From IMG/VR virus record IMGVR_UViG_3300017613_001142, positions 1-64,000 of that record: a DNA stretch of 64,000 bases; one strand, given 5' to 3'. Of this stretch, positions 1 through 64,000 are shown piece by piece (within the stretch, counting starts at the first letter, position 1; each line of letters begins with the position of its first letter). The notes under the pieces were generated by a model. It saw only the letters and a program-made list of their open reading frames with translations. It searched no databases and was not told where the DNA came from. Made by a program: the position numbers and the translations under genes. The stretch is from a virus.

Positions 1-150
1 GCGTCACCATAAACCCGCGCGTCACCAGAAACCCGCGCGTCACCATAAACCAGTGCGTCACCATAAACCCATGCGTCACCATAAACCCGCGCGTCACCAG
101 AAACCCACGCGTCACCATAAACCCGCGCGTCACCATAAACCAGTGCGTTA
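1..150. repeat. 18-bp tandem repeat (gcgtcaccaKaaacccRc), about 8 copies, runs off window start
   Basis: Read directly. Copies start at 1,19,37,55,73,91,109,127. This is the coding periodicity of the hexapeptide repeats on the minus strand. Confidence 0.9.
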
Positions 151-299
151 TTGTAATGTGATATATTATGCTCTTTTTCTATATACCCGCCTTTGTCTCC
201 TGTACTTACGGTATCAAAATCTAATAATGCTTCAATGCGATATAATTTTACATCGCCAATCTCAATGCAATCATCTTCTAACAATTTGTATTTTTTCAT
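1..299 (-). CDS. hexapeptide-repeat (left-handed beta-helix-like) protein, C-terminus cut by window edge
   Basis: ATG at 299-297 with GGAG 8 nt upstream. Own translation MKKYKLLEDDCIEIGDVKLYRIEALLDF...ALVYGDARVYGDAWVSGDARVYGD stays open to position 1. Absent from ORF track because no stop lies in the window. Confidence 0.7.
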   Translation of the reverse strand, partial: MKKYKLLEDDCIEIGDVKLYRIEALLDFDTVSTGDKGGYIEKEHNISHYNNALVYGDARVYGDAWVSGDARVYGDAWVYGDALVYGDARVSGDARVYGD

Positions 300-312
300 T
301 TCAAAACTCCTT

Positions 313-489
313 TTAACATAGTTTATTACCTAGTCGGTTTAATTCTTTTTGCAATTCAGATTTAAACTGGCGCCCTATTTCATCCGCAAATAGCTTTAAG
401 GCAAATTCAATCCGTTTTTCATCTGGCATAGCTTGTTTTATAACCGGGATAAATTCCTTGACTTTGGCCTCAATATTATTCATCTTCAT
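313..489 (-). CDS. small hypothetical protein (58 aa)
   Basis: Own translation MKMNNIEAKVKEFIPVIKQAMPDEKRIEFALKLFADEIGRQFKSELQKELNRLGNKLC. It fills an otherwise empty gap, is below the ORF-track cutoff and has a weak RBS. Confidence 0.4.
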   Translation of the reverse strand: MKMNNIEAKVKEFIPVIKQAMPDEKRIEFALKLFADEIGRQFKSELQKELNRLGNKLC

Positions 490-664
490 CCAAAAGTGCT
501 TCCGCTAATTCAACCAAGTCAAGACAATCTTGCAAAAGCTCTTTAGCATAACGCTTTTCTGATTTGCCTAGGTTTTTAAGCGTATTTTGTTCATAAAGAT
601 ATTCAACACAATCTGACAAATCTCTTGAAGTGTTTTCAAATCTGCAATAACTCATATTAGCCAT
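476..664 (-). CDS. hypothetical small acidic phage protein (MSYCRFENT... N-terminus)
   Basis: ORF track. AGGAGTTTTAAA precedes the ATG. Confidence 0.7.
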   Translation of the reverse strand: MANMSYCRFENTSRDLSDCVEYLYEQNTLKNLGKSEKRYAKELLQDCLDLVELAEALLDEDE

Positions 665-714
665 TTTAAAACTCCTATTCAGGTTTATTATTTTGCGGTT
701 TCCCGCGATTCGTT

Positions 715-749
715 AATATAATACTTTCAAATCAAAACTAAAGTGTCAA
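715..749 (-). promoter_or_regulatory. promoter-like element: TTGACA (749-744) and TATATT (720-715), 23-nt spacer, followed by GCGG-GAAA-CCGC 5' hairpin
   Basis: Read on the reverse complement. The spacer is longer than the sigma70 optimum. Confidence 0.35.
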
Positions 750-762
750 CCCTTAAATTAAA

Positions 763-963
763 TTATCTTTTCAATGCTTCCATTATTTCTTTTTTAGTAA
801 CTTCCCCTTCTCTTTCAGCTTTACATAACGCTTTATAATAATAATTAAGTTCATCTTGCAACCATTCACATGTTTGACATCCAACTTCATAAGGATATTC
901 GTTTCTAGCGTCTAAAGCTTTTTTGTAATTTTCAATTTTTTCGTTTGTCATTTTTAACTCCAT
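763..963 (-). CDS. hypothetical protein (66 aa)
   Basis: ORF track. Sits downstream of a canonical promoter. Confidence 0.7.
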   Translation of the reverse strand: MELKMTNEKIENYKKALDARNEYPYEVGCQTCEWLQDELNYYYKALCKAEREGEVTKKEIMEALKR

Positions 964-1002
964 TAGTTTATTTTATTTAGTATCGCGTTCAACATGACTA
1001 CT

Positions 1003-1030
1003 ATTATATATGGATAGCGGAAAGTGTCAA
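1003..1030 (-). promoter_or_regulatory. sigma70-like promoter TTGACA-N16-TATAAT
   Basis: -35 at 1030-1025, -10 at 1008-1003. Followed by the conserved box AGTAGTCATGTTGAACGCGATACTAAAT, shared with the promoters at 38751 and 39155. Confidence 0.6.
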
Positions 1031-1050
1031 CCCTTAAATTAAAATAAAAC

Positions 1051-1077
1051 AAAAAAAAAGGAAGCCCGAAAGCTTCC
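1051..1077 (-). terminator. rho-independent terminator
   Basis: GGAAGC/GCTTCC stem (1060-1065 and 1072-1077) followed on the minus strand by a T9 run (1051-1059). Confidence 0.7.
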
Positions 1078-1086
1078 TTGTTGAAA

Positions 1087-1311
1087 TTATTTAGTTTTTG
1101 TCAGCGTTTTTAGTTTGTCATGCAAAAAATAACCGATCTCATAAGCCTCAAATTCATTAATCGGTTTGTCGCGCCATTTCCGCAATTCCGTTTCAAACTT
1201 CAATTTATTTTCCAAAAACGTTTTATTTTCGTTGCTGCCATCATCCGCTAAAAAAATAGCCCACTCGTTCAGCCAATGAGCCGCTAAACGCAACATTTCT
1301 TGAGTTTTCAT
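1087..1311 (-). CDS. hypothetical protein (74 aa)
   Basis: ORF track. Confidence 0.7.
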   Translation of the reverse strand: MKTQEMLRLAAHWLNEWAIFLADDGSNENKTFLENKLKFETELRKWRDKPINEFEAYEIGYFLHDKLKTLTKTK

Positions 1312-1322
1312 ATTTTCTCCTT

Positions 1323-2462
1323 TTACATTTCGTCATTAAAAACGCCGCTTAAAAATTCGTCTTCCTCAGCGGCTTCATCCTCTTCAATCATCGTTTTATC
1401 TTCTTCGGTTAACTGGTTTGAATCTTGTTCGTTAAATTGATCCATCCCGCGATCAATTGCATCCAAAGCCTTTCCGGCTATCCCGTTATTTTGCGGTTTT
1501 TCCTCTTCGATTGTCTGTGTTTCAGCTTCGGCTTTCACAAGTCCCGGTTTAATCGCGGCAAAACGCTTGCTTTCGCCTTTGATGATCGTTTTATAAATCA
1601 TCTGTTCCTCGTCTGTTATCCAAGGATTAGACGCTTTTTCAGGCGGTTTAACCCATTTGTCACGGCCTTGACCATAATATCCTGGGATTTTATAATCGCC
1701 GCTTTTATCGAATTTCTGAGCATTTTGAATTTTTCCGGCTTCACAATTTTCATAAAGTTGTTTCTCTTCTACATATGATTGCCACGTCGCTGAATGTTTA
1801 TCACGCACTCTATAGATACGTTCAATATCCCAATATTTAACTATTGGTTGCCGTCCGCTATTCGGGAATGGCTCAAATTTAATCCATACGCCGATCATAT
1901 CACCACGACCGCCTTTTACTGGACTTATGCTATGTTTAATAGTTCCGTCGCCGCTATCAATCGTTAAACTGTCATTTTCATAGACTAAATCATAACGCAC
2001 ATCTTGAAATAACGGGTTAGGCTCTGAGAGTAAAATTTTAAGATATGCTTCGGCGCGTGGTTGTAAGTCGGCTTTATACCAAGTGAAATGCCATTTGTTG
2101 TTTATCTTTTGCCGGTCTTGACCATACGGGATTATATAAGCGTCTTCGCCGGGCATAACACCTAGTTCAATCGCTCTTTGCATCGCACCAACTATTGAAG
2201 CTTTGCCTTTGTTGGTATCAAAACAAGGCGCAAGCTTTTCATCTGATGCTATAGCGGACGCGAGTCTAGTCAAATAACGTTCGCGGTCTGACATTCTGAG
2301 TGAGTCCGCCGCTATATTCCAAAGTTTATCCGTTCTATCTGATAACCATCCAGATAAATCTTTCTCTTTTTGTTTCAGTTCGGTAATATTAACAACATCA
2401 TCCAGCAATTCAGGATGTTTTTGTTTAAATATTTCTAATTTTTGTTGTGTTTGTTGGTTCAT
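1323..2462 (-). CDS. RecT-like single-strand annealing protein
   Basis: Segments KASIVGAMQRAIELGVMPGEDAYIIPYGQ, VYENDSLTID and GGRGDMIGVWIKF resemble RecT-family blocks. Acidic C-tail. A YqaJ-type exonuclease lies two genes downstream. Confidence 0.65.
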   Translation of the reverse strand: MNQQTQQKLEIFKQKHPELLDDVVNITELKQKEKDLSGWLSDRTDKLWNIAADSLRMSDRERYLTRLASAIASDEKLAPCFDTNKGKASIVGAMQRAIELGVMPGEDAYIIPYGQDRQKINNKWHFTWYKADLQPRAEAYLKILLSEPNPLFQDVRYDLVYENDSLTIDSGDGTIKHSISPVKGGRGDMIGVWIKFEPFPNSGRQPIVKYWDIERIYRVRDKHSATWQSYVEEKQLYENCEAGKIQNAQKFDKSGDYKIPGYYGQGRDKWVKPPEKASNPWITDEEQMIYKTIIKGESKRFAAIKPGLVKAEAETQTIEEEKPQNNGIAGKALDAIDRGMDQFNEQDSNQLTEEDKTMIEEDEAAEEDEFLSGVFNDEM

Positions 2463-2463
2463 A

Positions 2464-2805
2464 TTATGCCTTGGTGTTGTCGTGCCATTGTTCTCCTCGA
2501 TTTATCGCATATTCAAACAATTTCAAAGCGTCATCGAGGTATAATGCTAGAATAAAATCCGGCGTATTGCTATTATTTTCGCGCGAATATCTGTTGATTA
2601 AACTCGCAAGTTCTTTTTTAAAAGTTGTTTCTTTAGTGATCTCTTTAAAATATTCCGGGTAATTTTCAATAAATTTTCTCGGCAAATACTTTTCATCTAA
2701 AAAAGGCGGACCATTCCCTTTATAATAATATTCTCCAAATTTTTCAATGATATCACCTCTATCAAAATCCCTAAATAAATTAGTTATTACTCGATACTTT
2801 TTCAT
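2464..2805 (-). CDS. hypothetical protein (113 aa)
   Basis: ORF track. Lies between the annealase and the exonuclease. Confidence 0.7.
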   Translation of the reverse strand: MKKYRVITNLFRDFDRGDIIEKFGEYYYKGNGPPFLDEKYLPRKFIENYPEYFKEITKETTFKKELASLINRYSRENNSNTPDFILALYLDDALKLFEYAINRGEQWHDNTKA

Positions 2806-3896
2806 AATATATACCGTTTCGGTTTCTTTTCAGGAATCAAGCCATCACCTTGTAAAATTGCGAAAGCGTCCGGCGCGTTATCAGCTATGCGTTGAATTCC
2901 GATATTGCTCCACATCGGTTTCGTAATAACCTGAGTAGCAAGTTTATTTCCTGTCGTGTTTTGTAAATATCGTTTGTCGCCCATAATCACAGCCAAAGCG
3001 GATTTAATGTCCTCAACACGATCTTTAGCCTCTTTTTCAACCTCTTTCCAGCGTTTTTTTTCATTAAAAAGTTGTTCCGCTTCTTCCGCTTCTTTGCCGC
3101 CAACTATCAAGACATCATCTCGAACGTTGTCATAAATCCCTTTGATGTCATCAAAATTTTGCGGCGCGGGCGGTTTGTCAGCTTTCACAAGATTAAGAAA
3201 TTTGTCAGCGGCTTCAATTAATTTCTGTTGTATATCAATATTGGACTTAAAAACATATTGTGATTCAAAAACAGAGTCAATCAAAGCCCTGACAATAATA
3301 TTATCAATTCCGCAAACTAACGCTTGCCATTGACATTGAAGATAAACACGGAGTGGAAGACCATTCTCGGTAGGATCATCAAGGTCATAGCCGTCTTCCT
3401 GTCTACTAGATCGAAGGTTAGCAAACCGACTGCCAAGTTTAGCTTTAATTATTAATTCATCATTCAATCTAACACAATCAGGACTTGCTGTAAAGCGTTT
3501 ATCATCAGAGAATATAGAAAAACTAAACGGAATAAAATCAGTTGCTGGTTTCCAGTCTTGCGGCCTGTGGTCTTCATGCTGATAATAATCAACTTTGAAT
3601 TTATGCGCGGTTTCTTTATCGGTTAACTCTTCGATTTGACGGCTCAGAATTATCCCCTCGATAGCGTGACCAAGCGCGGCGAGAGCTGATTTTTTTTTAT
3701 CTTCTGGCTCGTCGATAATTATGGCGCGCCCGGTCATTTCCTTCCATAAATCATACGCCGTTTTATATTGTTTGACCAAGCCAAATAAAACCGGGATATC
3801 TGAACTTCCTATAGTTTTTGAACGGCGTTTATGGGAATCTGAACGATTGCGGATTATATGGAGTTTATTCATTAGGGTTAGATACGTGTTGAGCAA
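2802..3896 (-). CDS. YqaJ-like (PD-(D/E)xK) recombination exonuclease
   Basis: N-terminal IGSSDIPVLFGLVKQYKTAYDLWKEMTGR matches the YqaJ viral recombinase signature. Partner of the RecT-like gene. Confidence 0.7.
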   Translation of the reverse strand: MLNTYLTLMNKLHIIRNRSDSHKRRSKTIGSSDIPVLFGLVKQYKTAYDLWKEMTGRAIIIDEPEDKKKSALAALGHAIEGIILSRQIEELTDKETAHKFKVDYYQHEDHRPQDWKPATDFIPFSFSIFSDDKRFTASPDCVRLNDELIIKAKLGSRFANLRSSRQEDGYDLDDPTENGLPLRVYLQCQWQALVCGIDNIIVRALIDSVFESQYVFKSNIDIQQKLIEAADKFLNLVKADKPPAPQNFDDIKGIYDNVRDDVLIVGGKEAEEAEQLFNEKKRWKEVEKEAKDRVEDIKSALAVIMGDKRYLQNTTGNKLATQVITKPMWSNIGIQRIADNAPDAFAILQGDGLIPEKKPKRYIL

Positions 3897-4083
3897 TTGA
3901 TTCTTGATTAGTCATTAAAGGCGCGTAATTACTGCATGCACATATATTATCATCGCCTTTACCATCTCCAAAAATCAAATTATCATATTTACACTCAGGG
4001 TATTTCCATGTGCAACTATCACATAAATTTACTTTGTTGCTTAATCCAATTTCTTGAACGGTTCTACTTTGTTTTTTCTTCAT
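3865..4083 (-). CDS. hypothetical Cys-rich protein (72 aa)
   Basis: ORF track. The start may be internal, because this ORF overlaps the 2802..3896 gene (its start codon at 3896) by 32 nt. Confidence 0.55.
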   Translation of the reverse strand: MKKKQSRTVQEIGLSNKVNLCDSCTWKYPECKYDNLIFGDGKGDDNICACSNYAPLMTNQESIAQHVSNPNE

Positions 4084-4265
4084 TTCTTTTTACCACCAAA
4101 AAAATCGTTAAAAATGTCTCCAAAATCACCTTCAAATGTTGGCTTTTTCTTTTCTCCTTGCACCCACATCATACAAGTATTACCCGCCGGGCGTGTTGAT
4201 CTAATAAAACACCAACAACCCGACAACGCTGTTTCTTTATGCCCGCATGTTTCGCATTTATTCAT
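4080..4265 (-). CDS. hypothetical small Cys-rich protein (61 aa)
   Basis: ORF track. CETCGH...CWC motif. Confidence 0.55.
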   Translation of the reverse strand: MNKCETCGHKETALSGCWCFIRSTRPAGNTCMMWVQGEKKKPTFEGDFGDIFNDFFGGKKK

Positions 4266-4659
4266 TTTCTAACACCTCAAAAAATTTATCTCGGACTTTG
4301 TCTAAAAGCGTTATTTGCTCATCAGATAATTTGTGAATAAGTTCATCTAGCAAACCGTCAAACACTTCGATTTCCCGACTAGTCAATCTAATATTTAACG
4401 GCTCGCTATGATCCAACTCTAACACAATATCCGGTTGTGGTAAAGGAATATTTTCTCTGTCTATCCAATGCGTGACTTCTGGTATCCACTCCTCGACGGT
4501 CGAGACATTTGAAAAGCAACACCTGATTTTAGTTTCATAGAAACGCTCATAATCTGGTTTCCAAAGCAGTTCCCCTAAATACTCTTCGGTTTTAGCGTCG
4601 CAACATGGATAATAAGCAAATTCTGTTGGTTTTTGTTTGTGTATATCTTGCCAGTTCAT
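4258..4659 (-). CDS. hypothetical protein (133 aa)
   Basis: ORF track. Confidence 0.7.
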   Translation of the reverse strand: MNWQDIHKQKPTEFAYYPCCDAKTEEYLGELLWKPDYERFYETKIRCCFSNVSTVEEWIPEVTHWIDRENIPLPQPDIVLELDHSEPLNIRLTSREIEVFDGLLDELIHKLSDEQITLLDKVRDKFFEVLENE

Positions 4660-4660
4660 A

Positions 4661-5071
4661 TTATTTTATAAGTTGCGCGGCGTATTCGATTAAGTAGATT
4701 TTAGGAGCTAACCAGATTTGGAGCCATACTAAATCGTTTGCAGTGCTCACTGGAATCAAACCAAATAACAACCATAACGCGCCAATGATTAATTTTATTC
4801 CAGGCGCGCGCGGCTCCGTCCTCTGAAAATTCCTTGTCCCTTCCTTAAAATTGCCAAAAACCAACATTGCTGGAATTATAAAAGCGAATAACCAAAGCAA
4901 AATGTTGCCAACCAAACTTTCCCACATTTTCCACAAAAGCAACTGCTCGATAACATCCGGCAATTCCGCGCTTAAAAAATCAATTCCTTTTTCAATCCCG
5001 GATGTTGCTTTAGTTAAAATTTCAGCCAAAGCTTGTTTTAATGGATCAACTACAACTTGTTCTTTAGTCAT
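4661..5071 (-). CDS. membrane protein (multiple hydrophobic helices)
   Basis: Hydrophobic stretches ILLWLFAFIIPAMLVFGNF and LIIGALWLLFGLIPV. Confidence 0.7.
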   Translation of the reverse strand: MTKEQVVVDPLKQALAEILTKATSGIEKGIDFLSAELPDVIEQLLLWKMWESLVGNILLWLFAFIIPAMLVFGNFKEGTRNFQRTEPRAPGIKLIIGALWLLFGLIPVSTANDLVWLQIWLAPKIYLIEYAAQLIK

Positions 5072-5083
5072 CTTTATTCTCCG

Positions 5084-5263
5084 TTAAATTTTTTCTCTAT
5101 TTTCCCCATCAACCTCAACATTATACAATTTATGTTTTGGTTCTCCTTTTTTATCATGTGGATGCATAAAATATTTATCTTCGGATTCGCTATAGGCTAA
5201 ATAACCTATAATCCATTGGCCGTTGTCAACACGCCGGGCTTTATATCTATCTTGTTTCTGCAT
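5084..5263 (-). CDS. hypothetical protein (59 aa)
   Basis: Start moved to ATG 5263 (MQKQDRYKARRVDNGQWIIGYL), immediately after the stop of the 5265..5753 gene. Confidence 0.55.
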   Translation of the reverse strand: MQKQDRYKARRVDNGQWIIGYLAYSESEDKYFMHPHDKKGEPKHKLYNVEVDGENREKI

Positions 5264-5264
5264 A

Positions 5265-5753
5265 TTAAAAATTCCCCGGCGCGACTTGACAGCAAACCAA
5301 GCCCATTTTTCGCCACATGTCGACAACTTTTTGGCGGTCATCGAAAATTATAAAATCATCCAGTGTTATTTTTGACTTCAAATCTTCTTGTATATCCAAT
5401 AGAAGACTTTCAAACATTTCGCTTTTTACTTTTCTGTCATCTCTGTAATCGACTTCCTCACGCATCCATAATCCATAATAACCAGTTCTTACGCCATTGT
5501 TATTATTAAAAATATGTTTATCTATCCATTCTTGCGTTGTTATTTCTATTTCTTCAGAGCGATCACTTAAAATTGCGACAATATTTTGCGCTGATAATCG
5601 TAAATCATGAAAAAGCTCTATAATTAATTTATTAGGCTTATCGTATCCACAAGCCGCGTTAAAAGCTTTCCAGTTTTTCGGGTTCTCTTCAAGAAAATGT
5701 TGCCTATGCTCATTCAAAGCCAGCGTCCCGTCTAAACTAAATATTGCTATCAT
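5265..5753 (-). CDS. HAD-superfamily phosphatase-like protein with non-canonical motif I
   Basis: MIAIFSLDGTLA resembles HAD motif I (DxDGT) but has Ser (AGT) at the nucleophile position. C-terminal IIFDDRQKVVDMW resembles HAD motif IV. Confidence 0.6.
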   Translation of the reverse strand: MIAIFSLDGTLALNEHRQHFLEENPKNWKAFNAACGYDKPNKLIIELFHDLRLSAQNIVAILSDRSEEIEITTQEWIDKHIFNNNNGVRTGYYGLWMREEVDYRDDRKVKSEMFESLLLDIQEDLKSKITLDDFIIFDDRQKVVDMWRKMGLVCCQVAPGNF

Positions 5754-5977
5754 TTAACCCTCCACACTCGAATTCCATCTTTGACACTTTTAGTCTGAAT
5801 TTTCATAATATCCCGATAGTTATAAGCCGCGCTCAATGCGTTTCTCATAACCCTAATACGCTCATCAGTAGCACCTTGATCCACTTCAATCACAAAAGAA
5901 TCCCCGACTTTCATGTCTTTAAAGTGATACTTTCGATGTGGTCTCGAAACCGGCGGTTTTATATTTTTGTCGAACAC
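5750..5977 (-). CDS. hypothetical protein (75 aa), GTG start
   Basis: ORF track. AAGGGA lies 4 nt upstream of the GTG. Confidence 0.55.
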   Translation of the reverse strand: MFDKNIKPPVSRPHRKYHFKDMKVGDSFVIEVDQGATDERIRVMRNALSAAYNYRDIMKIQTKSVKDGIRVWRVK

Positions 5978-6213
5978 TATATCCCTTTAAAATATTTAGA
6001 CTTTTCAAACTTTTCACAAATATAATCACGGTTTTTTGTTGACGCCGACTGACCTTGCGGAGAAAATTTTGTAATCCCGCATATTTTTTGTTTATTCGAT
6101 GGGTCTACCTCTCGTTCATTTATTCCGGCGCATATAAAACAATTGTCATCGCCTTGCTTCATTTTGATGACGCGAAAATTAACAGCATTTTTTTTATCTT
6201 GGAATGCTTCCAT
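5977..6213 (-). CDS. hypothetical protein (78 aa)
   Basis: Start moved to ATG 6213 (MEAFQDKK), just after the upstream stop at 6215. Confidence 0.6.
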   Translation of the reverse strand: MEAFQDKKNAVNFRVIKMKQGDDNCFICAGINEREVDPSNKQKICGITKFSPQGQSASTKNRDYICEKFEKSKYFKGI

Positions 6214-6214
6214 T

Positions 6215-6424
6215 TTACAACCTCTCAATTACATTAAATTTATCACCCAAAACACCACCTTTCGGCCAGCTTCCCGGCTTTTCAACTACTAATGCGAATT
6301 GTTCTCCCGCGCTCCACAATAAACCGTCCGCGCTAGGTTCGATAACCTCGCAAAGTATTAAATTGTTTTTCGGAAGATCAGCTATCTTTTTGACTATCAT
6401 CCCGTTTGCTAGTTTGTATTTCAT
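6215..6424 (-). CDS. hypothetical protein (69 aa)
   Basis: ORF track. ATGA overlap with the upstream gene. Confidence 0.65.
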   Translation of the reverse strand: MKYKLANGMIVKKIADLPKNNLILCEVIEPSADGLLWSAGEQFALVVEKPGSWPKGGVLGDKFNVIERL

Positions 6425-6705
6425 TGAATAACGCCCGGTTCAAAATTGTTTTTCTCGCCAACCGGCTCATATAAATCAAAACCAACAAAATATATTGGCA
6501 TAATAATTGTTTCACAAAGAATTGCTGACCAAATTACATTACCGACTATTAATTCATATTGAATGTTTGGATTCATTTTCGATTCTTTATTTAATAAGCC
6601 ATAAGTGCCATATTTCTTGCCGTTAATAATCTTTGAATTACCACATCCGATCAACAAAAAACATGTTACGAATAATATTATGCATAAAAAATAATTTGTT
6701 CCCAT
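6421..6705 (-). CDS. putative lipoprotein
   Basis: MGTNYFLCIILFVTCFLLIGCGNSK: signal peptide plus lipobox LIGC. Confidence 0.7.
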   Translation of the reverse strand: MGTNYFLCIILFVTCFLLIGCGNSKIINGKKYGTYGLLNKESKMNPNIQYELIVGNVIWSAILCETIIMPIYFVGFDLYEPVGEKNNFEPGVIQ

Positions 6706-6715
6706 TTTTTAACTC

Positions 6716-7600
6716 CTAATCAATTTTAATTCCTGAAATTTCTTCAAAAACTTTGGCGTCAAAATTAGGCAAAGCTTTTAATAACTCGATATCTTCCGAA
6801 GTCGCTTTTCCATACGCAAGTCGCCATGCTTCTTTATATTCTAATGACTTCAAATAACCGCCACCGCAAGTTTCGGTGTTTGGATAGTTTTTCTTTTCAT
6901 TATCCGACATATTATCAAAATCAATCCATATCGTTAAATCAAAATAAATAAAACTTGGTTTCGATGCATCTTCCCATTCTGAGCGCAAGCATTTTTTATT
7001 AAAAACATTAATATATTCAGATTGTTCAGAATTAAAAAACCCCGTTTCATTGTTCGTTTTATTCCAATGGCCGCTATTACTGTCGCCGCTATTACTGTCG
7101 CCGCTATTACTGTCGCCGCTATTCCTGTATCCGCTATTCCAGTCGCCGCTATTCCTGTGGCCGCTATTCCAGACGCCGCTATTCCAGACGCCGCTATTCC
7201 TGTGGCCGCTATTACTGTCGCCGCTATTACTGTCGCCGCTATTACTGTCGCCGCTATTCCTGTATCCGCTATTACTGTCGCCGCTATTCCTGTATCCGGT
7301 GTTATGTTTGCCGGAATTGACTAATATTAAAACTTCATGCCAACCCAACTCTTTTACAATTTTAAGCGTTTCTGTTACGCTTTTATCATTACCTTTCTTA
7401 ATTTTACCGCTCGCATAAATTTCAGCGACTTTATTTTGTGGATCAAATGAATAATAATTAAAACAATCAGCCAAACTCTCACAAAAATGAAACCCCGCGT
7501 CACATAATCCAATTTCACCGTCATGCCTATATGTTTTACCAACTTCATATTGAAAACCAAGACATTTCCAATCAGAACCAAAAACTTTATATCCTTTCAT
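6716..7600 (-). CDS. pentapeptide-type repeat protein (xNSGx units) with globular N- and C-domains
   Basis: Start set at ATG 7600 (MKGYKVFGSDWKCLGFQYEVGKTY) with GGAG upstream. About 20 tandem units NSGDS/NSGYR/NSGVW/NSGHR. Confidence 0.8.
   Translation of the reverse strand: MKGYKVFGSDWKCLGFQYEVGKTYRHDGEIGLCDAGFHFCESLADCFNYYSFDPQNKVAEIYASGKIKKGNDKSVTETLKIVKELGWHEVLILVNSGKHNTGYRNSGDSNSGYRNSGDSNSGDSNSGDSNSGHRNSGVWNSGVWNSGHRNSGDWNSGYRNSGDSNSGDSNSGDSNSGHWNKTNNETGFFNSEQSEYINVFNKKCLRSEWEDASKPSFIYFDLTIWIDFDNMSDNEKKNYPNTETCGGGYLKSLEYKEAWRLAYGKATSEDIELLKALPNFDAKVFEEISGIKID
7070..7297. repeat. 15-bp periodic tandem repeat (gccgctattVctgtM)
   Basis: Read directly. This is the DNA image of the pentapeptide repeats. 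Confidence 0.9.
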
Positions 7601-7672
7601 TCTCAAACTCCTATAAAAAATTATCACATAAAACAAAATATAATTCCAGAATATGTCATTAATTTAAAATTG

Positions 7673-8410
7673 TCAACTGTTAATTTTCGGCAATTCAAAA
7701 TAAAAAGCATTCTCATCTTCGCCCGCTCCGCCTCGCTTTAATTCCATGCGCTCGCTTATTTCCGGCCAACCAAATTTATCAATCATCATTTTAGACCGCA
7801 AATATAAACGAGACTGAGTTTTATGTGAAAATTTTTTGACAAGCAACCCATTTATATTTTGTGGATCATTTTTTTTAATGACGACAATTCTAGTTTCTGG
7901 ATTATAAAATAACCTCACAATATCATGTTGTTGCAATCCCATTATCTTTTCAGCAATCTTGTTGAAATTTAATCGGGTTGGCTGTCCTAATTTAACAAAT
8001 GGAATTTTTGATTTTTTAGGATGTGTACAACAATATATATTTTTATCAATTAAAGAACATTCAAACCCATTATCAGTAAACGTATTTACTGTATAACTTT
8101 TCTTTATATCGCCATCAATATTAAAATGATCAAAAAAGCTTCTTGCATATATATAACAACCATGCTTGGCATGGTTGCTTTGTTTTCTAATTTTAAAACC
8201 GATACGTTTGTCTGTGGTTTTTTCAATATATATCGTTTTTATTTCTTCGTCATAACTCAAAGACACATAATTATCAAATGCCAGTTTTGACCTCTTAGAT
8301 AACTGACTATTAAAATTGATCTTACGACCTTCTATCCTGAGATATGGTTGATTGGTATTATCCAATAATTTCGACTTTTTGTTCTCATTTGGATTAAAAA
8401 GTTTCTTCAT
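7673..8410 (-). CDS. hypothetical protein (245 aa)
   Basis: ORF track. Two internally similar halves (RKINFNSQLSKR / TRLNFNKIAEKI). No secure family call. Confidence 0.7.
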   Translation of the reverse strand: MKKLFNPNENKKSKLLDNTNQPYLRIEGRKINFNSQLSKRSKLAFDNYVSLSYDEEIKTIYIEKTTDKRIGFKIRKQSNHAKHGCYIYARSFFDHFNIDGDIKKSYTVNTFTDNGFECSLIDKNIYCCTHPKKSKIPFVKLGQPTRLNFNKIAEKIMGLQQHDIVRLFYNPETRIVVIKKNDPQNINGLLVKKFSHKTQSRLYLRSKMMIDKFGWPEISERMELKRGGAGEDENAFYFELPKINS

Positions 8411-8475
8411 ATTTTTCTCTCATATTAAAAGTTGATTTTGTGCTATTAAACTAAAATTAATCACCTATCATATTT

Positions 8476-8922
8476 TCACAATTTGCTGAATAATGGATGA
8501 TTGTCTGGAACGAGTCGGTATCTTTTGGGCTTGTCTTTGGGGAAGAGGTTTTCTGTTTCAATTTGCATGCAATTGTCTCCATGCCCACCTGGGAGCTGCC
8601 AGTCAGAACCGTCTTTTTTTGGCTCTTCGTCAAATAGCCAGCTTTGCCTGTCATCGTCGCAAGCTCCCCAAACAAAAACCTCTTTCGGCGCCTCCGGCTC
8701 GACTTGCCAAGCTTTTTCTTTTTGTTGCTCAATAGATGGCCAAAATCTAGTATTATCAGCAATTAAAGATGCCCACCCCTCATTTTTATCATGTGAATCT
8801 TGATAAAAAACAGACGGCAACCCGCGCCACCAAACATCAGCTTTCCCGTTATAAATTATTTTAGCATTTTTTAATTTTGACCATTCTCTCGAAGCGTCGA
8901 AAAAATCAGTTAATTTTTTCAT
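8476..8922 (-). CDS. hypothetical protein (148 aa)
   Basis: ORF track. Preferred over the overlapping 8457..8762 ORF because of coupling with the upstream gene. Confidence 0.7.
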   Translation of the reverse strand: MKKLTDFFDASREWSKLKNAKIIYNGKADVWWRGLPSVFYQDSHDKNEGWASLIADNTRFWPSIEQQKEKAWQVEPEAPKEVFVWGACDDDRQSWLFDEEPKKDGSDWQLPGGHGDNCMQIETENLFPKDKPKRYRLVPDNHPLFSKL

Positions 8923-9098
8923 ATCACAAATACCTCACCACAATTTTTACATTTCCACCGGCTATAAAGACCGTATGTTTTTATAAACTTCCAGTCCATG
9001 CGCTTGCATTTTGGACAATCATATTGAAAATCTTGATTTTTAGCGTCTCTATGGTCTTCACCGCCAACACCGACATTAGGAGCTTGCATTGGATTCAT
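8919..9098 (-). CDS. zinc-ribbon protein (59 aa)
   Basis: Own codon-by-codon translation MNPMQAPNVGVGGEDHRDAKNQDFQYDCPKCKRMDWKFIKTYGLYSRWKCKNCGEVFVI. ATGA overlaps at both ends. Confidence 0.6.
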   Translation of the reverse strand: MNPMQAPNVGVGGEDHRDAKNQDFQYDCPKCKRMDWKFIKTYGLYSRWKCKNCGEVFVI

Positions 9099-9280
9099 TT
9101 TTCTTCCTTTAAAAAATTAGGACTCTTAATATAAAAATCAATTAAATCTCTGATTGTCGCGCTTCGATTCTGTTTGCCGACTAATTTATCAAACTCTTTA
9201 AGCGTAACAAAATCAAACATCACAGTTTTTGTTCCAAGTTTCTCGTTTTTCATATTGATTATACTCATAATCATAATCAT
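9095..9280 (-). CDS. ribbon-helix-helix (CopG/Arc-like) DNA-binding protein
   Basis: VMFDFVTLKEFDKLVGKQNRSATIRDLIDFYI fits a beta-strand/helix/helix RHH pattern. Start uncertain (9280 or 9253). Confidence 0.55.
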   Translation of the reverse strand: MIMIMSIINMKNEKLGTKTVMFDFVTLKEFDKLVGKQNRSATIRDLIDFYIKSPNFLKEEK

Positions 9281-9294
9281 AATTATCTGTAAAC

Positions 9295-9337
9295 TAAAAA
9301 AATAACCGCCCCATTCTGGCTACAAAACGAGGCGGCA
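9295..9337 (-). terminator. rho-independent terminator
   Basis: Minus-strand CCGCCUC...GGGGCGG stem (9337-9331 and 9312-9306), then UUA plus a U8 run (9302-9295). Confidence 0.6.
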
Positions 9338-9490
9338 ACGCTTACTAACCAAACCTTGCGCTTGCAGACACATAAGTTAAGTTGTAAATATTCTTATTAT
9401 GCAATGACAACCATCAGCAAGTTTAAGAAATGCCCGATGCCAAGCGGCAAATCCGATTCAACCGGTTTCGATCAAATTAATAGCTGTCTA
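9295..9490 (-). ncRNA. candidate ~190-nt non-coding RNA or cis-acting leader
   Basis: Bracketed by the promoter at 9496-9524 and the terminator at 9295-9337. No ORF above a few codons. Visibly more G+C-rich than its surroundings. Confidence 0.4.
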
Positions 9491-9495
9491 GGGAT

Positions 9496-9524
9496 AGAAT
9501 AAGGAATACAAGATAGTTTGTCAA
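9496..9524 (-). promoter_or_regulatory. sigma70-like promoter TTGACA-N17-TATTCT
   Basis: -35 at 9524-9519, -10 at 9501-9496. Confidence 0.55.
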
Positions 9525-9528
9525 GGAT

Positions 9529-9732
9529 TTATTTGATTAACAATGAATTTTCCTTAGATTTCCTTTCAAACTCATCCAGCTTTTTTAAAAAATCCCTTAT
9601 CTCATCATTTGGAGTTATGGAAATTACGCCGATAACTTTTTGAGTTTTAAGGATTTCTTGGAACATTTTATCACGGGCTTCTTTGAAATTCATTTTTTTC
9701 GATTCCAATAAAATATCTTTCCTGCTCATCAA
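9529..9732 (-). CDS. hypothetical small protein; start uncertain
   Basis: ORF track. The annotated start overlaps the helicase 3' end by 62 nt. Internal ATG at 9666 is possible. Confidence 0.4.
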   Translation of the reverse strand: MMSRKDILLESKKMNFKEARDKMFQEILKTQKVIGVISITPNDEIRDFLKKLDEFERKSKENSLLIK

Positions 9733-11308
9733 TCAGTTTTTCCCATGCGTCGCTTTTTAGATTTACATTATCCATGATCGGTTTTTCAAGCTCAGTGATA
9801 GGAATAAACACATCAAGATGTTTCGTTTGTCCGCGTCTATAACAACGTCTAAGAGACTGATAAAACTTCTCATATGAGTCGCTAATCCCGTAATAAATCA
9901 TCTTGTTAACGTGTTGCAAATTTAACCCAAAACCGGCTATCCGTGGTTTAGTGATCAATATCCGAGTTTCTCCATTAATAAAACTATTTATCAGCCGTGC
10001 TTTGTCTTCAAGTTTTGTTTTACCGTTGATAATCTCAAAATCAATCTCATTCCCGAAATGTTCTTTTAAGATTTCTTCTTCTTCATCTAGCTCAACCCAA
10101 ATTAAAAACTGATGATGTGGAAACTCTACATAACATTTTTGATAGACGTATTCTGGTTTGTTTGATTCACATCGAATCACCGTTCTTTTTTTCTTGACAG
10201 TTTTATAGAAAAATCCCCTTGAAATTTGCGCCAACTTATTTCTAATGGTAATTCCTTTAGGGATAGAATCGATATCAAGATTTTCTTCTTCACTGAAAAA
10301 ACTTTGTTGATCTTTTTTAATATTGAACTTTGCCGCTAAAATATGACTCTTAACCGACTCAATTTGAGATTTTTCGAGAGATAATTTTTTAATTGACAAT
10401 CTATAATCCGGCGGTGACTCCGTATTATCTTCAAAACCAAATTTCTTTGGATGTCTCATTAAGATTGACCAACTAGCAAGATATTCATAAAATTTTTGTT
10501 TAGCATGTGGTCTAAGCACCCATTTAGTTTGATCCTTGAAATCTTTCTGAAACCAATCACCAAAAAACTGAGAATAGGTTTTTATTTTCCCAAGAAAAAG
10601 CGCATGGTTGGCAAGTTCAGCGTAATCATTTGGCGCAGGTGTGGCTGACCCTGCTATTCTATAATCAATCCCAGCTTTATTGCAACTTGCTATGATATTT
10701 TTACCAAAAACGCCATTCTCAGATTTTAAAATTCCTGATTCGTCAAGTATAAACCCAGACACCCCAAACAATTCACGTTGATGCTTAAAAAACTCAATGT
10801 TTATTAACCCGATTTTAATATCTGAATTTATAAAATCTTCAAGCGTTCCATTCCGTAAATTATAAACTTCAAGCCCGCTATAGAATTTGCTTAATTCAAG
10901 TTCAAACTGAGACAATACCATCAATGGACAAACAATGAGCGATTTAAGCCCGTTTCTAGCTAGTTGCGCCGCTATTTCAAGTTCAATTGATGTTTTTCCT
11001 AATCCCGTATCCAAAAATAAAGCAAACTTCTTTTTTAACAGTGAAACCTTGACAAAATATTTTTGATAATCAAATAAATGAGCTGATAAACTTGAAAAAT
11101 CAGCGTCAAAATCATGGATATTAAGATTAATCTTGTCTGTTGTTAGAAACGGTTCCTCGTCGTCATATCCAAAATCATAAGTCGGCAAATACTGTTTCAA
11201 AAACATGAAATCTTTATAATTATCTATATTATATTGATTTCCTAAAAGAATCTTTGCAATATCGCCATGTGTCGAAACTTCTTTTCTTTCTAATATTTCA
11301 GATAACAT
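9671..11308 (-). CDS. SNF2/DEAD-like superfamily 2 helicase
   Basis: Walker A LDTGLGKTS, DExx box FILDESG, C-terminal helicase motifs GFGLNLQ and YQSLRRCYRRGQ. Confidence 0.85.
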   Translation of the reverse strand: MLSEILERKEVSTHGDIAKILLGNQYNIDNYKDFMFLKQYLPTYDFGYDDEEPFLTTDKINLNIHDFDADFSSLSAHLFDYQKYFVKVSLLKKKFALFLDTGLGKTSIELEIAAQLARNGLKSLIVCPLMVLSQFELELSKFYSGLEVYNLRNGTLEDFINSDIKIGLINIEFFKHQRELFGVSGFILDESGILKSENGVFGKNIIASCNKAGIDYRIAGSATPAPNDYAELANHALFLGKIKTYSQFFGDWFQKDFKDQTKWVLRPHAKQKFYEYLASWSILMRHPKKFGFEDNTESPPDYRLSIKKLSLEKSQIESVKSHILAAKFNIKKDQQSFFSEEENLDIDSIPKGITIRNKLAQISRGFFYKTVKKKRTVIRCESNKPEYVYQKCYVEFPHHQFLIWVELDEEEEILKEHFGNEIDFEIINGKTKLEDKARLINSFINGETRILITKPRIAGFGLNLQHVNKMIYYGISDSYEKFYQSLRRCYRRGQTKHLDVFIPITELEKPIMDNVNLKSDAWEKLIDEQERYFIGIEKNEFQRSP

Positions 11309-11384
11309 ATTTCTCTTTTTTATAATTCCATAAGTAAAACATTTTTCGCTAATTTTAATATTTTAATCAATTCTACTTCATTCA

Positions 11385-12278
11385 TTAAAAACTCAATTGT
11401 TCATGTTTTTCGCTTTCAAATTTATCAAGATTTTTCTTCATTTGATCGAAATAACTATCTTTCAATTCAATAGCCGTCGCGTGTTGGCCTAATTTTAAAA
11501 ACTGGTATGGTTCCGATCCAATTCCCCCGTAAGGAGAAAAACACTTTTCGCCGGGATTGCAATACATTAACGTTATGCGTTCAATCACTGTTAATTGTAA
11601 CGGGCATACATGTTTTTCGCGATCTTTTTCTTTTGTCCCTCTAACCTGTAATGTGTCCGACTCTTTAATGTCCGTCCATATCCCGGATGCCCATTTAATC
11701 CATGTATTCCTATCAAAACGTGGCGGATTTACTGGTTTATCGCGTTCTCCTGGTTTTTTAAACAACACCACATAATCATTATAACACGGCGCGCATTTAC
11801 TTGTATCACGGGTATGCGTTCCCATCGTAAGCGTTGAAACATGCGTCCTGATGCTCACAGCCTGTTGATTTTTTTTGATTACAAACTCGCCGTACATATT
11901 AAAACCAGCGCGACACATCCCCGCTCTTACCATGCTGTAAAAATCACGGATTCCTATATAACCATGATTTACATATGTAGCTATTAAATTACTCAAGTGA
12001 ATAGCTGTCACAGTTCCCGGTTTCATAACTTTGAATAACTGTTTAGCTGTTATCATCCAACTATAAAAAAATTCTCCTTTATTCTCTATGTCATTATGGT
12101 TCAAAGAATTATCCCTACAATTTCCCTGATCTTCGATTTTATTTGAGTATGTGTATAAATCGGCAAACGGCAAAGAAAACACAGATAAATCAAAGCTGTT
12201 TTCATCTATGTGATTCGCCATTGTCGTAACACAATCACCATTAAAAATTTTATAATTATCCCCTGTTTCTATTCTCAT
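11385..12278 (-). CDS. beta-class N6-adenine/N4-cytosine DNA methyltransferase
   Basis: Motif IV-like SLPF near the N-terminus (FSLPFADLYTY). C-terminal SAM motif FSPYGGIGSE. Order IV before I is typical of the beta class. Confidence 0.75.
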   Translation of the reverse strand: MRIETGDNYKIFNGDCVTTMANHIDENSFDLSVFSLPFADLYTYSNKIEDQGNCRDNSLNHNDIENKGEFFYSWMITAKQLFKVMKPGTVTAIHLSNLIATYVNHGYIGIRDFYSMVRAGMCRAGFNMYGEFVIKKNQQAVSIRTHVSTLTMGTHTRDTSKCAPCYNDYVVLFKKPGERDKPVNPPRFDRNTWIKWASGIWTDIKESDTLQVRGTKEKDREKHVCPLQLTVIERITLMYCNPGEKCFSPYGGIGSEPYQFLKLGQHATAIELKDSYFDQMKKNLDKFESEKHEQLSF

Positions 12279-12783
12279 TTAACTCCTGAAATCTTTGTAA
12301 AAAATTATGTTTCGCTTCTTCTGGACTCCAACATCGAATCTTAACGCCAAGCGGATCAACATTCAAACACCAGTCCGCCGGTTCTTTATTCATTAACTGA
12401 ATTTTCTCATCTAATAAAATCCTATCGTCTATTTCTTTTGTTTGCGCGTTAAAGTTTATATTATAGCGCAAATAAATGATTTTTAGAAGATGTTTTTCTA
12501 TTTTTTGAAAATTAGGCAGGTGTTGTTTGATTGGTCTAGCAATATCAGGTAGGTAAGCTTCGCTTGCGTCATGCAAAAGTCCTTCAATCGGATCATTTGT
12601 GTATAAACTTACTAAAACGCTATGTTCGGCGACTGAATAAAATTTATTACAATGACCGTTGAACCTGCAATTCATACTAAGCGCGTGAGCAATATCCTTA
12701 ATATGAATATCGTTGATATTTGGATCAAACGGCCAGAATTGAACGCCGCTATAAGTTTGAATCCATCCGGGATTGGTTTTCAT
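12256..12783 (-). CDS. HD-domain phosphohydrolase (YfbR-like 5'-deoxynucleotidase type)
   Basis: NCRFNGH...SVAEHS...LLHDASEAY HD signature. Confidence 0.75.
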   Translation of the reverse strand: MKTNPGWIQTYSGVQFWPFDPNINDIHIKDIAHALSMNCRFNGHCNKFYSVAEHSVLVSLYTNDPIEGLLHDASEAYLPDIARPIKQHLPNFQKIEKHLLKIIYLRYNINFNAQTKEIDDRILLDEKIQLMNKEPADWCLNVDPLGVKIRCWSPEEAKHNFLQRFQELNENRNRG

Positions 12784-12786
12784 ATT

Positions 12787-13116
12787 TTAATTAAAAACTA
12801 CTTCATACGCGCTGTATTCGCCTAAAAAAACGTTTTCTTCTTCGTTTTCATATTCATCATGATGATTAAATTTACAACCACAAACTTTTTCAATCGCATC
12901 ATAATCGGCCACAGTCCAAGTACTTTCGTTTTTTTGTAAATTGTGTTCTTGAGCAAAGTCTTCAATATCATCCGAATCCAAGATGAATTTTCCATAAAAT
13001 TTTGATGTCTCAGGAATTCCCGTATTCGGCATGAGTCCACAACCTAGTACGTTCTCTTCTGGCTCAACGTTTTCTTTTAATCTTTTTTCGCAAAGTTCTT
13101 TGAATTCTTTTTTCAT
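12787..13116 (-). CDS. hypothetical acidic protein (109 aa)
   Basis: ORF track. Confidence 0.7.
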   Translation of the reverse strand: MKKEFKELCEKRLKENVEPEENVLGCGLMPNTGIPETSKFYGKFILDSDDIEDFAQEHNLQKNESTWTVADYDAIEKVCGCKFNHHDEYENEEENVFLGEYSAYEVVFN

Positions 13117-13209
13117 TTCAACTCCTAAGTTATTATTAACGTTTCATCAACCAATGTAACTATAGTATTTCAAGCTAAAATAAAACTGTCAACCCAAAAA
13201 TCAAATTAT

Positions 13210-13410
13210 TTATTTCGGCCACACATTGAGTTTAAAAATACTTGTCCTCCTCGAAACCTGAAAAATCGGACTGCTTTGTTTTATATTTATCGCACTCGCG
13301 GTTTTAGACATTGGCCTAATATATCCGCCGCTTCCGTTATAGGATGTGAAAAGATATTTAAATTTATCCTCCTGTTCTTTTTGAACAGCCATACAAAAAC
13401 TAATTGTCAT
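13210..13410 (-). CDS. hypothetical protein (66 aa)
   Basis: ORF track. ATGA overlap with the upstream gene. No motifs. Confidence 0.35.
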   Translation of the reverse strand: MTISFCMAVQKEQEDKFKYLFTSYNGSGGYIRPMSKTASAINIKQSSPIFQVSRRTSIFKLNVWPK

Positions 13411-13943
13411 TCTATAACTCCTATATTTTTTAATCTTATTTGCATTTCATTAGTTGGAACTTGAAATTTCCCGCTCATTTCAAAAATAAAAACTGATTGA
13501 TCCATCTTGCCATGCTTTTCTATTAATGTCACCCCCTCTTTTACAATTAAATCAGTTGGCATCAATAATTGACGAGCAAAAGCATTAGCTTCTGATTCTG
13601 GAATATCCCAAAATGAAGCGACGCTATCAATTGTTTTTTTCGTGTCCTCAAAAAAATCTGAATGTTTGCAATAATGTCCAATTAAATGCGCTATTGAAAA
13701 TCTTCTTTGTGGCTCATAATTATTACCAAACTTATTGATCGTTATTACTATAAAATTTGCGTAATGTTTTATTGATGCAATAAACTTGTTATCAACATTG
13801 TAAATATATTCTATCTGAATTCCTAATAATTTTACTATCTCATTAATATCAACGGGGATTTTTATATTGAAATCTTTGTCTTTTTCTAAAAAATCAAATA
13901 ATTCTCTAGCTGTTTTAAAATAATCTAATTTATAGGTTGACAT
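13407..13943 (-). CDS. ImmA/IrrE-like metallopeptidase-fold protein with degenerate HExxH (HLIGH)
   Basis: RRFSIAHLIGHYCKH aligns with the ImmA FtlaHElgH block. The DNA reads cat tta att gga cat. Confidence 0.6.
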   Translation of the reverse strand: MSTYKLDYFKTARELFDFLEKDKDFNIKIPVDINEIVKLLGIQIEYIYNVDNKFIASIKHYANFIVITINKFGNNYEPQRRFSIAHLIGHYCKHSDFFEDTKKTIDSVASFWDIPESEANAFARQLLMPTDLIVKEGVTLIEKHGKMDQSVFIFEMSGKFQVPTNEMQIRLKNIGVIE

Positions 13944-13970
13944 AATTATTTATTCAAGTAGACTTATATT
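13937..13970 (+). promoter_or_regulatory. plus-strand promoter-like motif TTGACA-N22-TATATT-CAACA, copy 1
   Basis: One of four similar plus-strand copies (13937, 18506, 48741, 54428). Followed by the GTCGC-GATAA-GCGAC hairpin. Confidence 0.45.
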
Positions 13971-14063
13971 CAACAAGTCGCGATAAAGCGACATAATAAA
14001 TAAACATCAAACGGAGTTTAAGATGAAATTAGGAGAAAGCAAAACAAAACACAATACGGAAAC

Positions 14064-14294
14064 ATGAGCGTAACAATCACTAAAGTGAAAGACTATGAAA
14101 AACCAAGTTTCCATACAATGTCCGAAGATTGCCGCAAATCACTAACTGACCACCTTCAAAAATATAGAGACGATTGGAGTATTGGAGAAAACCCAAAAAA
14201 AACAAAATCAAGCATTATGCAGCTTCCAAGTTTTGTTTCTGGTTGTTTTACTTATTTGCAAGCCGAAGCGTTAGCGGATTGGCTACATGAATAA
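14064..14294 (+). CDS. hypothetical protein (76 aa), plus-strand island
   Basis: ORF track. Preceded by a 14-codon mini-ORF (14023-14067, good GGAG) whose stop overlaps this ATG as ATGA. Confidence 0.6.
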   Translation: MSVTITKVKDYEKPSFHTMSEDCRKSLTDHLQKYRDDWSIGENPKKTKSSIMQLPSFVSGCFTYLQAEALADWLHE

Positions 14295-14301
14295 AAAACA
14301 T

Positions 14302-14321
14302 GCCGGGCATCAAATCCCGGC
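14302..14321. terminator. hairpin at convergent gene junction, probable terminator (better on minus strand)
   Basis: GCCGGG-N8-CCCGGC. On the minus strand it is followed by ATGTTTTTTAT. Confidence 0.5.
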
Positions 14322-14867
14322 TTAAATAAAATCTTCCTCTTCAAATATAGAGTTAACCGGACATTCAAACCTTTCCGATAACTCTTTTTTGACTTTACAT
14401 CCACCGCGATTCACAATAGACCAAATCCCTTTAATATCATAACCGGCATTAAATAAAACCCCAGCCGCTTTGCCGACTGATTTTCCCGTTGTAATCACAT
14501 CATCCCACACTAAAGTATTTCTAACTCTCAAAGTAAGGCGGTTTTCAATAGTTGATTCCGTCCCATGTCCTTTAGGTTTTCGGACTATTGATCCTTGCAT
14601 CCGTTCGCGTGTTCTTATATTATATGTCCCAATTAACGCCGCAACTATAAAATCAGCTCCGACGCTATGTCCAGCTATTATATTTGTCGTCGGAAATTTA
14701 GTGGAAATATAACATTGGAAATATCTTTGGAGCCAATACAAAAAATCACCGTTTAAAGTGGCGCGTTTCATGTCAAAATATACGCCTGATGAACCGCCCG
14801 CGCTTAAAGCAAAATTTCCTTTAAGGACACAGTTTTCTTGAATGAAATCTTTTAGTTCTTTTTTCAT
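14322..14867 (-). CDS. type I phosphoribosyltransferase (orotate PRTase-like)
   Basis: N-terminal FALSAGGSSGVYFD and PRPP-binding loop LVWDDVITTGKS. Confidence 0.7.
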   Translation of the reverse strand: MKKELKDFIQENCVLKGNFALSAGGSSGVYFDMKRATLNGDFLYWLQRYFQCYISTKFPTTNIIAGHSVGADFIVAALIGTYNIRTRERMQGSIVRKPKGHGTESTIENRLTLRVRNTLVWDDVITTGKSVGKAAGVLFNAGYDIKGIWSIVNRGGCKVKKELSERFECPVNSIFEEEDFI

Positions 14868-14868
14868 A

Positions 14869-15348
14869 TTATTTTAATAGTTCAGGATTATCGATTTTTT
14901 TTCCGATAACTTTAGGATTATCAGCATCATCAATATGAAAACTGAAAGATGGTTTAATCTCATAAAGAAAACTTCCTGTTGAAAACCAAACCAAGGCTTT
15001 AACTCGATCACCGTTCCAATCGACTTCAATAATATCCCCTTCAAAAATCCGCTTACCTTTCCATTCAGACGGGAACCGTCCCGGCCTAGTCCACTTTTCC
15101 CGTTCTTCTTCTGTTAGGTCTTCCCATGTTGTAGAGTCATATAAATCTGTAAATTGAGTAACAGTTTCTGTGTCTACTTCCAATTCAGACTTTAGATGTT
15201 GGATATGAAAGTTTTTATATATATCAACTACTATAAATTTTTCAGGAATAATATAACTGAATCCATTGGATAAATCTTGCAATAAATATCCATAAACCCA
15301 TTTATTTGTTTCCTTACTTATTCCACGGAACAAAGTTTCTCTTCCCAT
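14869..15348 (-). CDS. YopX-like phage protein
   Basis: FRGISKETNKWVYGYL and IFEGDIIEV resemble YopX-family blocks. Confidence 0.6.
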   Translation of the reverse strand: MGRETLFRGISKETNKWVYGYLLQDLSNGFSYIIPEKFIVVDIYKNFHIQHLKSELEVDTETVTQFTDLYDSTTWEDLTEEEREKWTRPGRFPSEWKGKRIFEGDIIEVDWNGDRVKALVWFSTGSFLYEIKPSFSFHIDDADNPKVIGKKIDNPELLK

Positions 15349-15351
15349 ATT

Positions 15352-15565
15352 TTATTCTTTGATTTTATAATATGTTTCTTTTATAGCGTGATAGCTCCAT
15401 GCACCCTCTTTTAATTCTGGATAAAGTTCATAACTAAGCCGCCAAAATTTTTGGTTTATTTTTATCGCTTTCTTCGCGTATTTGATCGCTGATTTTGTCC
15501 TAAAAATCAATCTCAAGATTTAAATCAATAAGTTCTTTTGTCGGTATTAATTCTTTTTCTTCCAT
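15352..15565 (-). CDS. small ORF (70 aa if read through) interrupted by a +1 frame change at UUU UAG
   Basis: Own translation MEEKELIPTKELIDLNLEIDF|stop. The +1 frame continues RTKSAIKYAKKAIKINQKFWRLSYELYPELKEGAWSYHAIKETYYKIKE with no in-frame start codon of its own. Total length is 3n+1. Confidence 0.45.
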
Positions 15566-15587
15566 GTTATTTCCTGTTGATTCAAAA

Positions 15588-16988
<1,401 letters not shown>

Positions 16989-17023
16989 TTAGTTAAAAAT
17001 TCAATAGCTTATAAATTTTTATG

Positions 17024-18061
17024 CTATTTCCTGTTAATTAAAAAATCATAACTCTTAGTTAATTCAATAAACTCTTTTCCGTCGCCGCCAACTATATCAG
17101 GATGACACGTTAAAACTTTTTTTCGGTACGCTTTCTTGATATCTTTGATTGTCGCGACTTCCGATAATCCTAATATCTCTAAATGATAAGACTTTGGATG
17201 TTGAAATTTAAACTCCATAGCGCGCCATTTGTGCTTATTGGCGTTATACCATTCGGTGTATTTTTTCTTGCGGCCTGATTCGTTTAAAGTAGCCTTAGTA
17301 GCTCTGTTGATTAAATCTTCGGTAACTCCAAAAACTTGGAATATATTTTTATTCGAATGATTATAGAAATCAAATTTAATTTTCTCGCACAACTCATCAA
17401 CCGGAATATCCTTAAACTTAAAATGCGAATAAAACACTTGACTTGTGTCCGTCATCCACTCACGACAGCGAATTATCTTTTTAATATACCATCCTGTTAG
17501 TGAATCACGCAAGCTATAATATTCAGCAATTAACGGATCAATTTCTCTAACTAATTCATTTTCAATGATATCATCAAAATTGTCAGCCGTCACGCCATTG
17601 CGAATCACGCCCCGCCAATAACTTTCAGGATTAATATTTCTGTTATAATCATGATCGGGATAACTATCATATTGAATATCATCCAAGTCATTATGCACAA
17701 GATGATAGTCAAATAACCGTTTTATCGTTTTTTTAAGTTGAAATTTATCATGTTTAACGGCGGAATAATTAGGAAAAAATTGTTTAATACAATCCGCTAT
17801 ACCTCTGTAAATTTTAAGATATTCTTTTATGTATTCTGAATATTCAACTCGCACTTCATCTTGATTTTTACGGCGCGCTAATTCTTTTTCGTCCGTCCTT
17901 TTTTCTTGAGTATGTGAACTAAAAAAATATTCTTTCCCGAAAAGCCACAATTGAGTTTGATCTTGAATTTTGTTATATTGGCGACGTTTCCATGATCGCA
18001 TAGGCATTGATCCAAGTTGCTCGATGCGTAAAATTGAGTATAGGAGGACTTTATTTAGCAT
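17024..18061 (-). CDS. protein with C-terminal J domain (DnaJ-like co-chaperone domain)
   Basis: C-terminus ILGLSEVATIKDIKKAYRKKVLTCHPDIVGGDGKEFIELTKSYDFL contains the HPD tripeptide. The N-terminal 280 aa carry no recognised motif. Confidence 0.75.
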   Translation of the reverse strand: MLNKVLLYSILRIEQLGSMPMRSWKRRQYNKIQDQTQLWLFGKEYFFSSHTQEKRTDEKELARRKNQDEVRVEYSEYIKEYLKIYRGIADCIKQFFPNYSAVKHDKFQLKKTIKRLFDYHLVHNDLDDIQYDSYPDHDYNRNINPESYWRGVIRNGVTADNFDDIIENELVREIDPLIAEYYSLRDSLTGWYIKKIIRCREWMTDTSQVFYSHFKFKDIPVDELCEKIKFDFYNHSNKNIFQVFGVTEDLINRATKATLNESGRKKKYTEWYNANKHKWRAMEFKFQHPKSYHLEILGLSEVATIKDIKKAYRKKVLTCHPDIVGGDGKEFIELTKSYDFLINRK

Positions 18062-18063
18062 GA

Positions 18064-18477
18064 CTATTCCAAAATCAAATCATCCGCCGAAATATTCAAA
18101 ACATTGGCGATTTTATTAAGATTATCTTGTGATGGATAACACCTGTTTTTCATCCAATTAGCAATTGTGTTTTTCCCACATCCAACTTGTTTGGCTAGTT
18201 TTTCGAGACTCAATCCCCTTTTCTTAATAGCGTCTGATAATAATTCAGAATCAATAGTAGTTATCGATTTTGTATACTTAGTTTTTTGAACACATAAAGA
18301 ATGTCGTAAAACATCCTCGCCTTCGATCCTTAAACGGTGACTCCCTTCATAATCTGTGAATAGACCACAATAAATATGTTTGATTTCTTCGCCGTCACCG
18401 TTAAACATCGCCTTGCAAAAATCACCGCAATATTGACCACCGGCTGATATTTGTGTCCGTATTTCAAATTTTTTCAT
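18064..18477 (-). CDS. XRE-family HTH regulator with Cys-rich N-terminal domain
   Basis: C-terminal LSLEKLAKQVGCGKNTIANWMKNRCYPSQDNLNKIANVLNISADDL is an HTH_3 pattern. Divergent from a plus-strand gene. Confidence 0.8.
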   Translation of the reverse strand: MKKFEIRTQISAGGQYCGDFCKAMFNGDGEEIKHIYCGLFTDYEGSHRLRIEGEDVLRHSLCVQKTKYTKSITTIDSELLSDAIKKRGLSLEKLAKQVGCGKNTIANWMKNRCYPSQDNLNKIANVLNISADDLILE

Positions 18478-18505
18478 ATTTGTAAAAAATAATTTAATTT
18501 AGGGG

Positions 18506-18539
18506 TTGACATAATTATTTTAGATTGAGAGACTATATT
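18506..18539 (+). promoter_or_regulatory. plus-strand promoter-like motif TTGACA-N22-TATATT-TAACA, copy 2
   Basis: GGTTGACATAATTATTT is identical to copy 1. Lies in the divergent region between the XRE gene and 18581..18829. Confidence 0.45.
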
Positions 18540-18580
18540 TAACAACTCACGAAATTAAAACAAACTTTAGGAGTTAAAAA

Positions 18581-18829
18581 ATGACCTTCAAAATAAACAA
18601 ACAAAGAGCTAACCGCGCCGCTGAAATCGCCCGTGGCGTATTAAACAGAACTTACGGCGGACAAATGCCTGAAAAAGATATGGTTTGTATAGTTACCGCC
18701 ACACAAAATAACGCTCCAAAACCAATTGTCAATTATAATTTTAAGTTCACAAAAAACAAGCCTTATGTCGGACAAGTGTTTTTTAACGAAGATATGAGCA
18801 TGACGAAAATTATAGACATTATCTTATAA
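18581..18829 (+). CDS. hypothetical protein (82 aa), plus-strand island
   Basis: ORF track. AGGAGTTAAAAA precedes the ATG. Confidence 0.7.
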   Translation: MTFKINKQRANRAAEIARGVLNRTYGGQMPEKDMVCIVTATQNNAPKPIVNYNFKFTKNKPYVGQVFFNEDMSMTKIIDIIL

Positions 18830-18883
18830 CCGGATTCTCAAAAAAACAACCCCACTTGCGACGCCATTCAGTGGCGAAAATGG

Positions 18884-19066
18884 TTAAAACTGCACGATCA
18901 TTTCATCGTCCGCCAGTTTGTCAAAACAGGAATCGCAAAGCGGCCCAATCTCATCGCCTCGCGGGCGGCCTAAATGATCAACCATCAGGAGTCCGTATAT
19001 TGACCCGTCCCCCTTTCCTGCGTTTCCTGTCGGCTCATCACAAATAATGCAAAATTCTTTTTCCAC
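18884..19066 (-). CDS. hypothetical zinc-ribbon-like protein (60 aa), GTG start
   Basis: CIICDE...CDSCFDKL. Lies in a G+C-richer island. Confidence 0.5.
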   Translation of the reverse strand: MEKEFCIICDEPTGNAGKGDGSIYGLLMVDHLGRPRGDEIGPLCDSCFDKLADDEMIVQF

Positions 19067-19122
19067 TTTCCATCCAATCCCTCGCGGGCGGTTAGACCAT
19101 TTTTCCCAGGCGGCGAAAATGG

Positions 19123-19147
19123 TTTTCAGTTAGTTCCAAAATGGAAC
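19123..19147 (-). promoter_or_regulatory. junction element with palindrome GTTCCAAAATGGAAC, copy B
   Basis: TTTTCAGTTAGTTCCAAAATGGAACA, read directly. Confidence 0.5.
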
Positions 19148-19150
19148 ACA

Positions 19151-19510
19151 CTAATCAAGCGGGAAAATCACTTTTCCGATGCGGGGATTTTGGTCTTTGA
19201 AAATTGATAATTTAACAAGCTCTTCGGCGGTCTCTTTTGACACATCGTCTAAAATAGTTTCGTGCGCGATGGTTCGCCCATCCCTGTCTGTGCAAAACAC
19301 ATAGCCGTCGGCGTCATCTATGGCCGTCAACATTTCCAAGTCCGCGGCTCCGCTGAAAGTTCCGTCGTCCCAGAGAACGGCGACGCAGGTTCTCTCAAAC
19401 AAAACGTGATCTTTCGTTTTTCTGATTTTTGCCCTAAAAACCTCGCTCACAATCACGCCGGTTTTGCCGGTTTTGTCTTTGATTCTCTGTCTATTCAACA
19501 TTTTTTTCAT
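19151..19510 (-). CDS. hypothetical protein (119 aa)
   Basis: Start moved to ATG 19510 (MKKMLNRQ), preceded by GAAAAGAGG. The track start at 19540 is a TTG inside the palindrome. Confidence 0.6.
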   Translation of the reverse strand: MKKMLNRQRIKDKTGKTGVIVSEVFRAKIRKTKDHVLFERTCVAVLWDDGTFSGAADLEMLTAIDDADGYVFCTDRDGRTIAHETILDDVSKETAEELVKLSIFKDQNPRIGKVIFPLD

Positions 19511-19514
19511 CCTC

Positions 19515-19538
19515 TTTTCAGTTAGTTCCAAATGGAAC
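19515..19538 (-). promoter_or_regulatory. junction element with palindrome GTTCCAAATGGAAC, copy A
   Basis: TTTTCAGTTAGTTCCAAATGGAACA, read directly. Confidence 0.5.
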
Positions 19539-19540
19539 AA

Positions 19541-19870
19541 TTAGTCAAAACTAATAACTCTTTCCTTAATTTCGATTCCTTCCTCGTTGAGTTTCTTGTC
19601 AATAGCCACTTTGTTTTCTTGCGAAAGTCGTCCTCCTCCATACAAAATATATAATCTTTGCGATTTTGTAATACCTAAAAACTCTTCGACTTGCTGCCAT
19701 ACATCCATGCACATCGACGCTTTAAACGCTCTCAATTTATCCCCGTCAACAGATTTAGCGATTCTGTTAAATCGATTCCTTTCTGTTCTCTCGCTTTGCT
19801 GAATTCTTTTATCAGTCGGGGCGTGATATTCGCATGTTTTATCTTTTTTCTTAGTCCATATTTTTTTCAT
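19541..19870 (-). CDS. hypothetical protein (109 aa)
   Basis: ORF track. Confidence 0.7.
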   Translation of the reverse strand: MKKIWTKKKDKTCEYHAPTDKRIQQSERTERNRFNRIAKSVDGDKLRAFKASMCMDVWQQVEEFLGITKSQRLYILYGGGRLSQENKVAIDKKLNEEGIEIKERVISFD

Positions 19871-20042
19871 TTTTTATTGTATTTACTTTAATGGATGTTG
19901 TTCTCAAAACATGATAATATTTACATCTTTCCATAATATTAGTTGGCGCGTTACACTCACTTTTAGAACAACAAGAATTATGTAAACAAGTAAGCCCCCA
20001 TGTCTTGTTATAATATATGCAAGCTAATTTATGTGTATTCAT
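19851..20042 (-). CDS. hypothetical Cys-rich protein (63 aa)
   Basis: ORF track. Confidence 0.5.
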   Translation of the reverse strand: MNTHKLACIYYNKTWGLTCLHNSCCSKSECNAPTNIMERCKYYHVLRTTSIKVNTIKNEKNMD

Positions 20043-20044
20043 TA

Positions 20045-20257
20045 TTACATACTCCTTTTAATTACGTCAATTATATCTTCTTCATAATGATATGGGATAA
20101 GTGTTTTTTGCAACTTTTCAACGTCTATAGTAATAGCGATTTTTTCTCTTACCTGATCGCCTTGTCCCTCTTCAATATCATCTATCAAGAAAAACTCATT
20201 TAGAAACCATGTTAGTATGGCGTGATAATCGTATTTTTTCATGTTTCCCAATAACAT
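20045..20257 (-). CDS. hypothetical acidic protein (70 aa)
   Basis: ORF track. Confidence 0.6.
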   Translation of the reverse strand: MLLGNMKKYDYHAILTWFLNEFFLIDDIEEGQGDQVREKIAITIDVEKLQKTLIPYHYEEDIIDVIKRSM

Positions 20258-20520
20258 TGATTTTGTTGTCGTCTATAGTGTTTTCCGTATTTTTTAGCAG
20301 TCTTCTTTTTATGGTTAGATTTTTTAACAATATCAGTTAGCAAATCTACGGTTTTTGCCGCCCTATCAAATGCGTTAATAACATCGTGAAACGCTTTTTC
20401 AACTTCATGAATTGGATCACTGAGCGGATGACTGAAAGGTAATAACTCCGCTCGTATTTTGTCTTCAATTAATTGATCTTTAGCTCTACCGCCTACTATA
20501 ATTATTTCGTTTTTTTTCAT
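20239..20520 (-). CDS. hypothetical protein (93 aa)
   Basis: ORF track. Confidence 0.65.
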   Translation of the reverse strand: MKKNEIIIVGGRAKDQLIEDKIRAELLPFSHPLSDPIHEVEKAFHDVINAFDRAAKTVDLLTDIVKKSNHKKKTAKKYGKHYRRQQNQCYWET

Positions 20521-20703
20521 ACTTTCCTCATATCCGCTAAAGCCCTGGTTAAATCTAAACTGGATCGACGCAACGCGCCGGATTCTTTGGGTATCATGTC
20601 ATATTCATAACTTTTTTCTTTTTCAGCTTTCAAATAAATTTCAGCCCGCTTCAAAAAAACGTTTAGCTTCCGATTGAGCTTCTTTAATTTTTTCTGGTTT
20701 CAT
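20517..20703 (-). CDS. small ORF (61 aa if read through) interrupted at a T7 run; needs a +1 frame change
   Basis: MKPEKIKEAQSEAKRFF|EAG-stop. The +1 frame continues LKRAEIYLKAEKEKSYEYDMIPKESGALRRSSLDLTRALADMRKV. ATGA overlaps with both neighbours. Length is 3n+1. Confidence 0.45.
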
Positions 20704-21776
20704 TTCAAATACTCTTTATCTAATTGATCCATAAACCAACGCTTAGCAATCTTTGCGACAACACCGCCAATATCTTTGCGATTTAACCCTTTTTCAATCA
20801 TAATATCAGACTCTTCTTTAAGAATATCTTGAAAGACATTTCTAAGAAAATCGCCGGTCGCTTTAATCGTCGGTTCAAGTTTTTCATTTTCAATGCCAAA
20901 TACCGAAGTCCAGCATTGTTCTAATCTTACCGCGCTACAAGCGTAATTAGCAAATTCAATCTTTGCTTTTTCATGGGATTCGTCAACTGCTTTAAGAGTC
21001 TTTACTTTTGTTTTAGAATGCTTGCTCCCCTTGATTTTCCAACGATACAAAACATTATTCCAAAATATAGTAAAAACAATACCTTCCCCAATATTCCCAT
21101 CTTTACCCATCGCGCGTCCAATAGGTGAATCCGGTTCAATCTCTTTTTCTACCATCTCAATCATTTTATTTTGAGATAATAATGGATGTTCAAAATCTAT
21201 CTCAATCTGATAAACAGGATATCGCATAACATTAAAAATATTCTTTTCAACATCGCATATCCATTGATCTTCTATTTTTGTCTCATACCATACAGATGGT
21301 TTTTTATCATCTTGAACTAATGGCGCAACTTTAAAATGTTGAAAAATCACAGCTCTTTTATTCAAACCGGAAACGGCGGAATTCTTTTGGATATTGCCAC
21401 CGCAAAATTCAAAAAAAACAGCGATAATATTTTTAGTTAAATCAATCTGATATTTATCCGCCAAATCATTGATTATTTTCATCCATACATCTTCTCGTTG
21501 CATTACAAAAACGGCGCATCCGGCGTTATCTTTTTCCAGTGTGATGATATTTTTCTTGCTTTGCGCCCATAATCCAAGTGATTCAGAATAACAAACCGCG
21601 CCTTGAGTCCCATGCAGTTTTTCACTTCCAATAGCTCGTAATTTAGGAAGCGGCGCGTTTTTATCATAAATCGGCTCGCCGTTGGCGTCTAATCCTGTGA
21701 ATTGCGCCGCGTGTTGAATATTACGAATCACTTGTCGAAATTGTAGAATAGCAGAAAATGAAATTAATCTTTTCAT
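20700..21776 (-). CDS. Rnl2-family ATP-dependent RNA ligase
   Basis: Motif I IGSEKLHGTQ, motif III VFFEFCGGNIQKN, motif IV GEGIVF, motif V WKIKGSKHS. The C-terminal domain resembles T4 Rnl2. Confidence 0.85.
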   Translation of the reverse strand: MKRLISFSAILQFRQVIRNIQHAAQFTGLDANGEPIYDKNAPLPKLRAIGSEKLHGTQGAVCYSESLGLWAQSKKNIITLEKDNAGCAVFVMQREDVWMKIINDLADKYQIDLTKNIIAVFFEFCGGNIQKNSAVSGLNKRAVIFQHFKVAPLVQDDKKPSVWYETKIEDQWICDVEKNIFNVMRYPVYQIEIDFEHPLLSQNKMIEMVEKEIEPDSPIGRAMGKDGNIGEGIVFTIFWNNVLYRWKIKGSKHSKTKVKTLKAVDESHEKAKIEFANYACSAVRLEQCWTSVFGIENEKLEPTIKATGDFLRNVFQDILKEESDIMIEKGLNRKDIGGVVAKIAKRWFMDQLDKEYLK

Positions 21777-21820
21777 TTTAAAATCCTTAAAAATCGTTTA
21801 ACGTGATAAAAATTTCATAA

Positions 21821-22531
21821 TTACATAGAACAAAACCTACATCTGCTTTTATCTGTGTCATTAAATTTACGCAATTTTCTGCCAGATAGAAATTCTCTTC
21901 TTAGGTTATCTAATGAACTTGGCCATGTATCTCTCGATGGTGATCTGAATGTATGATTAATTTTAGATTCCAATTGTACATATCTTTGATACCTTTTAGG
22001 ATATTTTTCAAATAAATCTTTCCACTCTGACAGCCGTTGATAAAAACAACACCCGCAATCAGTCCTTTTAGGAATTTGTATATTTTTATTATCAAGGTAG
22101 GTTAACACTTCATTAATTCCCCAACCCCACTCACGCAAAGGATATTTTACCAAAAATTTTTTATCTAATGAATCCATACCAAAACGTCCCGGTTCATCAA
22201 ATCTTAATCCTACATACATAATTGAATTTTCATCTAAATTGTCTAAAAAATCAATCATAGGATTAATTTTAAGTTCTACGGTACACCATCTAGCCCTAAA
22301 ATTAGGCAACATATTTTTTTCATCGATTAAATCAAATAAAGTTTTTCCTGGTAATTTTTTAATATTTGGAAAAAACTTAGAAAGTTTCAACCAATGCGAT
22401 TCCATTTCTGGCAATTCATCACCAGTTGGTGTAATCACACATTGAAAGTCGCGTGTTGGATACAGCTCACACAACCTTACTCCCATCGATACGCTGTCTT
22501 TGCCCCCAGATAATGCAATAATATGTTTCAT
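21821..22531 (-). CDS. PAPS-reductase-like PP-loop ATPase family protein
   Basis: N-terminal IIALSGGKDS PP-loop. C-terminal Cys cluster CGCCFYQ...CRFC. Confidence 0.7.
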   Translation of the reverse strand: MKHIIALSGGKDSVSMGVRLCELYPTRDFQCVITPTGDELPEMESHWLKLSKFFPNIKKLPGKTLFDLIDEKNMLPNFRARWCTVELKINPMIDFLDNLDENSIMYVGLRFDEPGRFGMDSLDKKFLVKYPLREWGWGINEVLTYLDNKNIQIPKRTDCGCCFYQRLSEWKDLFEKYPKRYQRYVQLESKINHTFRSPSRDTWPSSLDNLRREFLSGRKLRKFNDTDKSRCRFCSM

Positions 22532-22596
22532 ATTCTTCTTTTAAAAAATTGCTTAACGGCTCGAAAATTAAATTCTATATTCAAGCCTATAGTCAG

Positions 22597-22715
22597 GCAT
22601 ATCTTAAACTAAGTTTTTAAAACCTCGTGTCATTTTGACGGGTTAGAGCTACCAAGACAATGTTAAAATAACGCGAGGTTTTAGTTTTATCTCAAAACAT
22701 GTTCAGATATGCCTT
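22597..22715 (-). other. long imperfect hairpin in an unusually large (221 bp) intergenic gap
   Basis: Outer arms AGGCATATCT (22597-22606) and AGATATGCCT (22706-22715). Inner arms AAAACCTCGTG and CGCGAGGTTTT. Confidence 0.35.
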
Positions 22716-22752
22716 GATTTAAGTTTTTAATTTCTAGTCGCGATTTAACCGT

Positions 22753-23184
22753 TTAATCGTCCAACCACAACCAGTTTGTAATTACAATTTCGTTTTTCTT
22801 TAAACAAGACCCATGTTGAGCTTGTATCTTTTTTAATAATAACTCTCTGATATCTTCAACGGTTTTAGATGTGACTTTCTTTTTTCGCAAACCGATAACG
22901 TCATTAATCAACCAATTGCCCTTGCGTTCAGCGACAACAAAAAGTTTGTAAAATTTTGTTTTAAGTGGCTCGCCTTTGATTTCCCATCGGTCTGATTCCA
23001 TTTCTTCGACGGTCGGCCACCATGAATATCCATGATTATTTAAAAATCTAACTCCGATATTTCTGCTTGTAAATTCATTATCTCCGTCATTTACCACCAA
23101 ACTTGACCAGCAATCATCGCCTTCTAATTTAAATTCAAGATCAGGATTTTCAAATAATCGTTCTAATAATTCAAGAAATTTCAT
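22753..23184 (-). CDS. hypothetical protein (143 aa)
   Basis: ORF track. Confidence 0.7.
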   Translation of the reverse strand: MKFLELLERLFENPDLEFKLEGDDCWSSLVVNDGDNEFTSRNIGVRFLNNHGYSWWPTVEEMESDRWEIKGEPLKTKFYKLFVVAERKGNWLINDVIGLRKKKVTSKTVEDIRELLLKKIQAQHGSCLKKNEIVITNWLWLDD

Positions 23185-23594
23185 TTAGCATACTCCGTTT
23201 TTATGATTTCGTCCACAATTTTTTTAACTCTAGCAAGCGAATCTTTGCCTTTCCCGCTTTTTGAGTCATAGTTCAGGATTAAAACAATCACATCCCGGAT
23301 ATTATCTTTTCTTTTCAAACTGTTAACCGACAAAAACTCATAAATCGAAGTTTTCCACCGAGAATACATGTCTGATTCCACGCTAAAATCTTGAAATTCC
23401 AAGATTAAATCCAATTCATGCTTGATTTTCTCTAAATCCTGCAACCCTTTGCCAGTGGGTTGATTATATCTCAAAATCCGTTTGATTATGTCAGCCTTGT
23501 GGAATGGAATTTGATTTTTAACAAAGAATTCAAATGGTTGAATCTTATAGTTTTTGTAATGATCGCCGCCGATCTGTATTTTAGATGCTACCAT
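23181..23594 (-). CDS. DUF3310-like phage protein
   Basis: IGGDHYKNYKIQPFEFF...ADIIKRILRY...GLQDLEKIKHELDL matches my memory of the DUF3310 pattern. Confidence 0.6.
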   Translation of the reverse strand: MVASKIQIGGDHYKNYKIQPFEFFVKNQIPFHKADIIKRILRYNQPTGKGLQDLEKIKHELDLILEFQDFSVESDMYSRWKTSIYEFLSVNSLKRKDNIRDVIVLILNYDSKSGKGKDSLARVKKIVDEIIKTEYAK

Positions 23595-23983
23595 CTCTGA
23601 CTCCTAAAATCATAAGAATCGTTAAAATTTAAATCATGTCGATGCCTTGGCTCTTCTCTAAAGTTAAACTCAGATTGTAAAGCCCTTGATACTTCTTCAA
23701 GTATTTCTTTTTTCCAGTCTATTGAATCAGAAACGCGACGCATTCCAAACATGCTCTCGCAAAATTCAAGTCTTAAACTTAACCGATTACCCATCATCGC
23801 GCCGCGTCCATGTGCAATCTCAACGTGCATCCATTTTTCTTTCAATTTTCGCGCTTCCGCGAAAGTTTTCACCGCATTTTCTAATGTTTCACAAGCAGTT
23901 GCAAGTCGTCGTTCGGTTTCCCGTCGATGTTTGCGTAGTTTTAACGCTTGCCGTTCCTTCCATGTGTTGCGTTTAATTTTCAT
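23588..23983 (-). CDS. hypothetical basic protein (131 aa)
   Basis: ORF track. Confidence 0.65.
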   Translation of the reverse strand: MKIKRNTWKERQALKLRKHRRETERRLATACETLENAVKTFAEARKLKEKWMHVEIAHGRGAMMGNRLSLRLEFCESMFGMRRVSDSIDWKKEILEEVSRALQSEFNFREEPRHRHDLNFNDSYDFRSQRW

Positions 23984-24608
23984 ATTTCGTCCATCCTAAA
24001 GCTAATTTTACGTTTTCTTCTCCAATCTGTTCAAACGCTTGCCGCCAAATATCATCAGTTTTTCCTTGAAACCAATCCGGCAGAACTTGTCTCCCGGTTG
24101 ATACGACAATATCAAGGCACCTCTCCGGTTGCATTAGCGACGGCTCCCATTTTTCCTCTGATTCATCACTCCAATCCGGCAACCAACTATGGTTTAACTC
24201 TTTGATTTTATCGACTAATTCGATGTAAGCTTGTTTTTGTTTATGTACAAAAATCATTTCTTCAACACTTTTTGCGCAAACTCCATATGCTCTATCATAT
24301 TTAACTGCAATTCTCGTTCTATTGCGAAATTGCCGAGGATTAAAATCAATTAATTCATGATCTAAAGAAATATAAGTTTCATTTTCTTTCACTGGATACA
24401 TCCCCTGCCAATGGTGATCGTCTTTGATTTCTTCAAACCATTCGGGCATCGCTTTTAAAAGGGTAATCTCAATTACTAAAACACCGCCTTGATTTGCTTT
24501 TATAAGACAAGATTCATGGAGTCCATTGCTCCCTTTAATGACCACGTCTCCATTTTCAAAACCTCGTAAAGCGTTTGTTCTTAGTCTCCATTTTCTCATA
24601 TTTTTCAC
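23973..24608 (-). CDS. hypothetical protein (211 aa)
   Basis: ORF track. Confidence 0.7.
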   Translation of the reverse strand: MKNMRKWRLRTNALRGFENGDVVIKGSNGLHESCLIKANQGGVLVIEITLLKAMPEWFEEIKDDHHWQGMYPVKENETYISLDHELIDFNPRQFRNRTRIAVKYDRAYGVCAKSVEEMIFVHKQKQAYIELVDKIKELNHSWLPDWSDESEEKWEPSLMQPERCLDIVVSTGRQVLPDWFQGKTDDIWRQAFEQIGEENVKLALGWTKYEN

Positions 24609-24674
24609 CTTTTGTAATATCTGTTATAAAATCAATTAGTTAACATGTAAGTTACTAATATTAAGCGTCAAGAT

Positions 24675-26036
24675 TTAGTAATCAAAATTAGGCTCATCAT
24701 ATCTATTTTCAGCCATATTAAATTTAACAAATCGTTTCTCAAACATAAATTCAGCCACACCTTTCGGCCCATTTTTATTTTTCGCCAAAATCGCGGAAAG
24801 CATATTATTTTCAGGATTGCCATGCAAAAACATAATTGTATCCGCGTCTTGTTCAAGTTGTCCTGATTCTCTTAAATCAGACATAACCGGCGGTCTTTTT
24901 TGTTTTTCAGCTTCCCGGTTTAATTGCGCCAAAACTAAAGATTTAAGGTTGTATTCCTTAATCAAAGCCTTTAACCGCATTGAAATATCCGCTATTTCTT
25001 GTTCTCTGATCATAGTTTTTTTAGAACTTCTGATCAACTGCAAATAGTCAATAATTAGCACTTCAAACCCCCCGTCTGAATTCATTTCCTCTTGAACTAA
25101 ACTTTCAATATCGCCGATTTTCATTGCTGATTGATCACATATTTTAAAGTTTTTATACAAGCTTAACTCATTTGATGACTTTGTGATATTGTCAAAATCA
25201 ATAGTTGTTAAATCTTTTGGATTTCTAATGTGTGAAGTGGCTACTTTTGACACTAAAGGAAGCAATCTATCTCTTGCGATTGATTGTGTTGTTGTCTCTA
25301 ATGAAATAAATAAAATCTTTTTTTCAGGCGATAAGTTATTAGCTATATTCACAGCGAAAGATGTTTTGCCGACTGAAGGTCGAGCCGCGATAATATTGAA
25401 TTCAGCTTCATAAAGACCACCCCCAAGGAAATTATCCAGGTTACTATATCCAGTGCTTAGAGCTGGTTGAATTTCACCATTCATTTTTTGTTGTATTTCC
25501 CGCCACACTTCCGGCATGACTTCATAAACTGAGCTAATTTTATTTTTACGCGACCCTAAAATATTTTGAATATTTTTTAATTCGCTCATAGCGTCGCTAA
25601 CAGCGTCATAGACTGAATATTTATCACCATCAAGCGGTTGTTGATTGACAAAATTAATTTTATTATTCAATGTCGCGGAAACATCACAGACTTTTCTTGT
25701 GTAATATCCATCACGTAAAATTCGGGCGTATTCGGCTAATCTCTCTCCATTTTTGTCATCGTAATATTCTAGAAAGCTAGTTACTTCCGCGATATATTCA
25801 ACACCTTTAGGCAGTGTGTTTAATTGTTTTGTTTTTCTAAGATAGTCAACGAGTGTTCGTCTGTCATAATTTTGATCTTCTATGTCTAAAATAGCGGCGT
25901 ATATTTTTTTATTTTCAGGTAAGTGAAAGTAATTGAGTTTTTCAATAATTGGTTTTGCGATTGGTAAAGTTGATGGTTCTTCGATAAGGATTGCGAGTAT
26001 GGATTTTTCTAAGTCTAGATCATGGAATGGTTTCAT
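24675..26036 (-). CDS. dnaB: replicative DNA helicase (DnaB family)
   Basis: DnaB N-domain (LDLEKSILAILIEEP), Walker A AARPSVGKTSFAVNIA, LAQLNRE, DADTIMFLH. Confidence 0.95.
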   Translation of the reverse strand: MKPFHDLDLEKSILAILIEEPSTLPIAKPIIEKLNYFHLPENKKIYAAILDIEDQNYDRRTLVDYLRKTKQLNTLPKGVEYIAEVTSFLEYYDDKNGERLAEYARILRDGYYTRKVCDVSATLNNKINFVNQQPLDGDKYSVYDAVSDAMSELKNIQNILGSRKNKISSVYEVMPEVWREIQQKMNGEIQPALSTGYSNLDNFLGGGLYEAEFNIIAARPSVGKTSFAVNIANNLSPEKKILFISLETTTQSIARDRLLPLVSKVATSHIRNPKDLTTIDFDNITKSSNELSLYKNFKICDQSAMKIGDIESLVQEEMNSDGGFEVLIIDYLQLIRSSKKTMIREQEIADISMRLKALIKEYNLKSLVLAQLNREAEKQKRPPVMSDLRESGQLEQDADTIMFLHGNPENNMLSAILAKNKNGPKGVAEFMFEKRFVKFNMAENRYDEPNFDY

Positions 26037-27070
26037 AATTCGCCTGTGTATTTTCGATAGATGGTGTTGAAATCTTGTTCTTTATTCTGAAATAAGAACG
26101 GGGATACAGCATCGACAGCTTTGAATATTTCCATGTCGGTTTGTTTGAGTTTATCAAACATTTCGTTTTCTGTGGAGCTGGTTTCGATTGCGGTTTTTAG
26201 GATTTTGAATACTCCGGATTGGGGTTTTAGGTTAATGGAATCACCAAGATAATCTTTCCATAAATCTTTTTTAAGAAAGCGAACGGCGTCTTTAGGATAT
26301 TCTGGTGATTCAGCACATATTTTAGTGGCTTGACCTAATAGCGGCAAGTCAGATTCTGGAATAGTTTTAAAAACTTCAAAAGCATCTTTCTTTCCTAATC
26401 GTTTACCATTGCGCTTAGGATAAGTTTTCCACCAAGATTCAAAAGAGGAAGTGTAAGAAACGGAGTTTCTTTTTTTCTTTTCTTTTAGTTTAGTTTCTTT
26501 TAGTTTAGTTTCTTTTTCGGGAACAATTTGTTTGCAATTTGCCTGCAATTTGTTAGCAGGTTTTATTACATTGTTTTTATTACTATTTTCTAAGTTTTTA
26601 TTTTGATGTTGATTGTCTGTTAACAAATTGCTTGCATTTTGATCGCAAATTAATTCCATAGGTTTTACAATTTGTTTTTTCCCCCAATCACCATCAATTA
26701 GTTTGTATTCTAAAATTATTTCAACTTGAGCGCGACGTTTAACGATTTCCGCATATCGTTTCTGTATTCCGCATGAAGTAAGAATTTGATATTTTTCATA
26801 CAAACACTTATTAAACACATTATTATTTAACGCTTCTATAGTGAATTGTTTTACTTGTTCAAAATCAATCGCTCTATGTGTTGCAAACCTATGTATATGT
26901 TTTTCTTGCCAATAACACCAATAGCTTGATCTATAAATATGTTGTAAAATTAAAAGCCATAATCCTGTTGCTGTAACTGATCCAAAAATATCTTGTAATG
27001 ATTCTATTTTATCTTCAAAAAAAACATCAACAGGGAAATAATCAGCTCCCTGTTTCAAGTGATTTGACAT
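26033..27070 (-). CDS. replisome organiser / replication initiation protein (DUF4373-like N-terminus)
   Basis: GADYFPVDVFFEDKIESLQDIFG...GLWLLILQHIY. Directly upstream of and coupled to dnaB. Carries internal DNA iterons. Confidence 0.7.
   Translation of the reverse strand: MSNHLKQGADYFPVDVFFEDKIESLQDIFGSVTATGLWLLILQHIYRSSYWCYWQEKHIHRFATHRAIDFEQVKQFTIEALNNNVFNKCLYEKYQILTSCGIQKRYAEIVKRRAQVEIILEYKLIDGDWGKKQIVKPMELICDQNASNLLTDNQHQNKNLENSNKNNVIKPANKLQANCKQIVPEKETKLKETKLKEKKKRNSVSYTSSFESWWKTYPKRNGKRLGKKDAFEVFKTIPESDLPLLGQATKICAESPEYPKDAVRFLKKDLWKDYLGDSINLKPQSGVFKILKTAIETSSTENEMFDKLKQTDMEIFKAVDAVSPFLFQNKEQDFNTIYRKYTGEL
26481..26677. repeat. iteron-like repeats inside the organiser gene (candidate origin)
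   Basis: 15-bp perfect tandem tcttttagtttagtt x2 (26481-26510). (G)CAATTTG at 26524, 26535 and 26546, 11 bp apart, and at 26668. Inverted CAAATTG at 26624. Confidence 0.5.
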
Positions 27071-27690
27071 ACTTCCTCCGTTTGCTCGCTTTCTAACTCA
27101 TTTTCAATACTCCAATTTAAATGTGGAACTATATATCTTCTATCTTTAAGTTTAGTTATATTATCTAGCAGCTCTTCAAACTTTTCTAAATCCATTAATA
27201 AAAAATCATCATTTAACTTATTTAAAATTGATTCTAAACGGCCATCTCGTGTATTATAATAATCCGGCGCATATTTATCAAATATTTTATGTTCTTTTTT
27301 ATGACATTTTTCGCACAAAGTTATTAGCGCGTCATCAGGATAATCCCATGATGGATCACGATCATAAAAATAATATTTATGATGAACTTCTAAAACTGAA
27401 TCTGAATCGTCGCATATATAACATTCAAAATAATCACGTTTTAAAATTCGCAAACGTTTAGCACCCCATTGCGGCAATTTATATTTATCAAAATATTGTT
27501 GACGTGGTGTTTTTGACTTCCATGTGAAGTCTTCCATATCGTAACGTTGAGTTTTCGTTCCCGATCTAAAGCTTTTAGGTTTTACTAATCCCCTTGGATT
27601 GCCTTTATGATCAAATATTTCTTTTTTTTCACTTTGCCATTCTTTTATTTGTTGAAAAAATCTAGCTTTCGCTTTTTCGTCTTTCGTCAT
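27055..27690 (-). CDS. HNH endonuclease
   Basis: CYICDDSDSVLEVHHKYY...ITLCEKCHKKEH. Confidence 0.7.
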   Translation of the reverse strand: MTKDEKAKARFFQQIKEWQSEKKEIFDHKGNPRGLVKPKSFRSGTKTQRYDMEDFTWKSKTPRQQYFDKYKLPQWGAKRLRILKRDYFECYICDDSDSVLEVHHKYYFYDRDPSWDYPDDALITLCEKCHKKEHKIFDKYAPDYYNTRDGRLESILNKLNDDFLLMDLEKFEELLDNITKLKDRRYIVPHLNWSIENELESEQTEEVCQIT

Positions 27691-27714
27691 TTTTTCTTCC
27701 TTGAAAAATTAAAA

Positions 27715-27984
27715 TTATCGACTTCTTCCAGTAAAATCAGTCGGCTTTGTCAGCATTTGTTTAGCCCATCCTTGGCTATAGAGCTGGTTTAAATCAATAC
27801 CTAAAGCTTGAGATTCCAAGTCGCCCGGCCAGAATCCAGTCCAACGCGCAAAAACTCTATCATGCTTTTCACATCCACACATCAATAATTGACCACCACA
27901 TACTGAGCAACGTTCAATATCACACCCATCATAATGAATTTGACCAATTCCCGTTTGGCAATCAGGACATTTTTCTAAAAACAT
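27715..27984 (-). CDS. hypothetical Cys-rich protein (89 aa)
   Basis: ORF track. CPDC...CSVCGG...CGC. Confidence 0.65.
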   Translation of the reverse strand: MFLEKCPDCQTGIGQIHYDGCDIERCSVCGGQLLMCGCEKHDRVFARWTGFWPGDLESQALGIDLNQLYSQGWAKQMLTKPTDFTGRSR

Positions 27985-28012
27985 ATTTCCTTCCTGAAAA
28001 ATAAATTAAAAA

Positions 28013-28093
28013 TTAATCTTCCTTTAAATATTGCTCGACGGCTTCCTGAACTTCCAGCGACAATTGCATAAATCCATTTAATTGCTGAGACAT
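28013..28093 (-). CDS. 26-aa ORF, possible partial duplicate of the 3' end of the 28661..28816 ORF
   Basis: MSQQLNGFMQLSLEVQEAVEQYLKED compared with ...HLLGYAAQLYNAISKKQD. The same 15-bp junction follows both. Confidence 0.25.
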   Translation of the reverse strand: MSQQLNGFMQLSLEVQEAVEQYLKED

Positions 28094-28097
28094 AGAA

Positions 28098-28634
28098 TTA
28101 TAAGTTAAGTTTTTCAAAATATTCATCCATGATTGATTGTAATTCCCAAGTTATATAACGGAAACCACTTAATTGTTGAAACATATTACTATAAGTAATT
28201 TTCAATTTAGGTTTAATATAATTATGATGAAACCATGTCAAAGTCTGATGATTATTTTTTAAATATTTTTTGAGCTTATCACCAATTTTTTGACCAACCC
28301 GATAAGAATTATCTTGAATATTATTTGAAGTTTTACTAGATTTTCTTTGCCAGTGCTGAGTAATATTTCTATTTGTATTAAGTGTAGGCTTTAATAAGTT
28401 AATATAAAATTGTTCTCGACATCCTAAGTTTTCTTCACAGACATATTCTAAAACTTCAAACTTTATATATCCAATTTTCTGATATTGCTTTTTTAATTTA
28501 TAATTACCTGTTTTACGATGAGTTGTTAAATGGTAACGATGCTGTTTAAATCGTTTTTGCAAATCAATACTACTGCCTATATAGAATTGATCTCCAATAG
28601 TTATTTTATAAACACCTATATTGGAATCTGTCAT
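28098..28634 (-). CDS. GIY-YIG homing endonuclease
   Basis: GVYKITIGDQFYIGSSIDLQKRFKQH. Free-standing, with its own GGAGGAAAG RBS. Confidence 0.85.
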   Translation of the reverse strand: MTDSNIGVYKITIGDQFYIGSSIDLQKRFKQHRYHLTTHRKTGNYKLKKQYQKIGYIKFEVLEYVCEENLGCREQFYINLLKPTLNTNRNITQHWQRKSSKTSNNIQDNSYRVGQKIGDKLKKYLKNNHQTLTWFHHNYIKPKLKITYSNMFQQLSGFRYITWELQSIMDEYFEKLNL

Positions 28635-28660
28635 CTTTCCTCCGTGGAAAATGTTAAAAA

Positions 28661-28816
28661 TTAATCTTGTTTTTTACTGATTGCATTATACAATTGCGCT
28701 GCATATCCTAAAAGATGCGACGGAGCCGATGTTTTAATTAAATAAGCAATAAGATTTTCATACATTGCTTTGTAATCACTGTTATTTGTCGGCGTTTGTA
28801 TTGATGTGTTACTCAT
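28661..28816 (-). CDS. hypothetical small protein (51 aa)
   Basis: Own translation MSNTSIQTPTNNSDYKAMYENLIAYLIKTSAPSHLLGYAAQLYNAISKKQD. Confidence 0.45.
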   Translation of the reverse strand: MSNTSIQTPTNNSDYKAMYENLIAYLIKTSAPSHLLGYAAQLYNAISKKQD

Positions 28817-28830
28817 ATATTTTTAATTTT

Positions 28831-29049
28831 TTAAAATTTAGATGAATCAGTGCGTAATCGAATGAAATCTTTGTGATTTTTTAAAGATTCTCTAAAACTA
28901 TCAAGCCCATATATTTCAATATGCAAGATAGCTGATTTGAAAATCGATTCAACAAACTGACTTGCAGACCCAAAATCATAATTTTCATTTTGATCTTTAA
29001 TTCGTTCGATTAAACTTTTTTCTAATGAAAATGATATTACTTCTTTCAT
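28831..29049 (-). CDS. hypothetical protein, possibly RHH-like (72 aa)
   Basis: MKEVISFSLEKSLIERIKDQ...SASQFVESIF pattern. Confidence 0.55.
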   Translation of the reverse strand: MKEVISFSLEKSLIERIKDQNENYDFGSASQFVESIFKSAILHIEIYGLDSFRESLKNHKDFIRLRTDSSKF

Positions 29050-29225
29050 GAAAACCTATTAAATATTAATAGTGTACAAGCAAAAAAATACCCAAACTTA
29101 CCAAAGCTTGAGCAACCACAAAAAGCCCAAATCCATCCATAGAATTTGAGCTAAAAATTAAACCGTATTAAATAAAAAGATTTCTGTCAAGTATTAAAAA
29201 TAAGATTATTGATCTAGGACAATTA

Positions 29226-30104
29226 CTAAAAACTTATTTGCTTATTGATAGGTTTAGTTTTCCCATTAACCGAATTAATAAATTTAAACATATGCGATAC
29301 TACATCAACCGTCCAACAATTACCAATAGCTTTATAACGCGCGGAATCTGATAACCCCGATGTAAAATTATCAGACAAAGTCTGCAATCGCTCTGCTTCC
29401 AAGGGGGTGATAAAACGTAATAGTTGATCACTGATTTTTACTAAATTGCCAGTCCAGCTAGATATTTGTCGAGCTGTCATGCATATACTTTTTGGCACGT
29501 CATTTATAATGCATGAATATTTTTTAGATAATTGTTTTATTTGATTTTTACTCCACCAATTATGCCAAGTTTCACTATTTGGCTCTTTATAATTCCATTC
29601 AATAATATCTTTTGCTTTAATATTTCGATCAATCGGCTTTGTAATGCTCCAATTGCACCAATACAAACGCCGCCTTGATTGCGCTGATAGTATCGCGCTA
29701 TTAATTTTAATAGGCAGAACTCCAAGTATATCAGTAATAATATTCTCAGATTGCTTATTCATCATTACATTCTCAAGGAAAAAGTATTTCGGTTGAAAAT
29801 GTTTCAGGCAATCCACAAATTCAAAGAAAAGCTTTGACCTTGGATCATCAAAATTTAATTGTTTCCCCGCAAAACTAAAACCTTGACATGGTGATCCGCC
29901 TATTAATAAATCAATCTTCGGCAATTCCCATTTACGCCAATCGCAAACATCACCTAATCTAATTATATTAGAAAAATTATTTTGTGAAATTTGGATAGCG
30001 TGTTTATCTATTTCAGATGCGAAATAATTTGTGATGGGAAGGTTGGCGCGTTGCAGGGCAAGATAACCGCAAGAAATACCATCAAATAGGCTTAATATAT
30101 TCAT
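29226..30104 (-). CDS. DNA (cytosine-5) methyltransferase
   Basis: Motif I LSLFDGISCG, motif IV GGSPCQGFSFAG, motif VI FFLENV, motif X GNCWTV. Confidence 0.9.
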   Translation of the reverse strand: MNILSLFDGISCGYLALQRANLPITNYFASEIDKHAIQISQNNFSNIIRLGDVCDWRKWELPKIDLLIGGSPCQGFSFAGKQLNFDDPRSKLFFEFVDCLKHFQPKYFFLENVMMNKQSENIITDILGVLPIKINSAILSAQSRRRLYWCNWSITKPIDRNIKAKDIIEWNYKEPNSETWHNWWSKNQIKQLSKKYSCIINDVPKSICMTARQISSWTGNLVKISDQLLRFITPLEAERLQTLSDNFTSGLSDSARYKAIGNCWTVDVVSHMFKFINSVNGKTKPINKQISF

Positions 30105-30145
30105 AAAACAAGATTATTGATTTAGATCAAAAAAATAATATTGAT

Positions 30146-30613
30146 TTAATAAATTACTGGGTATAACTGATCATTTATAAAATCCAATTCCTGTGGATCA
30201 ATATCACCAACTGCGTCTACAAAGTGCCAAAAATCCACAGTTGCGGTATTATTACGTGGTAAAGTTTTTGTCCGCAAAGAAGTTATCTCTTCATCAAAAA
30301 TTGGCAATCCATTATCATTGCCGCCCCAAAAAACCACATCATTCGGCTGCGATTCATAAAAACATAAAGAAACAACACTTGGCGAACCATAACCTAATGA
30401 ATTTAAAGTTGCAAATGGCTCATAAATATGCGCCGCGCTAATATTATTTTTTCGTCCAGTATAAAAATATATTTCATCTACGTTTTCTGCGCCATAAAGA
30501 AATAATCCATTAAGAACATGCAACACATAATCACTTTGTCTATCACTGAAATACGCAAAACTCTTATTACGCATTTTGCGCATAAAATATTCATCAAATA
30601 TCTGCCTGCCCAT
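30146..30613 (-). CDS. hypothetical protein (155 aa)
   Basis: ORF track. Confidence 0.7.
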   Translation of the reverse strand: MGRQIFDEYFMRKMRNKSFAYFSDRQSDYVLHVLNGLFLYGAENVDEIYFYTGRKNNISAAHIYEPFATLNSLGYGSPSVVSLCFYESQPNDVVFWGGNDNGLPIFDEEITSLRTKTLPRNNTATVDFWHFVDAVGDIDPQELDFINDQLYPVIY

Positions 30614-30683
30614 TAAAATATCTCCTAATATAAATTAGTTTCATTTCGTTGTTTCCCACCAAAAACCTCCTCTTTACAAGCCG

Positions 30684-30830
30684 TCAAATATAACGATTAA
30701 CAACTACTGCATTGCTCTCTAAAGAAGCGTGAGCGATTTTGTTAACTTCACGCATAATTTTTTCCGCGCTTACATCTGGCTGAACCGTTTGTATTTTTAA
30801 AACTTTAGCTGATTCTTTTAAACTTTGCAT
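30684..30830 (-). CDS. hypothetical small protein (48 aa)
   Basis: Own translation MQSLKESAKVLKIQTVQPDVSAEKIMREVNKIAHASLESNAVVVNRYI. Fills a 270-bp gap. Confidence 0.35.
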   Translation of the reverse strand: MQSLKESAKVLKIQTVQPDVSAEKIMREVNKIAHASLESNAVVVNRYI

Positions 30831-30885
30831 GGCAACAATAAGAGGGGAATTTCATATATTAAACTTTATTTTTTATGGATTAGCC

Positions 30886-31122
30886 TCAAAAAACGCTTTT
30901 GCAAATCCTTTCGGAGTAATTGTTTTGGCCATAATACTTATAAACTTGCATAGCTTTTTCTTCCAACTCTTCACTAGTAAGTAAATTTAGATCAACTTTT
31001 TTCTCTTCTTCGCAATCACAGTAACAACTATAAGATTTATATCGTTTCGCCGCTATTAATTCCTCAGAATCATATAATGGCAATCCATGTATTAAGCGTC
31101 CTAGCCAATTGAAAAAATCCAT
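30886..31122 (-). CDS. hypothetical protein (78 aa)
   Basis: Start moved to ATG 31122 (MDFFNWLG), just after the upstream stop at 31124. Confidence 0.6.
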   Translation of the reverse strand: MDFFNWLGRLIHGLPLYDSEELIAAKRYKSYSCYCDCEEEKKVDLNLLTSEELEEKAMQVYKYYGQNNYSERICKSVF

Positions 31123-31123
31123 G

Positions 31124-31756
31124 CTAAAACTCATCAATCTCAACCATTTCTCTCATTCCCATAACCAAACCACTGCAATTATCACCGTAAAACAACAGTT
31201 CTTTCTTATGATCAGGAACGGCCACTTTTAATCCCGGAATATCTTTTATAGGATACAATAACGCCATGTCAATTTTTAGTCCTTCGATATAAGTTGGATA
31301 TTGTGTATAAAAACGAGTTTTTAATCCATTGCAATAAATACAATTTTCACCTCGTCCTGCAATAGTTATTTCCCCTTCGCCGTAACAGCTTAGGCATGTA
31401 GCGGAATAGTTATTATATTTTGTTTCCCAAAAAACAATCCCTTCGGCGTCGCATTCATGGCATTCTCTTTGTATCAAAAGCCCTGTTCCTTTACACTCAT
31501 CACATTCATCCGGCTTAGGTATCTTAATTTTTGGCAACGGAGAAGCGTTATTTTTATTTTTTTCTAACGCTTTAAAAGCTTTGGTTAAAAAAGCAACCAT
31601 CCATTGATTATTTTCGGATATTTTTTGATATTTCTTATCTGATTTAAAACAGATCATAGAAACATTATTAGCCGCTATTGTTTGACCTTGAAAAACAAAA
31701 GGTTCTGTGAATTCCTGTCTATCGGAATTAAGATTTAAAAAATGTCTAAAATCCAT
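31124..31756 (-). CDS. protein with DnaJ-type cysteine-rich (CxxCxGxG) zinc-finger repeats
   Basis: CDECKGTG, CHECDAEG, CLSCYGEG, CIYCNGLK. Confidence 0.65.
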   Translation of the reverse strand: MDFRHFLNLNSDRQEFTEPFVFQGQTIAANNVSMICFKSDKKYQKISENNQWMVAFLTKAFKALEKNKNNASPLPKIKIPKPDECDECKGTGLLIQRECHECDAEGIVFWETKYNNYSATCLSCYGEGEITIAGRGENCIYCNGLKTRFYTQYPTYIEGLKIDMALLYPIKDIPGLKVAVPDHKKELLFYGDNCSGLVMGMREMVEIDEF

Positions 31757-31836
31757 AATATAATAATAAAAAAGCCCAACTTCTTAAAAATAGGCAGTCC
31801 CCACTGAATAAAAAATAAGAAGTCAGGCTATATGAT

Positions 31837-32016
31837 TTAACTCAACTTATGTCCTTGCTGTCTTAGGTAAATATATAAAGACGATCTTGAAAGCCCAACT
31901 GTTTTACAAATATCTTTTACTGACATTTCAGCCTCTTCCAGATACATTTTATAGGCGATAATGGCTTTCTTTTTAGTTGATTCCAGTAATTGTTTTTCGT
32001 ACCAGGGCTTTCTCAT
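31837..32016 (-). CDS. small HTH protein (59 aa)
   Basis: Own translation MRKPWYEKQLLESTKKKAIIAYKMYLEEAEMSVKDICKTVGLSRSSLYIYLRQQGHKLS, a Hin/resolvase-type HTH pattern. Confidence 0.55.
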   Translation of the reverse strand: MRKPWYEKQLLESTKKKAIIAYKMYLEEAEMSVKDICKTVGLSRSSLYIYLRQQGHKLS

Positions 32017-32124
32017 ATTTTGATTTGTTCTTTGAGATTATTTTAAATAAATTCGGCGATTCTGTGAGTCATCAAAACCGCCGACATTGCGAAAGAGTCG
32101 CTTTCTCAAACACAACTAAAGAGT

Positions 32125-32153
32125 AGAATATGTTAATTTTTTGAATCTGTCAA
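32125..32153 (-). promoter_or_regulatory. sigma70-like promoter TTGACA-N17-TATTCT with ~105-nt leader
   Basis: -35 at 32153-32148 inside ATTGACAGATT, -10 at 32130-32125. Confidence 0.5.
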
Positions 32154-32167
32154 TCATTAAATTTACT

Positions 32168-32467
32168 TTAAGGCGCGATTCCAAAATCATATTCGCTATC
32201 GTTTTTAATCCAATCCCAATATTTTTGCGGCGGTTCTCCTAGACTAAATCGTTCCTCTTTTTTTCCTCCACTCCATTCAGCTATTTTCAGTATAATCGGA
32301 GTTCCTTTTAATATTCGCGCTATTTGATCAATTAACCATGTTTTATGGTGTTCTCCATCTATATATTGATATTGTTTAAACCAAAAATTAATCCAGTCCA
32401 ATCTGGAATACATGGCATATTTCGTTGTGTGCGTATCAATGACTTTTTCGCCTAAATATACTGACAT
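32168..32467 (-). CDS. hypothetical protein (99 aa)
   Basis: ORF track. Confidence 0.7.
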   Translation of the reverse strand: MSVYLGEKVIDTHTTKYAMYSRLDWINFWFKQYQYIDGEHHKTWLIDQIARILKGTPIILKIAEWSGGKKEERFSLGEPPQKYWDWIKNDSEYDFGIAP

Positions 32468-32553
32468 GGTATGATTTATTTTAATCGAATTTTATTTATA
32501 CTAATAGACGTGTAAATGTGTCTAAAACTTGATATATTTTATTGCTAATAGCA

Positions 32554-32567
32554 AAATAGCTGTCAAT
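32554..32567 (-). promoter_or_regulatory. cassette element copy a (ATTGACAGCTATTT)
   Basis: Read directly. This copy diverges after TATTT. Confidence 0.5.
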
Positions 32568-32573
32568 GAAATA

Positions 32574-32813
32574 TTACTCTTCTTCGTAATCTTTAACATT
32601 TGGCGGCGCGGGCGGCTCTTCCATTTCCATCCAATAAGTTATGCAGTGATCGTCTCCACGTTGCGCTGGTATCAGCGGGAACGGGTTGCCATCGTCGTTT
32701 GTGTTTTCGCCGTCCCAAATACACGGCCAAACTGATTCGTCAAAATCATTGAATCCCCAAAAGTCCTCATCCATTGGCGGGTTATCTCTGCAAACTTTTT
32801 TCCACTTTTTCAT
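32574..32813 (-). CDS. hypothetical acidic Trp-rich protein (79 aa)
   Basis: ORF track. Preceded by element copy b. Confidence 0.65.
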   Translation of the reverse strand: MKKWKKVCRDNPPMDEDFWGFNDFDESVWPCIWDGENTNDDGNPFPLIPAQRGDDHCITYWMEMEEPPAPPNVKDYEEE

Positions 32814-32822
32814 CTCCTCCTC

Positions 32823-32841
32823 CCGTTAAATAGCTGTCAAT
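32823..32841 (-). promoter_or_regulatory. cassette element copy b (ATTGACAGCTATTTAACGG) plus purine tract plus ATG
   Basis: Read directly. Confidence 0.55.
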
Positions 32842-32848
32842 AAAAATA

Positions 32849-33169
32849 TTAGCGCTTATTTTTTCTTCGAGATTCCGCGTCCCATCGACAAAAATCAATA
32901 AATGAATCAAAGCAGTCACCAAAAGTTATATAGCGCTGATATCTGGCTTGATTGCGCGTCGGTTTTCTAATTGCGCCCATACCGCAATATTTAACTTTCC
33001 AGGTTGGATGTGCGTTTAAAATAACACCAGGCTTGTCTTTATCGAAATTGACGCCGATATAATGCCCGCGGTCATCCGCGATAATGCCGGGCTTTCCGTC
33101 AACAATAACGACTCTTCCGACGCAGGCCGGAACGCCGTAATTTTCTTTTACATATTCGCAATCACTCAT
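32849..33169 (-). CDS. hypothetical protein (106 aa)
   Basis: ORF track. Preceded by element copy c. Confidence 0.7.
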   Translation of the reverse strand: MSDCEYVKENYGVPACVGRVVIVDGKPGIIADDRGHYIGVNFDKDKPGVILNAHPTWKVKYCGMGAIRKPTRNQARYQRYITFGDCFDSFIDFCRWDAESRRKNKR

Positions 33170-33185
33170 CTCTCTCTCCTCTTAT

Positions 33186-33204
33186 CCGTTAAATAGCTGT
33201 TAAT
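33186..33204 (-). promoter_or_regulatory. cassette element copy c (ATTAACAGCTATTTAACGG)
   Basis: Read directly. Confidence 0.55.
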
Positions 33205-33210
33205 GAAATG

Positions 33211-33366
33211 TTACCCAGTCACATCATCTAAAATTATAACCACGAAACTTCCCGCCGGGTCATCCATCGCGCTTTTAGGCGGCGCCCAAATCACTTGTAC
33301 TTTTATGCCCTTGAGCGCATAATCAATGGCTATCTCCACCGCTCTGTCTATGATTTCTTGCTCCAT
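33211..33366 (-). CDS. hypothetical small protein (51 aa)
   Basis: Own translation MEQEIIDRAVEIAIDYALKGIKVQVIWAPPKSAMDDPAGSFVVIILDDVTG. Preceded by element copy d. Confidence 0.45.
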   Translation of the reverse strand: MEQEIIDRAVEIAIDYALKGIKVQVIWAPPKSAMDDPAGSFVVIILDDVTG

Positions 33367-33375
33367 CTCCTCCTC

Positions 33376-33394
33376 TCGTTAAATAGCTGTCAAT
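33376..33394 (-). promoter_or_regulatory. cassette element copy d (ATTGACAGCTATTTAACGA)
   Basis: Read directly. Part of a ~60-bp duplication with copy f. Confidence 0.55.
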
Positions 33395-33400
33395 AAAATA

Positions 33401-33604
33401 TTACCTCAGGTGGTCGCTTAATTTCTCAAACTTCATCCCCGGAGGAGCCTCAATCAATTTTAATTTTTCTCCTTCGCAAAACCCGGCCGCCATTCCCAAA
33501 AACAAACCGCTGTAATTTTGGTCTAGCGCGACCACATACAATTTACCGTCAATCTGAACGCTGAGACTTGCTCCCTCTATTTTATTTAAATCGATTTCTG
33601 ACAT
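33401..33604 (-). CDS. hypothetical protein (67 aa)
   Basis: ORF track. Preceded by element copy e. Confidence 0.6.
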   Translation of the reverse strand: MSEIDLNKIEGASLSVQIDGKLYVVALDQNYSGLFLGMAAGFCEGEKLKLIEAPPGMKFEKLSDHLR

Positions 33605-33617
33605 TTCCTCTCCTCTC

Positions 33618-33636
33618 TCCGTTAAATAGTTGTCAA
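33618..33636 (-). promoter_or_regulatory. cassette element copy e (ATTGACAACTATTTAACGG)
   Basis: Read directly. Confidence 0.55.
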
Positions 33637-33643
33637 TTACCCA

Positions 33644-33838
33644 TCAATTACCGCCAGCCCAATAAAACCGGCCGTTTCGCTCTTCGATTTGCCAATTTAT
33701 CAATAACTCGTCAATGAAACTTTTGATCTCTTCCGCCGTGTTATCGAAGCGCCTGAAAGTTTCCAAGACTCCGGCGCGGTCAAACTGACCGGATTGCCAC
33801 TCGATTAAGTGGCGGGCGTTGGCTTTTTGGATTTTCAC
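33644..33838 (-). CDS. hypothetical protein (64 aa)
   Basis: ORF track. Confidence 0.6.
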   Translation of the reverse strand: MKIQKANARHLIEWQSGQFDRAGVLETFRRFDNTAEEIKSFIDELLINWQIEERNGRFYWAGGN

Positions 33839-34107
33839 TTGCGGTTTTTTCTTCTTGCCGATTGAGTTACCTTCCGTCGCGCCTTCTTTGCTTTGGGGGC
33901 TTTGCGATTTTTAAGGCTCGGCTTTAGTTTTCTTGCCGCGCCTGCCAATGTAATAGCGGCGGCAAGCTTCAATGCCGCCTGGTTTGTCTTGGCTCCCAAA
34001 ATAAAATCAAGGTGATCTTTTGACCCAGACCGACCCGTGGCGGCGTCTAATTTTTCTCCCAGTTCTTTTGTGTCCATTTTCTCATTCTCAAACAAACCGC
34101 ATATCAT
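33835..34107 (-). CDS. hypothetical protein with highly basic C-terminus (90 aa)
   Basis: ORF track. KNRKAPKAKKARRKVTQSARRKNRK tail. Confidence 0.55.
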   Translation of the reverse strand: MICGLFENEKMDTKELGEKLDAATGRSGSKDHLDFILGAKTNQAALKLAAAITLAGAARKLKPSLKNRKAPKAKKARRKVTQSARRKNRK

Positions 34108-34178
34108 CTTCCCGACTCCGGGAAAATCAAGCGATTTCAGTTATTTGTTTATTCGCGGGCTAGTCGCGGTTCTAGTCA

Positions 34179-34747
34179 TTACGGATTTGCCTCAAAGAAA
34201 GCCCGAGCAAATCCCGGCGGCGTGATCGCGCGCCTTTCAGTCCTCGAAAGACTGCCATAATATTCAGGGTGAATCTCTTTGCTCTTCAGCATTGAAAATT
34301 TTATTACGCCTGTAGGCTTGACCGCAACGCCTGCTTGTGGAAATTTAAAATTCCCCCACAAACAAGTTTTCTTTTGATAATTATCCCCGAACTCCCATGG
34401 GTCAAACCTAAAACTTGGCTTTCCAAGCCACTTTTTCAAATAGCCGTCGGGATTTTCCAGCACCCACCACTTTGGTTGGCAGGTTAAAATTATCCGTATA
34501 CATGCGCTGACAATCTCAAGCCCCGCGCGAAAATTATGCTCATATTTTCCTTTGCCGTGGAAATGTTTAGCATAAGAAAACTCTGTGCAGGGAGGAGCCG
34601 CCAGCACTCCGTGGACATTGTCGGGCGGCGCGTATAAACAAACATCGTTTTCGGGAAGCGTAATAAGCCGAACATCATATAGCCGGCACTTCTGTAGGGA
34701 GCACTCCATGAGCCGGTTCCCCCGCATAGATCAAGTATTTTTTTCAT
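34179..34747 (-). pseudogene. short C5-cytosine-methyltransferase-like gene split by a frame change near 34677-34681
   Basis: Frame A gives MKKILDLCGGTGSWSAPYRSAGY (motif I-like). Frame B gives DVRLITL...AAPPCTEFS (motif IV-like), WWVLENP (motif VI-like) and RRAITPPGFARAF. The junction lies at a TATAT tract. Confidence 0.55.
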
Positions 34748-34808
34748 TTAATTATGGCGAATTCGCTTTATTTAAAGTTGATTTCGACACGGTTAAAAAC
34801 TCATTTGG

Positions 34809-35033
34809 TTAATCCAATTTCATTGGCTTCATAAACCAATATTTTAGACGATTGTATTCTGCACATAATTCATAGCACCGATAAGAAGGAGTGGCGCGTA
34901 ATCCATCAAGCATCCGCATCTTATATTGGATTGAATCATACTCCTGCTTAATCAAATCAAGTTTTTGCAGTCTCTTGATTGTTTCAGGAAAGCAAAAAGT
35001 TAATATTTTGCCTATTATAAAGCCTATTTTCAT
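34809..35033 (-). CDS. hypothetical protein (74 aa)
   Basis: ORF track. Confidence 0.6.
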   Translation of the reverse strand: MKIGFIIGKILTFCFPETIKRLQKLDLIKQEYDSIQYKMRMLDGLRATPSYRCYELCAEYNRLKYWFMKPMKLD

Positions 35034-35146
35034 ATTAAAAACTCATCTGGTTTGCTTCTGATTCGATTCGCTTGGCGGCGATCTCGCAATACTCTTCCTC
35101 TTTTTCGCAAAGTATCTACCGCTTTGTCTATGATTTCTTGCTCCAT
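35030..35146 (-). CDS. 38-aa ORF sharing its first 10 codons with the 33211..33366 ORF
   Basis: MEQEIIDKAVDTLRKRGRVLRDRRQANRIRSKPDEFLI. ATGA overlap with the downstream gene. Preceded by element copy f. Confidence 0.3.
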   Translation of the reverse strand: MEQEIIDKAVDTLRKRGRVLRDRRQANRIRSKPDEFLI

Positions 35147-35155
35147 CTCATCATC

Positions 35156-35174
35156 CCGTTAAATAGCTGTCAAT
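35156..35174 (-). promoter_or_regulatory. cassette element copy f (ATTGACAGCTATTTAACGG)
   Basis: Read directly. Confidence 0.55.
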
Positions 35175-35175
35175 G

Positions 35176-35213
35176 AAAATATCCGCCAACACATATCAAG
35201 CGACGGCGGATAT
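35176..35213 (-). terminator. hairpin ATATCCGCC-N17-GGCGGATAT followed by TTTCATT, possible terminator
   Basis: Read directly. The U-tract is weak. Confidence 0.4.
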
Positions 35214-35233
35214 AATATATAGGAGTTTAAATT

Positions 35234-35326
35234 ATGTCTGAAAAGACAAGTATTATCATATGTGATATGTGGTTAATTGTCAATCCAATAATTACTAGTT
35301 ATAAATCATTTACGATTTGTACTTGA
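35234..35326 (+). CDS. 30-aa hydrophobic plus-strand ORF with strong RBS
   Basis: TAGGAGTTTAAATT-ATG. MSEKTSIIICDMWLIVNPIITSYKSFTICT. Overlaps the 3' end of the convergent gene 35299..35502. Confidence 0.3.
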   Translation: MSEKTSIIICDMWLIVNPIITSYKSFTICT

Positions 35327-35502
35327 TAAATGTAATGACCACATCTAAAATAACATTTGACGCGATTTTCTTCTTCAAGTTTAGCAACTTCTTTCAACGT
35401 TATATCGGCTCTTAATTTAAAATGATTTACAATATCAACTGAATCTAATTGTTTCTCTGAGTTGGATATATAATCAAAAATCGTTTCTTTTAACCATTCC
35501 AT
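35299..35502 (-). CDS. hypothetical protein (67 aa)
   Basis: Start moved to ATG 35502 (MEWLKETIF), GGTGGG upstream, just after the upstream stop at 35507. Confidence 0.6.
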   Translation of the reverse strand: MEWLKETIFDYISNSEKQLDSVDIVNHFKLRADITLKEVAKLEEENRVKCYFRCGHYIYQVQIVNDL

Positions 35503-35506
35503 ATGA

Positions 35507-36001
35507 TTAATCCCACCAATATTCATAATGTTTACTGAAAATTTTAAAGAATAACTCTTGATCATATTTTTTAATTAGCTTCGCTTTTTTATGCGCTCTA
35601 TCTCGGTCTTTTCGCGCTTGCTCGTCATCTTGTTCTGTTTTTACCAATTTAGGCGTAATAGTTATAGGGGTTAATCCGCGTTTATCCTCTTTTCCATAAA
35701 TTATTTGCAATTTTCCCCACCGTTCTTCGCATTCAATCGAAGCGTTTGATATGTAGTCGTCTTCAATCATTCTGTGTAAAAGATGAACGCAAATTTTTAA
35801 ATTTTTAACGTTCCTGAGTCTTGAACTTTCGATCACATTCGTATTATCGATGTTATCCCAAAAGGTCAACATATCTTGAAGCTTAAAACGCATGATTTCA
35901 AGAAGATAATTATAATCCCACTCGTAGGTATTATAACCGCGCAAAAACCATTTACAGCCGCGTTTAAGACGGGTTATAATGTCTTTTATTTTGTATAACA
36001 T
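35507..36001 (-). CDS. hypothetical protein (164 aa)
   Basis: ORF track. Confidence 0.7.
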   Translation of the reverse strand: MLYKIKDIITRLKRGCKWFLRGYNTYEWDYNYLLEIMRFKLQDMLTFWDNIDNTNVIESSRLRNVKNLKICVHLLHRMIEDDYISNASIECEERWGKLQIIYGKEDKRGLTPITITPKLVKTEQDDEQARKDRDRAHKKAKLIKKYDQELFFKIFSKHYEYWWD

Positions 36002-36053
36002 TTATTATCCTTCATATATTTCATAAGAAACCGGATACCAATGGAGAAACAAA

Positions 36054-36275
36054 TCAACGGAAATCACAATCAATCCCGCTGCCATAGCTAAGTTTTGTTA
36101 CAACGCATCGGGTTTTCTTCCCGTCGTCAAGTTGAATATCAAAAATATAACCACCTTGAAATTTATACTTTTTAACAGTTTTGGGTCTTGCGTAATCAAC
36201 CGCGCCCAAAGGACTCCAAAGAGCGACGAACAACCAAAAAGCGGCTATCGCAATAACCAGGATGTTTGTTTTCAT
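36054..36275 (-). CDS. secreted/membrane-anchored small protein
   Basis: MKTNILVIAIAAFWLFVALWSPLGA signal-like N-terminus. Confidence 0.65.
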   Translation of the reverse strand: MKTNILVIAIAAFWLFVALWSPLGAVDYARPKTVKKYKFQGGYIFDIQLDDGKKTRCVVTKLSYGSGIDCDFR

Positions 36276-37291
36276 ACAACTATTTTATAAGGAATTTCCG
36301 GCATACTTCCAGACAAAATAGCATTCCCACATGTTATTCGTCCCAAATCTTCATATTCAGACGCAAGAAATACAATCACATCATACCCAGCGGCAATTAA
36401 TCCTTTTTCATATTCAGCATATGGATAATACTGAGTAAAATCACCGTCAGTTTTAATTCCATTGGATTCAGCTGTATGAGTTTTATGCATTGGCGTCAAC
36501 TTTACTAAATAGTGATCAGGCGAAAAGAAATCCAATAAAATTTGTGGATCAATTTCGTAATCAGCAACCGCAAAATTCAAAGTTATCTTGCGCCCTATCG
36601 GCGTTATGCCTCCCATAATTTTTGAGATTTGAGCCAGTCTTAAAGCGTTACCGGAGAACATCTCCGCGCGTTCATTTTCATTTGTTGAATTGATGCTTAA
36701 TTGCAATCCGGCGTTTCCTTTGTACATTCGGTTTTTAATTCTCATCCAAGTGTGGATGAAAGTTTTAAGCCAAATATTTTTCTTTGGCATCATCGTTGAA
36801 ACAACCGGATGAACTTTATATTCATGATCAATATGTTCCTTAAGCCACTTGGCGCAATCCAAAACATTCGGGTTAAAAGTTGGTTCTCCCATTCGCGCGA
36901 AATGCATATTTAGTCTATTAGAATATTCGATTTCAGGATGGCACATTAACCCTGATAAAATTTGTCCAGTCATATCATTGAATGTCGCATTTTTACCGCT
37001 CCCGACCTTTGGGACATCACAAAAATTACACCGCATTGAACAACCATATTGAGTGCTGATTGTGATAACCCATTTATCGGTGAGCGGCATCATTTTTCCG
37101 TGTTGAAATGGTTTCGGTTCTTCAGTAAGTCCAAGAAAATCAGCCTTTATATTTGTTTCTTTTCCATAGTCTCCAACTGAAACAAATTCTAATTCTCCCT
37201 TGCTTCCTTGACAACAAACTATATTCCCGGTTGGAACTTCAATGTTTTTGGTTATTGGCAAACCAGTTCTGTTTTGTTCTCTTTCTTTCAT
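36272..37291 (-). CDS. radical SAM enzyme, RlmN/Cfr-like
   Basis: ISTQYGCSMRCNFCDVPKVGSGKNATFNDMTGQIL (CxxxCxxC), FARMGEPTFNPNVL, C-terminal RITCGNA. Confidence 0.75.
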   Translation of the reverse strand: MKEREQNRTGLPITKNIEVPTGNIVCCQGSKGELEFVSVGDYGKETNIKADFLGLTEEPKPFQHGKMMPLTDKWVITISTQYGCSMRCNFCDVPKVGSGKNATFNDMTGQILSGLMCHPEIEYSNRLNMHFARMGEPTFNPNVLDCAKWLKEHIDHEYKVHPVVSTMMPKKNIWLKTFIHTWMRIKNRMYKGNAGLQLSINSTNENERAEMFSGNALRLAQISKIMGGITPIGRKITLNFAVADYEIDPQILLDFFSPDHYLVKLTPMHKTHTAESNGIKTDGDFTQYYPYAEYEKGLIAAGYDVIVFLASEYEDLGRITCGNAILSGSMPEIPYKIVV

Positions 37292-37295
37292 GTTT

Positions 37296-37952
37296 TTACT
37301 CCTTAATCTTCAAAATATCATCACCGTTTACAATTTTGTTTTTCAGCTCATCCAAACCAAGTCTATTTATAGTAGCCGCCTGAAAAGCTTCAATTTCCCC
37401 TTTGGCCTCAGTTACACTTTTTTCAGCTTGCTTATGAAATGAATCAGCAACAAAACGAAGGTTGCTTTCAATATTCTGGTTAATTGAATACAATAAATTT
37501 AGCAAAAGCTCTTTTTCGGATTTATTTAATGATTTCTTTTGAGCTAACAATTTTTGCGCCGCCGCGATAGATTTTGTAGAATCTTCAAATGTTTCATTTA
37601 ATTTATCTTGAAACTCATCACTTAACTTTTCTCGTAAATTATCATCAGGCGGTTCTTCCATACGTTTTCGATTTACATGTTTTATTGTTACTGGAACACC
37701 ATCCCCCATATTCATAGCGGTAATTGCTTCTGTGAATTGAGTATATGACATTTCCACTTCAATTAACTCTTCATGGCCCAAATACCAATTCCGGTTTAAC
37801 GACCTTGTTTTTTCAGCGCGTTTAATACGTATGGAAATAGTATTATTATGAGGAATAGAACTTCCAAATAAATTTTTTCCTTTCCCACTTGTGGTTTGCC
37901 GTGAAAAACCTAACAATCCATAACTTTCATGCTTTTCTCTTTTTTCTTCCAT
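37296..37952 (-). CDS. hypothetical protein (218 aa)
   Basis: ORF track. Immediately upstream of the radical SAM gene (4-nt gap) in the same transcription unit. Confidence 0.75.
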   Translation of the reverse strand: MEEKREKHESYGLLGFSRQTTSGKGKNLFGSSIPHNNTISIRIKRAEKTRSLNRNWYLGHEELIEVEMSYTQFTEAITAMNMGDGVPVTIKHVNRKRMEEPPDDNLREKLSDEFQDKLNETFEDSTKSIAAAQKLLAQKKSLNKSEKELLLNLLYSINQNIESNLRFVADSFHKQAEKSVTEAKGEIEAFQAATINRLGLDELKNKIVNGDDILKIKE

Positions 37953-37968
37953 TTTTAAAACTCCTCTT

Positions 37969-38217
37969 TTATTTAAAAAACCAGTAAGTCAATTTCGACT
38001 TTATCATATCGCTATCACGTGTTTCTTTCCGCATTTTATCAAACGGGATTTCTTTTAGACGGATTTTGGGTATGCGGATTTGTCTATAGTCAATCCATGT
38101 TTTACGATAAAGCGTTCTCTTATCCCCGGTGCAAAACTGATAACATGCGCCATTATACATAATATAATCGCCGGACTTTATATCAAAAACTCGTCTTCCA
38201 ATCTTAATTTCTTTCAT
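37969..38217 (-). CDS. hypothetical protein (82 aa)
   Basis: ORF track. Confidence 0.65.
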   Translation of the reverse strand: MKEIKIGRRVFDIKSGDYIMYNGACYQFCTGDKRTLYRKTWIDYRQIRIPKIRLKEIPFDKMRKETRDSDMIKSKLTYWFFK

Positions 38218-38226
38218 CTTAAAATC

Positions 38227-38361
38227 CTATTTTATAATTAACACATCTCTGTCATTTTTGCCGCGCCAAGGCTCTAACTTTTTTAGCTGAGCGTCCATTT
38301 CTTTTTGCCAATCTTTCATTTCCACTAGAATGGCTTTGATTTCGGTTTTGAGTTTTTTCAT
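38227..38361 (-). CDS. hypothetical coiled-coil peptide (44 aa)
   Basis: Own translation MKKLKTEIKAILVEMKDWQKEMDAQLKKLEPWRGKNDRDVLIIK. Confidence 0.4.
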   Translation of the reverse strand: MKKLKTEIKAILVEMKDWQKEMDAQLKKLEPWRGKNDRDVLIIK

Positions 38362-38403
38362 TTCAAAGACTCCATTAAGCCGCCTTTCAGCGGCTTGGTT
38401 AAA

Positions 38404-38700
38404 TTATAGTGACAAATACAATCCCGTTGTTTCTTCAAAAATAGGCTTGAGCTGATCCCATAAAACACCATTTACCGTTTCAACGTCTTTACATTTCATG
38501 CCCCAAATCTTTTTAAATTCAATGTCGTACAAATCAAGGCTATTTAAGGTGATTCTTACATAATTGGTTTTTTGACTTCCCTTGAATCGAAAACGTAAAC
38601 TTTGTTTTTCATCTGAGTAAGCGAAATGATACGCGCCGGTCATAGCGATTATTCTATTTTGTCCGCCCATTTGGTTTAATATCGTTTCATAAAATTTCAT
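38404..38700 (-). CDS. hypothetical protein (98 aa)
   Basis: ORF track. AGGAGTTTAAAAA-ATG. Confidence 0.7.
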   Translation of the reverse strand: MKFYETILNQMGGQNRIIAMTGAYHFAYSDEKQSLRFRFKGSQKTNYVRITLNSLDLYDIEFKKIWGMKCKDVETVNGVLWDQLKPIFEETTGLYLSL

Positions 38701-38750
38701 TTTTTAAACTCCTAATTAATTATTATTTATCCCGCGTTAACATGTCTATT

Positions 38751-38778
38751 ATTATAGTCGTCTCTTTGATTTTGTCAA
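38751..38778 (-). promoter_or_regulatory. sigma70-like promoter TTGACA-N16-TATAAT
   Basis: -35 at 38778-38773, -10 at 38756-38751. Downstream box AATAGACATGTTAACGCGGG. Confidence 0.6.
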
Positions 38779-38782
38779 CACA

Positions 38783-38813
38783 AAAAAATAATTAAGCCGG
38801 ATTTTCACCGGCT
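38783..38813 (-). terminator. rho-independent terminator
   Basis: AGCCGG-N7-CCGGCT, followed on the minus strand by TAATTATTTTTTT. Confidence 0.6.
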
Positions 38814-38820
38814 CTGAAAA

Positions 38821-39147
38821 TTATCTTTTAGACGGCTTTACACCTTTTAAAAATTCGTTATGTCCTTTAACAAAAACGCTAAACTGTCCGCCGTTGCCTG
38901 AATACTTACTCAACGGCTTGCCATCAAAATCAACAAACCCTAACCATGTTAATTTTGCTATTAAATTAGTCGTCCATTTTTGTTTATTGTCGTAAAATCT
39001 CCATGTTCCACTCATGCTGCCTGTCCATAAAAATTTAACGCTGGCTTTAACCCCGTTTTCTTTCAGAAAGTTTTGCATGTTTTTATTTTCAGTTCTCATT
39101 TTTTTAAACTCCAACTTATTTTTTTTATTTAGTTTCGCGTTCAACAT
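38821..39147 (-). CDS. hypothetical protein (108 aa)
   Basis: ORF track. Confidence 0.7.
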   Translation of the reverse strand: MLNAKLNKKNKLEFKKMRTENKNMQNFLKENGVKASVKFLWTGSMSGTWRFYDNKQKWTTNLIAKLTWLGFVDFDGKPLSKYSGNGGQFSVFVKGHNEFLKGVKPSKR

Positions 39148-39154
39148 GACAACT

Positions 39155-39182
39155 ATTATATATGACTCACAAAAAGTGTCAA
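39155..39182 (-). promoter_or_regulatory. sigma70-like promoter TTGACA-N16-TATAAT
   Basis: -35 at 39182-39177, -10 at 39160-39155. Downstream box AGTTGTCATGTTGAACGCGAAACTAAAT is nearly identical to the one at 975-1002. Confidence 0.6.
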
Positions 39183-39212
39183 CACATTTTTTAAAATATT
39201 TTCTCTGAAACT

Positions 39213-39249
39213 AAAAAACCCGACAATCAACTATCAATTGATCGTCGGG
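39213..39249 (-). terminator. rho-independent terminator after the tail fibre gene
   Basis: CCCGAC-N19-GTCGGG, followed on the minus strand by TTTTTT. Confidence 0.65.
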
Positions 39250-39311
39250 TTTCGTTTCTATGGAGTTCTAAAAAATGATAACTATAATCTTATATAATTA
39301 AATTTAATCTG

Positions 39312-42300
39312 TCAACTCATTAAAGCGGTTAAACTTGTTATTTGAGCCTCTAATGAAGTTACGCGCGCTCGCGTTTCATGCACATGCTCTTGAAATGCTT
39401 TCATTAAAATTGGAGAACCTAATACTGAATTTTTAGGATACAAATAACCAGACGCATTTTCGCTAACTAATGACGGGAATATTTCTTGAACATCTTGAGC
39501 GATATAACCGATTAATTTTTCAGAACTTTGATTTATATGATAGGTGACAATTGGAATTTGTAAAACTTTTTCCAGTTTATCGGATGGTGTGTTAATGTTG
39601 TTTTTCAATCTTCTATCCGATATCGTCGTATATACCCCGTTTGTGTTTAATACGTCTCCATTTGCCGAGACAATAAAATGCAATCGACCAGGGCTAGTCA
39701 CATCACTAACTCCTAAAATCAGAGACGCCGCCGCCTGTGTGGTTGTATTATATAGAGCTAAAGGGGGGTTTGATGAATTTTCAGCGTAAAGAGCTGGCAA
39801 TGCCACCGATACGCTGGCATCGGTGCCTGTAAATTTAGCTGATTTATCGAAAAATGCCGGACTTTGAATATGCATACTCGATCCAGCCCATTGCTCAATA
39901 GGCCCATTTCTGACATAGAATCCCCCCCCGCTATCAATTGTTGTGTCAGCAAATATAGACACTCGTCTCTCAAGATCGGTAGTCCCTTTCACAAATAGCC
40001 CGCCGCTGCTAATATTTACGAAATATGATTCAAGTCCTGAATCAACATCTAAATAACCGATATTAGCAGAACCAGCGTATAATAACGAAAAACTTCCAAC
40101 ACCGGCTCGCATATCTGATGCGACTAATGTTTCAAGCGTTAAATCAGCAATCGAAAGGTTATCTATTGCTGCTGACCCCGCATGTAAATTACTAATACTA
40201 CCCACCCCGGCGCGCATATCGGAAACAATCAGAGTATCTAAAACTAAATCCGTGATATTAATATTATCAATCGTCGCTGAATTAACATGTAGTAACGCCA
40301 CACTTGCCGCGGTTGTTTGAAAATTAGACGACGCTTCGATTGTATCAAAGCTCGCGGTTTCTCCAATTAGATTTGTAGCGATTAAATCCGCGATAGTCGC
40401 ACTGTCAGATTCCAAAATTCCCGCGTTTAGATTCGTAAAACTACCCGCGCCAACACGTAATCCAGATGTCACAATGCTTTCAGCCGCGACATTATCTATA
40501 TTTCCAATCTGTATATCTGCAATACCTATATCAGCTATCAAACTATTAAAATTAGACGCGACATTCAGTGTATTAATACTCGCTATATCAACAGCTAAAT
40601 CTGATGTTATAATCGTGCCTATATCTAAATTTTGAATATTAGCCGAATTTACATGTAATAAATTAACGCTAGCAACCCCGGCGCGAAAGTCTGAACTGAT
40701 TAATGATTCAATATTTCCTGATATAACGTTTGTAATATTAAAACTTGCCGCGTCGCTAATTGTGCCGCTATTTATAATATTTTCAGCTCTGAGTTCATTA
40801 TTAAATTGTATTCCGTCACATGATTGAAACGTCAATATATCGCCTGATGATTCGCCGCCTATTAATATTTGACCGCCGTCCCGTCCTGCTAAAAGAGCAT
40901 ATTGCAAATGATCATCGTCACCTAACCCGCCTAAAGAACCATGATCGGCGGCTGACACACCGGCCGCGAGTGGTGTTGTTCTCCAATCAACATAATTTTC
41001 GCCCGCGTCCGTTTGTATTACTCGCGCGTTTACATCATTGGCGAAAGTATCTTTTGTTTCAAAAATTATACTCCCAATCGGTTTTAATTCTTTTGTTGGT
41101 AGTCCACTTAATACAAGATTATTAATTTCAGTTTCCGCGCCCACTTTCGCGTCATTGGCATTATTATATTGAGCTTGTCCGACTATACTAATGCAATCGC
41201 CATCAGCCGCGTTTGAAGCAAATACATGAATTAAAACAAATCTTCCGTTTGTCACTGCGGTTAATGTTCCGCTATCATCATACGCTAAGCGCGTCGCGCT
41301 TGTGCCGTCAAGCGTGATGCATTTAAACCCCGTTTGCGTTCTCCACCGCCAATTTGTCCCGTCTCGAAAAAAAACTTTTGTCGCTGTTGTGGAATCAATA
41401 GCATTTAAATCAATAGACAAATCTTCATCAAAACAAACGCCGGACGCTATACTAAATTGAGCGTCTTCATTGTCTGCGCCTGTGCTAATAACAAAATCAC
41501 CGAGTCCAAGACCACTAATGTATGCAAACCCTACAATTTGATGCAAATAACTATGCGTTCTCGGAGCCATGTTCGCGCCGTGACGTTCATCATATAAAAT
41601 CCCTTCATTACTAGACGCATTATAATAAACTATAGCTGTTAGGGCTTTATTTAAAACTAAATCAACGAATTGCGTTCCAGTTGGTTCTAGTATATTGGCG
41701 AGTGTCGATGTGTCATAATATATCGCGTGCAATCCTTCAGAGTCCCCTAATGTAATTGCGTTATATCCGGCTTGGTCATCGCTTGTAACTGTATATTTTT
41801 CACCTGCTACAAAATATTCAAACGCCGTTCCTGTTCTATTTATAACAAATCTTCTGTTTGTATCACTAAAAGCGATTGTCGATTGAGTTTGATCTACAAA
41901 CCCATTCTGTAGCCACTCATCATTTTTTGTTAAATTCGTTTCACTTTCAACATACAAATTAATAAAAAAACCTGAATTACTATGTAGTAAGTTTATACTT
42001 GCGACGCCCGATCTGAAATCAGAAGATATTAATGATTCAATGTTAGCCGAATTCGCGGTTAAAATTCCTATACTAGCGTTATCAGTTTGAAAATTATTTG
42101 TTAATAGATCGTTAATTTGGCCGCTAGACGCGCTTAAAATGTTTAAACTTCCTATTCCTATACGAGCGTTAGAGCTAATTAAACTTTCAATCTCAGAGCT
42201 GTTTATTGTAGCAAAAACGGCTGTAAAATCATTAATGTTAGCCGAATTACTATGTAAAAGGTTTATACTGCCAACTCCGATTCTAGCGTCTGATGCGATT

Positions 42301-43274
42301 AAAGTTTCAGTTAATAAATTATCAATTTCCGCGCTTCCTATATTAGCTATTAACGAAACAAATTCAGAAGCGACGTTTAATGCATTAACACTGGCCGCGT
42401 CCGCTGCGAAATCAGTAGTTATAATGGTTTCCGCACTAATTAAGGGGCTAATTAAATCGGTTATGGTCGCGCTATCTATTAATGCTACGCCTATCCCCGC
42501 GTCCGTTAAACTCCCAACACCAGCTCGCAAGTCAGAAACTGTTAATGTTTCTAAATTTAAATCTGTGATACTCAAATTATCAATCGCAGCCGAGCCAACA
42601 TGTAAATTACTAATACTAACTACACCGGATCGAAAGTCAGACGAAATTAAACTTTCTATATTCCCCGATTGAGCTTGCAAAATTGCGACGCTTGCATTAT
42701 CTGTTTGAAATTCAGATGTAACTACAATATTAAAACTAGCAATATCCGCCTGAATATTGGATAAAACAAGTGTGTCTAAATCAAGATTATCAATTACGGC
42801 TGATCCAACATGTAACGCGCTGATACTAGCGACACCAAAACGCGCTTCTGATGAAATTAAACTATCAATGTTCCCACTTTGAACATTAATAATATCCGCG
42901 CTTAACGCGCTGATTATTCCGTCTGAAACACTAATTGAATCTAATTCAATATTATCAAACGTCGCGCTTCCGGCGTGAAGTGTTCCGAAACTTCCGACCC
43001 CGGCGCGAAAATCGGACACGACTAAAGTGTCGAAATCAATGTTTTCTATCTTTGCACTTGTAACATCTAATGTTCCAAAACTAGCCACACCCGCGCGTAT
43101 TCCAGACGTTATTACGCTTTCAGCTTCGAATAAAACAGACGCCGCGCACGACACATCTATTTTAGGCGAACCGCTATCCTGTTGAGCGAGCGCGGTAAAA
43201 TTAGCCTGCATTTGATCTAATTCCGTCGCTTTTAAAATGTCGCCTGATGTAAAATCTAAAGGGGTCCACACCAT
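39312..43274 (-). CDS. long tail fibre/spike with repetitive shaft and C-terminal S74-type intramolecular chaperone domain
   Basis: Many units like ESLISSDFRAGVASxNLLHVNSAxIxNLD. C-terminus TISDRRLKNNI...IGYIAQDVQEIFPSLV...LEAQITSL. Confidence 0.9.
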   Translation of the reverse strand: MVWTPLDFTSGDILKATELDQMQANFTALAQQDSGSPKIDVSCAASVLFEAESVITSGIRAGVASFGTLDVTSAKIENIDFDTLVVSDFRAGVGSFGTLHAGSATFDNIELDSISVSDGIISALSADIINVQSGNIDSLISSEARFGVASISALHVGSAVIDNLDLDTLVLSNIQADIASFNIVVTSEFQTDNASVAILQAQSGNIESLISSDFRSGVVSISNLHVGSAAIDNLSITDLNLETLTVSDLRAGVGSLTDAGIGVALIDSATITDLISPLISAETIITTDFAADAASVNALNVASEFVSLIANIGSAEIDNLLTETLIASDARIGVGSINLLHSNSANINDFTAVFATINSSEIESLISSNARIGIGSLNILSASSGQINDLLTNNFQTDNASIGILTANSANIESLISSDFRSGVASINLLHSNSGFFINLYVESETNLTKNDEWLQNGFVDQTQSTIAFSDTNRRFVINRTGTAFEYFVAGEKYTVTSDDQAGYNAITLGDSEGLHAIYYDTSTLANILEPTGTQFVDLVLNKALTAIVYYNASSNEGILYDERHGANMAPRTHSYLHQIVGFAYISGLGLGDFVISTGADNEDAQFSIASGVCFDEDLSIDLNAIDSTTATKVFFRDGTNWRWRTQTGFKCITLDGTSATRLAYDDSGTLTAVTNGRFVLIHVFASNAADGDCISIVGQAQYNNANDAKVGAETEINNLVLSGLPTKELKPIGSIIFETKDTFANDVNARVIQTDAGENYVDWRTTPLAAGVSAADHGSLGGLGDDDHLQYALLAGRDGGQILIGGESSGDILTFQSCDGIQFNNELRAENIINSGTISDAASFNITNVISGNIESLISSDFRAGVASVNLLHVNSANIQNLDIGTIITSDLAVDIASINTLNVASNFNSLIADIGIADIQIGNIDNVAAESIVTSGLRVGAGSFTNLNAGILESDSATIADLIATNLIGETASFDTIEASSNFQTTAASVALLHVNSATIDNINITDLVLDTLIVSDMRAGVGSISNLHAGSAAIDNLSIADLTLETLVASDMRAGVGSFSLLYAGSANIGYLDVDSGLESYFVNISSGGLFVKGTTDLERRVSIFADTTIDSGGGFYVRNGPIEQWAGSSMHIQSPAFFDKSAKFTGTDASVSVALPALYAENSSNPPLALYNTTTQAAASLILGVSDVTSPGRLHFIVSANGDVLNTNGVYTTISDRRLKNNINTPSDKLEKVLQIPIVTYHINQSSEKLIGYIAQDVQEIFPSLVSENASGYLYPKNSVLGSPILMKAFQEHVHETRARVTSLEAQITSLTALMS

Positions 43275-43280
43275 GATATA

Positions 43281-43769
43281 TTAACCTAAAACGTAGATAG
43301 TATTATCCAAAATACCTTTAATTGGATCATCTAAAATAAATGGAGATAATGACATGACATCGCTCTTCTGAACGCCGCGATTTGTTAATTGATCGCCTAT
43401 AGATAGCAGTGTGATTAATCCATCAAATCTATCAAATTGCATTTGAGAATAATTTAAAAATGGATCATTATTATTAACAATCCGGCAATTTACATATTGA
43501 GTATAACCACTTGCGATAGTAGTAAAACTAATAGTCGTTTGATTACGCCAATAATCACGGATTAAATTAACGTCTGAGCTGTCGGTAAGATTAAAAGGAA
43601 GTGAAAACCGAAATTGACCGCCGTCAAATTTATATTGATTAACGCCGCCTGTCTCGGTTGTTTGAGTAAAACGGCGAGATTCGACAGACTCCGAATAATC
43701 AAACGTCGGATTAATTTCAAGTGTTTGCGGGCTTGAAACGTCGCCTAAAAAAAATTGCTTAAAAAACAT
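43281..43769 (-). CDS. fibre-associated baseplate/adaptor protein, paralogue of 45434..45916
   Basis: Shared blocks PTFDY, GGVNQYKFDGGQFRFSLPFNL versus GHVNQYRLGGASFRFNLPLNL, and YSQMQFDRFDG versus YSQMQYTNFDG. Confidence 0.75.
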   Translation of the reverse strand: MFFKQFFLGDVSSPQTLEINPTFDYSESVESRRFTQTTETGGVNQYKFDGGQFRFSLPFNLTDSSDVNLIRDYWRNQTTISFTTIASGYTQYVNCRIVNNNDPFLNYSQMQFDRFDGLITLLSIGDQLTNRGVQKSDVMSLSPFILDDPIKGILDNTIYVLG

Positions 43770-43788
43770 GATGTCTCAAAAAAAAAGA

Positions 43789-43817
43789 CTTGACAACATT
43801 AAAACCGCCGCCTAATA
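43789..43817 (+). promoter_or_regulatory. plus-strand sigma70-like promoter TTGACA-N17-TAATAT
   Basis: -35 at 43789-43794, -10 at 43812-43817, counted base by base. Confidence 0.55.
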
Positions 43818-43823
43818 TTAAAG

Positions 43824-43909
43824 TCGTGGTTGTGACATTGGATTTTACTCCTAGTTTAAGAATAAAGCCGGACGTTCGTTGATAGCGGATAGTTCGGCTT
43901 TATTTTTTT
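43824..43909 (+). ncRNA. candidate ~85-nt plus-strand small RNA
   Basis: Lies between the promoter above and a 9-bp stem (43864-43872 and 43893-43901) followed by a T7 run. No credible ORF. Contains ACUCCU. Confidence 0.45.
43864..43909 (+). terminator. plus-strand rho-independent terminator
   Basis: AAAGCCGGA...TTCGGCTTT, then A plus TTTTTTT. Confidence 0.6.
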
Positions 43910-44139
43910 GTAATGAGTTTGCCTATAATTTTTGCGCCAAGTTGCCACCCTTGTTTTTTGGCAAGTTCTTTAAAATCTTCGTTTTGTATCGGAGACTTGT
44001 CGATTGTTTTTGTAAGTTGATCTTTTTCAACGCGATTTTTACCATAAAGAATCCCTAAAATTGTCGCAATTAATCCTAGAATTACAATTATATCATCTAG
44101 TATTTCTGCAAATTCCTGTCCAAAATTTATAATATTCAT
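43900..44139 (-). CDS. small single-pass membrane protein (79 aa)
   Basis: IIVILGLIATILGILYG transmembrane segment. Confidence 0.65.
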   Translation of the reverse strand: MNIINFGQEFAEILDDIIVILGLIATILGILYGKNRVEKDQLTKTIDKSPIQNEDFKELAKKQGWQLGAKIIGKLITKK

Positions 44140-44142
44140 ATC

Positions 44143-44520
44143 TTATTCCTCCGGTTGTGTAAAATCAATAGTTATAGATTCAGGCTCATCAGAATCAAGA
44201 ATCTGTAAATATAACTCATTGTAATAAAACATAATAAAATCTTTTCTATCAAAAATTTCTTGATGAAACTCTTGGAATTTAGTGTTATTTTGCAAATCTA
44301 AAACTCGATGTTCTTTGTCAGCAAATTTAAAACGATGTGGACGCGCCTTAACACAGCTTCTTTTTAACGCCACATTATTAGTAGTTTTATCTAAAACATC
44401 AAATTGACGCCCATCAAAAATAATCCCGTCTTCACAAGCTGATTTGCGTTTTTCTTTAAGATTTGCAATGCAATCAGATCGTCGTTTTTCTAGCGTTTTT
44501 TGTGGATTTTCTCTAATCAT
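44143..44520 (-). CDS. hypothetical protein (125 aa)
   Basis: ORF track. Confidence 0.7.
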   Translation of the reverse strand: MIRENPQKTLEKRRSDCIANLKEKRKSACEDGIIFDGRQFDVLDKTTNNVALKRSCVKARPHRFKFADKEHRVLDLQNNTKFQEFHQEIFDRKDFIMFYYNELYLQILDSDEPESITIDFTQPEE

Positions 44521-44523
44521 AAT

Positions 44524-44745
44524 TTATTCTCCGTGCCCGCCTGGTTCTCCTTGCGTTCCGTCTAATTCCCATGCGTCACGGTTGGTTCTGTCGGATGGTA
44601 TTGTTTCTTCTTCTACCACCCAAAATGGTAAATCTTTTGGAGTATCTTTTTTGCCAAGATTAATCATTCCTAAATCACGCCCTTCATTTGTCGGATGAAT
44701 TATGCCGATACTATTATCAGGATTTTGAAATATTATTTTTTTCAT
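44524..44745 (-). CDS. hypothetical protein (73 aa)
   Basis: ORF track. Confidence 0.65.
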   Translation of the reverse strand: MKKIIFQNPDNSIGIIHPTNEGRDLGMINLGKKDTPKDLPFWVVEEETIPSDRTNRDAWELDGTQGEPGGHGE

Positions 44746-44749
44746 TTTA

Positions 44750-45427
44750 TTACCTAAATATCATAACGTTAACAACTTTGGGGTCTTTTACTGCTGCCGC
44801 TAATGTCGCCGCATTTAATCTAAAAAATGTAGTGGCGTATGTGTTGGATATGAGCAAACCAGCTGGGACAGTAACAAGTACAGAAAATGTCGCCGCGTCT
44901 AGTTCTTTACTAGTTAACGCGACCGCATAATTTGTATCTGGCATCGCTGTTGTAAAATTCACACTATAGTCACCAGGTCCATGATCGGTGATACTCGTAA
45001 CATTTCCACTTGCTCTAATACTTGGAGTGCCTGTACCATCAAAATTCACCCACGCTCGACAAGCAAAAAACGGTTGTCCGATATATTCCATGTCGCTATT
45101 TACTGCGATAGAATTTAAAGAACCGCTATCAATATTAAATAAATTCGCGCTTCCAGCATAGGTTGTAAAACTTGAACTATTTTCAATGTCATTAGAGAGT
45201 AAATCAGCCGTTAACGTTCCGCTGCTAATATGTAAAGTGTCTATACTGGCAACATTACCAATAAACGCCGAACTAGTTAATAGATTGATATTAGAACAAC
45301 TTACATCAATCATAGGTGCGCCTGCTTCTTGCGCAGCCATCGCTCCGAAATTATCTTGGAGCGGATTCATGTGAGAATCGGCGTATAAAATTTCGCCGTC
45401 CGTAAAACTCAAAGGTTTCCAAGCCAT
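44750..45427 (-). CDS. short tail fibre protein; N-terminus paralogous to the 1320-aa fibre
   Basis: MAWKPLSFTDGEILYADSHMNPLQDNFGAMAAQEAGAPMIDVS versus MVWTPLDFTSGDILKATELDQMQANFTALAQQDSGSPKIDVS. Confidence 0.75.
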   Translation of the reverse strand: MAWKPLSFTDGEILYADSHMNPLQDNFGAMAAQEAGAPMIDVSCSNINLLTSSAFIGNVASIDTLHISSGTLTADLLSNDIENSSSFTTYAGSANLFNIDSGSLNSIAVNSDMEYIGQPFFACRAWVNFDGTGTPSIRASGNVTSITDHGPGDYSVNFTTAMPDTNYAVALTSKELDAATFSVLVTVPAGLLISNTYATTFFRLNAATLAAAVKDPKVVNVMIFR

Positions 45428-45433
45428 AATTTT

Positions 45434-45916
45434 TTATGCTAAAGCGTTGATTCCTAAAATTCCACCAGAAGTTCCTAAAATAAAATAACTTCCCTGAATA
45501 GTTTTTTTAGATAACCCACGCGCGGTGTTGTAATCGTTGATTGTCACTAATTTTAACATGCCGTCAAAGTTTGTATATTGCATCTGTGAATAACGGCTTA
45601 AGGGATCATTCCTATTTGTAATACGGCAATCTACATATTCGCTATAATTAGACGCCACTTGTGTGAATCTGATATTCTGTTGATTTTGCCACAATTCTCT
45701 AATAAAACTAGTGTCTGAACTATCGACTAAATTCAAAGGAAGGTTAAATCTAAACGACGCGCCGCCAAGTCGATATTGATTGACATGTCCAGTTTCTTCA
45801 GTCTGTTCACCGCGTTGTGCGTTAATAATTTCCGCATAATCGAAAGTTGGATGTAGATCTATACTTAAAGTTAAGCTATTTACATTTTCGATTGTCCACT
45901 GTTTAAAGAAAGTCAT
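45434..45916 (-). CDS. fibre-associated baseplate/adaptor protein, paralogue of 43281..43769
   Basis: Start moved to ATG 45916 (MTFFKQW), just after the upstream stop at 45918. Confidence 0.75.
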   Translation of the reverse strand: MTFFKQWTIENVNSLTLSIDLHPTFDYAEIINAQRGEQTEETGHVNQYRLGGASFRFNLPLNLVDSSDTSFIRELWQNQQNIRFTQVASNYSEYVDCRITNRNDPLSRYSQMQYTNFDGMLKLVTINDYNTARGLSKKTIQGSYFILGTSGGILGINALA

Positions 45917-45917
45917 G

Positions 45918-46751
45918 TCAAAACACCAAACTAGTATCAAACGCGCTCAACTCTAAAGTCCCGCGCCAATTGTGATGGTACGGTTTATTGAATTGCGTCA
46001 TCGGCGTCTGATTATTTGTCATGGTCACAATAAACTGTTGTGTTGTGTCTGATGTGTCCCAAGTGAACATTAGTGGCGTCGTGTCTTGCCACCACTGGTT
46101 TAAAAGCAAAGCCTCGTTTTCTTCCATATATTCAAGTGGAAGATTCCATTTTTTATTAAATCCCCACTTATAACTGGGATTCGCGCCGCCTATCGTTTGA
46201 TGACCTCCCATAAAAAGCTCATCCCGTAATCTCAAATTACGCTCAGGATGCAAATCAATAACATCAATAGCGGTTAAAACATCATCAAAATATGTCACAT
46301 GCGCAAAGCCAGACGCCGGTGTGGTGAATTCAAAGCGCAATTCATAAATATCTGCGCTGTTCATCGTTGTTTCGATCCTATATCGTTCAAACTCTGAATT
46401 TACCGTTAACAACATACTCTCGCTATTTAAAAACGCCGTGACCGCGCCGCTAGAAACCGCGTTTGGTAGATAATTCCAAAAATATGAAACAGTGCGATGC
46501 GATCCAACATCAAACCACCATCTATCATACACATCATTTGAGGCAGTATAATTATATTTTAAAAATCCGCCGCCAATACCGCCTACATTAATTACAGTTG
46601 TCAACCCGGAATAAGTGGAACTATGAACGAAATTTGTACTGGAATTAATATCAACCCATGAAGCTGAGCTTGTATCGTCCCATGATCCAATTTGTTCAAA
46701 AGATTGCGATCCATGTAATTGCCCTAAAAGCGCGCCTAATTCAATAGTCAT
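45918..46751 (-). CDS. tail/baseplate structural protein (277 aa)
   Basis: Called by position in the tail module. No motif recognised. Confidence 0.65.
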   Translation of the reverse strand: MTIELGALLGQLHGSQSFEQIGSWDDTSSASWVDINSSTNFVHSSTYSGLTTVINVGGIGGGFLKYNYTASNDVYDRWWFDVGSHRTVSYFWNYLPNAVSSGAVTAFLNSESMLLTVNSEFERYRIETTMNSADIYELRFEFTTPASGFAHVTYFDDVLTAIDVIDLHPERNLRLRDELFMGGHQTIGGANPSYKWGFNKKWNLPLEYMEENEALLLNQWWQDTTPLMFTWDTSDTTQQFIVTMTNNQTPMTQFNKPYHHNWRGTLELSAFDTSLVF

Positions 46752-46752
46752 T

Positions 46753-48729
46753 TTATAAATTTATCAATTCATTAGCGGTAATTCTCACATTTCCCCTTAA
46801 ATAATCGGCTTTAAGTTTTGTTACCTGATATAAACTTTCTGAATTTTCTAAAATCGGATGTTCAAGCTTAATAATATCAGCAAGTTCTAATCCATAAAAC
46901 CGCGCTGGCAGCGTCATTTCCACAATTTGTTCATCTTTTGTTCTTTTTCTTAAAATATTAGACAGATACATGCTCGCTGTGTCAGCTTCAAGAAAATATT
47001 CCGTTTGCGCTTGAACTTCATTATTAATCCCCGTCGCCGCTACTGAGTTACAAGCCGCCGAATTATTAGCATCCGCTATTAATGAGTTCTCGTATTGCCC
47101 GGTTGTAAAATTATAATTATACCCTATCGCTATCCGTTTCGCTTTCTCAGTGTCAAAAACTGTAGTTCCAAGCGGATTATCTAAAACTTTTAATGTATCC
47201 TGTTGATAATCTTTCGGTGTAATAACCGTGTCAGTCGTGGCTGCGTCGCTTTCCGTGTACACCCTGAAATTAATCTGGCCACTATCACCAACATAAATAT
47301 ATGTTCCTGTGATTTCTCCAAATTTTTGCGATATATCAGTTAAATTTTCTCGTTCGCCGAAAAAACATTGAAACGCATACCCTGAATTTTCAAGAATCTC
47401 TTGTGTGTCACTTGCTTGAGACTGAACAAAACCAAGCGCGGATTGGCTATAAATATCAGTTAAAATATGAATTGGATTTTCTGAAATGGCTATATCTGAA
47501 CAATTAACTTGTGCGGCAAAAGTTGAATAATTTGTATAATTTTCTGACTTTAATGTTGCAAGCCAATCACAAGTAAAATCTAATGTTGGAAAATCTATAA
47601 AATTAGAAACAGTATAAAGAAATTGAAAAACTGCGGTTGAGTATACATTCCCCATATTAATAGGTTCTCCACCTAATGACGTTGATCCCACGTCAGAATT
47701 TACGGCGACACCCCATATAACTCTTGTTGCAATACTATTTCCGCTAGAAACTTCTATTAATCCTTGATGAAAAATTGGACTTGTTACATTAGTGCTAAAA
47801 ACTGATGTGTTATAAAAAACAGTATTTGTTGTTTGTATTTTTAACCTTGGATCAAAAGATAAAGACATTCTTAAAAATGATTGATCTTCTAACGGGAACG
47901 TTTGCTCACGCACACCAAAAATTCCTTGTATCTGTTTATTTTGCGTGAACTGTAAAATAGCATTGCTAGTTAGTTCAGTTCTATAATTCGTCTCGCTTAT
48001 AAATCTCCAAATGCTATCTTGAATGCCAATATCTGATATTTCAAAAGTATTCCCGCCAGTCGCTAAATTAGTTGATCCACTTTGTTGCGCCCATAATTTA
48101 TTTAAAAAAATTAAATGGTTGCCATCGTTCCCTAAACTTTTATCTCTATTAAAATACAAACTAGTAACATGATTTTCAGAGCTAACATTTATAGGCCCAA
48201 CAAGCGTCCCAAGATCGCAATCAACCGGCGTCATATAAAACGGCCTTGCGTGTTTCCCGTAATATGACGGATAACCCCAATTATTATTTGAAACTTCAGG
48301 ATGCACAACGCTATAACTATCAACTATCGCCGCCGTCGGATATTGTGGAACATTATCAAAAAATTTATCGAAAATCTGTAATTGAATCAGATTAGGGTCA
48401 GTTGGAAATCGTGTTATATCCTGAACGACTCCCACATGCGGTGTGAATTCGTCACTATTTGCGAAAACCGTCAAAGCCACGCCTGCCTTGACGAAACTTT
48501 TAAAATTATTTTTCCAGAAACTTAAACCATCGTCGCGGCTAAGTGTCACTTGATAATTTGAACTTTTACCAAACCCCCCTAAATAATCAATTTCGTACTG
48601 AATTGGAGTTATATTCTGAATATTCCAATTACTGAAAACAAATGTTGTACTTTGATCAACTGGCGTTACGCTAAGTTTCAGATTTGTATTGACTATTCGC
48701 GCCGATTCGATGCTAGTGAGTGTTCGCAT
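46753..48729 (-). CDS. distal tail/baseplate structural protein (658 aa)
   Basis: First large gene after the tape measure, apart from the plus-strand insert. Confidence 0.7.
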   Translation of the reverse strand: MRTLTSIESARIVNTNLKLSVTPVDQSTTFVFSNWNIQNITPIQYEIDYLGGFGKSSNYQVTLSRDDGLSFWKNNFKSFVKAGVALTVFANSDEFTPHVGVVQDITRFPTDPNLIQLQIFDKFFDNVPQYPTAAIVDSYSVVHPEVSNNNWGYPSYYGKHARPFYMTPVDCDLGTLVGPINVSSENHVTSLYFNRDKSLGNDGNHLIFLNKLWAQQSGSTNLATGGNTFEISDIGIQDSIWRFISETNYRTELTSNAILQFTQNKQIQGIFGVREQTFPLEDQSFLRMSLSFDPRLKIQTTNTVFYNTSVFSTNVTSPIFHQGLIEVSSGNSIATRVIWGVAVNSDVGSTSLGGEPINMGNVYSTAVFQFLYTVSNFIDFPTLDFTCDWLATLKSENYTNYSTFAAQVNCSDIAISENPIHILTDIYSQSALGFVQSQASDTQEILENSGYAFQCFFGERENLTDISQKFGEITGTYIYVGDSGQINFRVYTESDAATTDTVITPKDYQQDTLKVLDNPLGTTVFDTEKAKRIAIGYNYNFTTGQYENSLIADANNSAACNSVAATGINNEVQAQTEYFLEADTASMYLSNILRKRTKDEQIVEMTLPARFYGLELADIIKLEHPILENSESLYQVTKLKADYLRGNVRITANELINL

Positions 48730-48740
48730 GAAAAATATAG

Positions 48741-48775
48741 TTGACAGTTTGATTTTAGTTTGAGAATATTTTATT
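48741..48775 (+). promoter_or_regulatory. plus-strand promoter-like motif, copy 3
   Basis: TTGACAGTTTGATTTTAGTTTGAGAATATTTTATTCAACA followed by the TCGCG-ATAA-CGCGA hairpin. Confidence 0.45.
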
Positions 48776-48829
48776 CAACACATCGCGATAACGCGAAATT
48801 AATTGATAATCTCATTGATGGTTTATTAA

Positions 48830-49087
48830 ATGACCAAAACTTTGATAATTTATAATACCGTATCTGATCCATTGCAATACGTGATCATTGACGGAGATTA
48901 TTCGCATCTCGATAATATCCAATTAAATTTTGATTATGATGATTCAGAAAGTATTGACAGAGCTTCCCAGGCCGATAAATTACTTTTTGATCACAATGGT
49001 CATTATCTCCATGTTTTTTCTGAAAGCACAAAACTTATAGAAGAAAAATCTTGGGATAAAGTCGCTGTCATAACATCCCTGCCTTAA
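48830..49087 (+). CDS. hypothetical acidic protein (85 aa), plus-strand insert in the tail module
   Basis: ORF track. Confidence 0.65.
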   Translation: MTKTLIIYNTVSDPLQYVIIDGDYSHLDNIQLNFDYDDSESIDRASQADKLLFDHNGHYLHVFSESTKLIEEKSWDKVAVITSLP

Positions 49088-49107
49088 TTTCTATAGGAGT
49101 TATAAAA

Positions 49108-49245
49108 ATGAAACAAACGAACGCAAAAGAAACTTTAGTTGATTTTAAACGCCGACTGAAACATGAACGACCGTTGCTAAGTTCATACGCCTATGCATCC
49201 GATTGGCGTAGTATGTTGAGATCAAAAGGCGTCAAAAACCCCTGA
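49108..49245 (+). CDS. hypothetical basic peptide (45 aa)
   Basis: TAGGAGTTATAAAA-ATG. Own translation MKQTNAKETLVDFKRRLKHERPLLSSYAYASDWRSMLRSKGVKNP. Confidence 0.5.
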   Translation: MKQTNAKETLVDFKRRLKHERPLLSSYAYASDWRSMLRSKGVKNP

Positions 49246-49322
49246 AATGGTATAAATCCCGTTGATAAAACCGTTGCACCTGTCTGGCCGCGATATGCGA
49301 TGGTTGGCTGTTAGCGGGATTT

Positions 49323-52214
49323 TTATCTTGTTACTAAACTAATTTTTCTCTCAAGCGAAAGCGTCTCTAAAACTTGTCTGATTTCCTCGACCTGATTTCT
49401 TGGATCAATCGCTTTTATATTGAAATTAAAAACATTCCCGCTGTTCGTCCCTTCTCCATTCGGAATAATCTGTTCTCCGACATGTGCTTTAACCAGTCCG
49501 CTTCCCGCTTCCATTCCTGGTAATCTTAAAAGTTGATCACGGGTTAATCCTGTTGATCCTTGTTGGAAACCAAGCGCGCTAGAAATGCCGCCTGTAGACC
49601 ACGCCAATAAACCACTACCTATGCCTCCAAGCATCCCGCCGCCTCCAATTCCACCACCAGCTCCGGGGATGATATCAATAAGTTTTTTAATTAGATTTAC
49701 AACATCCCTAAGCGCACTCAAAACGGGGTTTAAAACCCCCATCAACATATTAAACGCGCCCTGAATAAATCCGACTAATCCATTGAATATATTTGAGAAA
49801 TTCTTAAATAATCCGACAAAAATATCAATTCCTTTCTTAACTAATTCTATCGTCACTTTAATAGCGATAATAGGAGCTAATGAGGTGATCATAGCGGCCA
49901 TAATCGCAAATTTAAACGCGGGCATGAATGTTTTTAAGAAATCACTTAAAAGTTTCATGACTGGCTCTAAAACTTCAAAGATCGGTTCAAGTATTTCTAT
50001 CACATCCAGCATTGCCGGTAAAACAGCGTCTAATAAAGGGAGTAACACTCGTAAAAAACCGTCAACAAACGGGAATATCAATTCTAAAAACGTCTCTAAA
50101 ATAGGCAAAACTTTTTCCAGTACTTTCCCTATCACTTTCGCTATTTTATCAATTACGGGCGCAAGTTTACGAATAATTTTAGCGATAAATTTAGCTATAG
50201 GTACTAATAATTTTCCAATCGGCTCCATGAGTTCGATTAGCGCATCACCGATGATTTTCATGGCCTCTTGGAAGCCTTCTGTTCTCATTAGAAGATCACC
50301 GAAAAAACCAGCTATCCCGCCTATTGGTCCCCCTGCTTGAAAACCTTGAATAGCACCACTAACGCCGGGTATTTGCCGAGCTATTCGCTTTCCAAAATCT
50401 TGTCCTATTCCCGCGATTGTATCAGTTGGTATTTTAAAATCGCCAAAAACATCTTTAGAGCTTACACCCCCTAGTTTTTTTAAATTTAAATTCTTTGTTG
50501 ATTTAGCGACATTTTGAACGGCTGTATTTGTTTCCTGTAAAGTTTTATTTGTTTTTTCAGTTTCGCCGTTAAATTCTTTTGCTTTATCAAACGCCAATTC
50601 CATTGAATCGGCCATATCCAATAACGCTTCACCGGCGCGGGTTGCTGTGTTTATAACTGGTTCGGGAATCGGTTCAGGATCAGGCATAACGGCTTCTAGT
50701 CCGCTAAACGCGTTACTAAAGAAATCAACTATTTCACGACCTTTATCAAACCAAAAATCAACGATTCTTTGAAAATCTTTAATAAATACATCAGCTAAAA
50801 CACCAGGAATTTTAGCCATATCAGCGCCAAATTCCTTCAATCCTTTCACTAAATCATCAATAAAGTTGCTGACTGCTTGCGTTAAATTATTAAACCCGCG
50901 CTGAATCTGTATTATCATCTCATCGATTTCAGTCCCGATTAACACGAAATCAGTAATTATGTCACCTATAACTATCCCGATTGCAGCCCCAACGGCTTCA
51001 AGAAAACGTTGAACTTTACCAAAACCGATTAACATCATTCCCAGTCCGCGCAAAGCTCCAATTGTCATTGTTGCAATCGCGCTTCCTAGAGTAAAAATAT
51101 TATCAATTATTTCAGATACTAAATCTTTGTTTTCTTTTACAAACTGAGTTAATCCCTTAACAAAATTAGTCGCTTCTTTCGCGGAATCTCGAAGTTGTTC
51201 TTCCATTTCCTCGAAAATAGCGATTTGCAACCCTGATAACGCGCTTTTAAATAAAGTAAAATCCCCAGTTAAATTATCAAGCGCGTCTCTAGCTGATTCT
51301 TGCGCGGTTTTCGCGTTGTTTAATTTTTGCTCATATTCAGGTAATAGCGTGTTAATATCCTGAATGACTTTAATAAATTTACCACCAGCTATTTGTCCGA
51401 AAAGCGTTAATACTTGAGTGTTTGAAATTCCCGCATTTCTTAATTTTACTAGAATATCAGTAAATTTATTTGTTTCGGGGTTTATGTCAGAAAGTGATAG
51501 GTTTAAATCTTCTAAAACAACTTGCGCTTCTTTTGTCGGCTTAGCTAATCGAGTAATTGCGCCTCTTAAAGCCGTTCCAGCCAATGTTCCCTTAAATCCA
51601 ACATCAGCTAATAACGCTATAGTTTTTGTAACTTCTGAAAGCGGTTGATTAAATGCAGAAGCTTGACCAGCCGCAAATTTAAAAGCTTCTGTAAAATCGA
51701 CTATATTTTGCGCGGAAGAACCAACAGCCTTATTAAAATCATTAACAATATCTTCGGCGCTTAAACCTTGCTTAGAAAATAGTTTAAACGCTATCCCGAC
51801 AAGCCTTGACGTTTCGGCTAAATCAGCAGCTTGCGCGGCGGCTAAATCCATTGCATCACCGGCAATCGCTATTGTTTGCGCGGCTCCAAAACCAGCTCTC
51901 CGCAACTCTTCCATCCCTTGCGCGGCCTGTGTAGCTGTAAACGCGGTTGTTTCACCTATTCTTTTTGCTTCTTTTGACAGCGCGCTAAACTCTTCAGCGG
52001 TAATTTTAGAAATAGATTTGATCTTGGACATTTGCGCGGTAAATTCCGCGCCTTCCTTGATTATAGATGCAAACGGAGCTACTAACGCGCGCATAGCCTT
52101 GCCCATCAGCTCAATCGCTTGATTAGCCGCTATGATAGTGCCAGCAAAATTTTTAATTACTGGCGACGCTAAATCTTTTGCCGTTATGACAGCTTCTATT
52201 CTTTCATCAGCCAT
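49323..52214 (-). CDS. tail tape measure protein
   Basis: 963 aa. N-terminal TMP core-like region (ITAEEFSALSKEAKRIGETTAFTATQAAQGMEELRRAGF), long helical/hydrophobic repeats, Gly-rich C-terminus. Directly downstream of the G/GT chaperones. Confidence 0.9.
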   Translation of the reverse strand: MADERIEAVITAKDLASPVIKNFAGTIIAANQAIELMGKAMRALVAPFASIIKEGAEFTAQMSKIKSISKITAEEFSALSKEAKRIGETTAFTATQAAQGMEELRRAGFGAAQTIAIAGDAMDLAAAQAADLAETSRLVGIAFKLFSKQGLSAEDIVNDFNKAVGSSAQNIVDFTEAFKFAAGQASAFNQPLSEVTKTIALLADVGFKGTLAGTALRGAITRLAKPTKEAQVVLEDLNLSLSDINPETNKFTDILVKLRNAGISNTQVLTLFGQIAGGKFIKVIQDINTLLPEYEQKLNNAKTAQESARDALDNLTGDFTLFKSALSGLQIAIFEEMEEQLRDSAKEATNFVKGLTQFVKENKDLVSEIIDNIFTLGSAIATMTIGALRGLGMMLIGFGKVQRFLEAVGAAIGIVIGDIITDFVLIGTEIDEMIIQIQRGFNNLTQAVSNFIDDLVKGLKEFGADMAKIPGVLADVFIKDFQRIVDFWFDKGREIVDFFSNAFSGLEAVMPDPEPIPEPVINTATRAGEALLDMADSMELAFDKAKEFNGETEKTNKTLQETNTAVQNVAKSTKNLNLKKLGGVSSKDVFGDFKIPTDTIAGIGQDFGKRIARQIPGVSGAIQGFQAGGPIGGIAGFFGDLLMRTEGFQEAMKIIGDALIELMEPIGKLLVPIAKFIAKIIRKLAPVIDKIAKVIGKVLEKVLPILETFLELIFPFVDGFLRVLLPLLDAVLPAMLDVIEILEPIFEVLEPVMKLLSDFLKTFMPAFKFAIMAAMITSLAPIIAIKVTIELVKKGIDIFVGLFKNFSNIFNGLVGFIQGAFNMLMGVLNPVLSALRDVVNLIKKLIDIIPGAGGGIGGGGMLGGIGSGLLAWSTGGISSALGFQQGSTGLTRDQLLRLPGMEAGSGLVKAHVGEQIIPNGEGTNSGNVFNFNIKAIDPRNQVEEIRQVLETLSLERKISLVTR

Positions 52215-52215
52215 T

Positions 52216-52841
52216 CTATTTTCCGCTTTTCTGTTTTAACGCTATCGCTATTTGCTGTTGAATTAAATTAAAAATCTGTACTAAATAACTAGGTTGAGCT
52301 AGATATGGTTTGCCATTCGGCCAACACCATTGCGTTAATCCTGTCAATCCGTGATTATGGCAAGCATAAAACATTTCAACCCAAGTTATAATTAATTGAT
52401 CTTTAATTACGGGAATCTCATCAATCGTGACGCCACGCAAAAACCGCGCAATTACTTTTTTGCAGTATCAGCCTCTTCTAAACTCAGATTTGAACCTGAT
52501 ATCAATTCGTTAATCAGTGACATTTTCATTCTAAAAAACGCCGCGTTATCAATTGACATTATATCGTCAATATTCCCCGATCTAAGCTCGCCGTTTTCTT
52601 TGATCTGAAATCCGCCCGATTTTATTTTGCAATGCGCCGGAATAATTTCAGCAAACAAATTTTGAAAATCAGGATCACTAATATATTTACTAGCGTCCTG
52701 ATTTTTCACTTCGTCCGGCGTCAATTTTTTTTGAGAAATAGACGCGAATTTAGCCATAACACTTTGGCTTAACGGCTGAAATTCAAAAACAATCCCTTCA
52801 ATTTCTTTTTCTCTCGCGTCCAGATCAATAACTAAGGTCAT
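52216..52841 (-). CDS. tail assembly chaperone GT fusion via programmed -1 frameshift
   Basis: After the slip at GCA AAA AAG, the -1 frame reads VIARFLRGVTIDEIP..., continuous with track ORF 52216..52440. Confidence 0.7.
52452..52841 (-). CDS. tail assembly chaperone (G-like)
   Basis: Lies between the tail tube and the tape measure. Ends ...EEADTAKK at the slippery site. Confidence 0.8.
   Translation of the reverse strand: MTLVIDLDAREKEIEGIVFEFQPLSQSVMAKFASISQKKLTPDEVKNQDASKYISDPDFQNLFAEIIPAHCKIKSGGFQIKENGELRSGNIDDIMSIDNAAFFRMKMSLINELISGSNLSLEEADTAKK
52455..52461 (-). promoter_or_regulatory. -1 ribosomal frameshift heptamer A_AAA_AAG
   Basis: Plus strand reads ctttttt at 52455-52461. The G-frame stop follows immediately. 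Confidence 0.75.
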
Positions 52842-52880
52842 ATTAATTTCTCCTTAAAATTCAAATATTTAAAAATAAAA

Positions 52881-53855
52881 TTACGCTATTGGATCACCAT
52901 AAAGCGGTGCCAGCGTATTTGTCATAGTAACCTGAAGAGCTGTATTGCTATCAGGTAAAAACAAAGCCTGAGCGGTAAACGGAGCCTCTACAATTCCGGG
53001 TCCACTCATATTTGGATCAAATGATTTAAATTTAATCCTTGGAAAATCAAGATTTAAAACATTCGGGGCTTGCGTACTTGCAAAATTCATAACAAGCGAG
53101 TTGTAGTCTTGATCTATAAATGCTGTCCAATAACTATGAGCCTGAAAAATAAAAGTTCCCGCAAGTTCAATGGTTTGCCAAGATGTACGCTTAATTTTGT
53201 ACGGTGTGCTTGACATCTGTAGCGTGAAACGATTTTCCAAGTTATTATTGATAGTCACCGTCATATCCTGAATATCAAAAACAGCCGCGCCGTCTATTGA
53301 AAGGCTCGTTTGATCCCATTTAAACGGAAAAGCAGTCGGGAAAGTCGGACTTGACGCCGATTGCCTTGTCATTTCGCCGCCTAAAACACCAAGCGTCGCA
53401 GTTAGCAATTCACCGTTTGCAATATTCAGTGTGAATGTATTCCCGCATAGATTGTAATAAACCGCCGCGCTTCCTACATCCCTATGAACTTCAATTGTTA
53501 AAGGATCACAGGCGGATAGTTCGTCAAAATCTGAGCCTGTTGATGTATATAAATGAGTAACCGCGCTAGTCACATCAGCTACTGTCGTTACACTTGTCCG
53601 CAATGCTGATTTAAAAAAATAATCTAACGCCAATGGACTTGCTTCCATTGTTATATCGCCTTCAACAGTACTAGCACCGTTATAGTACGGGGATTCAGCG
53701 AGACGCCCATACATCCCCTGTTCTATAACCTGTTCCTTTGCTAGTACGATACTTTCTTCGGTGATTGATAAAGCCTGCAATGACGCCACGTTTGAAGTAT
53801 GAAAACTTTCCTGAAACGCGAACATTGCATGACCTTGCATTCCATAACCAGCCAT
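52881..53855 (-). CDS. major tail (tube) protein
   Basis: Called by position immediately upstream of the chaperone pair. 324 aa. Confidence 0.65.
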   Translation of the reverse strand: MAGYGMQGHAMFAFQESFHTSNVASLQALSITEESIVLAKEQVIEQGMYGRLAESPYYNGASTVEGDITMEASPLALDYFFKSALRTSVTTVADVTSAVTHLYTSTGSDFDELSACDPLTIEVHRDVGSAAVYYNLCGNTFTLNIANGELLTATLGVLGGEMTRQSASSPTFPTAFPFKWDQTSLSIDGAAVFDIQDMTVTINNNLENRFTLQMSSTPYKIKRTSWQTIELAGTFIFQAHSYWTAFIDQDYNSLVMNFASTQAPNVLNLDFPRIKFKSFDPNMSGPGIVEAPFTAQALFLPDSNTALQVTMTNTLAPLYGDPIA

Positions 53856-53858
53856 GAT

Positions 53859-54254
53859 TTATACCTCCGGTTCGCCGCATTGACGATGGCCACATAAACG
53901 ATAGCCACCTGATTTACTTGGATAAACACCAACCCCCGGAATGGCCGTTATTGATGTTGTGGTTTTGTCTTGATATTGTTCTAAAACTTGAACTAAACAG
54001 CCAAATCCGGGAATCTCCATAGCCTTTGTTGACTTCATCCAATTTTCTTTTTCAGACCAACATTTTGCAATGCATAACCATTTTTCAGCATTTCCAAATA
54101 GTTCAACATCTGAGACATTTCCTTTTAGAGATTCCATATCGACATTAGTCAACGTTTTCTTCGGTTTCGGTTCCGGTTTCGGTTCCGGTTTCATATCCGG
54201 TTTTTCCGCTTTTTGATTTTTCGGCGGTCTTCCCGGTTTTTTCTTTTCTTCCAT
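53859..54254 (-). CDS. hypothetical structural-module protein with Pro/Lys-rich N-terminus; start uncertain
   Basis: ATG 54254 (MEEKKKPGRPPKNQ) is preceded by AAGGAAG. The frame is open from 54296. Overlaps the next ORF out of frame. Confidence 0.5.
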   Translation of the reverse strand: MEEKKKPGRPPKNQKAEKPDMKPEPKPEPKPKKTLTNVDMESLKGNVSDVELFGNAEKWLCIAKCWSEKENWMKSTKAMEIPGFGCLVQVLEQYQDKTTTSITAIPGVGVYPSKSGGYRLCGHRQCGEPEV

Positions 54255-54420
54255 CTTTCTTCCTTGAAAGAGTTTTAGATTCAACCGGCTCTTCAATTAA
54301 ACCGGAATTAAGTAAAAAATCTTGTAACTGTTTGTCATTTATAGAGACTGGCTCGCCAGCTACAACTTTTCCGACTTTAGGATTATAGCCGGATGAGCCT
54401 AACCATATAAATTTTTTCAT
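54145..54420 (-). CDS. hypothetical protein (91 aa)
   Basis: ORF track. The C-terminal 35 aa are the alternative reading of the Pro/Lys-rich region. Confidence 0.55.
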   Translation of the reverse strand: MKKFIWLGSSGYNPKVGKVVAGEPVSINDKQLQDFLLNSGLIEEPVESKTLSRKKDGRKEKTGKTAEKSKSGKTGYETGTETGTETEENVD

Positions 54421-54479
54421 TTTTGTATTGACAGAATTGATTAGATTTCAGAGAATGAATTTAACAAGTTGATTAATAT

Positions 54480-54926
54480 TTAAGCAAAAACCTCAGCTGT
54501 AAGCGTCAACTGACTCATTAAAAAATCATCGCTTTGTATATCATCGCGGTTAAACGGAGAAATATTCCAAGCCGTGATGATGTTTACCGTGTCGTTTAGC
54601 GTTCGATTGCAATTTACGGCTGACCATACATGATCATTTAAATTATCAAGGTCGCGCATTGCTTGCCATCTCAACGCTATATCAGCGTAATCTTGTACCT
54701 GTGTGATAATCGGAATATTAAACTCAGCTTTCCAAGGCGCGGTGATATTAGACCGCCAAGGATTAACGGGAATTTCAGGTTGTAAAACATTAACCCAAAA
54801 CGGCATATTTTGCGGGTCTGTATTTTCAATCTGATAAAATTCTATTTGCACATTAGAACTTACCAGAATGGCGTCGCTTGATAAAATTGTATATAGCGCG
54901 TGAATTACTGAGTTTGTGTATATCAT
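54480..54926 (-). CDS. head-tail joining / tail terminator-like protein (148 aa)
   Basis: Called by position only. Confidence 0.55.
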   Translation of the reverse strand: MIYTNSVIHALYTILSSDAILVSSNVQIEFYQIENTDPQNMPFWVNVLQPEIPVNPWRSNITAPWKAEFNIPIITQVQDYADIALRWQAMRDLDNLNDHVWSAVNCNRTLNDTVNIITAWNISPFNRDDIQSDDFLMSQLTLTAEVFA

Positions 54927-55408
54927 TTAAACGCTCTCTTCATATAACGATCTATAGCCGGTCGTATAATTTTTTTACCTTGTTTTTTTTCAGGAAATAT
55001 TTTCCTCTGGGGAACAATAATCCAAATTTTTTCATCTTCTAAATATGATTTTCCTCCATGCTCATGGACGCTTGAATATCCCTGATTACTTTTAAATCTA
55101 GCTTGTTTGTCATTGAATGTTCGTGACCATTTTAAATATAACCACCCAAAATCTCTTAAAATATCATCTGTAGTTTTAGGCGCTCGCTTTCTGGTTTTTC
55201 GTTTATGCAATGTTATCGGTGATAATTTTTTCCAATGCTTTGCGCTAGAATCATGGAGCTTCCCTTCTTTGATAAAATTACGCTTTACCCATTGCTCATA
55301 TAAAACCACTGATTCACCATGTAATCTTCTAGTATTACTAACTGATTTCTCTATACTTTTAAGCCGTCTAGCAAACTTTTTCAACCCCGGCATTTTAACG
55401 GAAGCCAT
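54923..55408 (-). CDS. head-tail joining protein (161 aa)
   Basis: Called by position. Basic protein. ATGA coupling. Confidence 0.55.
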   Translation of the reverse strand: MASVKMPGLKKFARRLKSIEKSVSNTRRLHGESVVLYEQWVKRNFIKEGKLHDSSAKHWKKLSPITLHKRKTRKRAPKTTDDILRDFGWLYLKWSRTFNDKQARFKSNQGYSSVHEHGGKSYLEDEKIWIIVPQRKIFPEKKQGKKIIRPAIDRYMKRAFK

Positions 55409-55593
55409 TATTTATCCACTAATTCTATATTGTCTTGAGTAATCAGATTTTTAACAATTAAATCCGCGTTTCTTCCCAATAACTCTTTAATCTCTTCCTG
55501 TTTCTGATCGACTTTCACAAGATTTTCGTTAATTTCGCTGATAATTCCTGAAATATGTTCTTTGAAAACTATTTCTGTTTTTATTTTAGCCAC
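55408..55593 (-). CDS. hypothetical protein (61 aa), GTG start
   Basis: GGACGGAGGACT-GTG is a strong RBS. The track ATG at 55617 would overlap the upstream gene by 32 nt. Confidence 0.55.
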   Translation of the reverse strand: MAKIKTEIVFKEHISGIISEINENLVKVDQKQEEIKELLGRNADLIVKNLITQDNIELVDK

Positions 55594-56053
55594 AGTCCTC
55601 CGTCCACAAATCTTCAATATATTCAGGGTCTACGCGTTGATTAATCGGATGTCTCATATCAAACGTTGACTTATATTCTTGTGTGTTGCTCCAAGCGTCT
55701 AACCGATTAGAAATATCCGCGTTTGGAAATAAAGCCTCGCCACTCGTGGTAATCATCGGCGCGTTTCCTTTGCAAATATTTTCTATACGTTCATCAAGTG
55801 ATAGTTTCAGTTCTTGCGAATCATTTTGATTTCGAGTCCGTTCTAGTATCCCAAGAAACGCAAAGTGAATATTTAAATCTTTTGCGGTCTCATTGTTATC
55901 TGAAAACGGGACTGTGAAGCATTTTCCAAGCCGCTCGTTAACCATTAACGCTCCATGCGGTAACCAATGGTTTTCTACTTCCGCGATAGTTATACGAGCG
56001 GTTAAATTGTAAATCTGAGCGTAATCTGAATAAGTCGCGTATGTTATAGCCAT
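55586..56053 (-). CDS. head-tail adaptor/connector-like protein (155 aa)
   Basis: Called by position. MAITYATYSDYAQIY N-terminus is typical of connector-associated proteins, from memory. Confidence 0.55.
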   Translation of the reverse strand: MAITYATYSDYAQIYNLTARITIAEVENHWLPHGALMVNERLGKCFTVPFSDNNETAKDLNIHFAFLGILERTRNQNDSQELKLSLDERIENICKGNAPMITTSGEALFPNADISNRLDAWSNTQEYKSTFDMRHPINQRVDPEYIEDLWTEDCG

Positions 56054-56056
56054 GAT

Positions 56057-56506
56057 TTATGCAACCTTAAATTTTTTCTTGGCGTAATCCATGCCTTCTT
56101 TGTACCCAATATAATATTGTTCAGTACGCCCATTGTCTTTTTGTCGATACCTTCCAGCCCATGATCCGCCGTTCGCTTGAATCCCTAAATGAAAACCGGG
56201 ATCATTCCAGTCTGGATATATGCCAAATTCCACCTCATTCATTAGTCCGCGCCGGATAAGAAAGTTTTTTAAATGATATTCAGCGTCTAAAAACCCGCAT
56301 CCAATCACATGAAAATCAACTGCTTGGCCGTCATAATGTAGTGATTTAGAATTATCAGACGCCCATCCACGATGAATTTTCACTTTGCATCCGGTCGGAA
56401 CACTTCCTCTAAAATAATCCAATAAAACTAAAAGTCTGAAATCCATTTTTTCAGGATCACCCCACGCTTCATTTGGATAAAAATATTTTAATAATTTCCA
56501 TTTCAT
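56057..56506 (-). CDS. peptidase M15-type endolysin
   Basis: SKSLHYDGQAVDFHV fits SxHxxGxAxD. Later DPGFHLGI supplies the second His. Confidence 0.75.
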   Translation of the reverse strand: MKWKLLKYFYPNEAWGDPEKMDFRLLVLLDYFRGSVPTGCKVKIHRGWASDNSKSLHYDGQAVDFHVIGCGFLDAEYHLKNFLIRRGLMNEVEFGIYPDWNDPGFHLGIQANGGSWAGRYRQKDNGRTEQYYIGYKEGMDYAKKKFKVA

Positions 56507-56655
56507 AGTGCGTTTAACTTGTTAAGAATATTACATATTTTACATTTCTTTGTTTCTAAAAATTTCGGGAAAAATAAAACCAATATTAATACTAAAACAA
56601 AACATCCCTGAATAAAAAATAATAACTCAGCTGTGATATGTTCGGCGATTATCAT
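56503..56655 (-). CDS. small membrane protein (50 aa), holin/spanin candidate
   Basis: Own translation MIIAEHITAELLFFIQGCFVLVLILVLFFPKFLETKKCKICNILNKLNAL. ATGA overlap with the endolysin. Confidence 0.5.
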   Translation of the reverse strand: MIIAEHITAELLFFIQGCFVLVLILVLFFPKFLETKKCKICNILNKLNAL

Positions 56656-56659
56656 CGGT

Positions 56660-57082
56660 TTACCTTATGTCAAAATTTGGTTTTCCTCTGGTATTTAGCA
56701 CCCCGATATTAAATTCATTTCTGCCAATTCTTTTTTCTAAAGCATCTAATTTTTCACTCAATTTTTTGCGATTATTTTTCATCCAGTCTGAACTTTCAAA
56801 GACTTCTTTTTGTTCAATGCGTTTTTCAAGACGCTCAAATCTATCCATCATTGAACTAAGTTTTCCGTAAGACCCAAAAGCCATAGCAAGTACGCTTAGC
56901 AACGCAACAGCGACTGTGATTTTTTCAAACGGTTTAATAAACGCGGTAGAAGTAACGACGGATTGAGCTTGTTCACGCGCAATGCGCGGAATGTCACTTT
57001 CAAGTTTATTATGACGCTCTTTTAAATCATTAAATTTATCAGCAAAAAACGCTTTTAAATTTTCAATTTCAGTAGTAGTCAT
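56660..57082 (-). CDS. coiled-coil protein with central TM segment, lysis-cassette candidate
   Basis: ITVAVALLSVLAMAFGSYG is flanked by heptad-like regions. Confidence 0.6.
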   Translation of the reverse strand: MTTTEIENLKAFFADKFNDLKERHNKLESDIPRIAREQAQSVVTSTAFIKPFEKITVAVALLSVLAMAFGSYGKLSSMMDRFERLEKRIEQKEVFESSDWMKNNRKKLSEKLDALEKRIGRNEFNIGVLNTRGKPNFDIR

Positions 57083-57243
57083 TTCTTGGCGTCGTTTCGC
57101 TTTTTAAGAGCTTCATTCCACATACTTATACATATCGCGGCGGCTTGATCGCTTCTATCCGTTGTCCCCTCGTTAATAACTACAGGTATGCAACGACTAA
57201 TCCACTCGCTACGATTTTCGCTTTCAGGTCTTGGTATGGGCAT
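57079..57243 (-). CDS. small conserved phage protein (54 aa)
   Basis: Own translation MPIPRPESENRSEWISRCIPVVINEGTTDRSDQAAAICISMWNEALKKRNDAKK. ATGA overlap. Confidence 0.55.
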   Translation of the reverse strand: MPIPRPESENRSEWISRCIPVVINEGTTDRSDQAAAICISMWNEALKKRNDAKK

Positions 57244-57245
57244 TT

Positions 57246-60176
57246 TTACAAATATTTACCGTCGTTTTCAAATATAGCTAAACTATCATCAGCTAACAGA
57301 TTCATCAAGGATTTTAAATCTTCCTTATTTTCAACTTTCCCGCTAACCATATGCGGCTGTTTATTCGGCATAAGATTCATTTTATCAATTGTGATTCCAA
57401 ACTGAAAACTATACCCGCCTTGGCCATTAGTCATAAAATTAACTGTGTCGCTAATATATGGGAGAGAATCAAGCGCAAATCGCGTCTGTTTCAACTCAAT
57501 TAAATGACGCCAACCTTCAAGTATCTCTTTACACCTTTCAAGCATTTGCGGCGTGATTTGGCGTGTTTGTTCAAACTCAAATCTGTTTATATGATCCAAA
57601 TCACGAATAGTCAACGCCCTCCCAAGAAACCGCTCAGGATATTTTTGTTTATCTCGCAACATTAACGGCCAATTACGTTGAAACCTATCACGCCTAACAG
57701 CTTCATTTTCATAACCAACATGCATTATAGACGCTGTTTGATCGTTAAAAATATAAGTTTCGCCAGTTCCTTTATTCAACCCGTTTTCAGGATGTTCATG
57801 CACCACGCCATAAAAACGTATTCCGTTGAAATTTCTAAATAATCTACATGGAAGATCGGTTTTACTGACTCCAACAGGCTCCGCACCGAAATGATGCTGT
57901 GGGATAGCGTAAGCTTTAAAGTGATTATCTCGCAAATACGGTTTTATTTTATCCGCCCATGTCCACATTTCATCGTCGTCAATCCACAAAATCCAATCAT
58001 GTTGGGCTTTGATAATCGTGGCGTTTCGCGCTTCTTCAAAACCTATTTCTATCGGACTTGCGTTTGCAAAAATAGTCACATTTGGAAACTGAGACGCGCT
58101 TTTATATGTCAAGCAATCCTCTAATTTACCGGATAACGTGCCTTGATCAACCGCAATTATAAATTCATCGACAAACCCGTTAATAGATTGTAATGTTTTA
58201 TGAATTGTCCCACAATTAGCTTTAGTAATTAGACACGCTGAAACTTTATCACGCGGATTTTGTTGGCGCGCTTTACGATCATAATCAATGATTTTAAAAC
58301 CGTTGGTAATATCAGACGTTCGAGTCCATGACCACAAATAAAATCCGAATTTATCGCCGTTTTGTTCAGGATGATTTACAAAAAGAGTTTCTTTGTCTAT
58401 TTTTCTGGCTAAAATTTCTTCAATATCAGAGTGTTCAAACTGGTGTAGATGTTGACGCTTGTAGGGATAGCGATCAAAGGACAAAGCTTCCCAATGTCCA
58501 TACGGTGTGCTAAGGAAACATTTTCCGCTGTATTTTACTGATTTCTCCATATCAGTTAGAAATTTTTGATAATCCCAAATATGCTCTAAAACTTCGCCAA
58601 CTATGACGGCGTCATATTTTTCAGATTCGAGTCTTGACGGATCAATACATTGAAATAATGAAACATTAGCAAGATTATTTTTAGCAATAAATTCGTTGCC
58701 AATCTCGATTTGTTTCCCATCTATGTCGCATCCCTCGAAAATCAAATCGGGGAACGTAGCGGCTAGAGCTGTTGTCACATGCCCAACACAACACCCATAA
58801 TCAAGCACACGACTACCCGGCGGCAATTGCGATATTTCATTAACTAACGGTCTCACACGCGGAATATTCAGCGTTTGTTGGTATGCTCCAAGCCCGTGGC
58901 TATCATCATTTTTTATATGATAATCAGCCATTTCCGCATAAAAATCAGTTGTGTCCGATAGATCGCGTCCTAGCGTCAAATAATTTTCAGCAAGAAACTG
59001 ATTATGTCCAAGGTTATGTTTCGCGTTCAATTCATTCGCGGCGGCTACATCTGAATTGTAAATAAAATGCTGAAATAGTCGTTCTTTTTTCTCTGTCAAC
59101 CTATTAAAATCTTTTTCAATCAATCGTTCTAATTTATTGACAGTATTATCCAAACCATATTCTTTCGATTTTTCAATAGCTTTATTATAAAGCGCGTCGT
59201 ATTTACTTGGTTTATCGCGCAACATCATAACCGCGTTTACAAACTCATTTGGTTGAGACCAAAATACACCCGCGTTATTTAATGTTTCTGGAAGCGCGGC
59301 GGTTTTCGTTGTTAAAAACGGTGTTCCGGCGGCTTGCTGTTCCATTGCGGTTATGCAACTAACCTCTTCAAAATCAGTTGGATAAATGTGAATCCATGCT
59401 TTTTTCATCAACTCAGCGAGTTCTTGCTTGCTGAGAAAACCGTAATTTCTAACGTTCGGTAATATCTGACATCTCTGCCACAACTGATTATATAACGGCG
59501 CGGATTGTGGTGTGGTATTATCATACCCGACGACGACTAATTGAATTTCAGGATCAATTTTATATAATTGTTCCATGATCCCGCCTTCGCCGACTAAATT
59601 AATTAATCCGCGTTCAGGTCGGGAACTGTAAATCATGATTTTGCTTTGCTTTTTCTCTTCCAGATCACCCGGCTGACACATCTCAAGATCAACACCATTA
59701 GGAATAAAATCAATATAATTTTCATTAATCCCATAAATCCGTTTGACTTGATCAACGTGAAACTGAGACACACACAGCACTTTATTAACGTTCCACATCA
59801 TGCCGTTGATATGCGGCGAATAACGTTTCAACGCTAGATCGTGAGTCCAAAAATAGTTCAACTTGGAAGCGTAATTGGCGTTAAAAATCCCGGCTGCTCT
59901 TTGCGCTAAAATGACATCAGTCGGTATATTTAGCGCGTGTTTCTGGAAGTTATCTCCGTATGGTGTTTCTTGCGAAACTTGACCAATTGGGATATATTCA
60001 ACGCCGTCCGTTATTGATATTTCAGGCGCATTGCAAAAACATTGTACTTTATGCCCTCGTTTGGCAAGTCCTTTTGCCACGTAGTAACCCATAGTTTCAG
60101 AGCCACCGAGAGACTTTCCTTGTCTGATTGTGTTACCGTCGAACGGTAATCCGGGGATATATGTTGTAATTTTCAT
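57246..60176 (-). CDS. three-domain enzyme: GT-B (GT4-like) glycosyltransferase, class I SAM methyltransferase, GT-A (GT2-like) glycosyltransferase
   Basis: N-terminus LGGSETMGYYVAKGLAKRGHKV and EEVSCITAMEQQAAGTP. Middle RVLDYGCCVGHVTTALA...AVIVGEVLEHI. C-terminus VSACLITKANCG...WILWIDDDE. Confidence 0.8.
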   Translation of the reverse strand: MKITTYIPGLPFDGNTIRQGKSLGGSETMGYYVAKGLAKRGHKVQCFCNAPEISITDGVEYIPIGQVSQETPYGDNFQKHALNIPTDVILAQRAAGIFNANYASKLNYFWTHDLALKRYSPHINGMMWNVNKVLCVSQFHVDQVKRIYGINENYIDFIPNGVDLEMCQPGDLEEKKQSKIMIYSSRPERGLINLVGEGGIMEQLYKIDPEIQLVVVGYDNTTPQSAPLYNQLWQRCQILPNVRNYGFLSKQELAELMKKAWIHIYPTDFEEVSCITAMEQQAAGTPFLTTKTAALPETLNNAGVFWSQPNEFVNAVMMLRDKPSKYDALYNKAIEKSKEYGLDNTVNKLERLIEKDFNRLTEKKERLFQHFIYNSDVAAANELNAKHNLGHNQFLAENYLTLGRDLSDTTDFYAEMADYHIKNDDSHGLGAYQQTLNIPRVRPLVNEISQLPPGSRVLDYGCCVGHVTTALAATFPDLIFEGCDIDGKQIEIGNEFIAKNNLANVSLFQCIDPSRLESEKYDAVIVGEVLEHIWDYQKFLTDMEKSVKYSGKCFLSTPYGHWEALSFDRYPYKRQHLHQFEHSDIEEILARKIDKETLFVNHPEQNGDKFGFYLWSWTRTSDITNGFKIIDYDRKARQQNPRDKVSACLITKANCGTIHKTLQSINGFVDEFIIAVDQGTLSGKLEDCLTYKSASQFPNVTIFANASPIEIGFEEARNATIIKAQHDWILWIDDDEMWTWADKIKPYLRDNHFKAYAIPQHHFGAEPVGVSKTDLPCRLFRNFNGIRFYGVVHEHPENGLNKGTGETYIFNDQTASIMHVGYENEAVRRDRFQRNWPLMLRDKQKYPERFLGRALTIRDLDHINRFEFEQTRQITPQMLERCKEILEGWRHLIELKQTRFALDSLPYISDTVNFMTNGQGGYSFQFGITIDKMNLMPNKQPHMVSGKVENKEDLKSLMNLLADDSLAIFENDGKYL

Positions 60177-60193
60177 ATTAATAAAATCTCATA

Positions 60194-60379
60194 TTAAAGT
60201 ATTCTAAAAACATCCCATTTTTCAGGATAATTGTTTTCATTTTTATTAAATTTTCTTTGCATAATCATGCGACTATTGCTTTTATACTCAGCATAACATT
60301 TTGAACATCGCATTATGCTGATTTTCATATCAAGCCAAAACTCATAATTGCCACATTCACATTCGAAACTTTCATTCAT
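60194..60379 (-). CDS. zinc-ribbon protein (61 aa)
   Basis: CECG...CSKC. Confidence 0.6.
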   Translation of the reverse strand: MNESFECECGNYEFWLDMKISIMRCSKCYAEYKSNSRMIMQRKFNKNENNYPEKWDVFRIL

Positions 60380-60404
60380 ATTTATTTACCCTTGAGAAAT
60401 CATA

Positions 60405-61238
60405 TTAAAATGGTAATTTTTCACAAATAAAACCAGCGGCTTTTTTATGACCACCTCCGCCAAATTTAGCGGCTATTTTTGAACAATCGACATTGTCCTT
60501 AGTCGAATACATGCTAAATGTATATTTCTGACCGTTAAAAGAGAATGGCATCATAATATCATGTTTTGATTCATCATATATAGAATCAAATAACTGTGAT
60601 CTTCTTTCATGGGAATTACAAACAATTGCTTTTAACCCTTCAAAATCAAGTTCAAATCCATTGTCTTTAACTTGTTTTTCATACTCTTTGGCAATATATC
60701 TTGAAATTGGATCACCTTCTTTGAGATAAAATTCAACGTCATCGCTATCTAATAAACTTTGCCAAATTTCATTAGTTGGGAAAGTTTCATAACTTCGCAT
60801 GGCGTTTTGAAACAGATTTGTTTTATCTTTATATTGAAACGCAAATACGTCATAATCGCCTAACAATTTTATCGCAAATGGAGTTGGTCTATTTTCAAAG
60901 AAATATTTCCATGCTAATTCGCAAGCGGCTGTCCCGTCTTTTCTTATTCCAGATAAGTCCAAATTCCCGAATTTTTCTAACGCCGAAGCATGATGATCAA
61001 TCCAAACAACACCATCAGTAATTTTATTTAATCGTTTCCATTCATTATTGTCTTTTAATGAATAATCAACGATATAAACTTGCTCACCTTTTTTGATCTT
61101 GTCAAACGGGAAATCACGATCATAATTTATTTCAAAAAAGTCATCTTTCTTGAATGGTAATCCATACTCTTTATAATATTTTGCGAGTATAGCGGCTGAA
61201 CAATGTCCGTCCAAATCATTATGATAAAAGCACTTCAT
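60405..61238 (-). CDS. DHH/DHHA1-family phosphoesterase
   Basis: FYHNDLDGHCSAAIL, YIVDYS, VWIDHHAS, GGGHKKAAGF. Confidence 0.85.
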   Translation of the reverse strand: MKCFYHNDLDGHCSAAILAKYYKEYGLPFKKDDFFEINYDRDFPFDKIKKGEQVYIVDYSLKDNNEWKRLNKITDGVVWIDHHASALEKFGNLDLSGIRKDGTAACELAWKYFFENRPTPFAIKLLGDYDVFAFQYKDKTNLFQNAMRSYETFPTNEIWQSLLDSDDVEFYLKEGDPISRYIAKEYEKQVKDNGFELDFEGLKAIVCNSHERRSQLFDSIYDESKHDIMMPFSFNGQKYTFSMYSTKDNVDCSKIAAKFGGGGHKKAAGFICEKLPF

Positions 61239-61252
61239 ATTAAAACCTTATA

Positions 61253-61444
61253 TTAATTACTGACTAGCATTTGTATTGTTGTGTCATATTCATTTTTCGT
61301 CGGACATTTAATTTCAAACGGCTCATGCTCTCCAATAAGACAAACTTGAACTATTTTCTTTTTCTTGTCTGCTTGCACAAATGCGATCATGCTTTTTCTC
61401 ACCCATACATCGTGAAGATGCGGTAATTTAATCAAATCATTCAT
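61253..61444 (-). CDS. hypothetical protein (63 aa)
   Basis: ORF track. Confidence 0.6.
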   Translation of the reverse strand: MNDLIKLPHLHDVWVRKSMIAFVQADKKKKIVQVCLIGEHEPFEIKCPTKNEYDTTIQMLVSN

Positions 61445-61538
61445 ATTAAAATCTCATATTTATACGGCTCATCAATATCTCAAATTCTAAGCGTTAGCAT
61501 TGTAAACATCTTGAACTTGGATTCAATAAGCCGCGTTT

Positions 61539-63398
61539 TTATATTAATCCATGTTGTTTAAATTTTCGTTCATAATCAATCATTCCTATTTCATTATTTT
61601 CAGAGCGCGTCCACTCCCATAAATAATTGGCGATAGGAATATTTTTAATCGGATAAGTCGGGATTTTAACAATCATAACATCCTGTTTATGCCCGATCAT
61701 TTCCTTTAAATCTTCAGGTTCATAATGATGAATATGTTCTCTATGCAATTCGTCCAATTCATCCGATAATATCTCAAGCGGGCCAGAAGGCGTTGTGATA
61801 TGCATCCGTCCACCAATCTTTAAACTTCTTTCGAGTCCTTCTAAAAACTCTTTATATTCAAGGATATGCTCTAATGTTTCTGTACAAATTACAAAATCAT
61901 ATTTTTCTGTTTCAAGTTTTTCAGGATCATCGCATTCAAAATACACAACATTATGGATATTTTCTTTTTCACTGAATTCATTAGCGATTTTCAATTTTAT
62001 CGGACTAATATCCGCGCCTTCAAACTTCAAAAGCGGAAACATTTTAGCTAATAAAACAGTTACTTCCCCGATTGAGCATCCATAATCCAAAACCAACGAT
62101 TCCGGTTCTAAATTTGACATATTATGAATTAAATGTTGAATGCGCGGAAATTTCATCAATCGGTCATACTCTCCCAAAACTTTCTGGAAGCCGCCTTTTT
62201 CAACTGTTTCATCAGCTACTTGATCTTGAAAATTCTTAGTGGCTCGAAAACTTTGATATAAAGTTTCAAAAGTTTCACGTAAAAAATCATCTTGTCCTAG
62301 ATTGCATTTTTCGTTTAAAATTTTCGCGGCGACTATATCGGAATTATAAATAAAACGATCAAATATTTTTTGCGGTTCAACTGACTGTTTTTCTAATGTC
62401 AAAAGTTTTGGAATCCAATATTTTTCAACCACTTCGTCCCATGTCATAGCTTTTGACCACGCGCCCGCGCTGTCATTCTCATATTTCAAACTTCCATGGA
62501 CGAATTTAGGATAAGCGATATATTCACTTCCAACCGTTTCCGATAAAGCCCCGATTTTATTAACGATTGGAACACAGCCGCAATACTGAGCTTTGACAGC
62601 GTTTAAACAAAACAATTCTGAGTCAGGATTATTTAGCGGTAAACACCAATATTGAGCTTTCCAATATTCGCGTTCGATTTCGTCTTTATTTAATTGTCCT
62701 AAATATTCAATCCCATCCTGTTTTAGAAGCGAATCAATTTGATTTTTAAATTGTCTGACTGGCATATTTCTGAAATCAAAATGCCGCCAACCATATGCAA
62801 CTTTTAATGTTAGTTCAGGATGTTTTTGTTTGATGTGTTTCCAATCGGTAAGTAATTGCAATAATCCCCTATCCGGTGAGCTACAATATAGCATTGTATT
62901 AGGGATTTTTTCACACTTGTTTTTATCAAGCGATTCAATATCAACACCAAGCGGAAAAGCATATTGTTTTTCAGACGGGACAAACACATTTCGACGACGC
63001 TGATAATGAGATATATTCACAAAAGCGTCTATCGAGTTGATATTAAAGTCATGCGTTTGTTGATTCATCCCCCAACTTGGCTCAATATCGGCGGTCAAGT
63101 GTATGTTTTTCTTTGCTTTCGCTCCTTTTAACCAAGGGGAATTGTCTTTAAATGTAATAAATATTTCATCAGCGTTACATTTCGCGCTTTCTCGCGGAAT
63201 ATAATGGACGCCGTTATGCAATTTAATCTCTTGTGTTCTCGCTGAATGATAAACAATCACGTCATAATCAGCGCGTTTTAACGCTTCAGCCAATAACACA
63301 ACCAGTTCTTCAGACCCACCAAGAAATTTATCAAGGTCAGTTGGTTCCCATGCGGGATAAACTTGATTTGTAAATATTTTAATTTTTTCTTTGCTCAT
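61539..63398 (-). CDS. two-domain enzyme: GT-B-like glycosyltransferase plus class I SAM methyltransferase (paralogue of 57246..60176)
   Basis: LGGSEELVVLLAEALKRADYDV. LVLDYGCSIGEVTVLLA...FVICTETLEHI. Linker FDRFIYNSDIVAAKILNEKCNLGQDDFL versus FQHFIYNSDVAAANELNAKHNLGHNQFL. Confidence 0.8.
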   Translation of the reverse strand: MSKEKIKIFTNQVYPAWEPTDLDKFLGGSEELVVLLAEALKRADYDVIVYHSARTQEIKLHNGVHYIPRESAKCNADEIFITFKDNSPWLKGAKAKKNIHLTADIEPSWGMNQQTHDFNINSIDAFVNISHYQRRRNVFVPSEKQYAFPLGVDIESLDKNKCEKIPNTMLYCSSPDRGLLQLLTDWKHIKQKHPELTLKVAYGWRHFDFRNMPVRQFKNQIDSLLKQDGIEYLGQLNKDEIEREYWKAQYWCLPLNNPDSELFCLNAVKAQYCGCVPIVNKIGALSETVGSEYIAYPKFVHGSLKYENDSAGAWSKAMTWDEVVEKYWIPKLLTLEKQSVEPQKIFDRFIYNSDIVAAKILNEKCNLGQDDFLRETFETLYQSFRATKNFQDQVADETVEKGGFQKVLGEYDRLMKFPRIQHLIHNMSNLEPESLVLDYGCSIGEVTVLLAKMFPLLKFEGADISPIKLKIANEFSEKENIHNVVYFECDDPEKLETEKYDFVICTETLEHILEYKEFLEGLERSLKIGGRMHITTPSGPLEILSDELDELHREHIHHYEPEDLKEMIGHKQDVMIVKIPTYPIKNIPIANYLWEWTRSENNEIGMIDYERKFKQHGLI

Positions 63399-63410
63399 AT
63401 TAATTTAAGA

Positions 63411-63447
63411 TAAAATCATAATAAAAGCGCGCCTCGAAAGACGCGCT
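63411..63447 (-). terminator. rho-independent terminator after the capsid gene
   Basis: AGCGCG-N10-CGCGCT, followed on the minus strand by TTTTATTATGATTTT. Confidence 0.65.
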
Positions 63448-63457
63448 AAAGAAAATA

Positions 63458-64000
63458 TTACGGCAAAATACCACCTGAACCTGAACTAGTCACGTTAGTG
63501 AGTAATCCGGCGAGTTCTTTAGTAAGAACTCTTTCATCTTGATAATATCCAACCTCAAACTCTTGCACTTTTCGACGTTGGTCATAAGGCAAGTTTTCCA
63601 CTCTCATATCAGGTACTTGAGGCACCATCCAACGGAATGAATACATATAAGACGGCTCTTGTATAGATGCGTTTCTAGGAGCGTAATACGTCAAAACGTT
63701 ATCACCCCAAACATCAGCAAGCGTATTGCCACCGCCTTCTTCTTCGGAATTATATTTTTGTTGTCCGATCAAAATTTCATCGACTTCCAATAAAGCTTTA
63801 ACCTGCTCGACAGAAGCGTCGCGCGCTCCACCAGTCACACCGGTTTTATTGGCCTTGTCAATCACGTTTTTATTTCTAGCAATTTCACGCCACGCGGTAT
63901 TGCCAATCAAAACGCGATTAGGACGCCAGCCAATAGCGTCTTCCTGTTGGTCCATTCGAGCTTGAATAGTTCCAATAGGATCAGAGTTAGTTCTATCGGT
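63458..64000 (-). CDS. major capsid protein, C-terminal part (N-terminus beyond window)
   Basis: The frame stays open to position 64000. Followed by a strong terminator. It is the first gene of the structural block in the window, and the family call comes from position and general resemblance only. Confidence 0.6.
   Translation of the reverse strand, partial: TDRTNSDPIGTIQARMDQQEDAIGWRPNRVLIGNTAWREIARNKNVIDKANKTGVTGGARDASVEQVKALLEVDEILIGQQKYNSEEEGGGNTLADVWGDNVLTYYAPRNASIQEPSYMYSFRWMVPQVPDMRVENLPYDQRRKVQEFEVGYYQDERVLTKELAGLLTNVTSSGSGGILP

Follow-up and report, generated by a model that had tools for sequence, protein, structure and literature searches.

Stoperators of cluster A mycobacteriophages are 13–14-bp sites that occur tens of times per genome and are bound by the repressor of the temperate phage. 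In the promoters of phages T7, T3 and SP6, 17 nt are followed by GGGAGA. The promoter-early stem-loop (PeSL) regulatory cassettes of T4-type phages pair a complete, strong σ70 promoter and, next to it, a stem-loop that serves as terminator (Arbiol et al. 2010, PMC2839356; Comeau et al. 2014, PMC4122927). Of the start-associated sequences (SAS and ESAS) that cluster K mycobacteriophages carry, the SAS measures 13 bp, includes the Shine–Dalgarno core, lies 3–7 bp from the start codon, and is present in 11–19 copies over half of the genome and conserved through the whole cluster (Pope et al. 2011, PMC3203893). The genome-wide repeats of halovirus HF2 are active archaeal promoters, whose sequence and position are kept across the virus genus (Russ et al. 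2021, PMC8707807).

The array described here spans 2.7 kb on the minus strand of a tailed, siphovirus-like phage of ~100 kb. As in the PeSL system, small ORFan genes occupy a variable region that separates core modules and have short, conserved, promoter-related repeats in the intergenic DNA on either side, homology between related genomes is broken at the repeats, and the repeats are proposed as homologous-recombination linkers for the insertion, deletion and swapping of cassettes. However, PeSL cassettes are transcriptionally autonomous, whereas five of the six copies here lack a −10 box and a stem-loop, so that the cassettes would have to be co-transcribed. The phage is not a T4-type myovirus, and its copies lie in one island rather than over many hyperplastic regions. 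Because two defining features, the complete promoter and the stem-loop, are missing, the array is not a PeSL, the comparison drawn in the initial annotation of this DNA.

With the SAS, the element shares asymmetry, conservation, a single orientation just upstream of unrelated non-structural gene starts, lineage specificity and a putative function; unlike the SAS, the 19-mer lies 5′ of the Shine–Dalgarno sequence, includes a −35 hexamer, occurs in one imported island only and varies between its two genomes. HF2 and its relatives also have intergenic repeat families (29–58 bp) with promoter motifs upstream of genes, but the compact copies here cannot be promoters of the genes that they head. Stoperators, too, are asymmetric, occupy short gaps between genes and follow the direction of transcription; here, by contrast, the copies are local and we saw no repressor or integrase module.

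Copies of the element and their surroundings

A motif search of the window (the 64,000-nt stretch of DNA analysed) found five near-perfect copies of ATTGACAGCTATTTAACGG, each with 0–1 mismatch and all on the minus strand (32823–32841, 33186–33204, 33376–33394, 33619–33637 and 35156–35174). With 0.01 copies expected by chance and none of 100 shuffles reaching five, the repeated element is real. Mismatches summed over these copies amount to 3 of 95 positions (95–100% identity among copies). One start, first given as 33618, is corrected to 33619. The sixth copy that had been claimed (copy a, 32554–32567), supposedly with one or two substitutions, is truncated: only the first 14 nt of the element and the upstream TAATATTTC are common to it and the others, and the sequence diverges beyond.

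All five full copies are intergenic, in one orientation, between a stop codon and a Shine–Dalgarno sequence with ATG. The preceding stop codon is 4–9 nt away, except at copy f, which is preceded by a hairpin instead. From the element to the ATG there is a purine-rich gap of 9–16 nt, and the ORFs so headed encode 38, 67, 51, 106 and 79 aa, as initially described. Copy f (35156–35174, no mismatches) heads c38 and has a weakened Shine–Dalgarno tract (GGGATGATGAG). Downstream, unit e (33605–33643, one mismatch) heads c67 (33401–33604), unit d (33367–33400, one mismatch) heads c51 (33211–33366), unit c (33170–33210, a TTAACA variant) heads c106 (32849–33169) and unit b (32814–32848, no mismatches) heads c79 (32574–32813). 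Near-identical spacers of ~45 nt, consisting of half a σ70 promoter and a strong ribosome-binding site, thereby join small unrelated genes. At copy a, TAATATTTC and ATTGACAGCTATTT (32554–32576, minus strand) give way to AT-rich, native-like DNA at the 3′ edge of a G+C-rich island. Copies d and f belong to a 64-nt duplication (33335–33398 versus 35115–35178, minus strand; 91% identity) that contains the element, the Shine–Dalgarno tract and the first 10–11 codons of c51 and c38, which bears out the shared start of two ORFs noted earlier.

Together with four walked loci, the window gave us an assembly of 102,106 nt of the genome. The motif is confined to the array and is neither scattered nor found inside genes, with no occurrence of ATTGACAGCTATTTAACGG in the other ~99 kb. 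Neither IMG/VR nor JGI metagenome contigs nor 185,579 reference genomes contain the array. The largest ORFs of the phage encode a tail fibre, a tape measure, glycosyl/methyltransferase fusions, a portal and a ribonucleotide reductase, and the window includes genes for RecT and YqaJ. The sole extra regulator seen in the 102 kb is 305 aa long and has a LuxR-type helix–turn–helix (HTH) at its N terminus.

A horizontally acquired island

Seven contiguous genes (32574–34747) have a G+C content of 0.43–0.48 (z +1.6 to +2.9), against a mean of 0.353 ± 0.045 for the 98 other genes, and a GC3 of 0.40–0.585 versus 0.305 ± 0.065. This block of small unrelated genes (2.2–2.6 kb) is foreign in composition and was horizontally acquired. 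The cassettes had been described as G+C-richer, which is true of these seven genes and not of c38 and c74 (34809–35146; 0.41 and 0.33). Island genes have a Shine–Dalgarno sequence of the form GGGAGGAGGAG abutting the ATG; the native style differs, with a short GGAG-type sequence, typically GGAGtttaaaaATG, at 39 of 94 genes. The native promoters of the phage also belong to a different family from the element.

The first G+C-rich gene encodes a small C5-cytosine DNA methyltransferase (34179–34747, minus strand, as are all genes of the array) and is frameshifted by 1 nt near 34679; once repaired, the protein is 188 aa long, and 6890 homologues match it, full-length at 70–78% identity. It is followed by c90 (33835–34107), which has a strongly basic C terminus and no element upstream, and by c64 (33644–33838), whose GTG start overlaps the end of c90; these first three island genes lack the module. 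Upstream, the AT-rich c74 gene (34809–35033) is bracketed by 18-nt direct repeats AACCARATGAGTTTTTAA (34793–34810 and 35035–35052) and represents a separate insertion. It interrupts the frame of c38 (35030–35146), a chimeric or truncated ORF with an N terminus copied from c51; once the DNA between the repeats is removed, an ORF of 50 aa is restored, whose end lies 4 nt ahead of the methyltransferase ATG.

The cassette proteins are mutually unrelated rather than paralogous, and none matches a Pfam, PHROG or PADLOC entry of known function. The three families searched (c106, the methyltransferase and c79) all occur elsewhere and are circulating: c106 belongs to a widespread phage family (538 homologues) and c79 has homologues in 19 clusters. 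At 50 c106 loci and in the five closest contexts we found neither the motif nor the other cassettes, and many phages carry the c106 or methyltransferase families without the motif or the same neighbours.

The best minus-strand σ70 site in 31000–36500, TTGACA-N17-TATGAT at 35255–35283 (11 of 12 matches), lies just upstream of the array and is likely to be the only promoter of its operon; the −10 box coincides in part with a near-palindrome, TATCACATATGATA. A leader hairpin, ATATCCGCCG...TGGCGGATAT followed by TTTTC (35179–35213, minus strand), lies directly upstream of copy f, and the fold of 35128–35260 has −30.2 kcal/mol (z −1.96). No copy of the element passes the promoter scan, and none is followed by a −10 box within usable range. 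As initially remarked, the spacing from TTGACA to the start codon is too short: hexamers 16–19 nt further on fall within the Shine–Dalgarno sequence and ATG of each unit.

A 59-aa HTH gene (31837–32016, minus strand) had been taken to follow the array, in an arrangement reminiscent of acr–aca islands. The protein matches HTH_7 (23.8 bits, exactly at the Pfam threshold) and is separately promoted (TTGACA-N17-TATTCT, 32125–32153), with a leader hairpin at 32053–32084. However, the gene has native G+C and does not directly follow the array: a terminator-like hairpin and c99 (32168–32467, minus strand) intervene, the latter outside the island, with native G+C and a promoter-like site of its own (TTTACA-N16-TAAAAT, 32489–32516). 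With this separation, the native G+C and separate promoter of the HTH gene, and the absence of database matches of known function among the cassettes, the acr–aca comparison is unsupported.

Diverged copies in a relative

In a 2.1-kb relative (L132; G+C 0.44), the c79 gene lies between diverged copies of the motif. Upstream of its c79 homologue, TAATATTC-TTAACAACTATTAACC-AGAGGATGAG-ATG is a diverged orthologue of unit b. Downstream, TAATATTTC-TTGACAGCT...N17...TATAAC forms a complete TTGACA-N17-TATAAC promoter, the positional counterpart of truncated copy a, and a third copy, TTGACAGCTATTT, occurs elsewhere in the 2.1 kb. Homology with the window extends from the unit upstream of c79 to the copy downstream of it, and the genes beyond on both sides are different. 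Cassette boundaries thus coincide with copies of the element; only one short relative was found, and cassette turnover is seen in a single comparison.

The compact architecture in front of c79 is common to L132 despite ~25% nucleotide divergence, and the unit is therefore long-lived. The 19-mer is only ~68% identical to the orthologous copy in L132 (~6 of 19 positions differ), against 95–100% within the array, a pattern that fits recent spread or gene conversion or, equally, selection by a lineage-specific binding factor.

Origin and possible roles of the element

We give roughly even chances to a reading of the element as a promoter-derived intercistronic module that provides standard translation starts in one operon and also serves as a PeSL-like recombination linker. 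The 19 nt would represent the conserved 5′ half of a σ70-type promoter family from a higher-G+C phage lineage, made up of a stop codon with a T-tract, the −35 hexamer TTGACA and the 11 spacer nucleotides that come next. At five junctions, this half-promoter would have been fused straight to a long purine Shine–Dalgarno tract, leaving an intercistronic module of ~35–45 nt with no space for a −10 box or leader. The module probably came with the 2.2–2.6-kb island of small accessory genes, which would be transcribed as one operon from the canonical promoter (35283–35255). In the RNA, each module may give its cistron an unstructured, AU-rich translation start with a strong Shine–Dalgarno sequence.

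It seems unlikely that the element is instead an operator or stoperator-type site, an asymmetric 19-bp sequence at which a small DNA-binding protein damps or times read-through transcription, or occludes the adjacent ribosome-binding sites, of the four or five downstream cassettes. The core is tightly kept within the genome and diverged in L132, as would follow from lineage-specific co-evolution, and its single orientation in short intergenic gaps resembles that of cluster A stoperators (PMC3203893). The candidate binder would be the island protein c64 or, less probably, the native 59-aa HTH protein. A winged helix is predicted for c64, which is encoded directly upstream of the first internal copy and, like the element, is restricted to the island. 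However, c64 has no Pfam or PHROG match, its single-sequence model has a pLDDT of 69 and weak Foldseek matches (winged-helix domains at the top, best E 4e-3), and no homologue is seen within the 690 nt that precede c79 in L132. The flanks of the element (TAATATTT and the purine tract) are also conserved among copies, which suits duplication of a whole segment better than a discrete binding site.

We consider it improbable that the copies are pure relics, non-functional remnants of the intergenic promoters of the donor lineage that have no selected role here and appear conserved only because the island is recent, as are its internal duplications. The G+C content of the island shows no drift toward the value of the host phage, there are signs of decay (the frameshifted methyltransferase, chimeric c38 with its weakened Shine–Dalgarno tract and the c74 insertion), and the array was found in no other genome across three large collections. 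Yet the same compact unit is present on five unrelated genes, and its long persistence in front of c79 is not what a relic would lead us to expect.

A cis-element acting in the RNA is doubtful to a similar or slightly greater degree: AUUGACAGCUAUUUAACGG in the polycistronic mRNA would be recognised by a translational repressor or enhancer, or by an endoribonuclease, which would cleave the transcript of the operon into monocistronic mRNAs, in a role comparable to that of the start-associated sequences of cluster K mycobacteriophages. Its constant place directly 5′ of each Shine–Dalgarno sequence, on the coding strand only, would suit this, as would its single-stranded, AU-rich state in every predicted fold (z 0.1 to 1.4 for copies b, c and d), and conserved asymmetric repeats a few nucleotides from non-structural gene starts offer a precedent (PMC3203893). 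But there is no conserved structure, covariation or Rfam match, no complementary sequence in the 102 kb for a trans-acting RNA, and the distance to the ATG is variable. The relatives of the motif in L132 occupy DNA promoter positions, which points to an origin at the DNA level.

A dedicated promoter, with a 17-nt conserved block and initiating GG(G)AG read by a phage single-subunit RNA polymerase, an alternative sigma factor or an appropriated host polymerase, is very improbable, although each small gene has its own copy and the layout (ATTGACAGCTATTTAAC then GGGAGG) is akin to that of T7, T3 and SP6: there is no usable −10 box, the genes called in the 102 kb include neither an RNA polymerase nor a sigma factor, the motif is not used elsewhere in the genome, no contig in IMG/VR, JGI metagenome contigs or reference genomes has at least two copies, and the homologous L132 motif is the −35 region of ordinary σ70 promoters. 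Among the roles initially proposed, this one and the acr–aca island are thus not supported, and that of a recombination junction is supported in function.

Cassette shuffling by promoter-derived modules is consistent with the boundaries in L132, the unrelated proteins and the d/f duplication, which, like the break within copy a at the G+C transition, is probably a recombination footprint. Since direct repeats in a phage with RecT should be prone to deletion, their persistence needs recency or selection. At the DNA level, the modules would act as direct repeats of 24–64 bp for homologous recombination, a proposal beside which we place the RecT/YqaJ pair of the phage itself, and recombination at them may exchange, duplicate or delete unrelated small genes.

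Copies of the element and their recurrence in a relative

The element array is real, locally confined and non-random. A pattern search of the window for ATTGACAGCTATTTAACGG found it five times, with no more than one mismatch per match and always on the minus strand (32823, 33186, 33376, 33619 and 35156), compared with 0.01 expected by chance from shuffled sequence. The initial annotation listed six copies with one or two substitutions; these five (copies b–f, by rising coordinate) hold up, with no substitution or one, but copy a (32554–32567, minus strand) shares only the first 14 nt and the upstream TAATATTTC and diverges beyond. Each full copy lies in a gap of 34–42 nt between small ORFs of the same direction, starting 4–9 nt past the preceding stop codon and ending 9–16 nt ahead of the next ATG, and the rest of the gap is a purine-rich Shine–Dalgarno tract. 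Homology among the copies spans the whole gap, taking in TAATATTT, the 19-mer and the purine tract, with the 19-mer core the best-conserved portion (mismatches at 3 of 95 positions). The roughly 60-bp duplication reported around copies d and f was recovered as 64 nt with 91% identity (33335–33398 and 35115–35178), which puts the first 10–11 codons of the 51-aa ORF c51 at the head of the 38-aa ORF c38.

By walking contigs with exact-protein look-ups, we assembled 102,106 nt of the phage genome without mismatches. In both strands of this sequence, all matches to the 17-mer with up to three mismatches fall within 32550–35173; the motif is not scattered through the genome or inside genes.

Relatives of the array are scarce. 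Megablast and blastn of the region found no INPHARED phage with DNA-level similarity, and when ten ORFs of the array and its flanks (six cassette ORFs plus c99, p88, p164 and p210) were run by tblastn against the same database, homologues were recovered for only p210 and c99, the native-G+C gene beyond the array (identity of c99 homologues, 58% or less). The exact 17-mer gave only single, chance-level matches in IMG/VR, JGI metagenome contigs and 185,579 genomes, and a gapped junction pattern gave only chance matches in IMG/VR. There was no synteny or motif at loci of the flanking 339-aa gene, the 106-aa ORF c106 or the island methyltransferase, and no IMG/VR relatives of c79 and c67 were found. 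A helicase at least 90% identical to the 491-aa helicase of the phage (P0125) occurs on a separate 18-kb JGI contig, which indicates that a close relative is present in public data. Only P0261, a homologue of c79 found by an exhaustive HMMER search (19 cluster representatives for c79), led to an informative relative.

This relative, L132, is a contig of 2,114 nt with a G+C content of 0.44 that carries the closest c79 homologue (67% amino acid identity) and also has a gene for a Lin1244_N replication protein that shares 43% identity with that of the window. It contains three copies of the motif. One follows an ORF (TAATTC-TTGACAGCTATTTTTTTAACC); another lies directly ahead of the c79 homologue (TAATATTC-TTAACAACTATTAACC-AGAGGATGAG-ATG), with the same compact architecture as in the window and without a -10 box; the third, after c79 (TAATATTTC-TTGACAGCTTTAATATTTGTGAT-TATAAC), forms a full sigma-70 promoter, behind which lies a leader of about 26 nt with a Shine–Dalgarno sequence. 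Exact TTGACAGCT 9-mers occur twice in these 2.1 kb, where chance would give about 0.016. The window and L132 are homologous at the nucleotide level (75% over 312 nt) from the unit upstream of c79 to within the copy downstream of it, and the genes flanking c79 differ on both sides; thus, the cassette boundaries coincide with motif copies. The five array copies are near-identical to each other but only about 68% identical to the L132 copy. This comparison indicates that the 19-mer represents the -35 hexamer plus the first part of the spacer in a family of promoters from a lineage of higher G+C content, and the compact, promoter-less form, being shared across about 25% nucleotide divergence, must be at least that old.

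A G+C-rich island in a tailed-phage genome

Seven contiguous genes (32574–34747) have a G+C content of 0.43–0.48 and a GC3 of 0.40–0.585, compared with averages of 0.353 and 0.305 for the other 98 genes, which bears out the G+C-richer cassettes seen by eye in the initial annotation. Their Shine–Dalgarno style also differs from that of native genes, which typically have a short GGAG with about 9 nt after it. Judging from their homologues, the island genes appear to be members of promiscuous small-gene families. For c106, there are 538 homologues at 60–78% identity, in phages that range in G+C content from 0.30 to 0.70, and the exact protein occurs on two JGI contigs of sample 3300017527 (96,997 and 104,166 nt); its predicted fold is an SH3-like barrel plus two helices, without a PDB relative. 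The motif and all other cassettes were absent from 50 c106 loci and from the closest c106 and methyltransferase contexts. No cassette had a functional match in Pfam, PHROGs or PADLOC; c64 is predicted, with modest confidence, to be a winged-helix protein.

The C5-cytosine methyltransferase gene of the island (34179–34747, minus strand) is split by one extra base at 34679 (TAT-A-TGATG), which marks a recent pseudogene or reflects an error of assembly. Once this 1-nt frameshift is repaired, the protein has 6,890 homologues and aligns over its whole length, at 70–78% identity, to homologues of 188–193 amino acids. An AT-rich remnant of 17 codons (KTITPKGFAKAFFEANP; 30876–30926, minus strand), 3.3 kb downstream of the G+C-rich copy, is 76% identical to the C terminus of the same small methyltransferase family and seems to be what is left of an older copy, nearly all of which was deleted. 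Upstream of the methyltransferase, 18-nt direct repeats (AACCARATGAGTTTTTAA; 34793–34810 and 35035–35052) flank the AT-rich ORF c74; with the DNA between them excised, an ORF of 50 aa is restored whose end lies 4 nt ahead of the methyltransferase start. A separate insertion event brought c74 in between the repeats, which shows active remodelling of the region. Other G+C-rich patches occur beyond the array (18884–19540 and 15588–16964), comprising two small ORFs (0.45–0.49) and a glutamate dehydrogenase gene (0.43); neither patch contains the element, so they are likely to be independent acquisitions.

All large ORFs of the window are on the minus strand. They include genes for RecT (1323–2462), YqaJ (2802–3896), an SNF2 helicase, DnaB, glutamate dehydrogenase, a tape measure protein and a tail fibre of 1,320 amino acids. 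Genes for terminase, a Mu-like portal, ThyX, GMP synthase, SSB, PurM, helicases, ribonucleotide reductase and RNA ligase are encoded outside the window, as is a protein of 305 amino acids whose N terminus carries a LuxR/GerE-type HTH (E 3e-7; L102:7575–8492, minus strand, in the other genome arm), the only additional candidate transcription regulator there. Two glycosyltransferase and SAM-methyltransferase fusions (976 aa, 57246–60176; 619 aa, 61539–63398; minus strand) inside the structural gene block are unusual cargo for a tailed phage. An ORF of very low G+C content (0.25; 28098–28634, minus strand) with a GIY-YIG-like N terminus (GVYKITIGDQFYIGSS...) is a probable homing endonuclease and adjoins a second, intact C5-methyltransferase gene (29226–30104).

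Known repeat systems and promoter readings

Functionally, the closest known systems are the PeSL elements of T4-type phages (PMC2839356, PMC4122927), and the initial annotation had suggested PeSL-like shuffling of cassettes at a repeated junction. PeSL copies flank ORFan genes in a variable region, with breakpoints between related genomes at the copies. The array agrees in this respect: its cassettes are unrelated to one another, and in the one comparison available, between the window and L132, homology is bounded by copies on both sides of c79. However, each PeSL copy carries a complete, strong sigma-70-like early promoter (-35 and -10) and an adjacent transcription-terminating stem-loop. The five compact copies have no such promoter, and copies b, c and d lack significant structure. 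Because both features are missing, the array is not a PeSL array. The start-associated sequences of cluster K phages, 13-bp repeats of the GGGATAGGAGCCC type that include the Shine–Dalgarno sequence and lie 3–7 bp from start codons genome-wide in the non-structural half (PMC3203893), are similarly placed beside start codons and similarly await a demonstrated function. Their sequence differs, and unlike them our element lies 5′ of the Shine–Dalgarno sequence, 9–16 nt from the ATG, with five to six copies within 2.7 kb. The intergenic repeats of HF2 are active promoters (PMC8707807).

We rejected the element as a sigma-70 promoter of each headed gene. From the end of TTGACA to the ATG there are 21–28 nt in the compact copies, and the hexamers 16–19 nt past TTGACA are GGAGAT, GAGATG, AGGAGA and similar, none of them a -10 box; the spacing is too short, as first proposed. 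The start codon of c79 is confirmed by MKKWKK, which is conserved in L132. A promoter scan listed none of the five compact copies, and the only promoter-like copies are the truncated copy a (TAAAAT at 19 nt) and the third L132 copy (TATAAC at 17 nt). Reading TAATAT at the stop codon as a -10 box was also rejected, as the upstream coding ends have no conserved -35.

The scan placed promoters around the array instead, all on the minus strand: TTGACA-N17-TATGAT just upstream of it (35283–35255), TTTACA-N16-TAAAAT ahead of c99 and TTGACA-N17-TATTCT ahead of the HTH gene. A leader hairpin with a short U-run at its end (35179–35213, minus strand) stands directly before copy f. The -10 box of the array promoter is overlapped by a 14-bp near-perfect palindrome (TATCACATATGATA; 35255–35275, minus strand), a possible operator site for some dimeric regulator. 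Elsewhere, about 10–12 long modules combine GG/TG-TTGACA-N16–18-TATAAT-like sequences, TTCAACA, a short hairpin (for example, TCGCGataaCGCGA) and AAATTAAATAA, in this order; they lie near 39177, 38773, 13187, 1025 and 744 (minus strand), near 13937, 18506, 48741 and 54428 (plus strand) and, beyond the window, at genome coordinates 72656, 76026 and 96050. These look like the phage's own promoter and 5′ stem-loop cassette, distinct from the island element.

A dedicated promoter read by a single-subunit phage RNA polymerase, another early suggestion, or one dependent on a phage sigma factor found no footing. T7-like promoters have a cognate polymerase and serve many transcription units; here the motif is confined to the array, and the called genes in the assembled 102,106 nt of the 104-kb contig include neither type of factor, no RNA_pol match and no unexplained ORF of at least 600 amino acids. 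A conserved RNA structure or known RNA family was rejected, because junctions b, c and d fold no better than shuffled sequences (z, 0.1–1.4) and Rfam has no match for the element; a strong hairpin precedes copy f only, and copy e is preceded by a hairpin in the coding end of c64.

The comparison with acr–aca islands was not sustained. In those, the Aca HTH gene lies directly downstream in the same operon and is autoregulating. The 59-aa HTH gene here (31837–32016) has native G+C content and its own TTGACA-N17-TATTCT promoter, has c99 between it and the array and a terminator-like hairpin ahead of it, and the cassettes lack functional matches in Pfam, PHROGs and PADLOC. This hairpin (12-bp stem followed by ATTTATTT; 32053–32084, minus strand), in the leader between that promoter and the gene, looks like an attenuator or terminator. 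A sub-threshold Rfam match to L10_leader (31759–31885; 34.8 bits compared with a threshold of 44) is probably due to chance.

Integron attC sites were dismissed: no integrase of the IntI tyrosine recombinase type is among the called genes, the element has none of the imperfect inverted repeats (R''-L''/L'-R') and ATTTAAC matches RYYYAAC merely as a 7-nt coincidence. Trans-acting antisense RNA was rejected for want of a second complementary site in 102 kb. Tandem gene duplication was rejected too: all-against-all BLASTP of the cassette proteins gave a single match, the 11-aa stretch of the N terminus copied between c38 and c51.

A proposed linker derived from a promoter

Our best reading of the feature is an intercistronic linker of promoter origin, within an island of small genes that was gained by horizontal transfer. 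Most simply, the array would form a single operon transcribed from the 35283 promoter, in which each module (the element with its Shine–Dalgarno tract) would supply its cistron with an unstructured AU-rich stretch and a long Shine–Dalgarno sequence. As DNA, the modules are direct repeats of 24–64 bp and could act as recombination substrates; the phage's RecT/YqaJ pair is of a class of recombination system that uses homologies of such a size. The sequence bears three footprints in keeping with recombination at the modules or close to them: the d/f duplication, the break inside copy a exactly at the G+C transition and the breakpoints that separate the window from L132. That the five copies are nearly identical, yet only about 68% identical to the L132 copy, points to recent spread in a population of close relatives, to gene conversion or to a lineage-specific binding factor that selects for the sequence. 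For such a factor, c64, predicted with modest confidence to be a winged helix, would be the obvious candidate.

A bolder and improbable extension is a recombinase-independent capture platform, in which RecT-type short-homology recombination would repeatedly slot promiscuous small genes of unrelated phages into one operon behind a standard junction module kept by the lineage, and c64 binding would keep the core uniform while either regulating the captured genes or targeting recombination. If true, it would be a functional analogue of the integron in a virulent-type phage.

Phage cassettes that combine regulation and recombination are already known as a kind; the form described here is new. On the evidence of one genome and one 2-kb relative, the general importance of the element and its function are putative. 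If the linker reading is right, linker-mediated shuffling of cassettes is not confined to T4-type myoviruses but also occurs in an unrelated siphovirus-like phage of about 100 kb, where a stripped-down module, half promoter and ribosome-binding site, makes captured genes cistrons of one operon and not autonomous units. It would then provide a concrete sequence handle on how islands of small accessory genes come together in phages, the logic of the motif could guide metagenome searches for such islands, and the accessory genes within them may serve host takeover or anti-defence.

Follow-up and report, generated by a model that had tools for sequence, protein, structure and literature searches.

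A predicted glycosyltransferase–methyltransferase fusion encoded with the head module of tailed phages

To our knowledge, self-encoded virion glycosylation in tailed phages has so far been established for a few mycobacteriophages only, and we know of multidomain capsid-glycan enzymes combining two glycosyltransferases (GTs) with a methyltransferase (MT) only from giant algal viruses. GT4-type GTs are also paired with a SAM MT acting on the non-reducing terminal sugar in Escherichia coli O8/O9a WbdA/WbdD, the Geobacillus S-layer enzyme WsaE, and mycobacterial ManT/MeT. These act on lipid-linked or free glycans of cell-envelope or cytoplasmic polysaccharide pathways and have neither a GmaR/SunS-type domain nor a link to a capsid gene, and their likeness to the enzyme described here, ORF A, is one of generic GT4 and MT folds.

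Three described systems are closer. In chlorovirus PBCV-1, A064R carries two GT activities and an MT that caps the terminal sugar of the capsid glycan (PMC7826918). Mycobacteriophage GTs (Che8 gp110, Corndog gp38, Myrna; Freeman 2023) are described as glycosylating capsid and tail-tube C-termini (PMC12619734, PMC12363180). GmaR is a flagellin O-GlcNAc transferase of Listeria, and SunS and ThuS are peptide S/O-glycosyltransferases of glycocins (PMC9638930, PMC12457901, PMC8620827); each of these soluble enzymes attaches its sugar directly to a Ser, Thr, or Cys residue of a folded protein or peptide.

Like A064R, ORF A is virus-encoded and has three domains, two GTs and one MT. The order is GT4-MT-GT2 in ORF A and GT-GT-MT in A064R, however, and the folds and families also differ; A064R elongates an existing N-glycan in a virus of eukaryotic algae, whereas ORF A, from tailed phages, appears to hold its own protein-directed initiating transferase. 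The mycobacteriophage C-terminal glycans parallel a Ser-rich C-terminal tail of the major capsid protein (MCP) here, although those systems, as described, consist of separate single-domain GTs with neither a fused MT nor a SunS-like domain, both of which are fused in ORF A. Their hosts are Actinobacteria, whereas metagenome-assembled genomes (MAGs) place the ORF A family in Desulfobacterota, SAR324, and Gammaproteobacteria. A preliminary description of the locus had likened it to A064R and the mycobacteriophage systems, which holds as functional analogy but not as detectable homology: the top 50 structural matches of ORF A in BFVD do not include A064R, and tblastn against INPHARED revealed no homology to GTs of the Che8 gp110/Corndog gp38 type (at E ≤ 1e-5, ORF A and ORF B each matched 6 records, none from a mycobacteriophage).

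The locus and the domains of ORF A

ORF A and its relative ORF B lie in what we call the window, the whole 64,000-nucleotide stretch of viral DNA that was analysed; L001 denotes the source contig of the window's own phage. All five ORFs from ORF A to ORF B are on the minus strand, ORF A and ORF B exactly at the coordinates proposed in the preliminary description, and the motifs it had read there (VLDYGCCVGH, VLDYGCSIGE, WILWIDDDE, and FIYNSD) are all present in the translations (Table 1). A DHH gene and two small ORFs separate ORF A from ORF B, and the MCP gene lies just upstream of ORF B. Downstream of ORF A are small membrane-type ORFs followed by head–tail and tail genes (Neck1, Phage_tube_2, tape measure). 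A lysis gene had also been placed there; the ORF at 56057..57082 is a plausible but weakly supported candidate, its only matches being to hedgehog/LAS-type zinc peptidase folds at E ~0.2–0.4. A tRNA scan found no tRNA, and at the nucleotide level (blastn) the 6.1-kb region matched none of 50,697 phage records.

Table 1. Features of the region from ORF A to the capsid gene, in window coordinates
Feature	Coordinates	Strand	Length or residues	Remarks
MCP, C-terminal half	63458..>64000	(-)		Gene runs past the window edge; phrog_1005
Terminator-like hairpin	63426..63447	(-)		9-bp stem, 6 GC pairs, then T-run; consensus scan only
ORF B	61539..63398	(-)	619 aa	GT4-like + MT
ORF B, N-terminal B-type GT4-like domain	62379..63398	(-)	aa 1-340
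ORF B, helical linker + class I SAM MT	61539..62378	(-)	aa 341-619	Motif I VLDYGCSIGE
Small ORF	61253..61444	(-)	63 aa	No family match; lineage-specific, in two fetched loci only (L001 and the window)
DHH/DHHA1 phosphoesterase	60405..61238	(-)	277 aa	Weakly NrnA-like; lineage-specific insert
Small ORF	60194..60379	(-)	61 aa	Four Cys as CxC...CxxC, zinc-ribbon-like; no family match
ORF A	57246..60176	(-)	976 aa	GT4 + class I SAM MT + GT-A/GT2
ORF A, domain 1, retaining-type GT4 (GT-B fold)	59097..60176	(-)	aa 1-360	EX7E intact, E271...E279
ORF A, helical linker (FIYNSD...) + class I SAM MT	58257..59096	(-)	aa 361-640	Motif I VLDYGCCVGH
ORF A, domain 3, GT-A/GT2 of GmaR/SunS type	57642..58256	(-)	aa 641-845
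ORF A, C-terminal helical/beta domain	57246..57641	(-)	aa 846-976	Candidate acceptor-recognition domain

The terminator-like hairpin lies in the 59 bp that separate the stop codon of the MCP gene from the start of ORF B, and it could possibly act as an attenuator that keeps MCP expression high and enzyme expression low. Gene order would suggest late expression of the enzyme genes, with this hairpin parting the MCP gene from ORF B.

The GT and MT assignments of the preliminary description are borne out by Pfam, PDB profiles, and Foldseek searches with an AlphaFold model of high confidence (ORF A, pLDDT 93, pTM 0.90). ORF A matches Glyco_transf_4 (8.6e-12), Glycos_transf_1 (2.9e-11), and Methyltransf_23 (2.3e-13) above the gathering score, as well as Methyltransf_31, _11, _25, and _12, so that five Methyltransf families score above gathering in ORF A, as they do in ORF B. 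Glycos_transf_2 (PF00535) stays below threshold in the window protein (2e-3; 18.4 bits vs 23.3), though most ORF A homologues have a precomputed match to it. The two Rossmann-like domains of a GT-B fold are evident in both the model and the Pfam matches, and both ORFs have a class I MT fold with motif I, with PDB profile matches down to 5.7e-21. The PDB relatives of the ORF A MT are small-molecule O- and N-MTs, a glucose O-MT (6uv6), and protein lysine MTs; we infer that it acts on a sugar solely because it is fused to a GT. Across 50 homologues (37–87% identity), the catalytic-type motifs of all three domains are invariant: E271 and E279 of EX7E and the MT motif VLDYGC..G are ≥90% conserved, and the invariant GT-A residues are D677, W731-D733-D735-E736, and H793-E794-H795-P796. 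No membrane segment was found in ORF A (maximum KD19 = 1.35), and membrane association was rejected for want of a hydrophobic segment. ORF A is best explained as a predicted soluble, cytoplasmic, trifunctional enzyme encoded with the phage head module.

In Foldseek, the GT4 domain aligns to MshA, PimA, ManT (methylmannose-polysaccharide mannosyltransferase, 7qsg), and WaaG with target TM 0.66–0.78, the first three of these at 0.7–0.78. The presence of ManT among the top matches brings to mind a free or lipid-linked methylated oligo- or polysaccharide product, like the mycobacterial methylmannose polysaccharides, in whose pathway logic GT and MT alternate. We regard such a product as very unlikely, as the ManT match does not stand out from those to numerous GT4 enzymes, MshA and PimA among them, and this reading leaves the invariant GmaR/SunS-type domain and the strict linkage to the MCP gene unexplained.

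The GT-A domain and its protein-glycosylating relatives

The closest sequence-profile and structural relatives of residues ~640–976 of ORF A are GmaR, SunS, and ThuS. Profile searches of the GT-A domain against the PDB returned GmaR at 5.4e-24, SunS at 2.7e-21, and ThuS at 3.6e-17, and SunS/ThuS are the sole GT-A folds among the top 50 Foldseek matches of ORF A. Residue alignments pair WILWIDDDE of ORF A with WIVAIDADE of GmaR and WIYFIDADN of SunS, and VVHEHPE with AIHEQ and KVHEEP, respectively. ORF A thus has the DxD and (V/I)HE motifs that mark a GT-A domain of the GmaR/SunS type.

The resemblance may extend to a helical (TPR-like) domain after the GT-A domain. In the ORF A model, helices at 825–915 precede a small beta/helix unit, and the SunS/ThuS alignments, which span 311–335 columns, exceed the GT-A domain; residues 846–976 align along with it to the SunS/ThuS helical domain. 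This C-terminal domain may serve in acceptor recognition.

ORF A is nonetheless distinct from these enzymes. Identity is ~17–30% only, a GT4 domain and an MT are fused ahead of the GT-A domain, and the gene belongs to a phage head module and not to a flagellar or bacteriocin cluster. Against the NCBIfam SunS family (TIGR04195), ORF A scores 24.5 bits where the cutoff is 350, which indicates that it is related to this equivalog family but is not a member.

Every one of the closest characterised enzymes related to the GT-A domain uses a protein or peptide as its acceptor, and this bears on the idea that the module hypermodifies phage DNA by base glycosylation and methylation as a protection against restriction. 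There is precedent for DNA hypermodification by phage GTs and MTs, with a range of glycans (bioRxiv 10.1101/2023.12.21.572611), C5 DNA MTs are encoded in this genome, and a weakly related GT is labelled as a glucosyltransferase (see below). We consider a DNA target very improbable, however, since the genes lie in the head module, ~27 kb from the nearest DNA MT, and the closest relatives of the GT-A domain are not DNA glycosyltransferases. Moreover, the Pfam annotation of the window and contig, in which many ORFs are unannotated, contains no TET/JBP/5mYOX gene, no dCMP/dUMP or thymidylate-synthase-like hydroxymethylase, and no further gene for hypermodification, and hence no co-located hydroxymethyl-pyrimidine genes of the kind that accompany phage DNA glycosylation.

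Linkage to the capsid gene and the tailoring slot

The ORF A family comprises 289 clusters at 50% identity, from at least 330 IMG/VR contigs and a few MAG prophages, and we found no description of it in the literature. Among deposited phage genomes (tblastn, 50,697 records) there is no full-length homologue, only ~29%-identical matches to GT domains. A weakly related GT of Manatee Spring phage contigs carries the annotation "beta4glucosyltransferase".

Where enzyme-seeded IMG/VR loci have enough upstream DNA, the MCP gene lies upstream on the same strand in 73/73, with a median gap of 320 bp; conversely, of the MCP-seeded loci that extend far enough downstream, 61/61 have the enzyme after the MCP gene (the two sets have contigs in common). 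The MCPs concerned belong to one clade in all of these loci, and the linkage is kept even where the downstream tail module is unrelated. The same order is found in MAG prophages of Deltaproteobacteria, Desulfocapsa, Desulfarculales, and Gammaproteobacteria, and in another phage lineage, whose MCP is of the lambda-E type, the MCP gene is followed by a GT2 and a GT4-GT2 fusion (L102). No recognisable MCP was found upstream of two full-length homologues on short MAG contigs (L092, L095). What such adjacency demonstrates is that the enzyme is inherited along with the head module; it does not identify the substrate. Together with the GmaR/SunS-clade GT-A domain, this linkage supports the earlier proposal that the genes next to the capsid gene form a phage-autonomous module for glycan synthesis and methylation.

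Many phage GTs act on the host cell surface, as in serotype conversion by temperate phages (review cited in PMC12619734), and the natural substrate of GmaR is itself flagellin (PMC9638930). The module could accordingly modify LPS/O-antigen, capsule, S-layer, flagellin, or pilin, either to block superinfection or to keep progeny from sticking to debris. Among the Foldseek relatives of the GT4 domain are the LPS-core and polysaccharide enzymes WaaG and HepE, and at least some family members are prophages. Seroconversion genes, however, usually occur as morons close to integration or lysogeny regions, whereas this enzyme is invariant within the head module of free phage contigs and prophages alike. 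The linkage also follows the MCP clade and not host or tail type, and the enzyme has no membrane segment and no Wzx/Wzy/GtrA-type partner in the window. A host-surface target is, in our estimation, unlikely.

The gap between MCP and enzyme is a hot spot that accumulates glycan- and protein-tailoring genes. This slot holds B-type GTs in 12 loci, SAM MTs, a GDP-mannose 4,6-dehydratase (2.8e-119), and radical SAM/SPASM-like maturases in four loci (L077, L078, L080, L084). Conserved small ORFs of 50–100 aa often lie there as well; they are Lys/Glu-rich, have SAP/HeH-like ends, and fall into several unrelated families. No conserved acceptor-like Cys/Ser/Thr motif was found in them, and at least 16 loci have no small ORF, the enzyme there directly following the MCP gene. 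These ORFs were rejected as glycocin-like acceptors on account of their Lys/Glu-rich composition, their unrelated families, and their absence where the enzyme abuts the MCP gene.

Radical SAM/SPASM-like maturases are typical of RiPP clusters. Their presence in the slot, next to small ORFs, would fit an enzyme that modifies some other phage or host protein or peptide, be it the tail tube, the portal, a small adjacent peptide in glycocin/RiPP fashion, or a host defence protein. The SunS/ThuS substrates are indeed small peptides encoded alongside (PMC12457901), and the mycobacteriophage tail tube is glycosylated too (PMC12363180). Against this, which we think improbable, stand the features of the small ORFs given above and the fact that the enzyme stays while tail modules vary between loci.

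ORF B is one occupant of the slot. It matches Glycos_transf_1 (1.1e-9) and Methyltransf_23 (1.1e-16), and BLASTP aligns it to ORF A at 31% identity over 636 columns (E 2e-75) with the linker included, a similarity far beyond chance that points to paralogy and agrees with the homology noted earlier. The B-type domain of ORF B and the GT-only slot genes of the 12 loci form one conserved subfamily, only 22–25% identical to the A-type GT4 domains. In every B-type GT the first Glu of EX7E is retained and the second is always Lys or Arg, so that ORF B matches this motif just partly. The linker and MT of ORF B, by contrast, share ~41% identity with the corresponding stretch of ORF A from the same clade, more than with that of other clades. 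These comparisons indicate that ORF B is a lineage-specific mosaic, in which a B-type GT was joined to a linker and MT copied from ORF A within this clade. Its counterpart in a 68%-identical relative is two separate genes, with GT and MT still coupled as neighbours, where ORF A and ORF B couple them by fusion. ORF A, earlier taken for the elaborated copy of a duplicated pair, is instead the conserved core enzyme of a very large family.

The DHH gene matches Pfam DHH (3.8e-9) and DHHA1 (1.9e-4) and phrog_4771 (1.8e-47; DHH phosphoesterase in PHROGs), with an NCBIfam NrnA match (5.9e-4) far under the cutoff. Among the fetched loci it occurs only in L001 and the window, and the 68%-identical relative has the GDP-mannose 4,6-dehydratase in its place; the gene is therefore lineage-specific and was rejected as a conserved member of the pathway. 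Of the gene order anticipated in the preliminary description (MCP-GT/MT-DHH-GT/MT/GT), the MCP–enzyme linkage recurs, but the DHH gene is confined to the phage's own contig and ORF B is lineage-specific. A role for the DHH protein as a pAp phosphatase tied to a possibly sulfotransferase-like slot gene (L056, L070) was set aside as pure speculation, since those slot proteins match no family.

The MCP is 329 aa in the source contig and belongs to phrog_1005, a major head protein family (3.8e-26 with the window fragment, 3.7e-61 with the full-length protein); a homologue search with the 165-aa window fragment gave no matches. Its C-terminus is a Ser/Gly-rich tail ending in LLTNVTSSGSGGILP, and a V-x-S(S) tail is conserved at the end of nearly all of 108 unique enzyme-linked MCPs. 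Nine MCP homologues of cultured phages that have no enzyme stop 0–4 residues past the shared helix, but two of the nine also have Ser-rich ends (SASS, AVSADA), and the tail is missing in a few enzyme-linked MCPs (KDVD, AVNG). With these outgroup controls the tail was downgraded from proof of an acceptor to a hint, and the Ser-rich C-terminus is a weak candidate for the acceptor site.

Proposed function and its meaning for the phage family

On balance, we think it probable that, as particles assemble, ORF A constructs a short O-methylated glycan directly on one of the head proteins. Coating of the phage head with methylated sugars is the most likely role because the same type of capsid gene precedes the enzyme in well over a hundred related phage contigs and the closest studied relatives of the enzyme glycosylate proteins. 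The steps proposed here are drawn from homology and synteny. The GmaR/SunS-type GT-A and helical domains would recognise the folded protein, and the GT-A domain would use a nucleotide sugar to attach the first sugar to Ser, Thr, or Cys. The N-terminal retaining GT4 domain would then add a second sugar, which the fused SAM MT would cap by methylation, and in this phage ORF B may contribute one further methylated sugar. The acceptor would most likely be the MCP, with its exposed-looking Ser-rich C-terminal tail as one candidate site, or else a ~130-aa accessory head protein. Such a coat could alter capsid surface properties, for example shielding, stability, or adhesion, with the DHH phosphoesterase presumably a lineage-specific passenger.

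More tentatively, a widespread uncultivated clade of tailed phages may obligatorily glycosylate its own capsid, on the Ser-rich MCP tail, by means of one hallmark enzyme, a single polypeptide that unites a transferase initiating on protein, a second one for elongation, and a methyl-capping activity, while the slot varies the coat between lineages.

If true, capsid glycosylation would be a common genetically encoded trait of environmental phages and not a mycobacteriophage curiosity, with methylated-sugar glycosylation conserved across a large set of environmental phages that infect Gram-negative hosts and encoded by a single, easily recognised marker gene beside the capsid gene. Some 290 protein clusters now labelled "glycosyltransferase/methyltransferase" would gain a testable annotation, and the enzyme would offer a compact one-polypeptide protein-glycosylation system for glyco-engineering. 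For the phages themselves, such a coat would bear on surface properties, such as how stable the particles are, how they adhere, and how grazers or immune systems recognise them.

Gene layout downstream of the capsid gene

ORF calling recovered both large reading frames where the preliminary description had placed them: ORF A, a three-domain enzyme, and ORF B, its shorter homolog. The motifs VLDYGCCVGH, VLDYGCSIGE, WILWIDDDE, and FIYNSD were each found in the translations. Every gene in the region is encoded on the minus strand, and PHROGs accords with Pfam in labeling the large ORFs as glycosyltransferases (GTs) and the middle gene as a DHH phosphoesterase. In the direction of transcription, genes for a portal-MuF protein, a 264-aa protein, a head maturation protease/scaffold (phrog_3894), and two ~135-aa head proteins precede that of the major capsid protein (MCP). 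ORF B, the 63-aa ORF, the DHH gene, the 61-aa ORF, and ORF A follow, and then small membrane-type ORFs and the neck, tail-tube (Phage_tube_2), and tape-measure genes. Gaps between genes are 2–94 bp. The sole terminator-like hairpin on the coding strand occupies the 59-bp gap directly 3' of the MCP stop codon. This layout fits a late operon that may be attenuated after the abundantly needed MCP.

Lysis genes were previously proposed downstream of ORF A. The interval between ORF A and the head–tail genes contains a 54-aa ORF, a 140-aa protein with a hydrophobic mid-segment, a hydrophobic ORF of 50 aa, and a protein of 149 aa. Similarity of the last of these to hedgehog/LAS-type zinc peptidase folds reaches E ~0.2–0.4 only. 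A lysis cassette at this site is plausible but weakly supported.

The window matches JGI contig Ga0186782_1100153 (96,997 bp, sample 3300017527), whose coordinates begin at window position ~7266. Because the window (1..7265 versus 7266..64000) spans the ends of that record, the match suggests a circular or terminally redundant genome of ~97 kb, or else a second assembly. The remainder of the window encodes RecT/YqaJ, an SNF2 helicase, DnaB, C5 DNA methylases, a glutamate dehydrogenase, and a DnaJ protein. The glutamate dehydrogenase-like gene, in the phage early/middle region, is an auxiliary metabolic gene that is unusual in a phage. A DUF7666 protein is encoded near the recombination pair and a PNKP-type phosphatase gene, and no TET/5mYOX partner was recognized near the two C5 methyltransferase-like genes.

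Features of the window and of related loci (L-numbers denote fetched loci with relatives)
Feature	Position	Strand	Description
MCP, truncated	63458..>64000	-	PHROGs major head protein; phrog_1005, 3.7e-61 for the full-length protein of the phage's own contig
Terminator-like hairpin	63426..63447	-	
ORF B	61539..63398	-	619 aa; GT1 domain, methyltransferase (Pfam)
Small ORF	61253..61444	-	63 aa; between DHH gene and ORF B
DHH phosphoesterase	60405..61238	-	277 aa; DHH + DHHA1 (Pfam); PHROGs DHH phosphoesterase, 1.8e-47
Small ORF	60194..60379	-	61 aa; between ORF A and DHH gene
ORF A	57246..60176	-	976 aa; GT4 N-domain, GT1 C-domain, class I SAM methyltransferase, sub-threshold GT2 (Pfam)
Candidate lysis cassette	56057..57243	-	
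Peptidase_S74 protein	39312..43274	-	1320 aa; C-terminal intramolecular-chaperone domain, typical of tail fibers/spikes
C5 cytosine DNA methyltransferase-like	29226..30104	-	
C5 cytosine DNA methyltransferase-like	34179..34727	-	Weak match
DnaJ-domain protein	17024..18061		Adjoins glutamate dehydrogenase-like gene
Glutamate dehydrogenase-like	15588..16964	-	458 aa; Glu/Leu/Phe/Val dehydrogenase (PF02812 + PF00208)
DUF7666 protein	6716..7636	-	306 aa; DUF7666 (4.6e-32), pentapeptide repeats
PNKP-type HAD phosphatase	5265..5753		
RecT/YqaJ pair	1323..3896		
Slot, B-type GT4	12 loci		
Slot, GDP-mannose 4,6-dehydratase	L002/L003		2.8e-119
Slot, SAM methyltransferases	L032		In tandem
Slot, radical SAM	L077:6611-8225 (two copies); L078:1361-2209; L080:8906-9619; L084:4023-4748		rSAM/SPASM-maturase-like
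Slot, conserved proteins	L056:9480-9986; L070:9318-9977; also L071		168-219 aa
Acb2/Tad1-hairpin-family gene	L002:18096-18482		Anti-defense sponge family; tail tube/tape measure interval
Prim-Pol domain gene	L002:15594-16181		Amid head–tail connector genes
Distant head–GT locus	L102:2837-8106		Head decoration protein, lambda-E-type MCP (PF03864), 218-aa GT2, 774-aa GT4-GT2 fusion without methyltransferase
Full-length enzyme	L092:5105-8374		1090 aa
Full-length enzyme	L095:2018-5377		1120 aa

Domain anatomy and relatives of ORF A

Pfam, a profile search against solved structures, and Foldseek together uphold the earlier assignment of GT-B-like, SAM methyltransferase (MT), and GT2-like domains to ORF A. 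Its AlphaFold model is very confident (pLDDT 93.2, pTM 0.90). In an alignment of 50 homologs (37–87% identical), catalytic-type residues are invariant or near-invariant in all three domains: the EX7E pair E271 and E279 in GT4, motif I in the MT, and D677, W731-D733-D735-E736, H762, and H793-E794-H795-P796 in the C-terminal domain. Hydropathy analysis revealed no membrane segments in ORF A or ORF B.

By Foldseek, the N-terminal third resembles the retaining GT4 enzymes MshA, PimA, and the mycobacterial methylmannose-polysaccharide mannosyltransferase; in the profile search, MshA was the structure nearest to the GT4 domain, and the MT domain had its closest matches among generic class I enzymes. 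That the product is a free methylated oligosaccharide strikes us as quite improbable. The C-terminal domain was nearest to GmaR (5.4e-24), the Listeria flagellin O-GlcNAc transferase, and to the glycocin S/O-glycosyltransferases SunS (2.7e-21) and ThuS (3.6e-17). SunS and ThuS were also the sole GT-A folds among the best 50 Foldseek matches of ORF A, in alignments of 311–335 columns spanning the GT-A domain and the helical domain after it, and residue alignment showed that ORF A shares the DxD and VHE motifs with GmaR and SunS. ORF A falls outside the curated SunS family (TIGR04195, 24.5 bits versus a cutoff of 350). By descent, its parts can be assigned to GT4, the class I MTs, and the GmaR/SunS branch of GT2.

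Flagellin receives GlcNAc from GmaR, whose GT is followed by a TPR domain that has been suggested as the binding site for the protein substrate (PMC9638930); ribosomal peptides are S- or O-glycosylated by enzymes of the SunS type (PMC12457901, PMC8620827). Thus, all characterized close relatives of the C-terminal domain glycosylate a polypeptide directly. Modification of the host's flagellin or envelope by ORF A is unlikely in our estimate, and action on some other protein or peptide is doubtful to a similar degree.

A word-indexed search returned 704 homologs of ORF A, the best 120 of which are nearly all full length (~950–1030 aa) with an identical Pfam set. Exhaustive HMMER searching with only the family-specific C-terminal 336 residues as query gave 289 clusters (50% identity) at E ≤ 1e-30, nearly all ~950–1030 aa with the query domain C-terminal. 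Relatives are encoded on at least 330 IMG/VR contigs. When bacteria were sampled at one genome per species, MAGs were the sole source of full-length copies, and these MAGs belong to Deltaproteobacteria, Desulfocapsa, Desulfarculales, SAR324, and Gammaproteobacteria; where similarity is confined to the GT2 domain (~30% identity), the matching genes are cellular and GmaR/SunS-like and come from Bacillota, Fimbriimonadales, and other groups. By tblastn, a full-length homolog is absent from all 50,697 deposited phage genomes; BFVD yielded only multidomain GT/MT proteins from uncultured phages at ~13% identity, and the literature searched contained no account of the enzyme family.

Linkage to the head module and genes in the slot

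An MCP gene of the same clade lies upstream on the same strand in all 73 enzyme-seeded IMG/VR loci (out of 80) whose upstream sequence extends for 1.4 kb or more, at a median distance of 320 bp (range 5 to 2143 bp), and is itself preceded in enzyme-seeded loci by protease/scaffold and ~125-aa head protein genes. Reciprocally, the enzyme is downstream in 61/61 MCP-seeded loci with at least ~550 bp past the MCP, the two sets sharing contigs and so not being independent samples; the eight MCP-seeded loci without the enzyme have <420 bp of downstream sequence each. A Deltaproteobacteria contig of 982 kb carries a prophage with this gene order, which three further MAGs also show. Downstream of the enzyme, at least two unrelated gene sets occur, with either a siphovirus-type neck and tube or very different content. 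Since these sets differ while the MCP is constant, what is conserved alongside the enzyme is the head module rather than the tail. L102, an uncultured-bacterium MAG contig from a more distant lineage, provides an independent example, showing that the arrangement of MCP followed by GTs recurs outside the window's clade. Two full-length members on short SAR324 or unclassified MAG contigs, L092 and L095, have no recognizable MCP upstream and neighbors that are for the most part unannotatable. Those of L092 include, on the opposite strand, a GntR regulator and a Vgb-lyase-like gene. The two loci may represent the margins of prophages or true exceptions to the capsid linkage.

The gap between MCP and enzyme (the slot) is empty in about 16 loci and in many encodes a small conserved protein, of which there are several kinds, rich in Lys/Glu and SAP/HeH-like at its end. 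About 20 loci carry tailoring-type genes there. The slot radical SAM proteins (231–282 aa) have CxxxCxxC and a Cys-rich C-terminus, and in NCBIfam they match rSAM/SPASM peptide/protein maturases best, which hints at additional post-translational modification of a head protein or at an unusual sugar modification. The 168–219-aa proteins share a P-loop-like RHTGTHY motif and match no Pfam or NCBIfam family; that they act like sulfotransferases is only a guess. Overall, the slot looks like a diversification hot spot of a glycan or protein modification pathway.

ORF B is best read as one of these tailoring genes. It aligns with ORF A over 636 columns at 31% identity (E 2e-75), linker included, which confirms the reported homology and excludes a chance pattern. 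Its GT half belongs to a B-type subfamily with motifs parallel to those of ORF A, in which the second Glu of EX7E is always Lys/Arg; its linker and MT half is closest to ORF A of its own clade (~41%). The fused form occurs only in the phage's own contig and one close relative (L171), and a 68%-identical relative (L002) has separate adjoining GT and MT genes instead. P0060, a 1333-aa homolog on a 17-kb JGI contig, carries a B-type GT (38% identical to that of ORF B) N-terminal to a complete GT4-MT-GT2, giving a four-domain fusion. Among the fetched loci, only the phage's own contig has the DHH gene and the two small ORFs.

Candidate acceptors and predicted function

Nearly all of 108 unique enzyme-linked MCPs have a conserved tail past the last helix (V-N-S-S-T, V-T-S-V, or V-G-S-A-Q-A-N-G-L-T, for example; ...NVTSSGSGGILP in the window), and a few lack it (KDVD, AVNG). 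Nine MCP homologs (23–27% identical) from cultured phages without the enzyme end 0–4 residues past that helix, although two of the nine also have a Ser-rich end. PMC12619734, citing Freeman 2023, locates mycobacteriophage glycans at the C-termini of capsid and tail-tube subunits, a parallel to the MCP tail. These comparisons point weakly to the MCP tail as a candidate acceptor, and the difference could be a mere clade character. Just as possible an acceptor is the ~125-aa head protein encoded upstream of the MCP, which carries the label "head fiber" in an Arthrobacter phage.

We consider it somewhat probable that ORF A glycosylates a head protein of the virion. The domain identities, conserved catalytic motifs, solubility, strict co-inheritance with the head module, and tailoring genes of the slot, all observed here, argue for this assignment. 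The GmaR/SunS-type domain would initiate a glycan on the head protein, the GT4 domain would elongate it, and the fused MT, judging from the conserved fusion or proximity of GT and MT, would methylate the sugar just added; in this lineage, ORF B may contribute one more methylated residue. DNA hypermodification by these enzymes seems very improbable, as Pfam annotation recognized no such genes in the rest of the window.

Functionally closest are PBCV-1 A064R, a GT-GT-MT acting on capsid N-glycans (PMC7826918), and virion glycosylation in mycobacteriophages (PMC12363180), although neither set of enzymes has detectable homology to ORF A or ORF B by tblastn or BFVD structure search. ORF A would represent a kind already known, virus-encoded virion glycosylation, as a predicted function. 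The anatomy and distribution of the enzyme family are solid, and its domain combination, fixed position after the capsid gene, and breadth among uncultivated phages appear to be undescribed so far.
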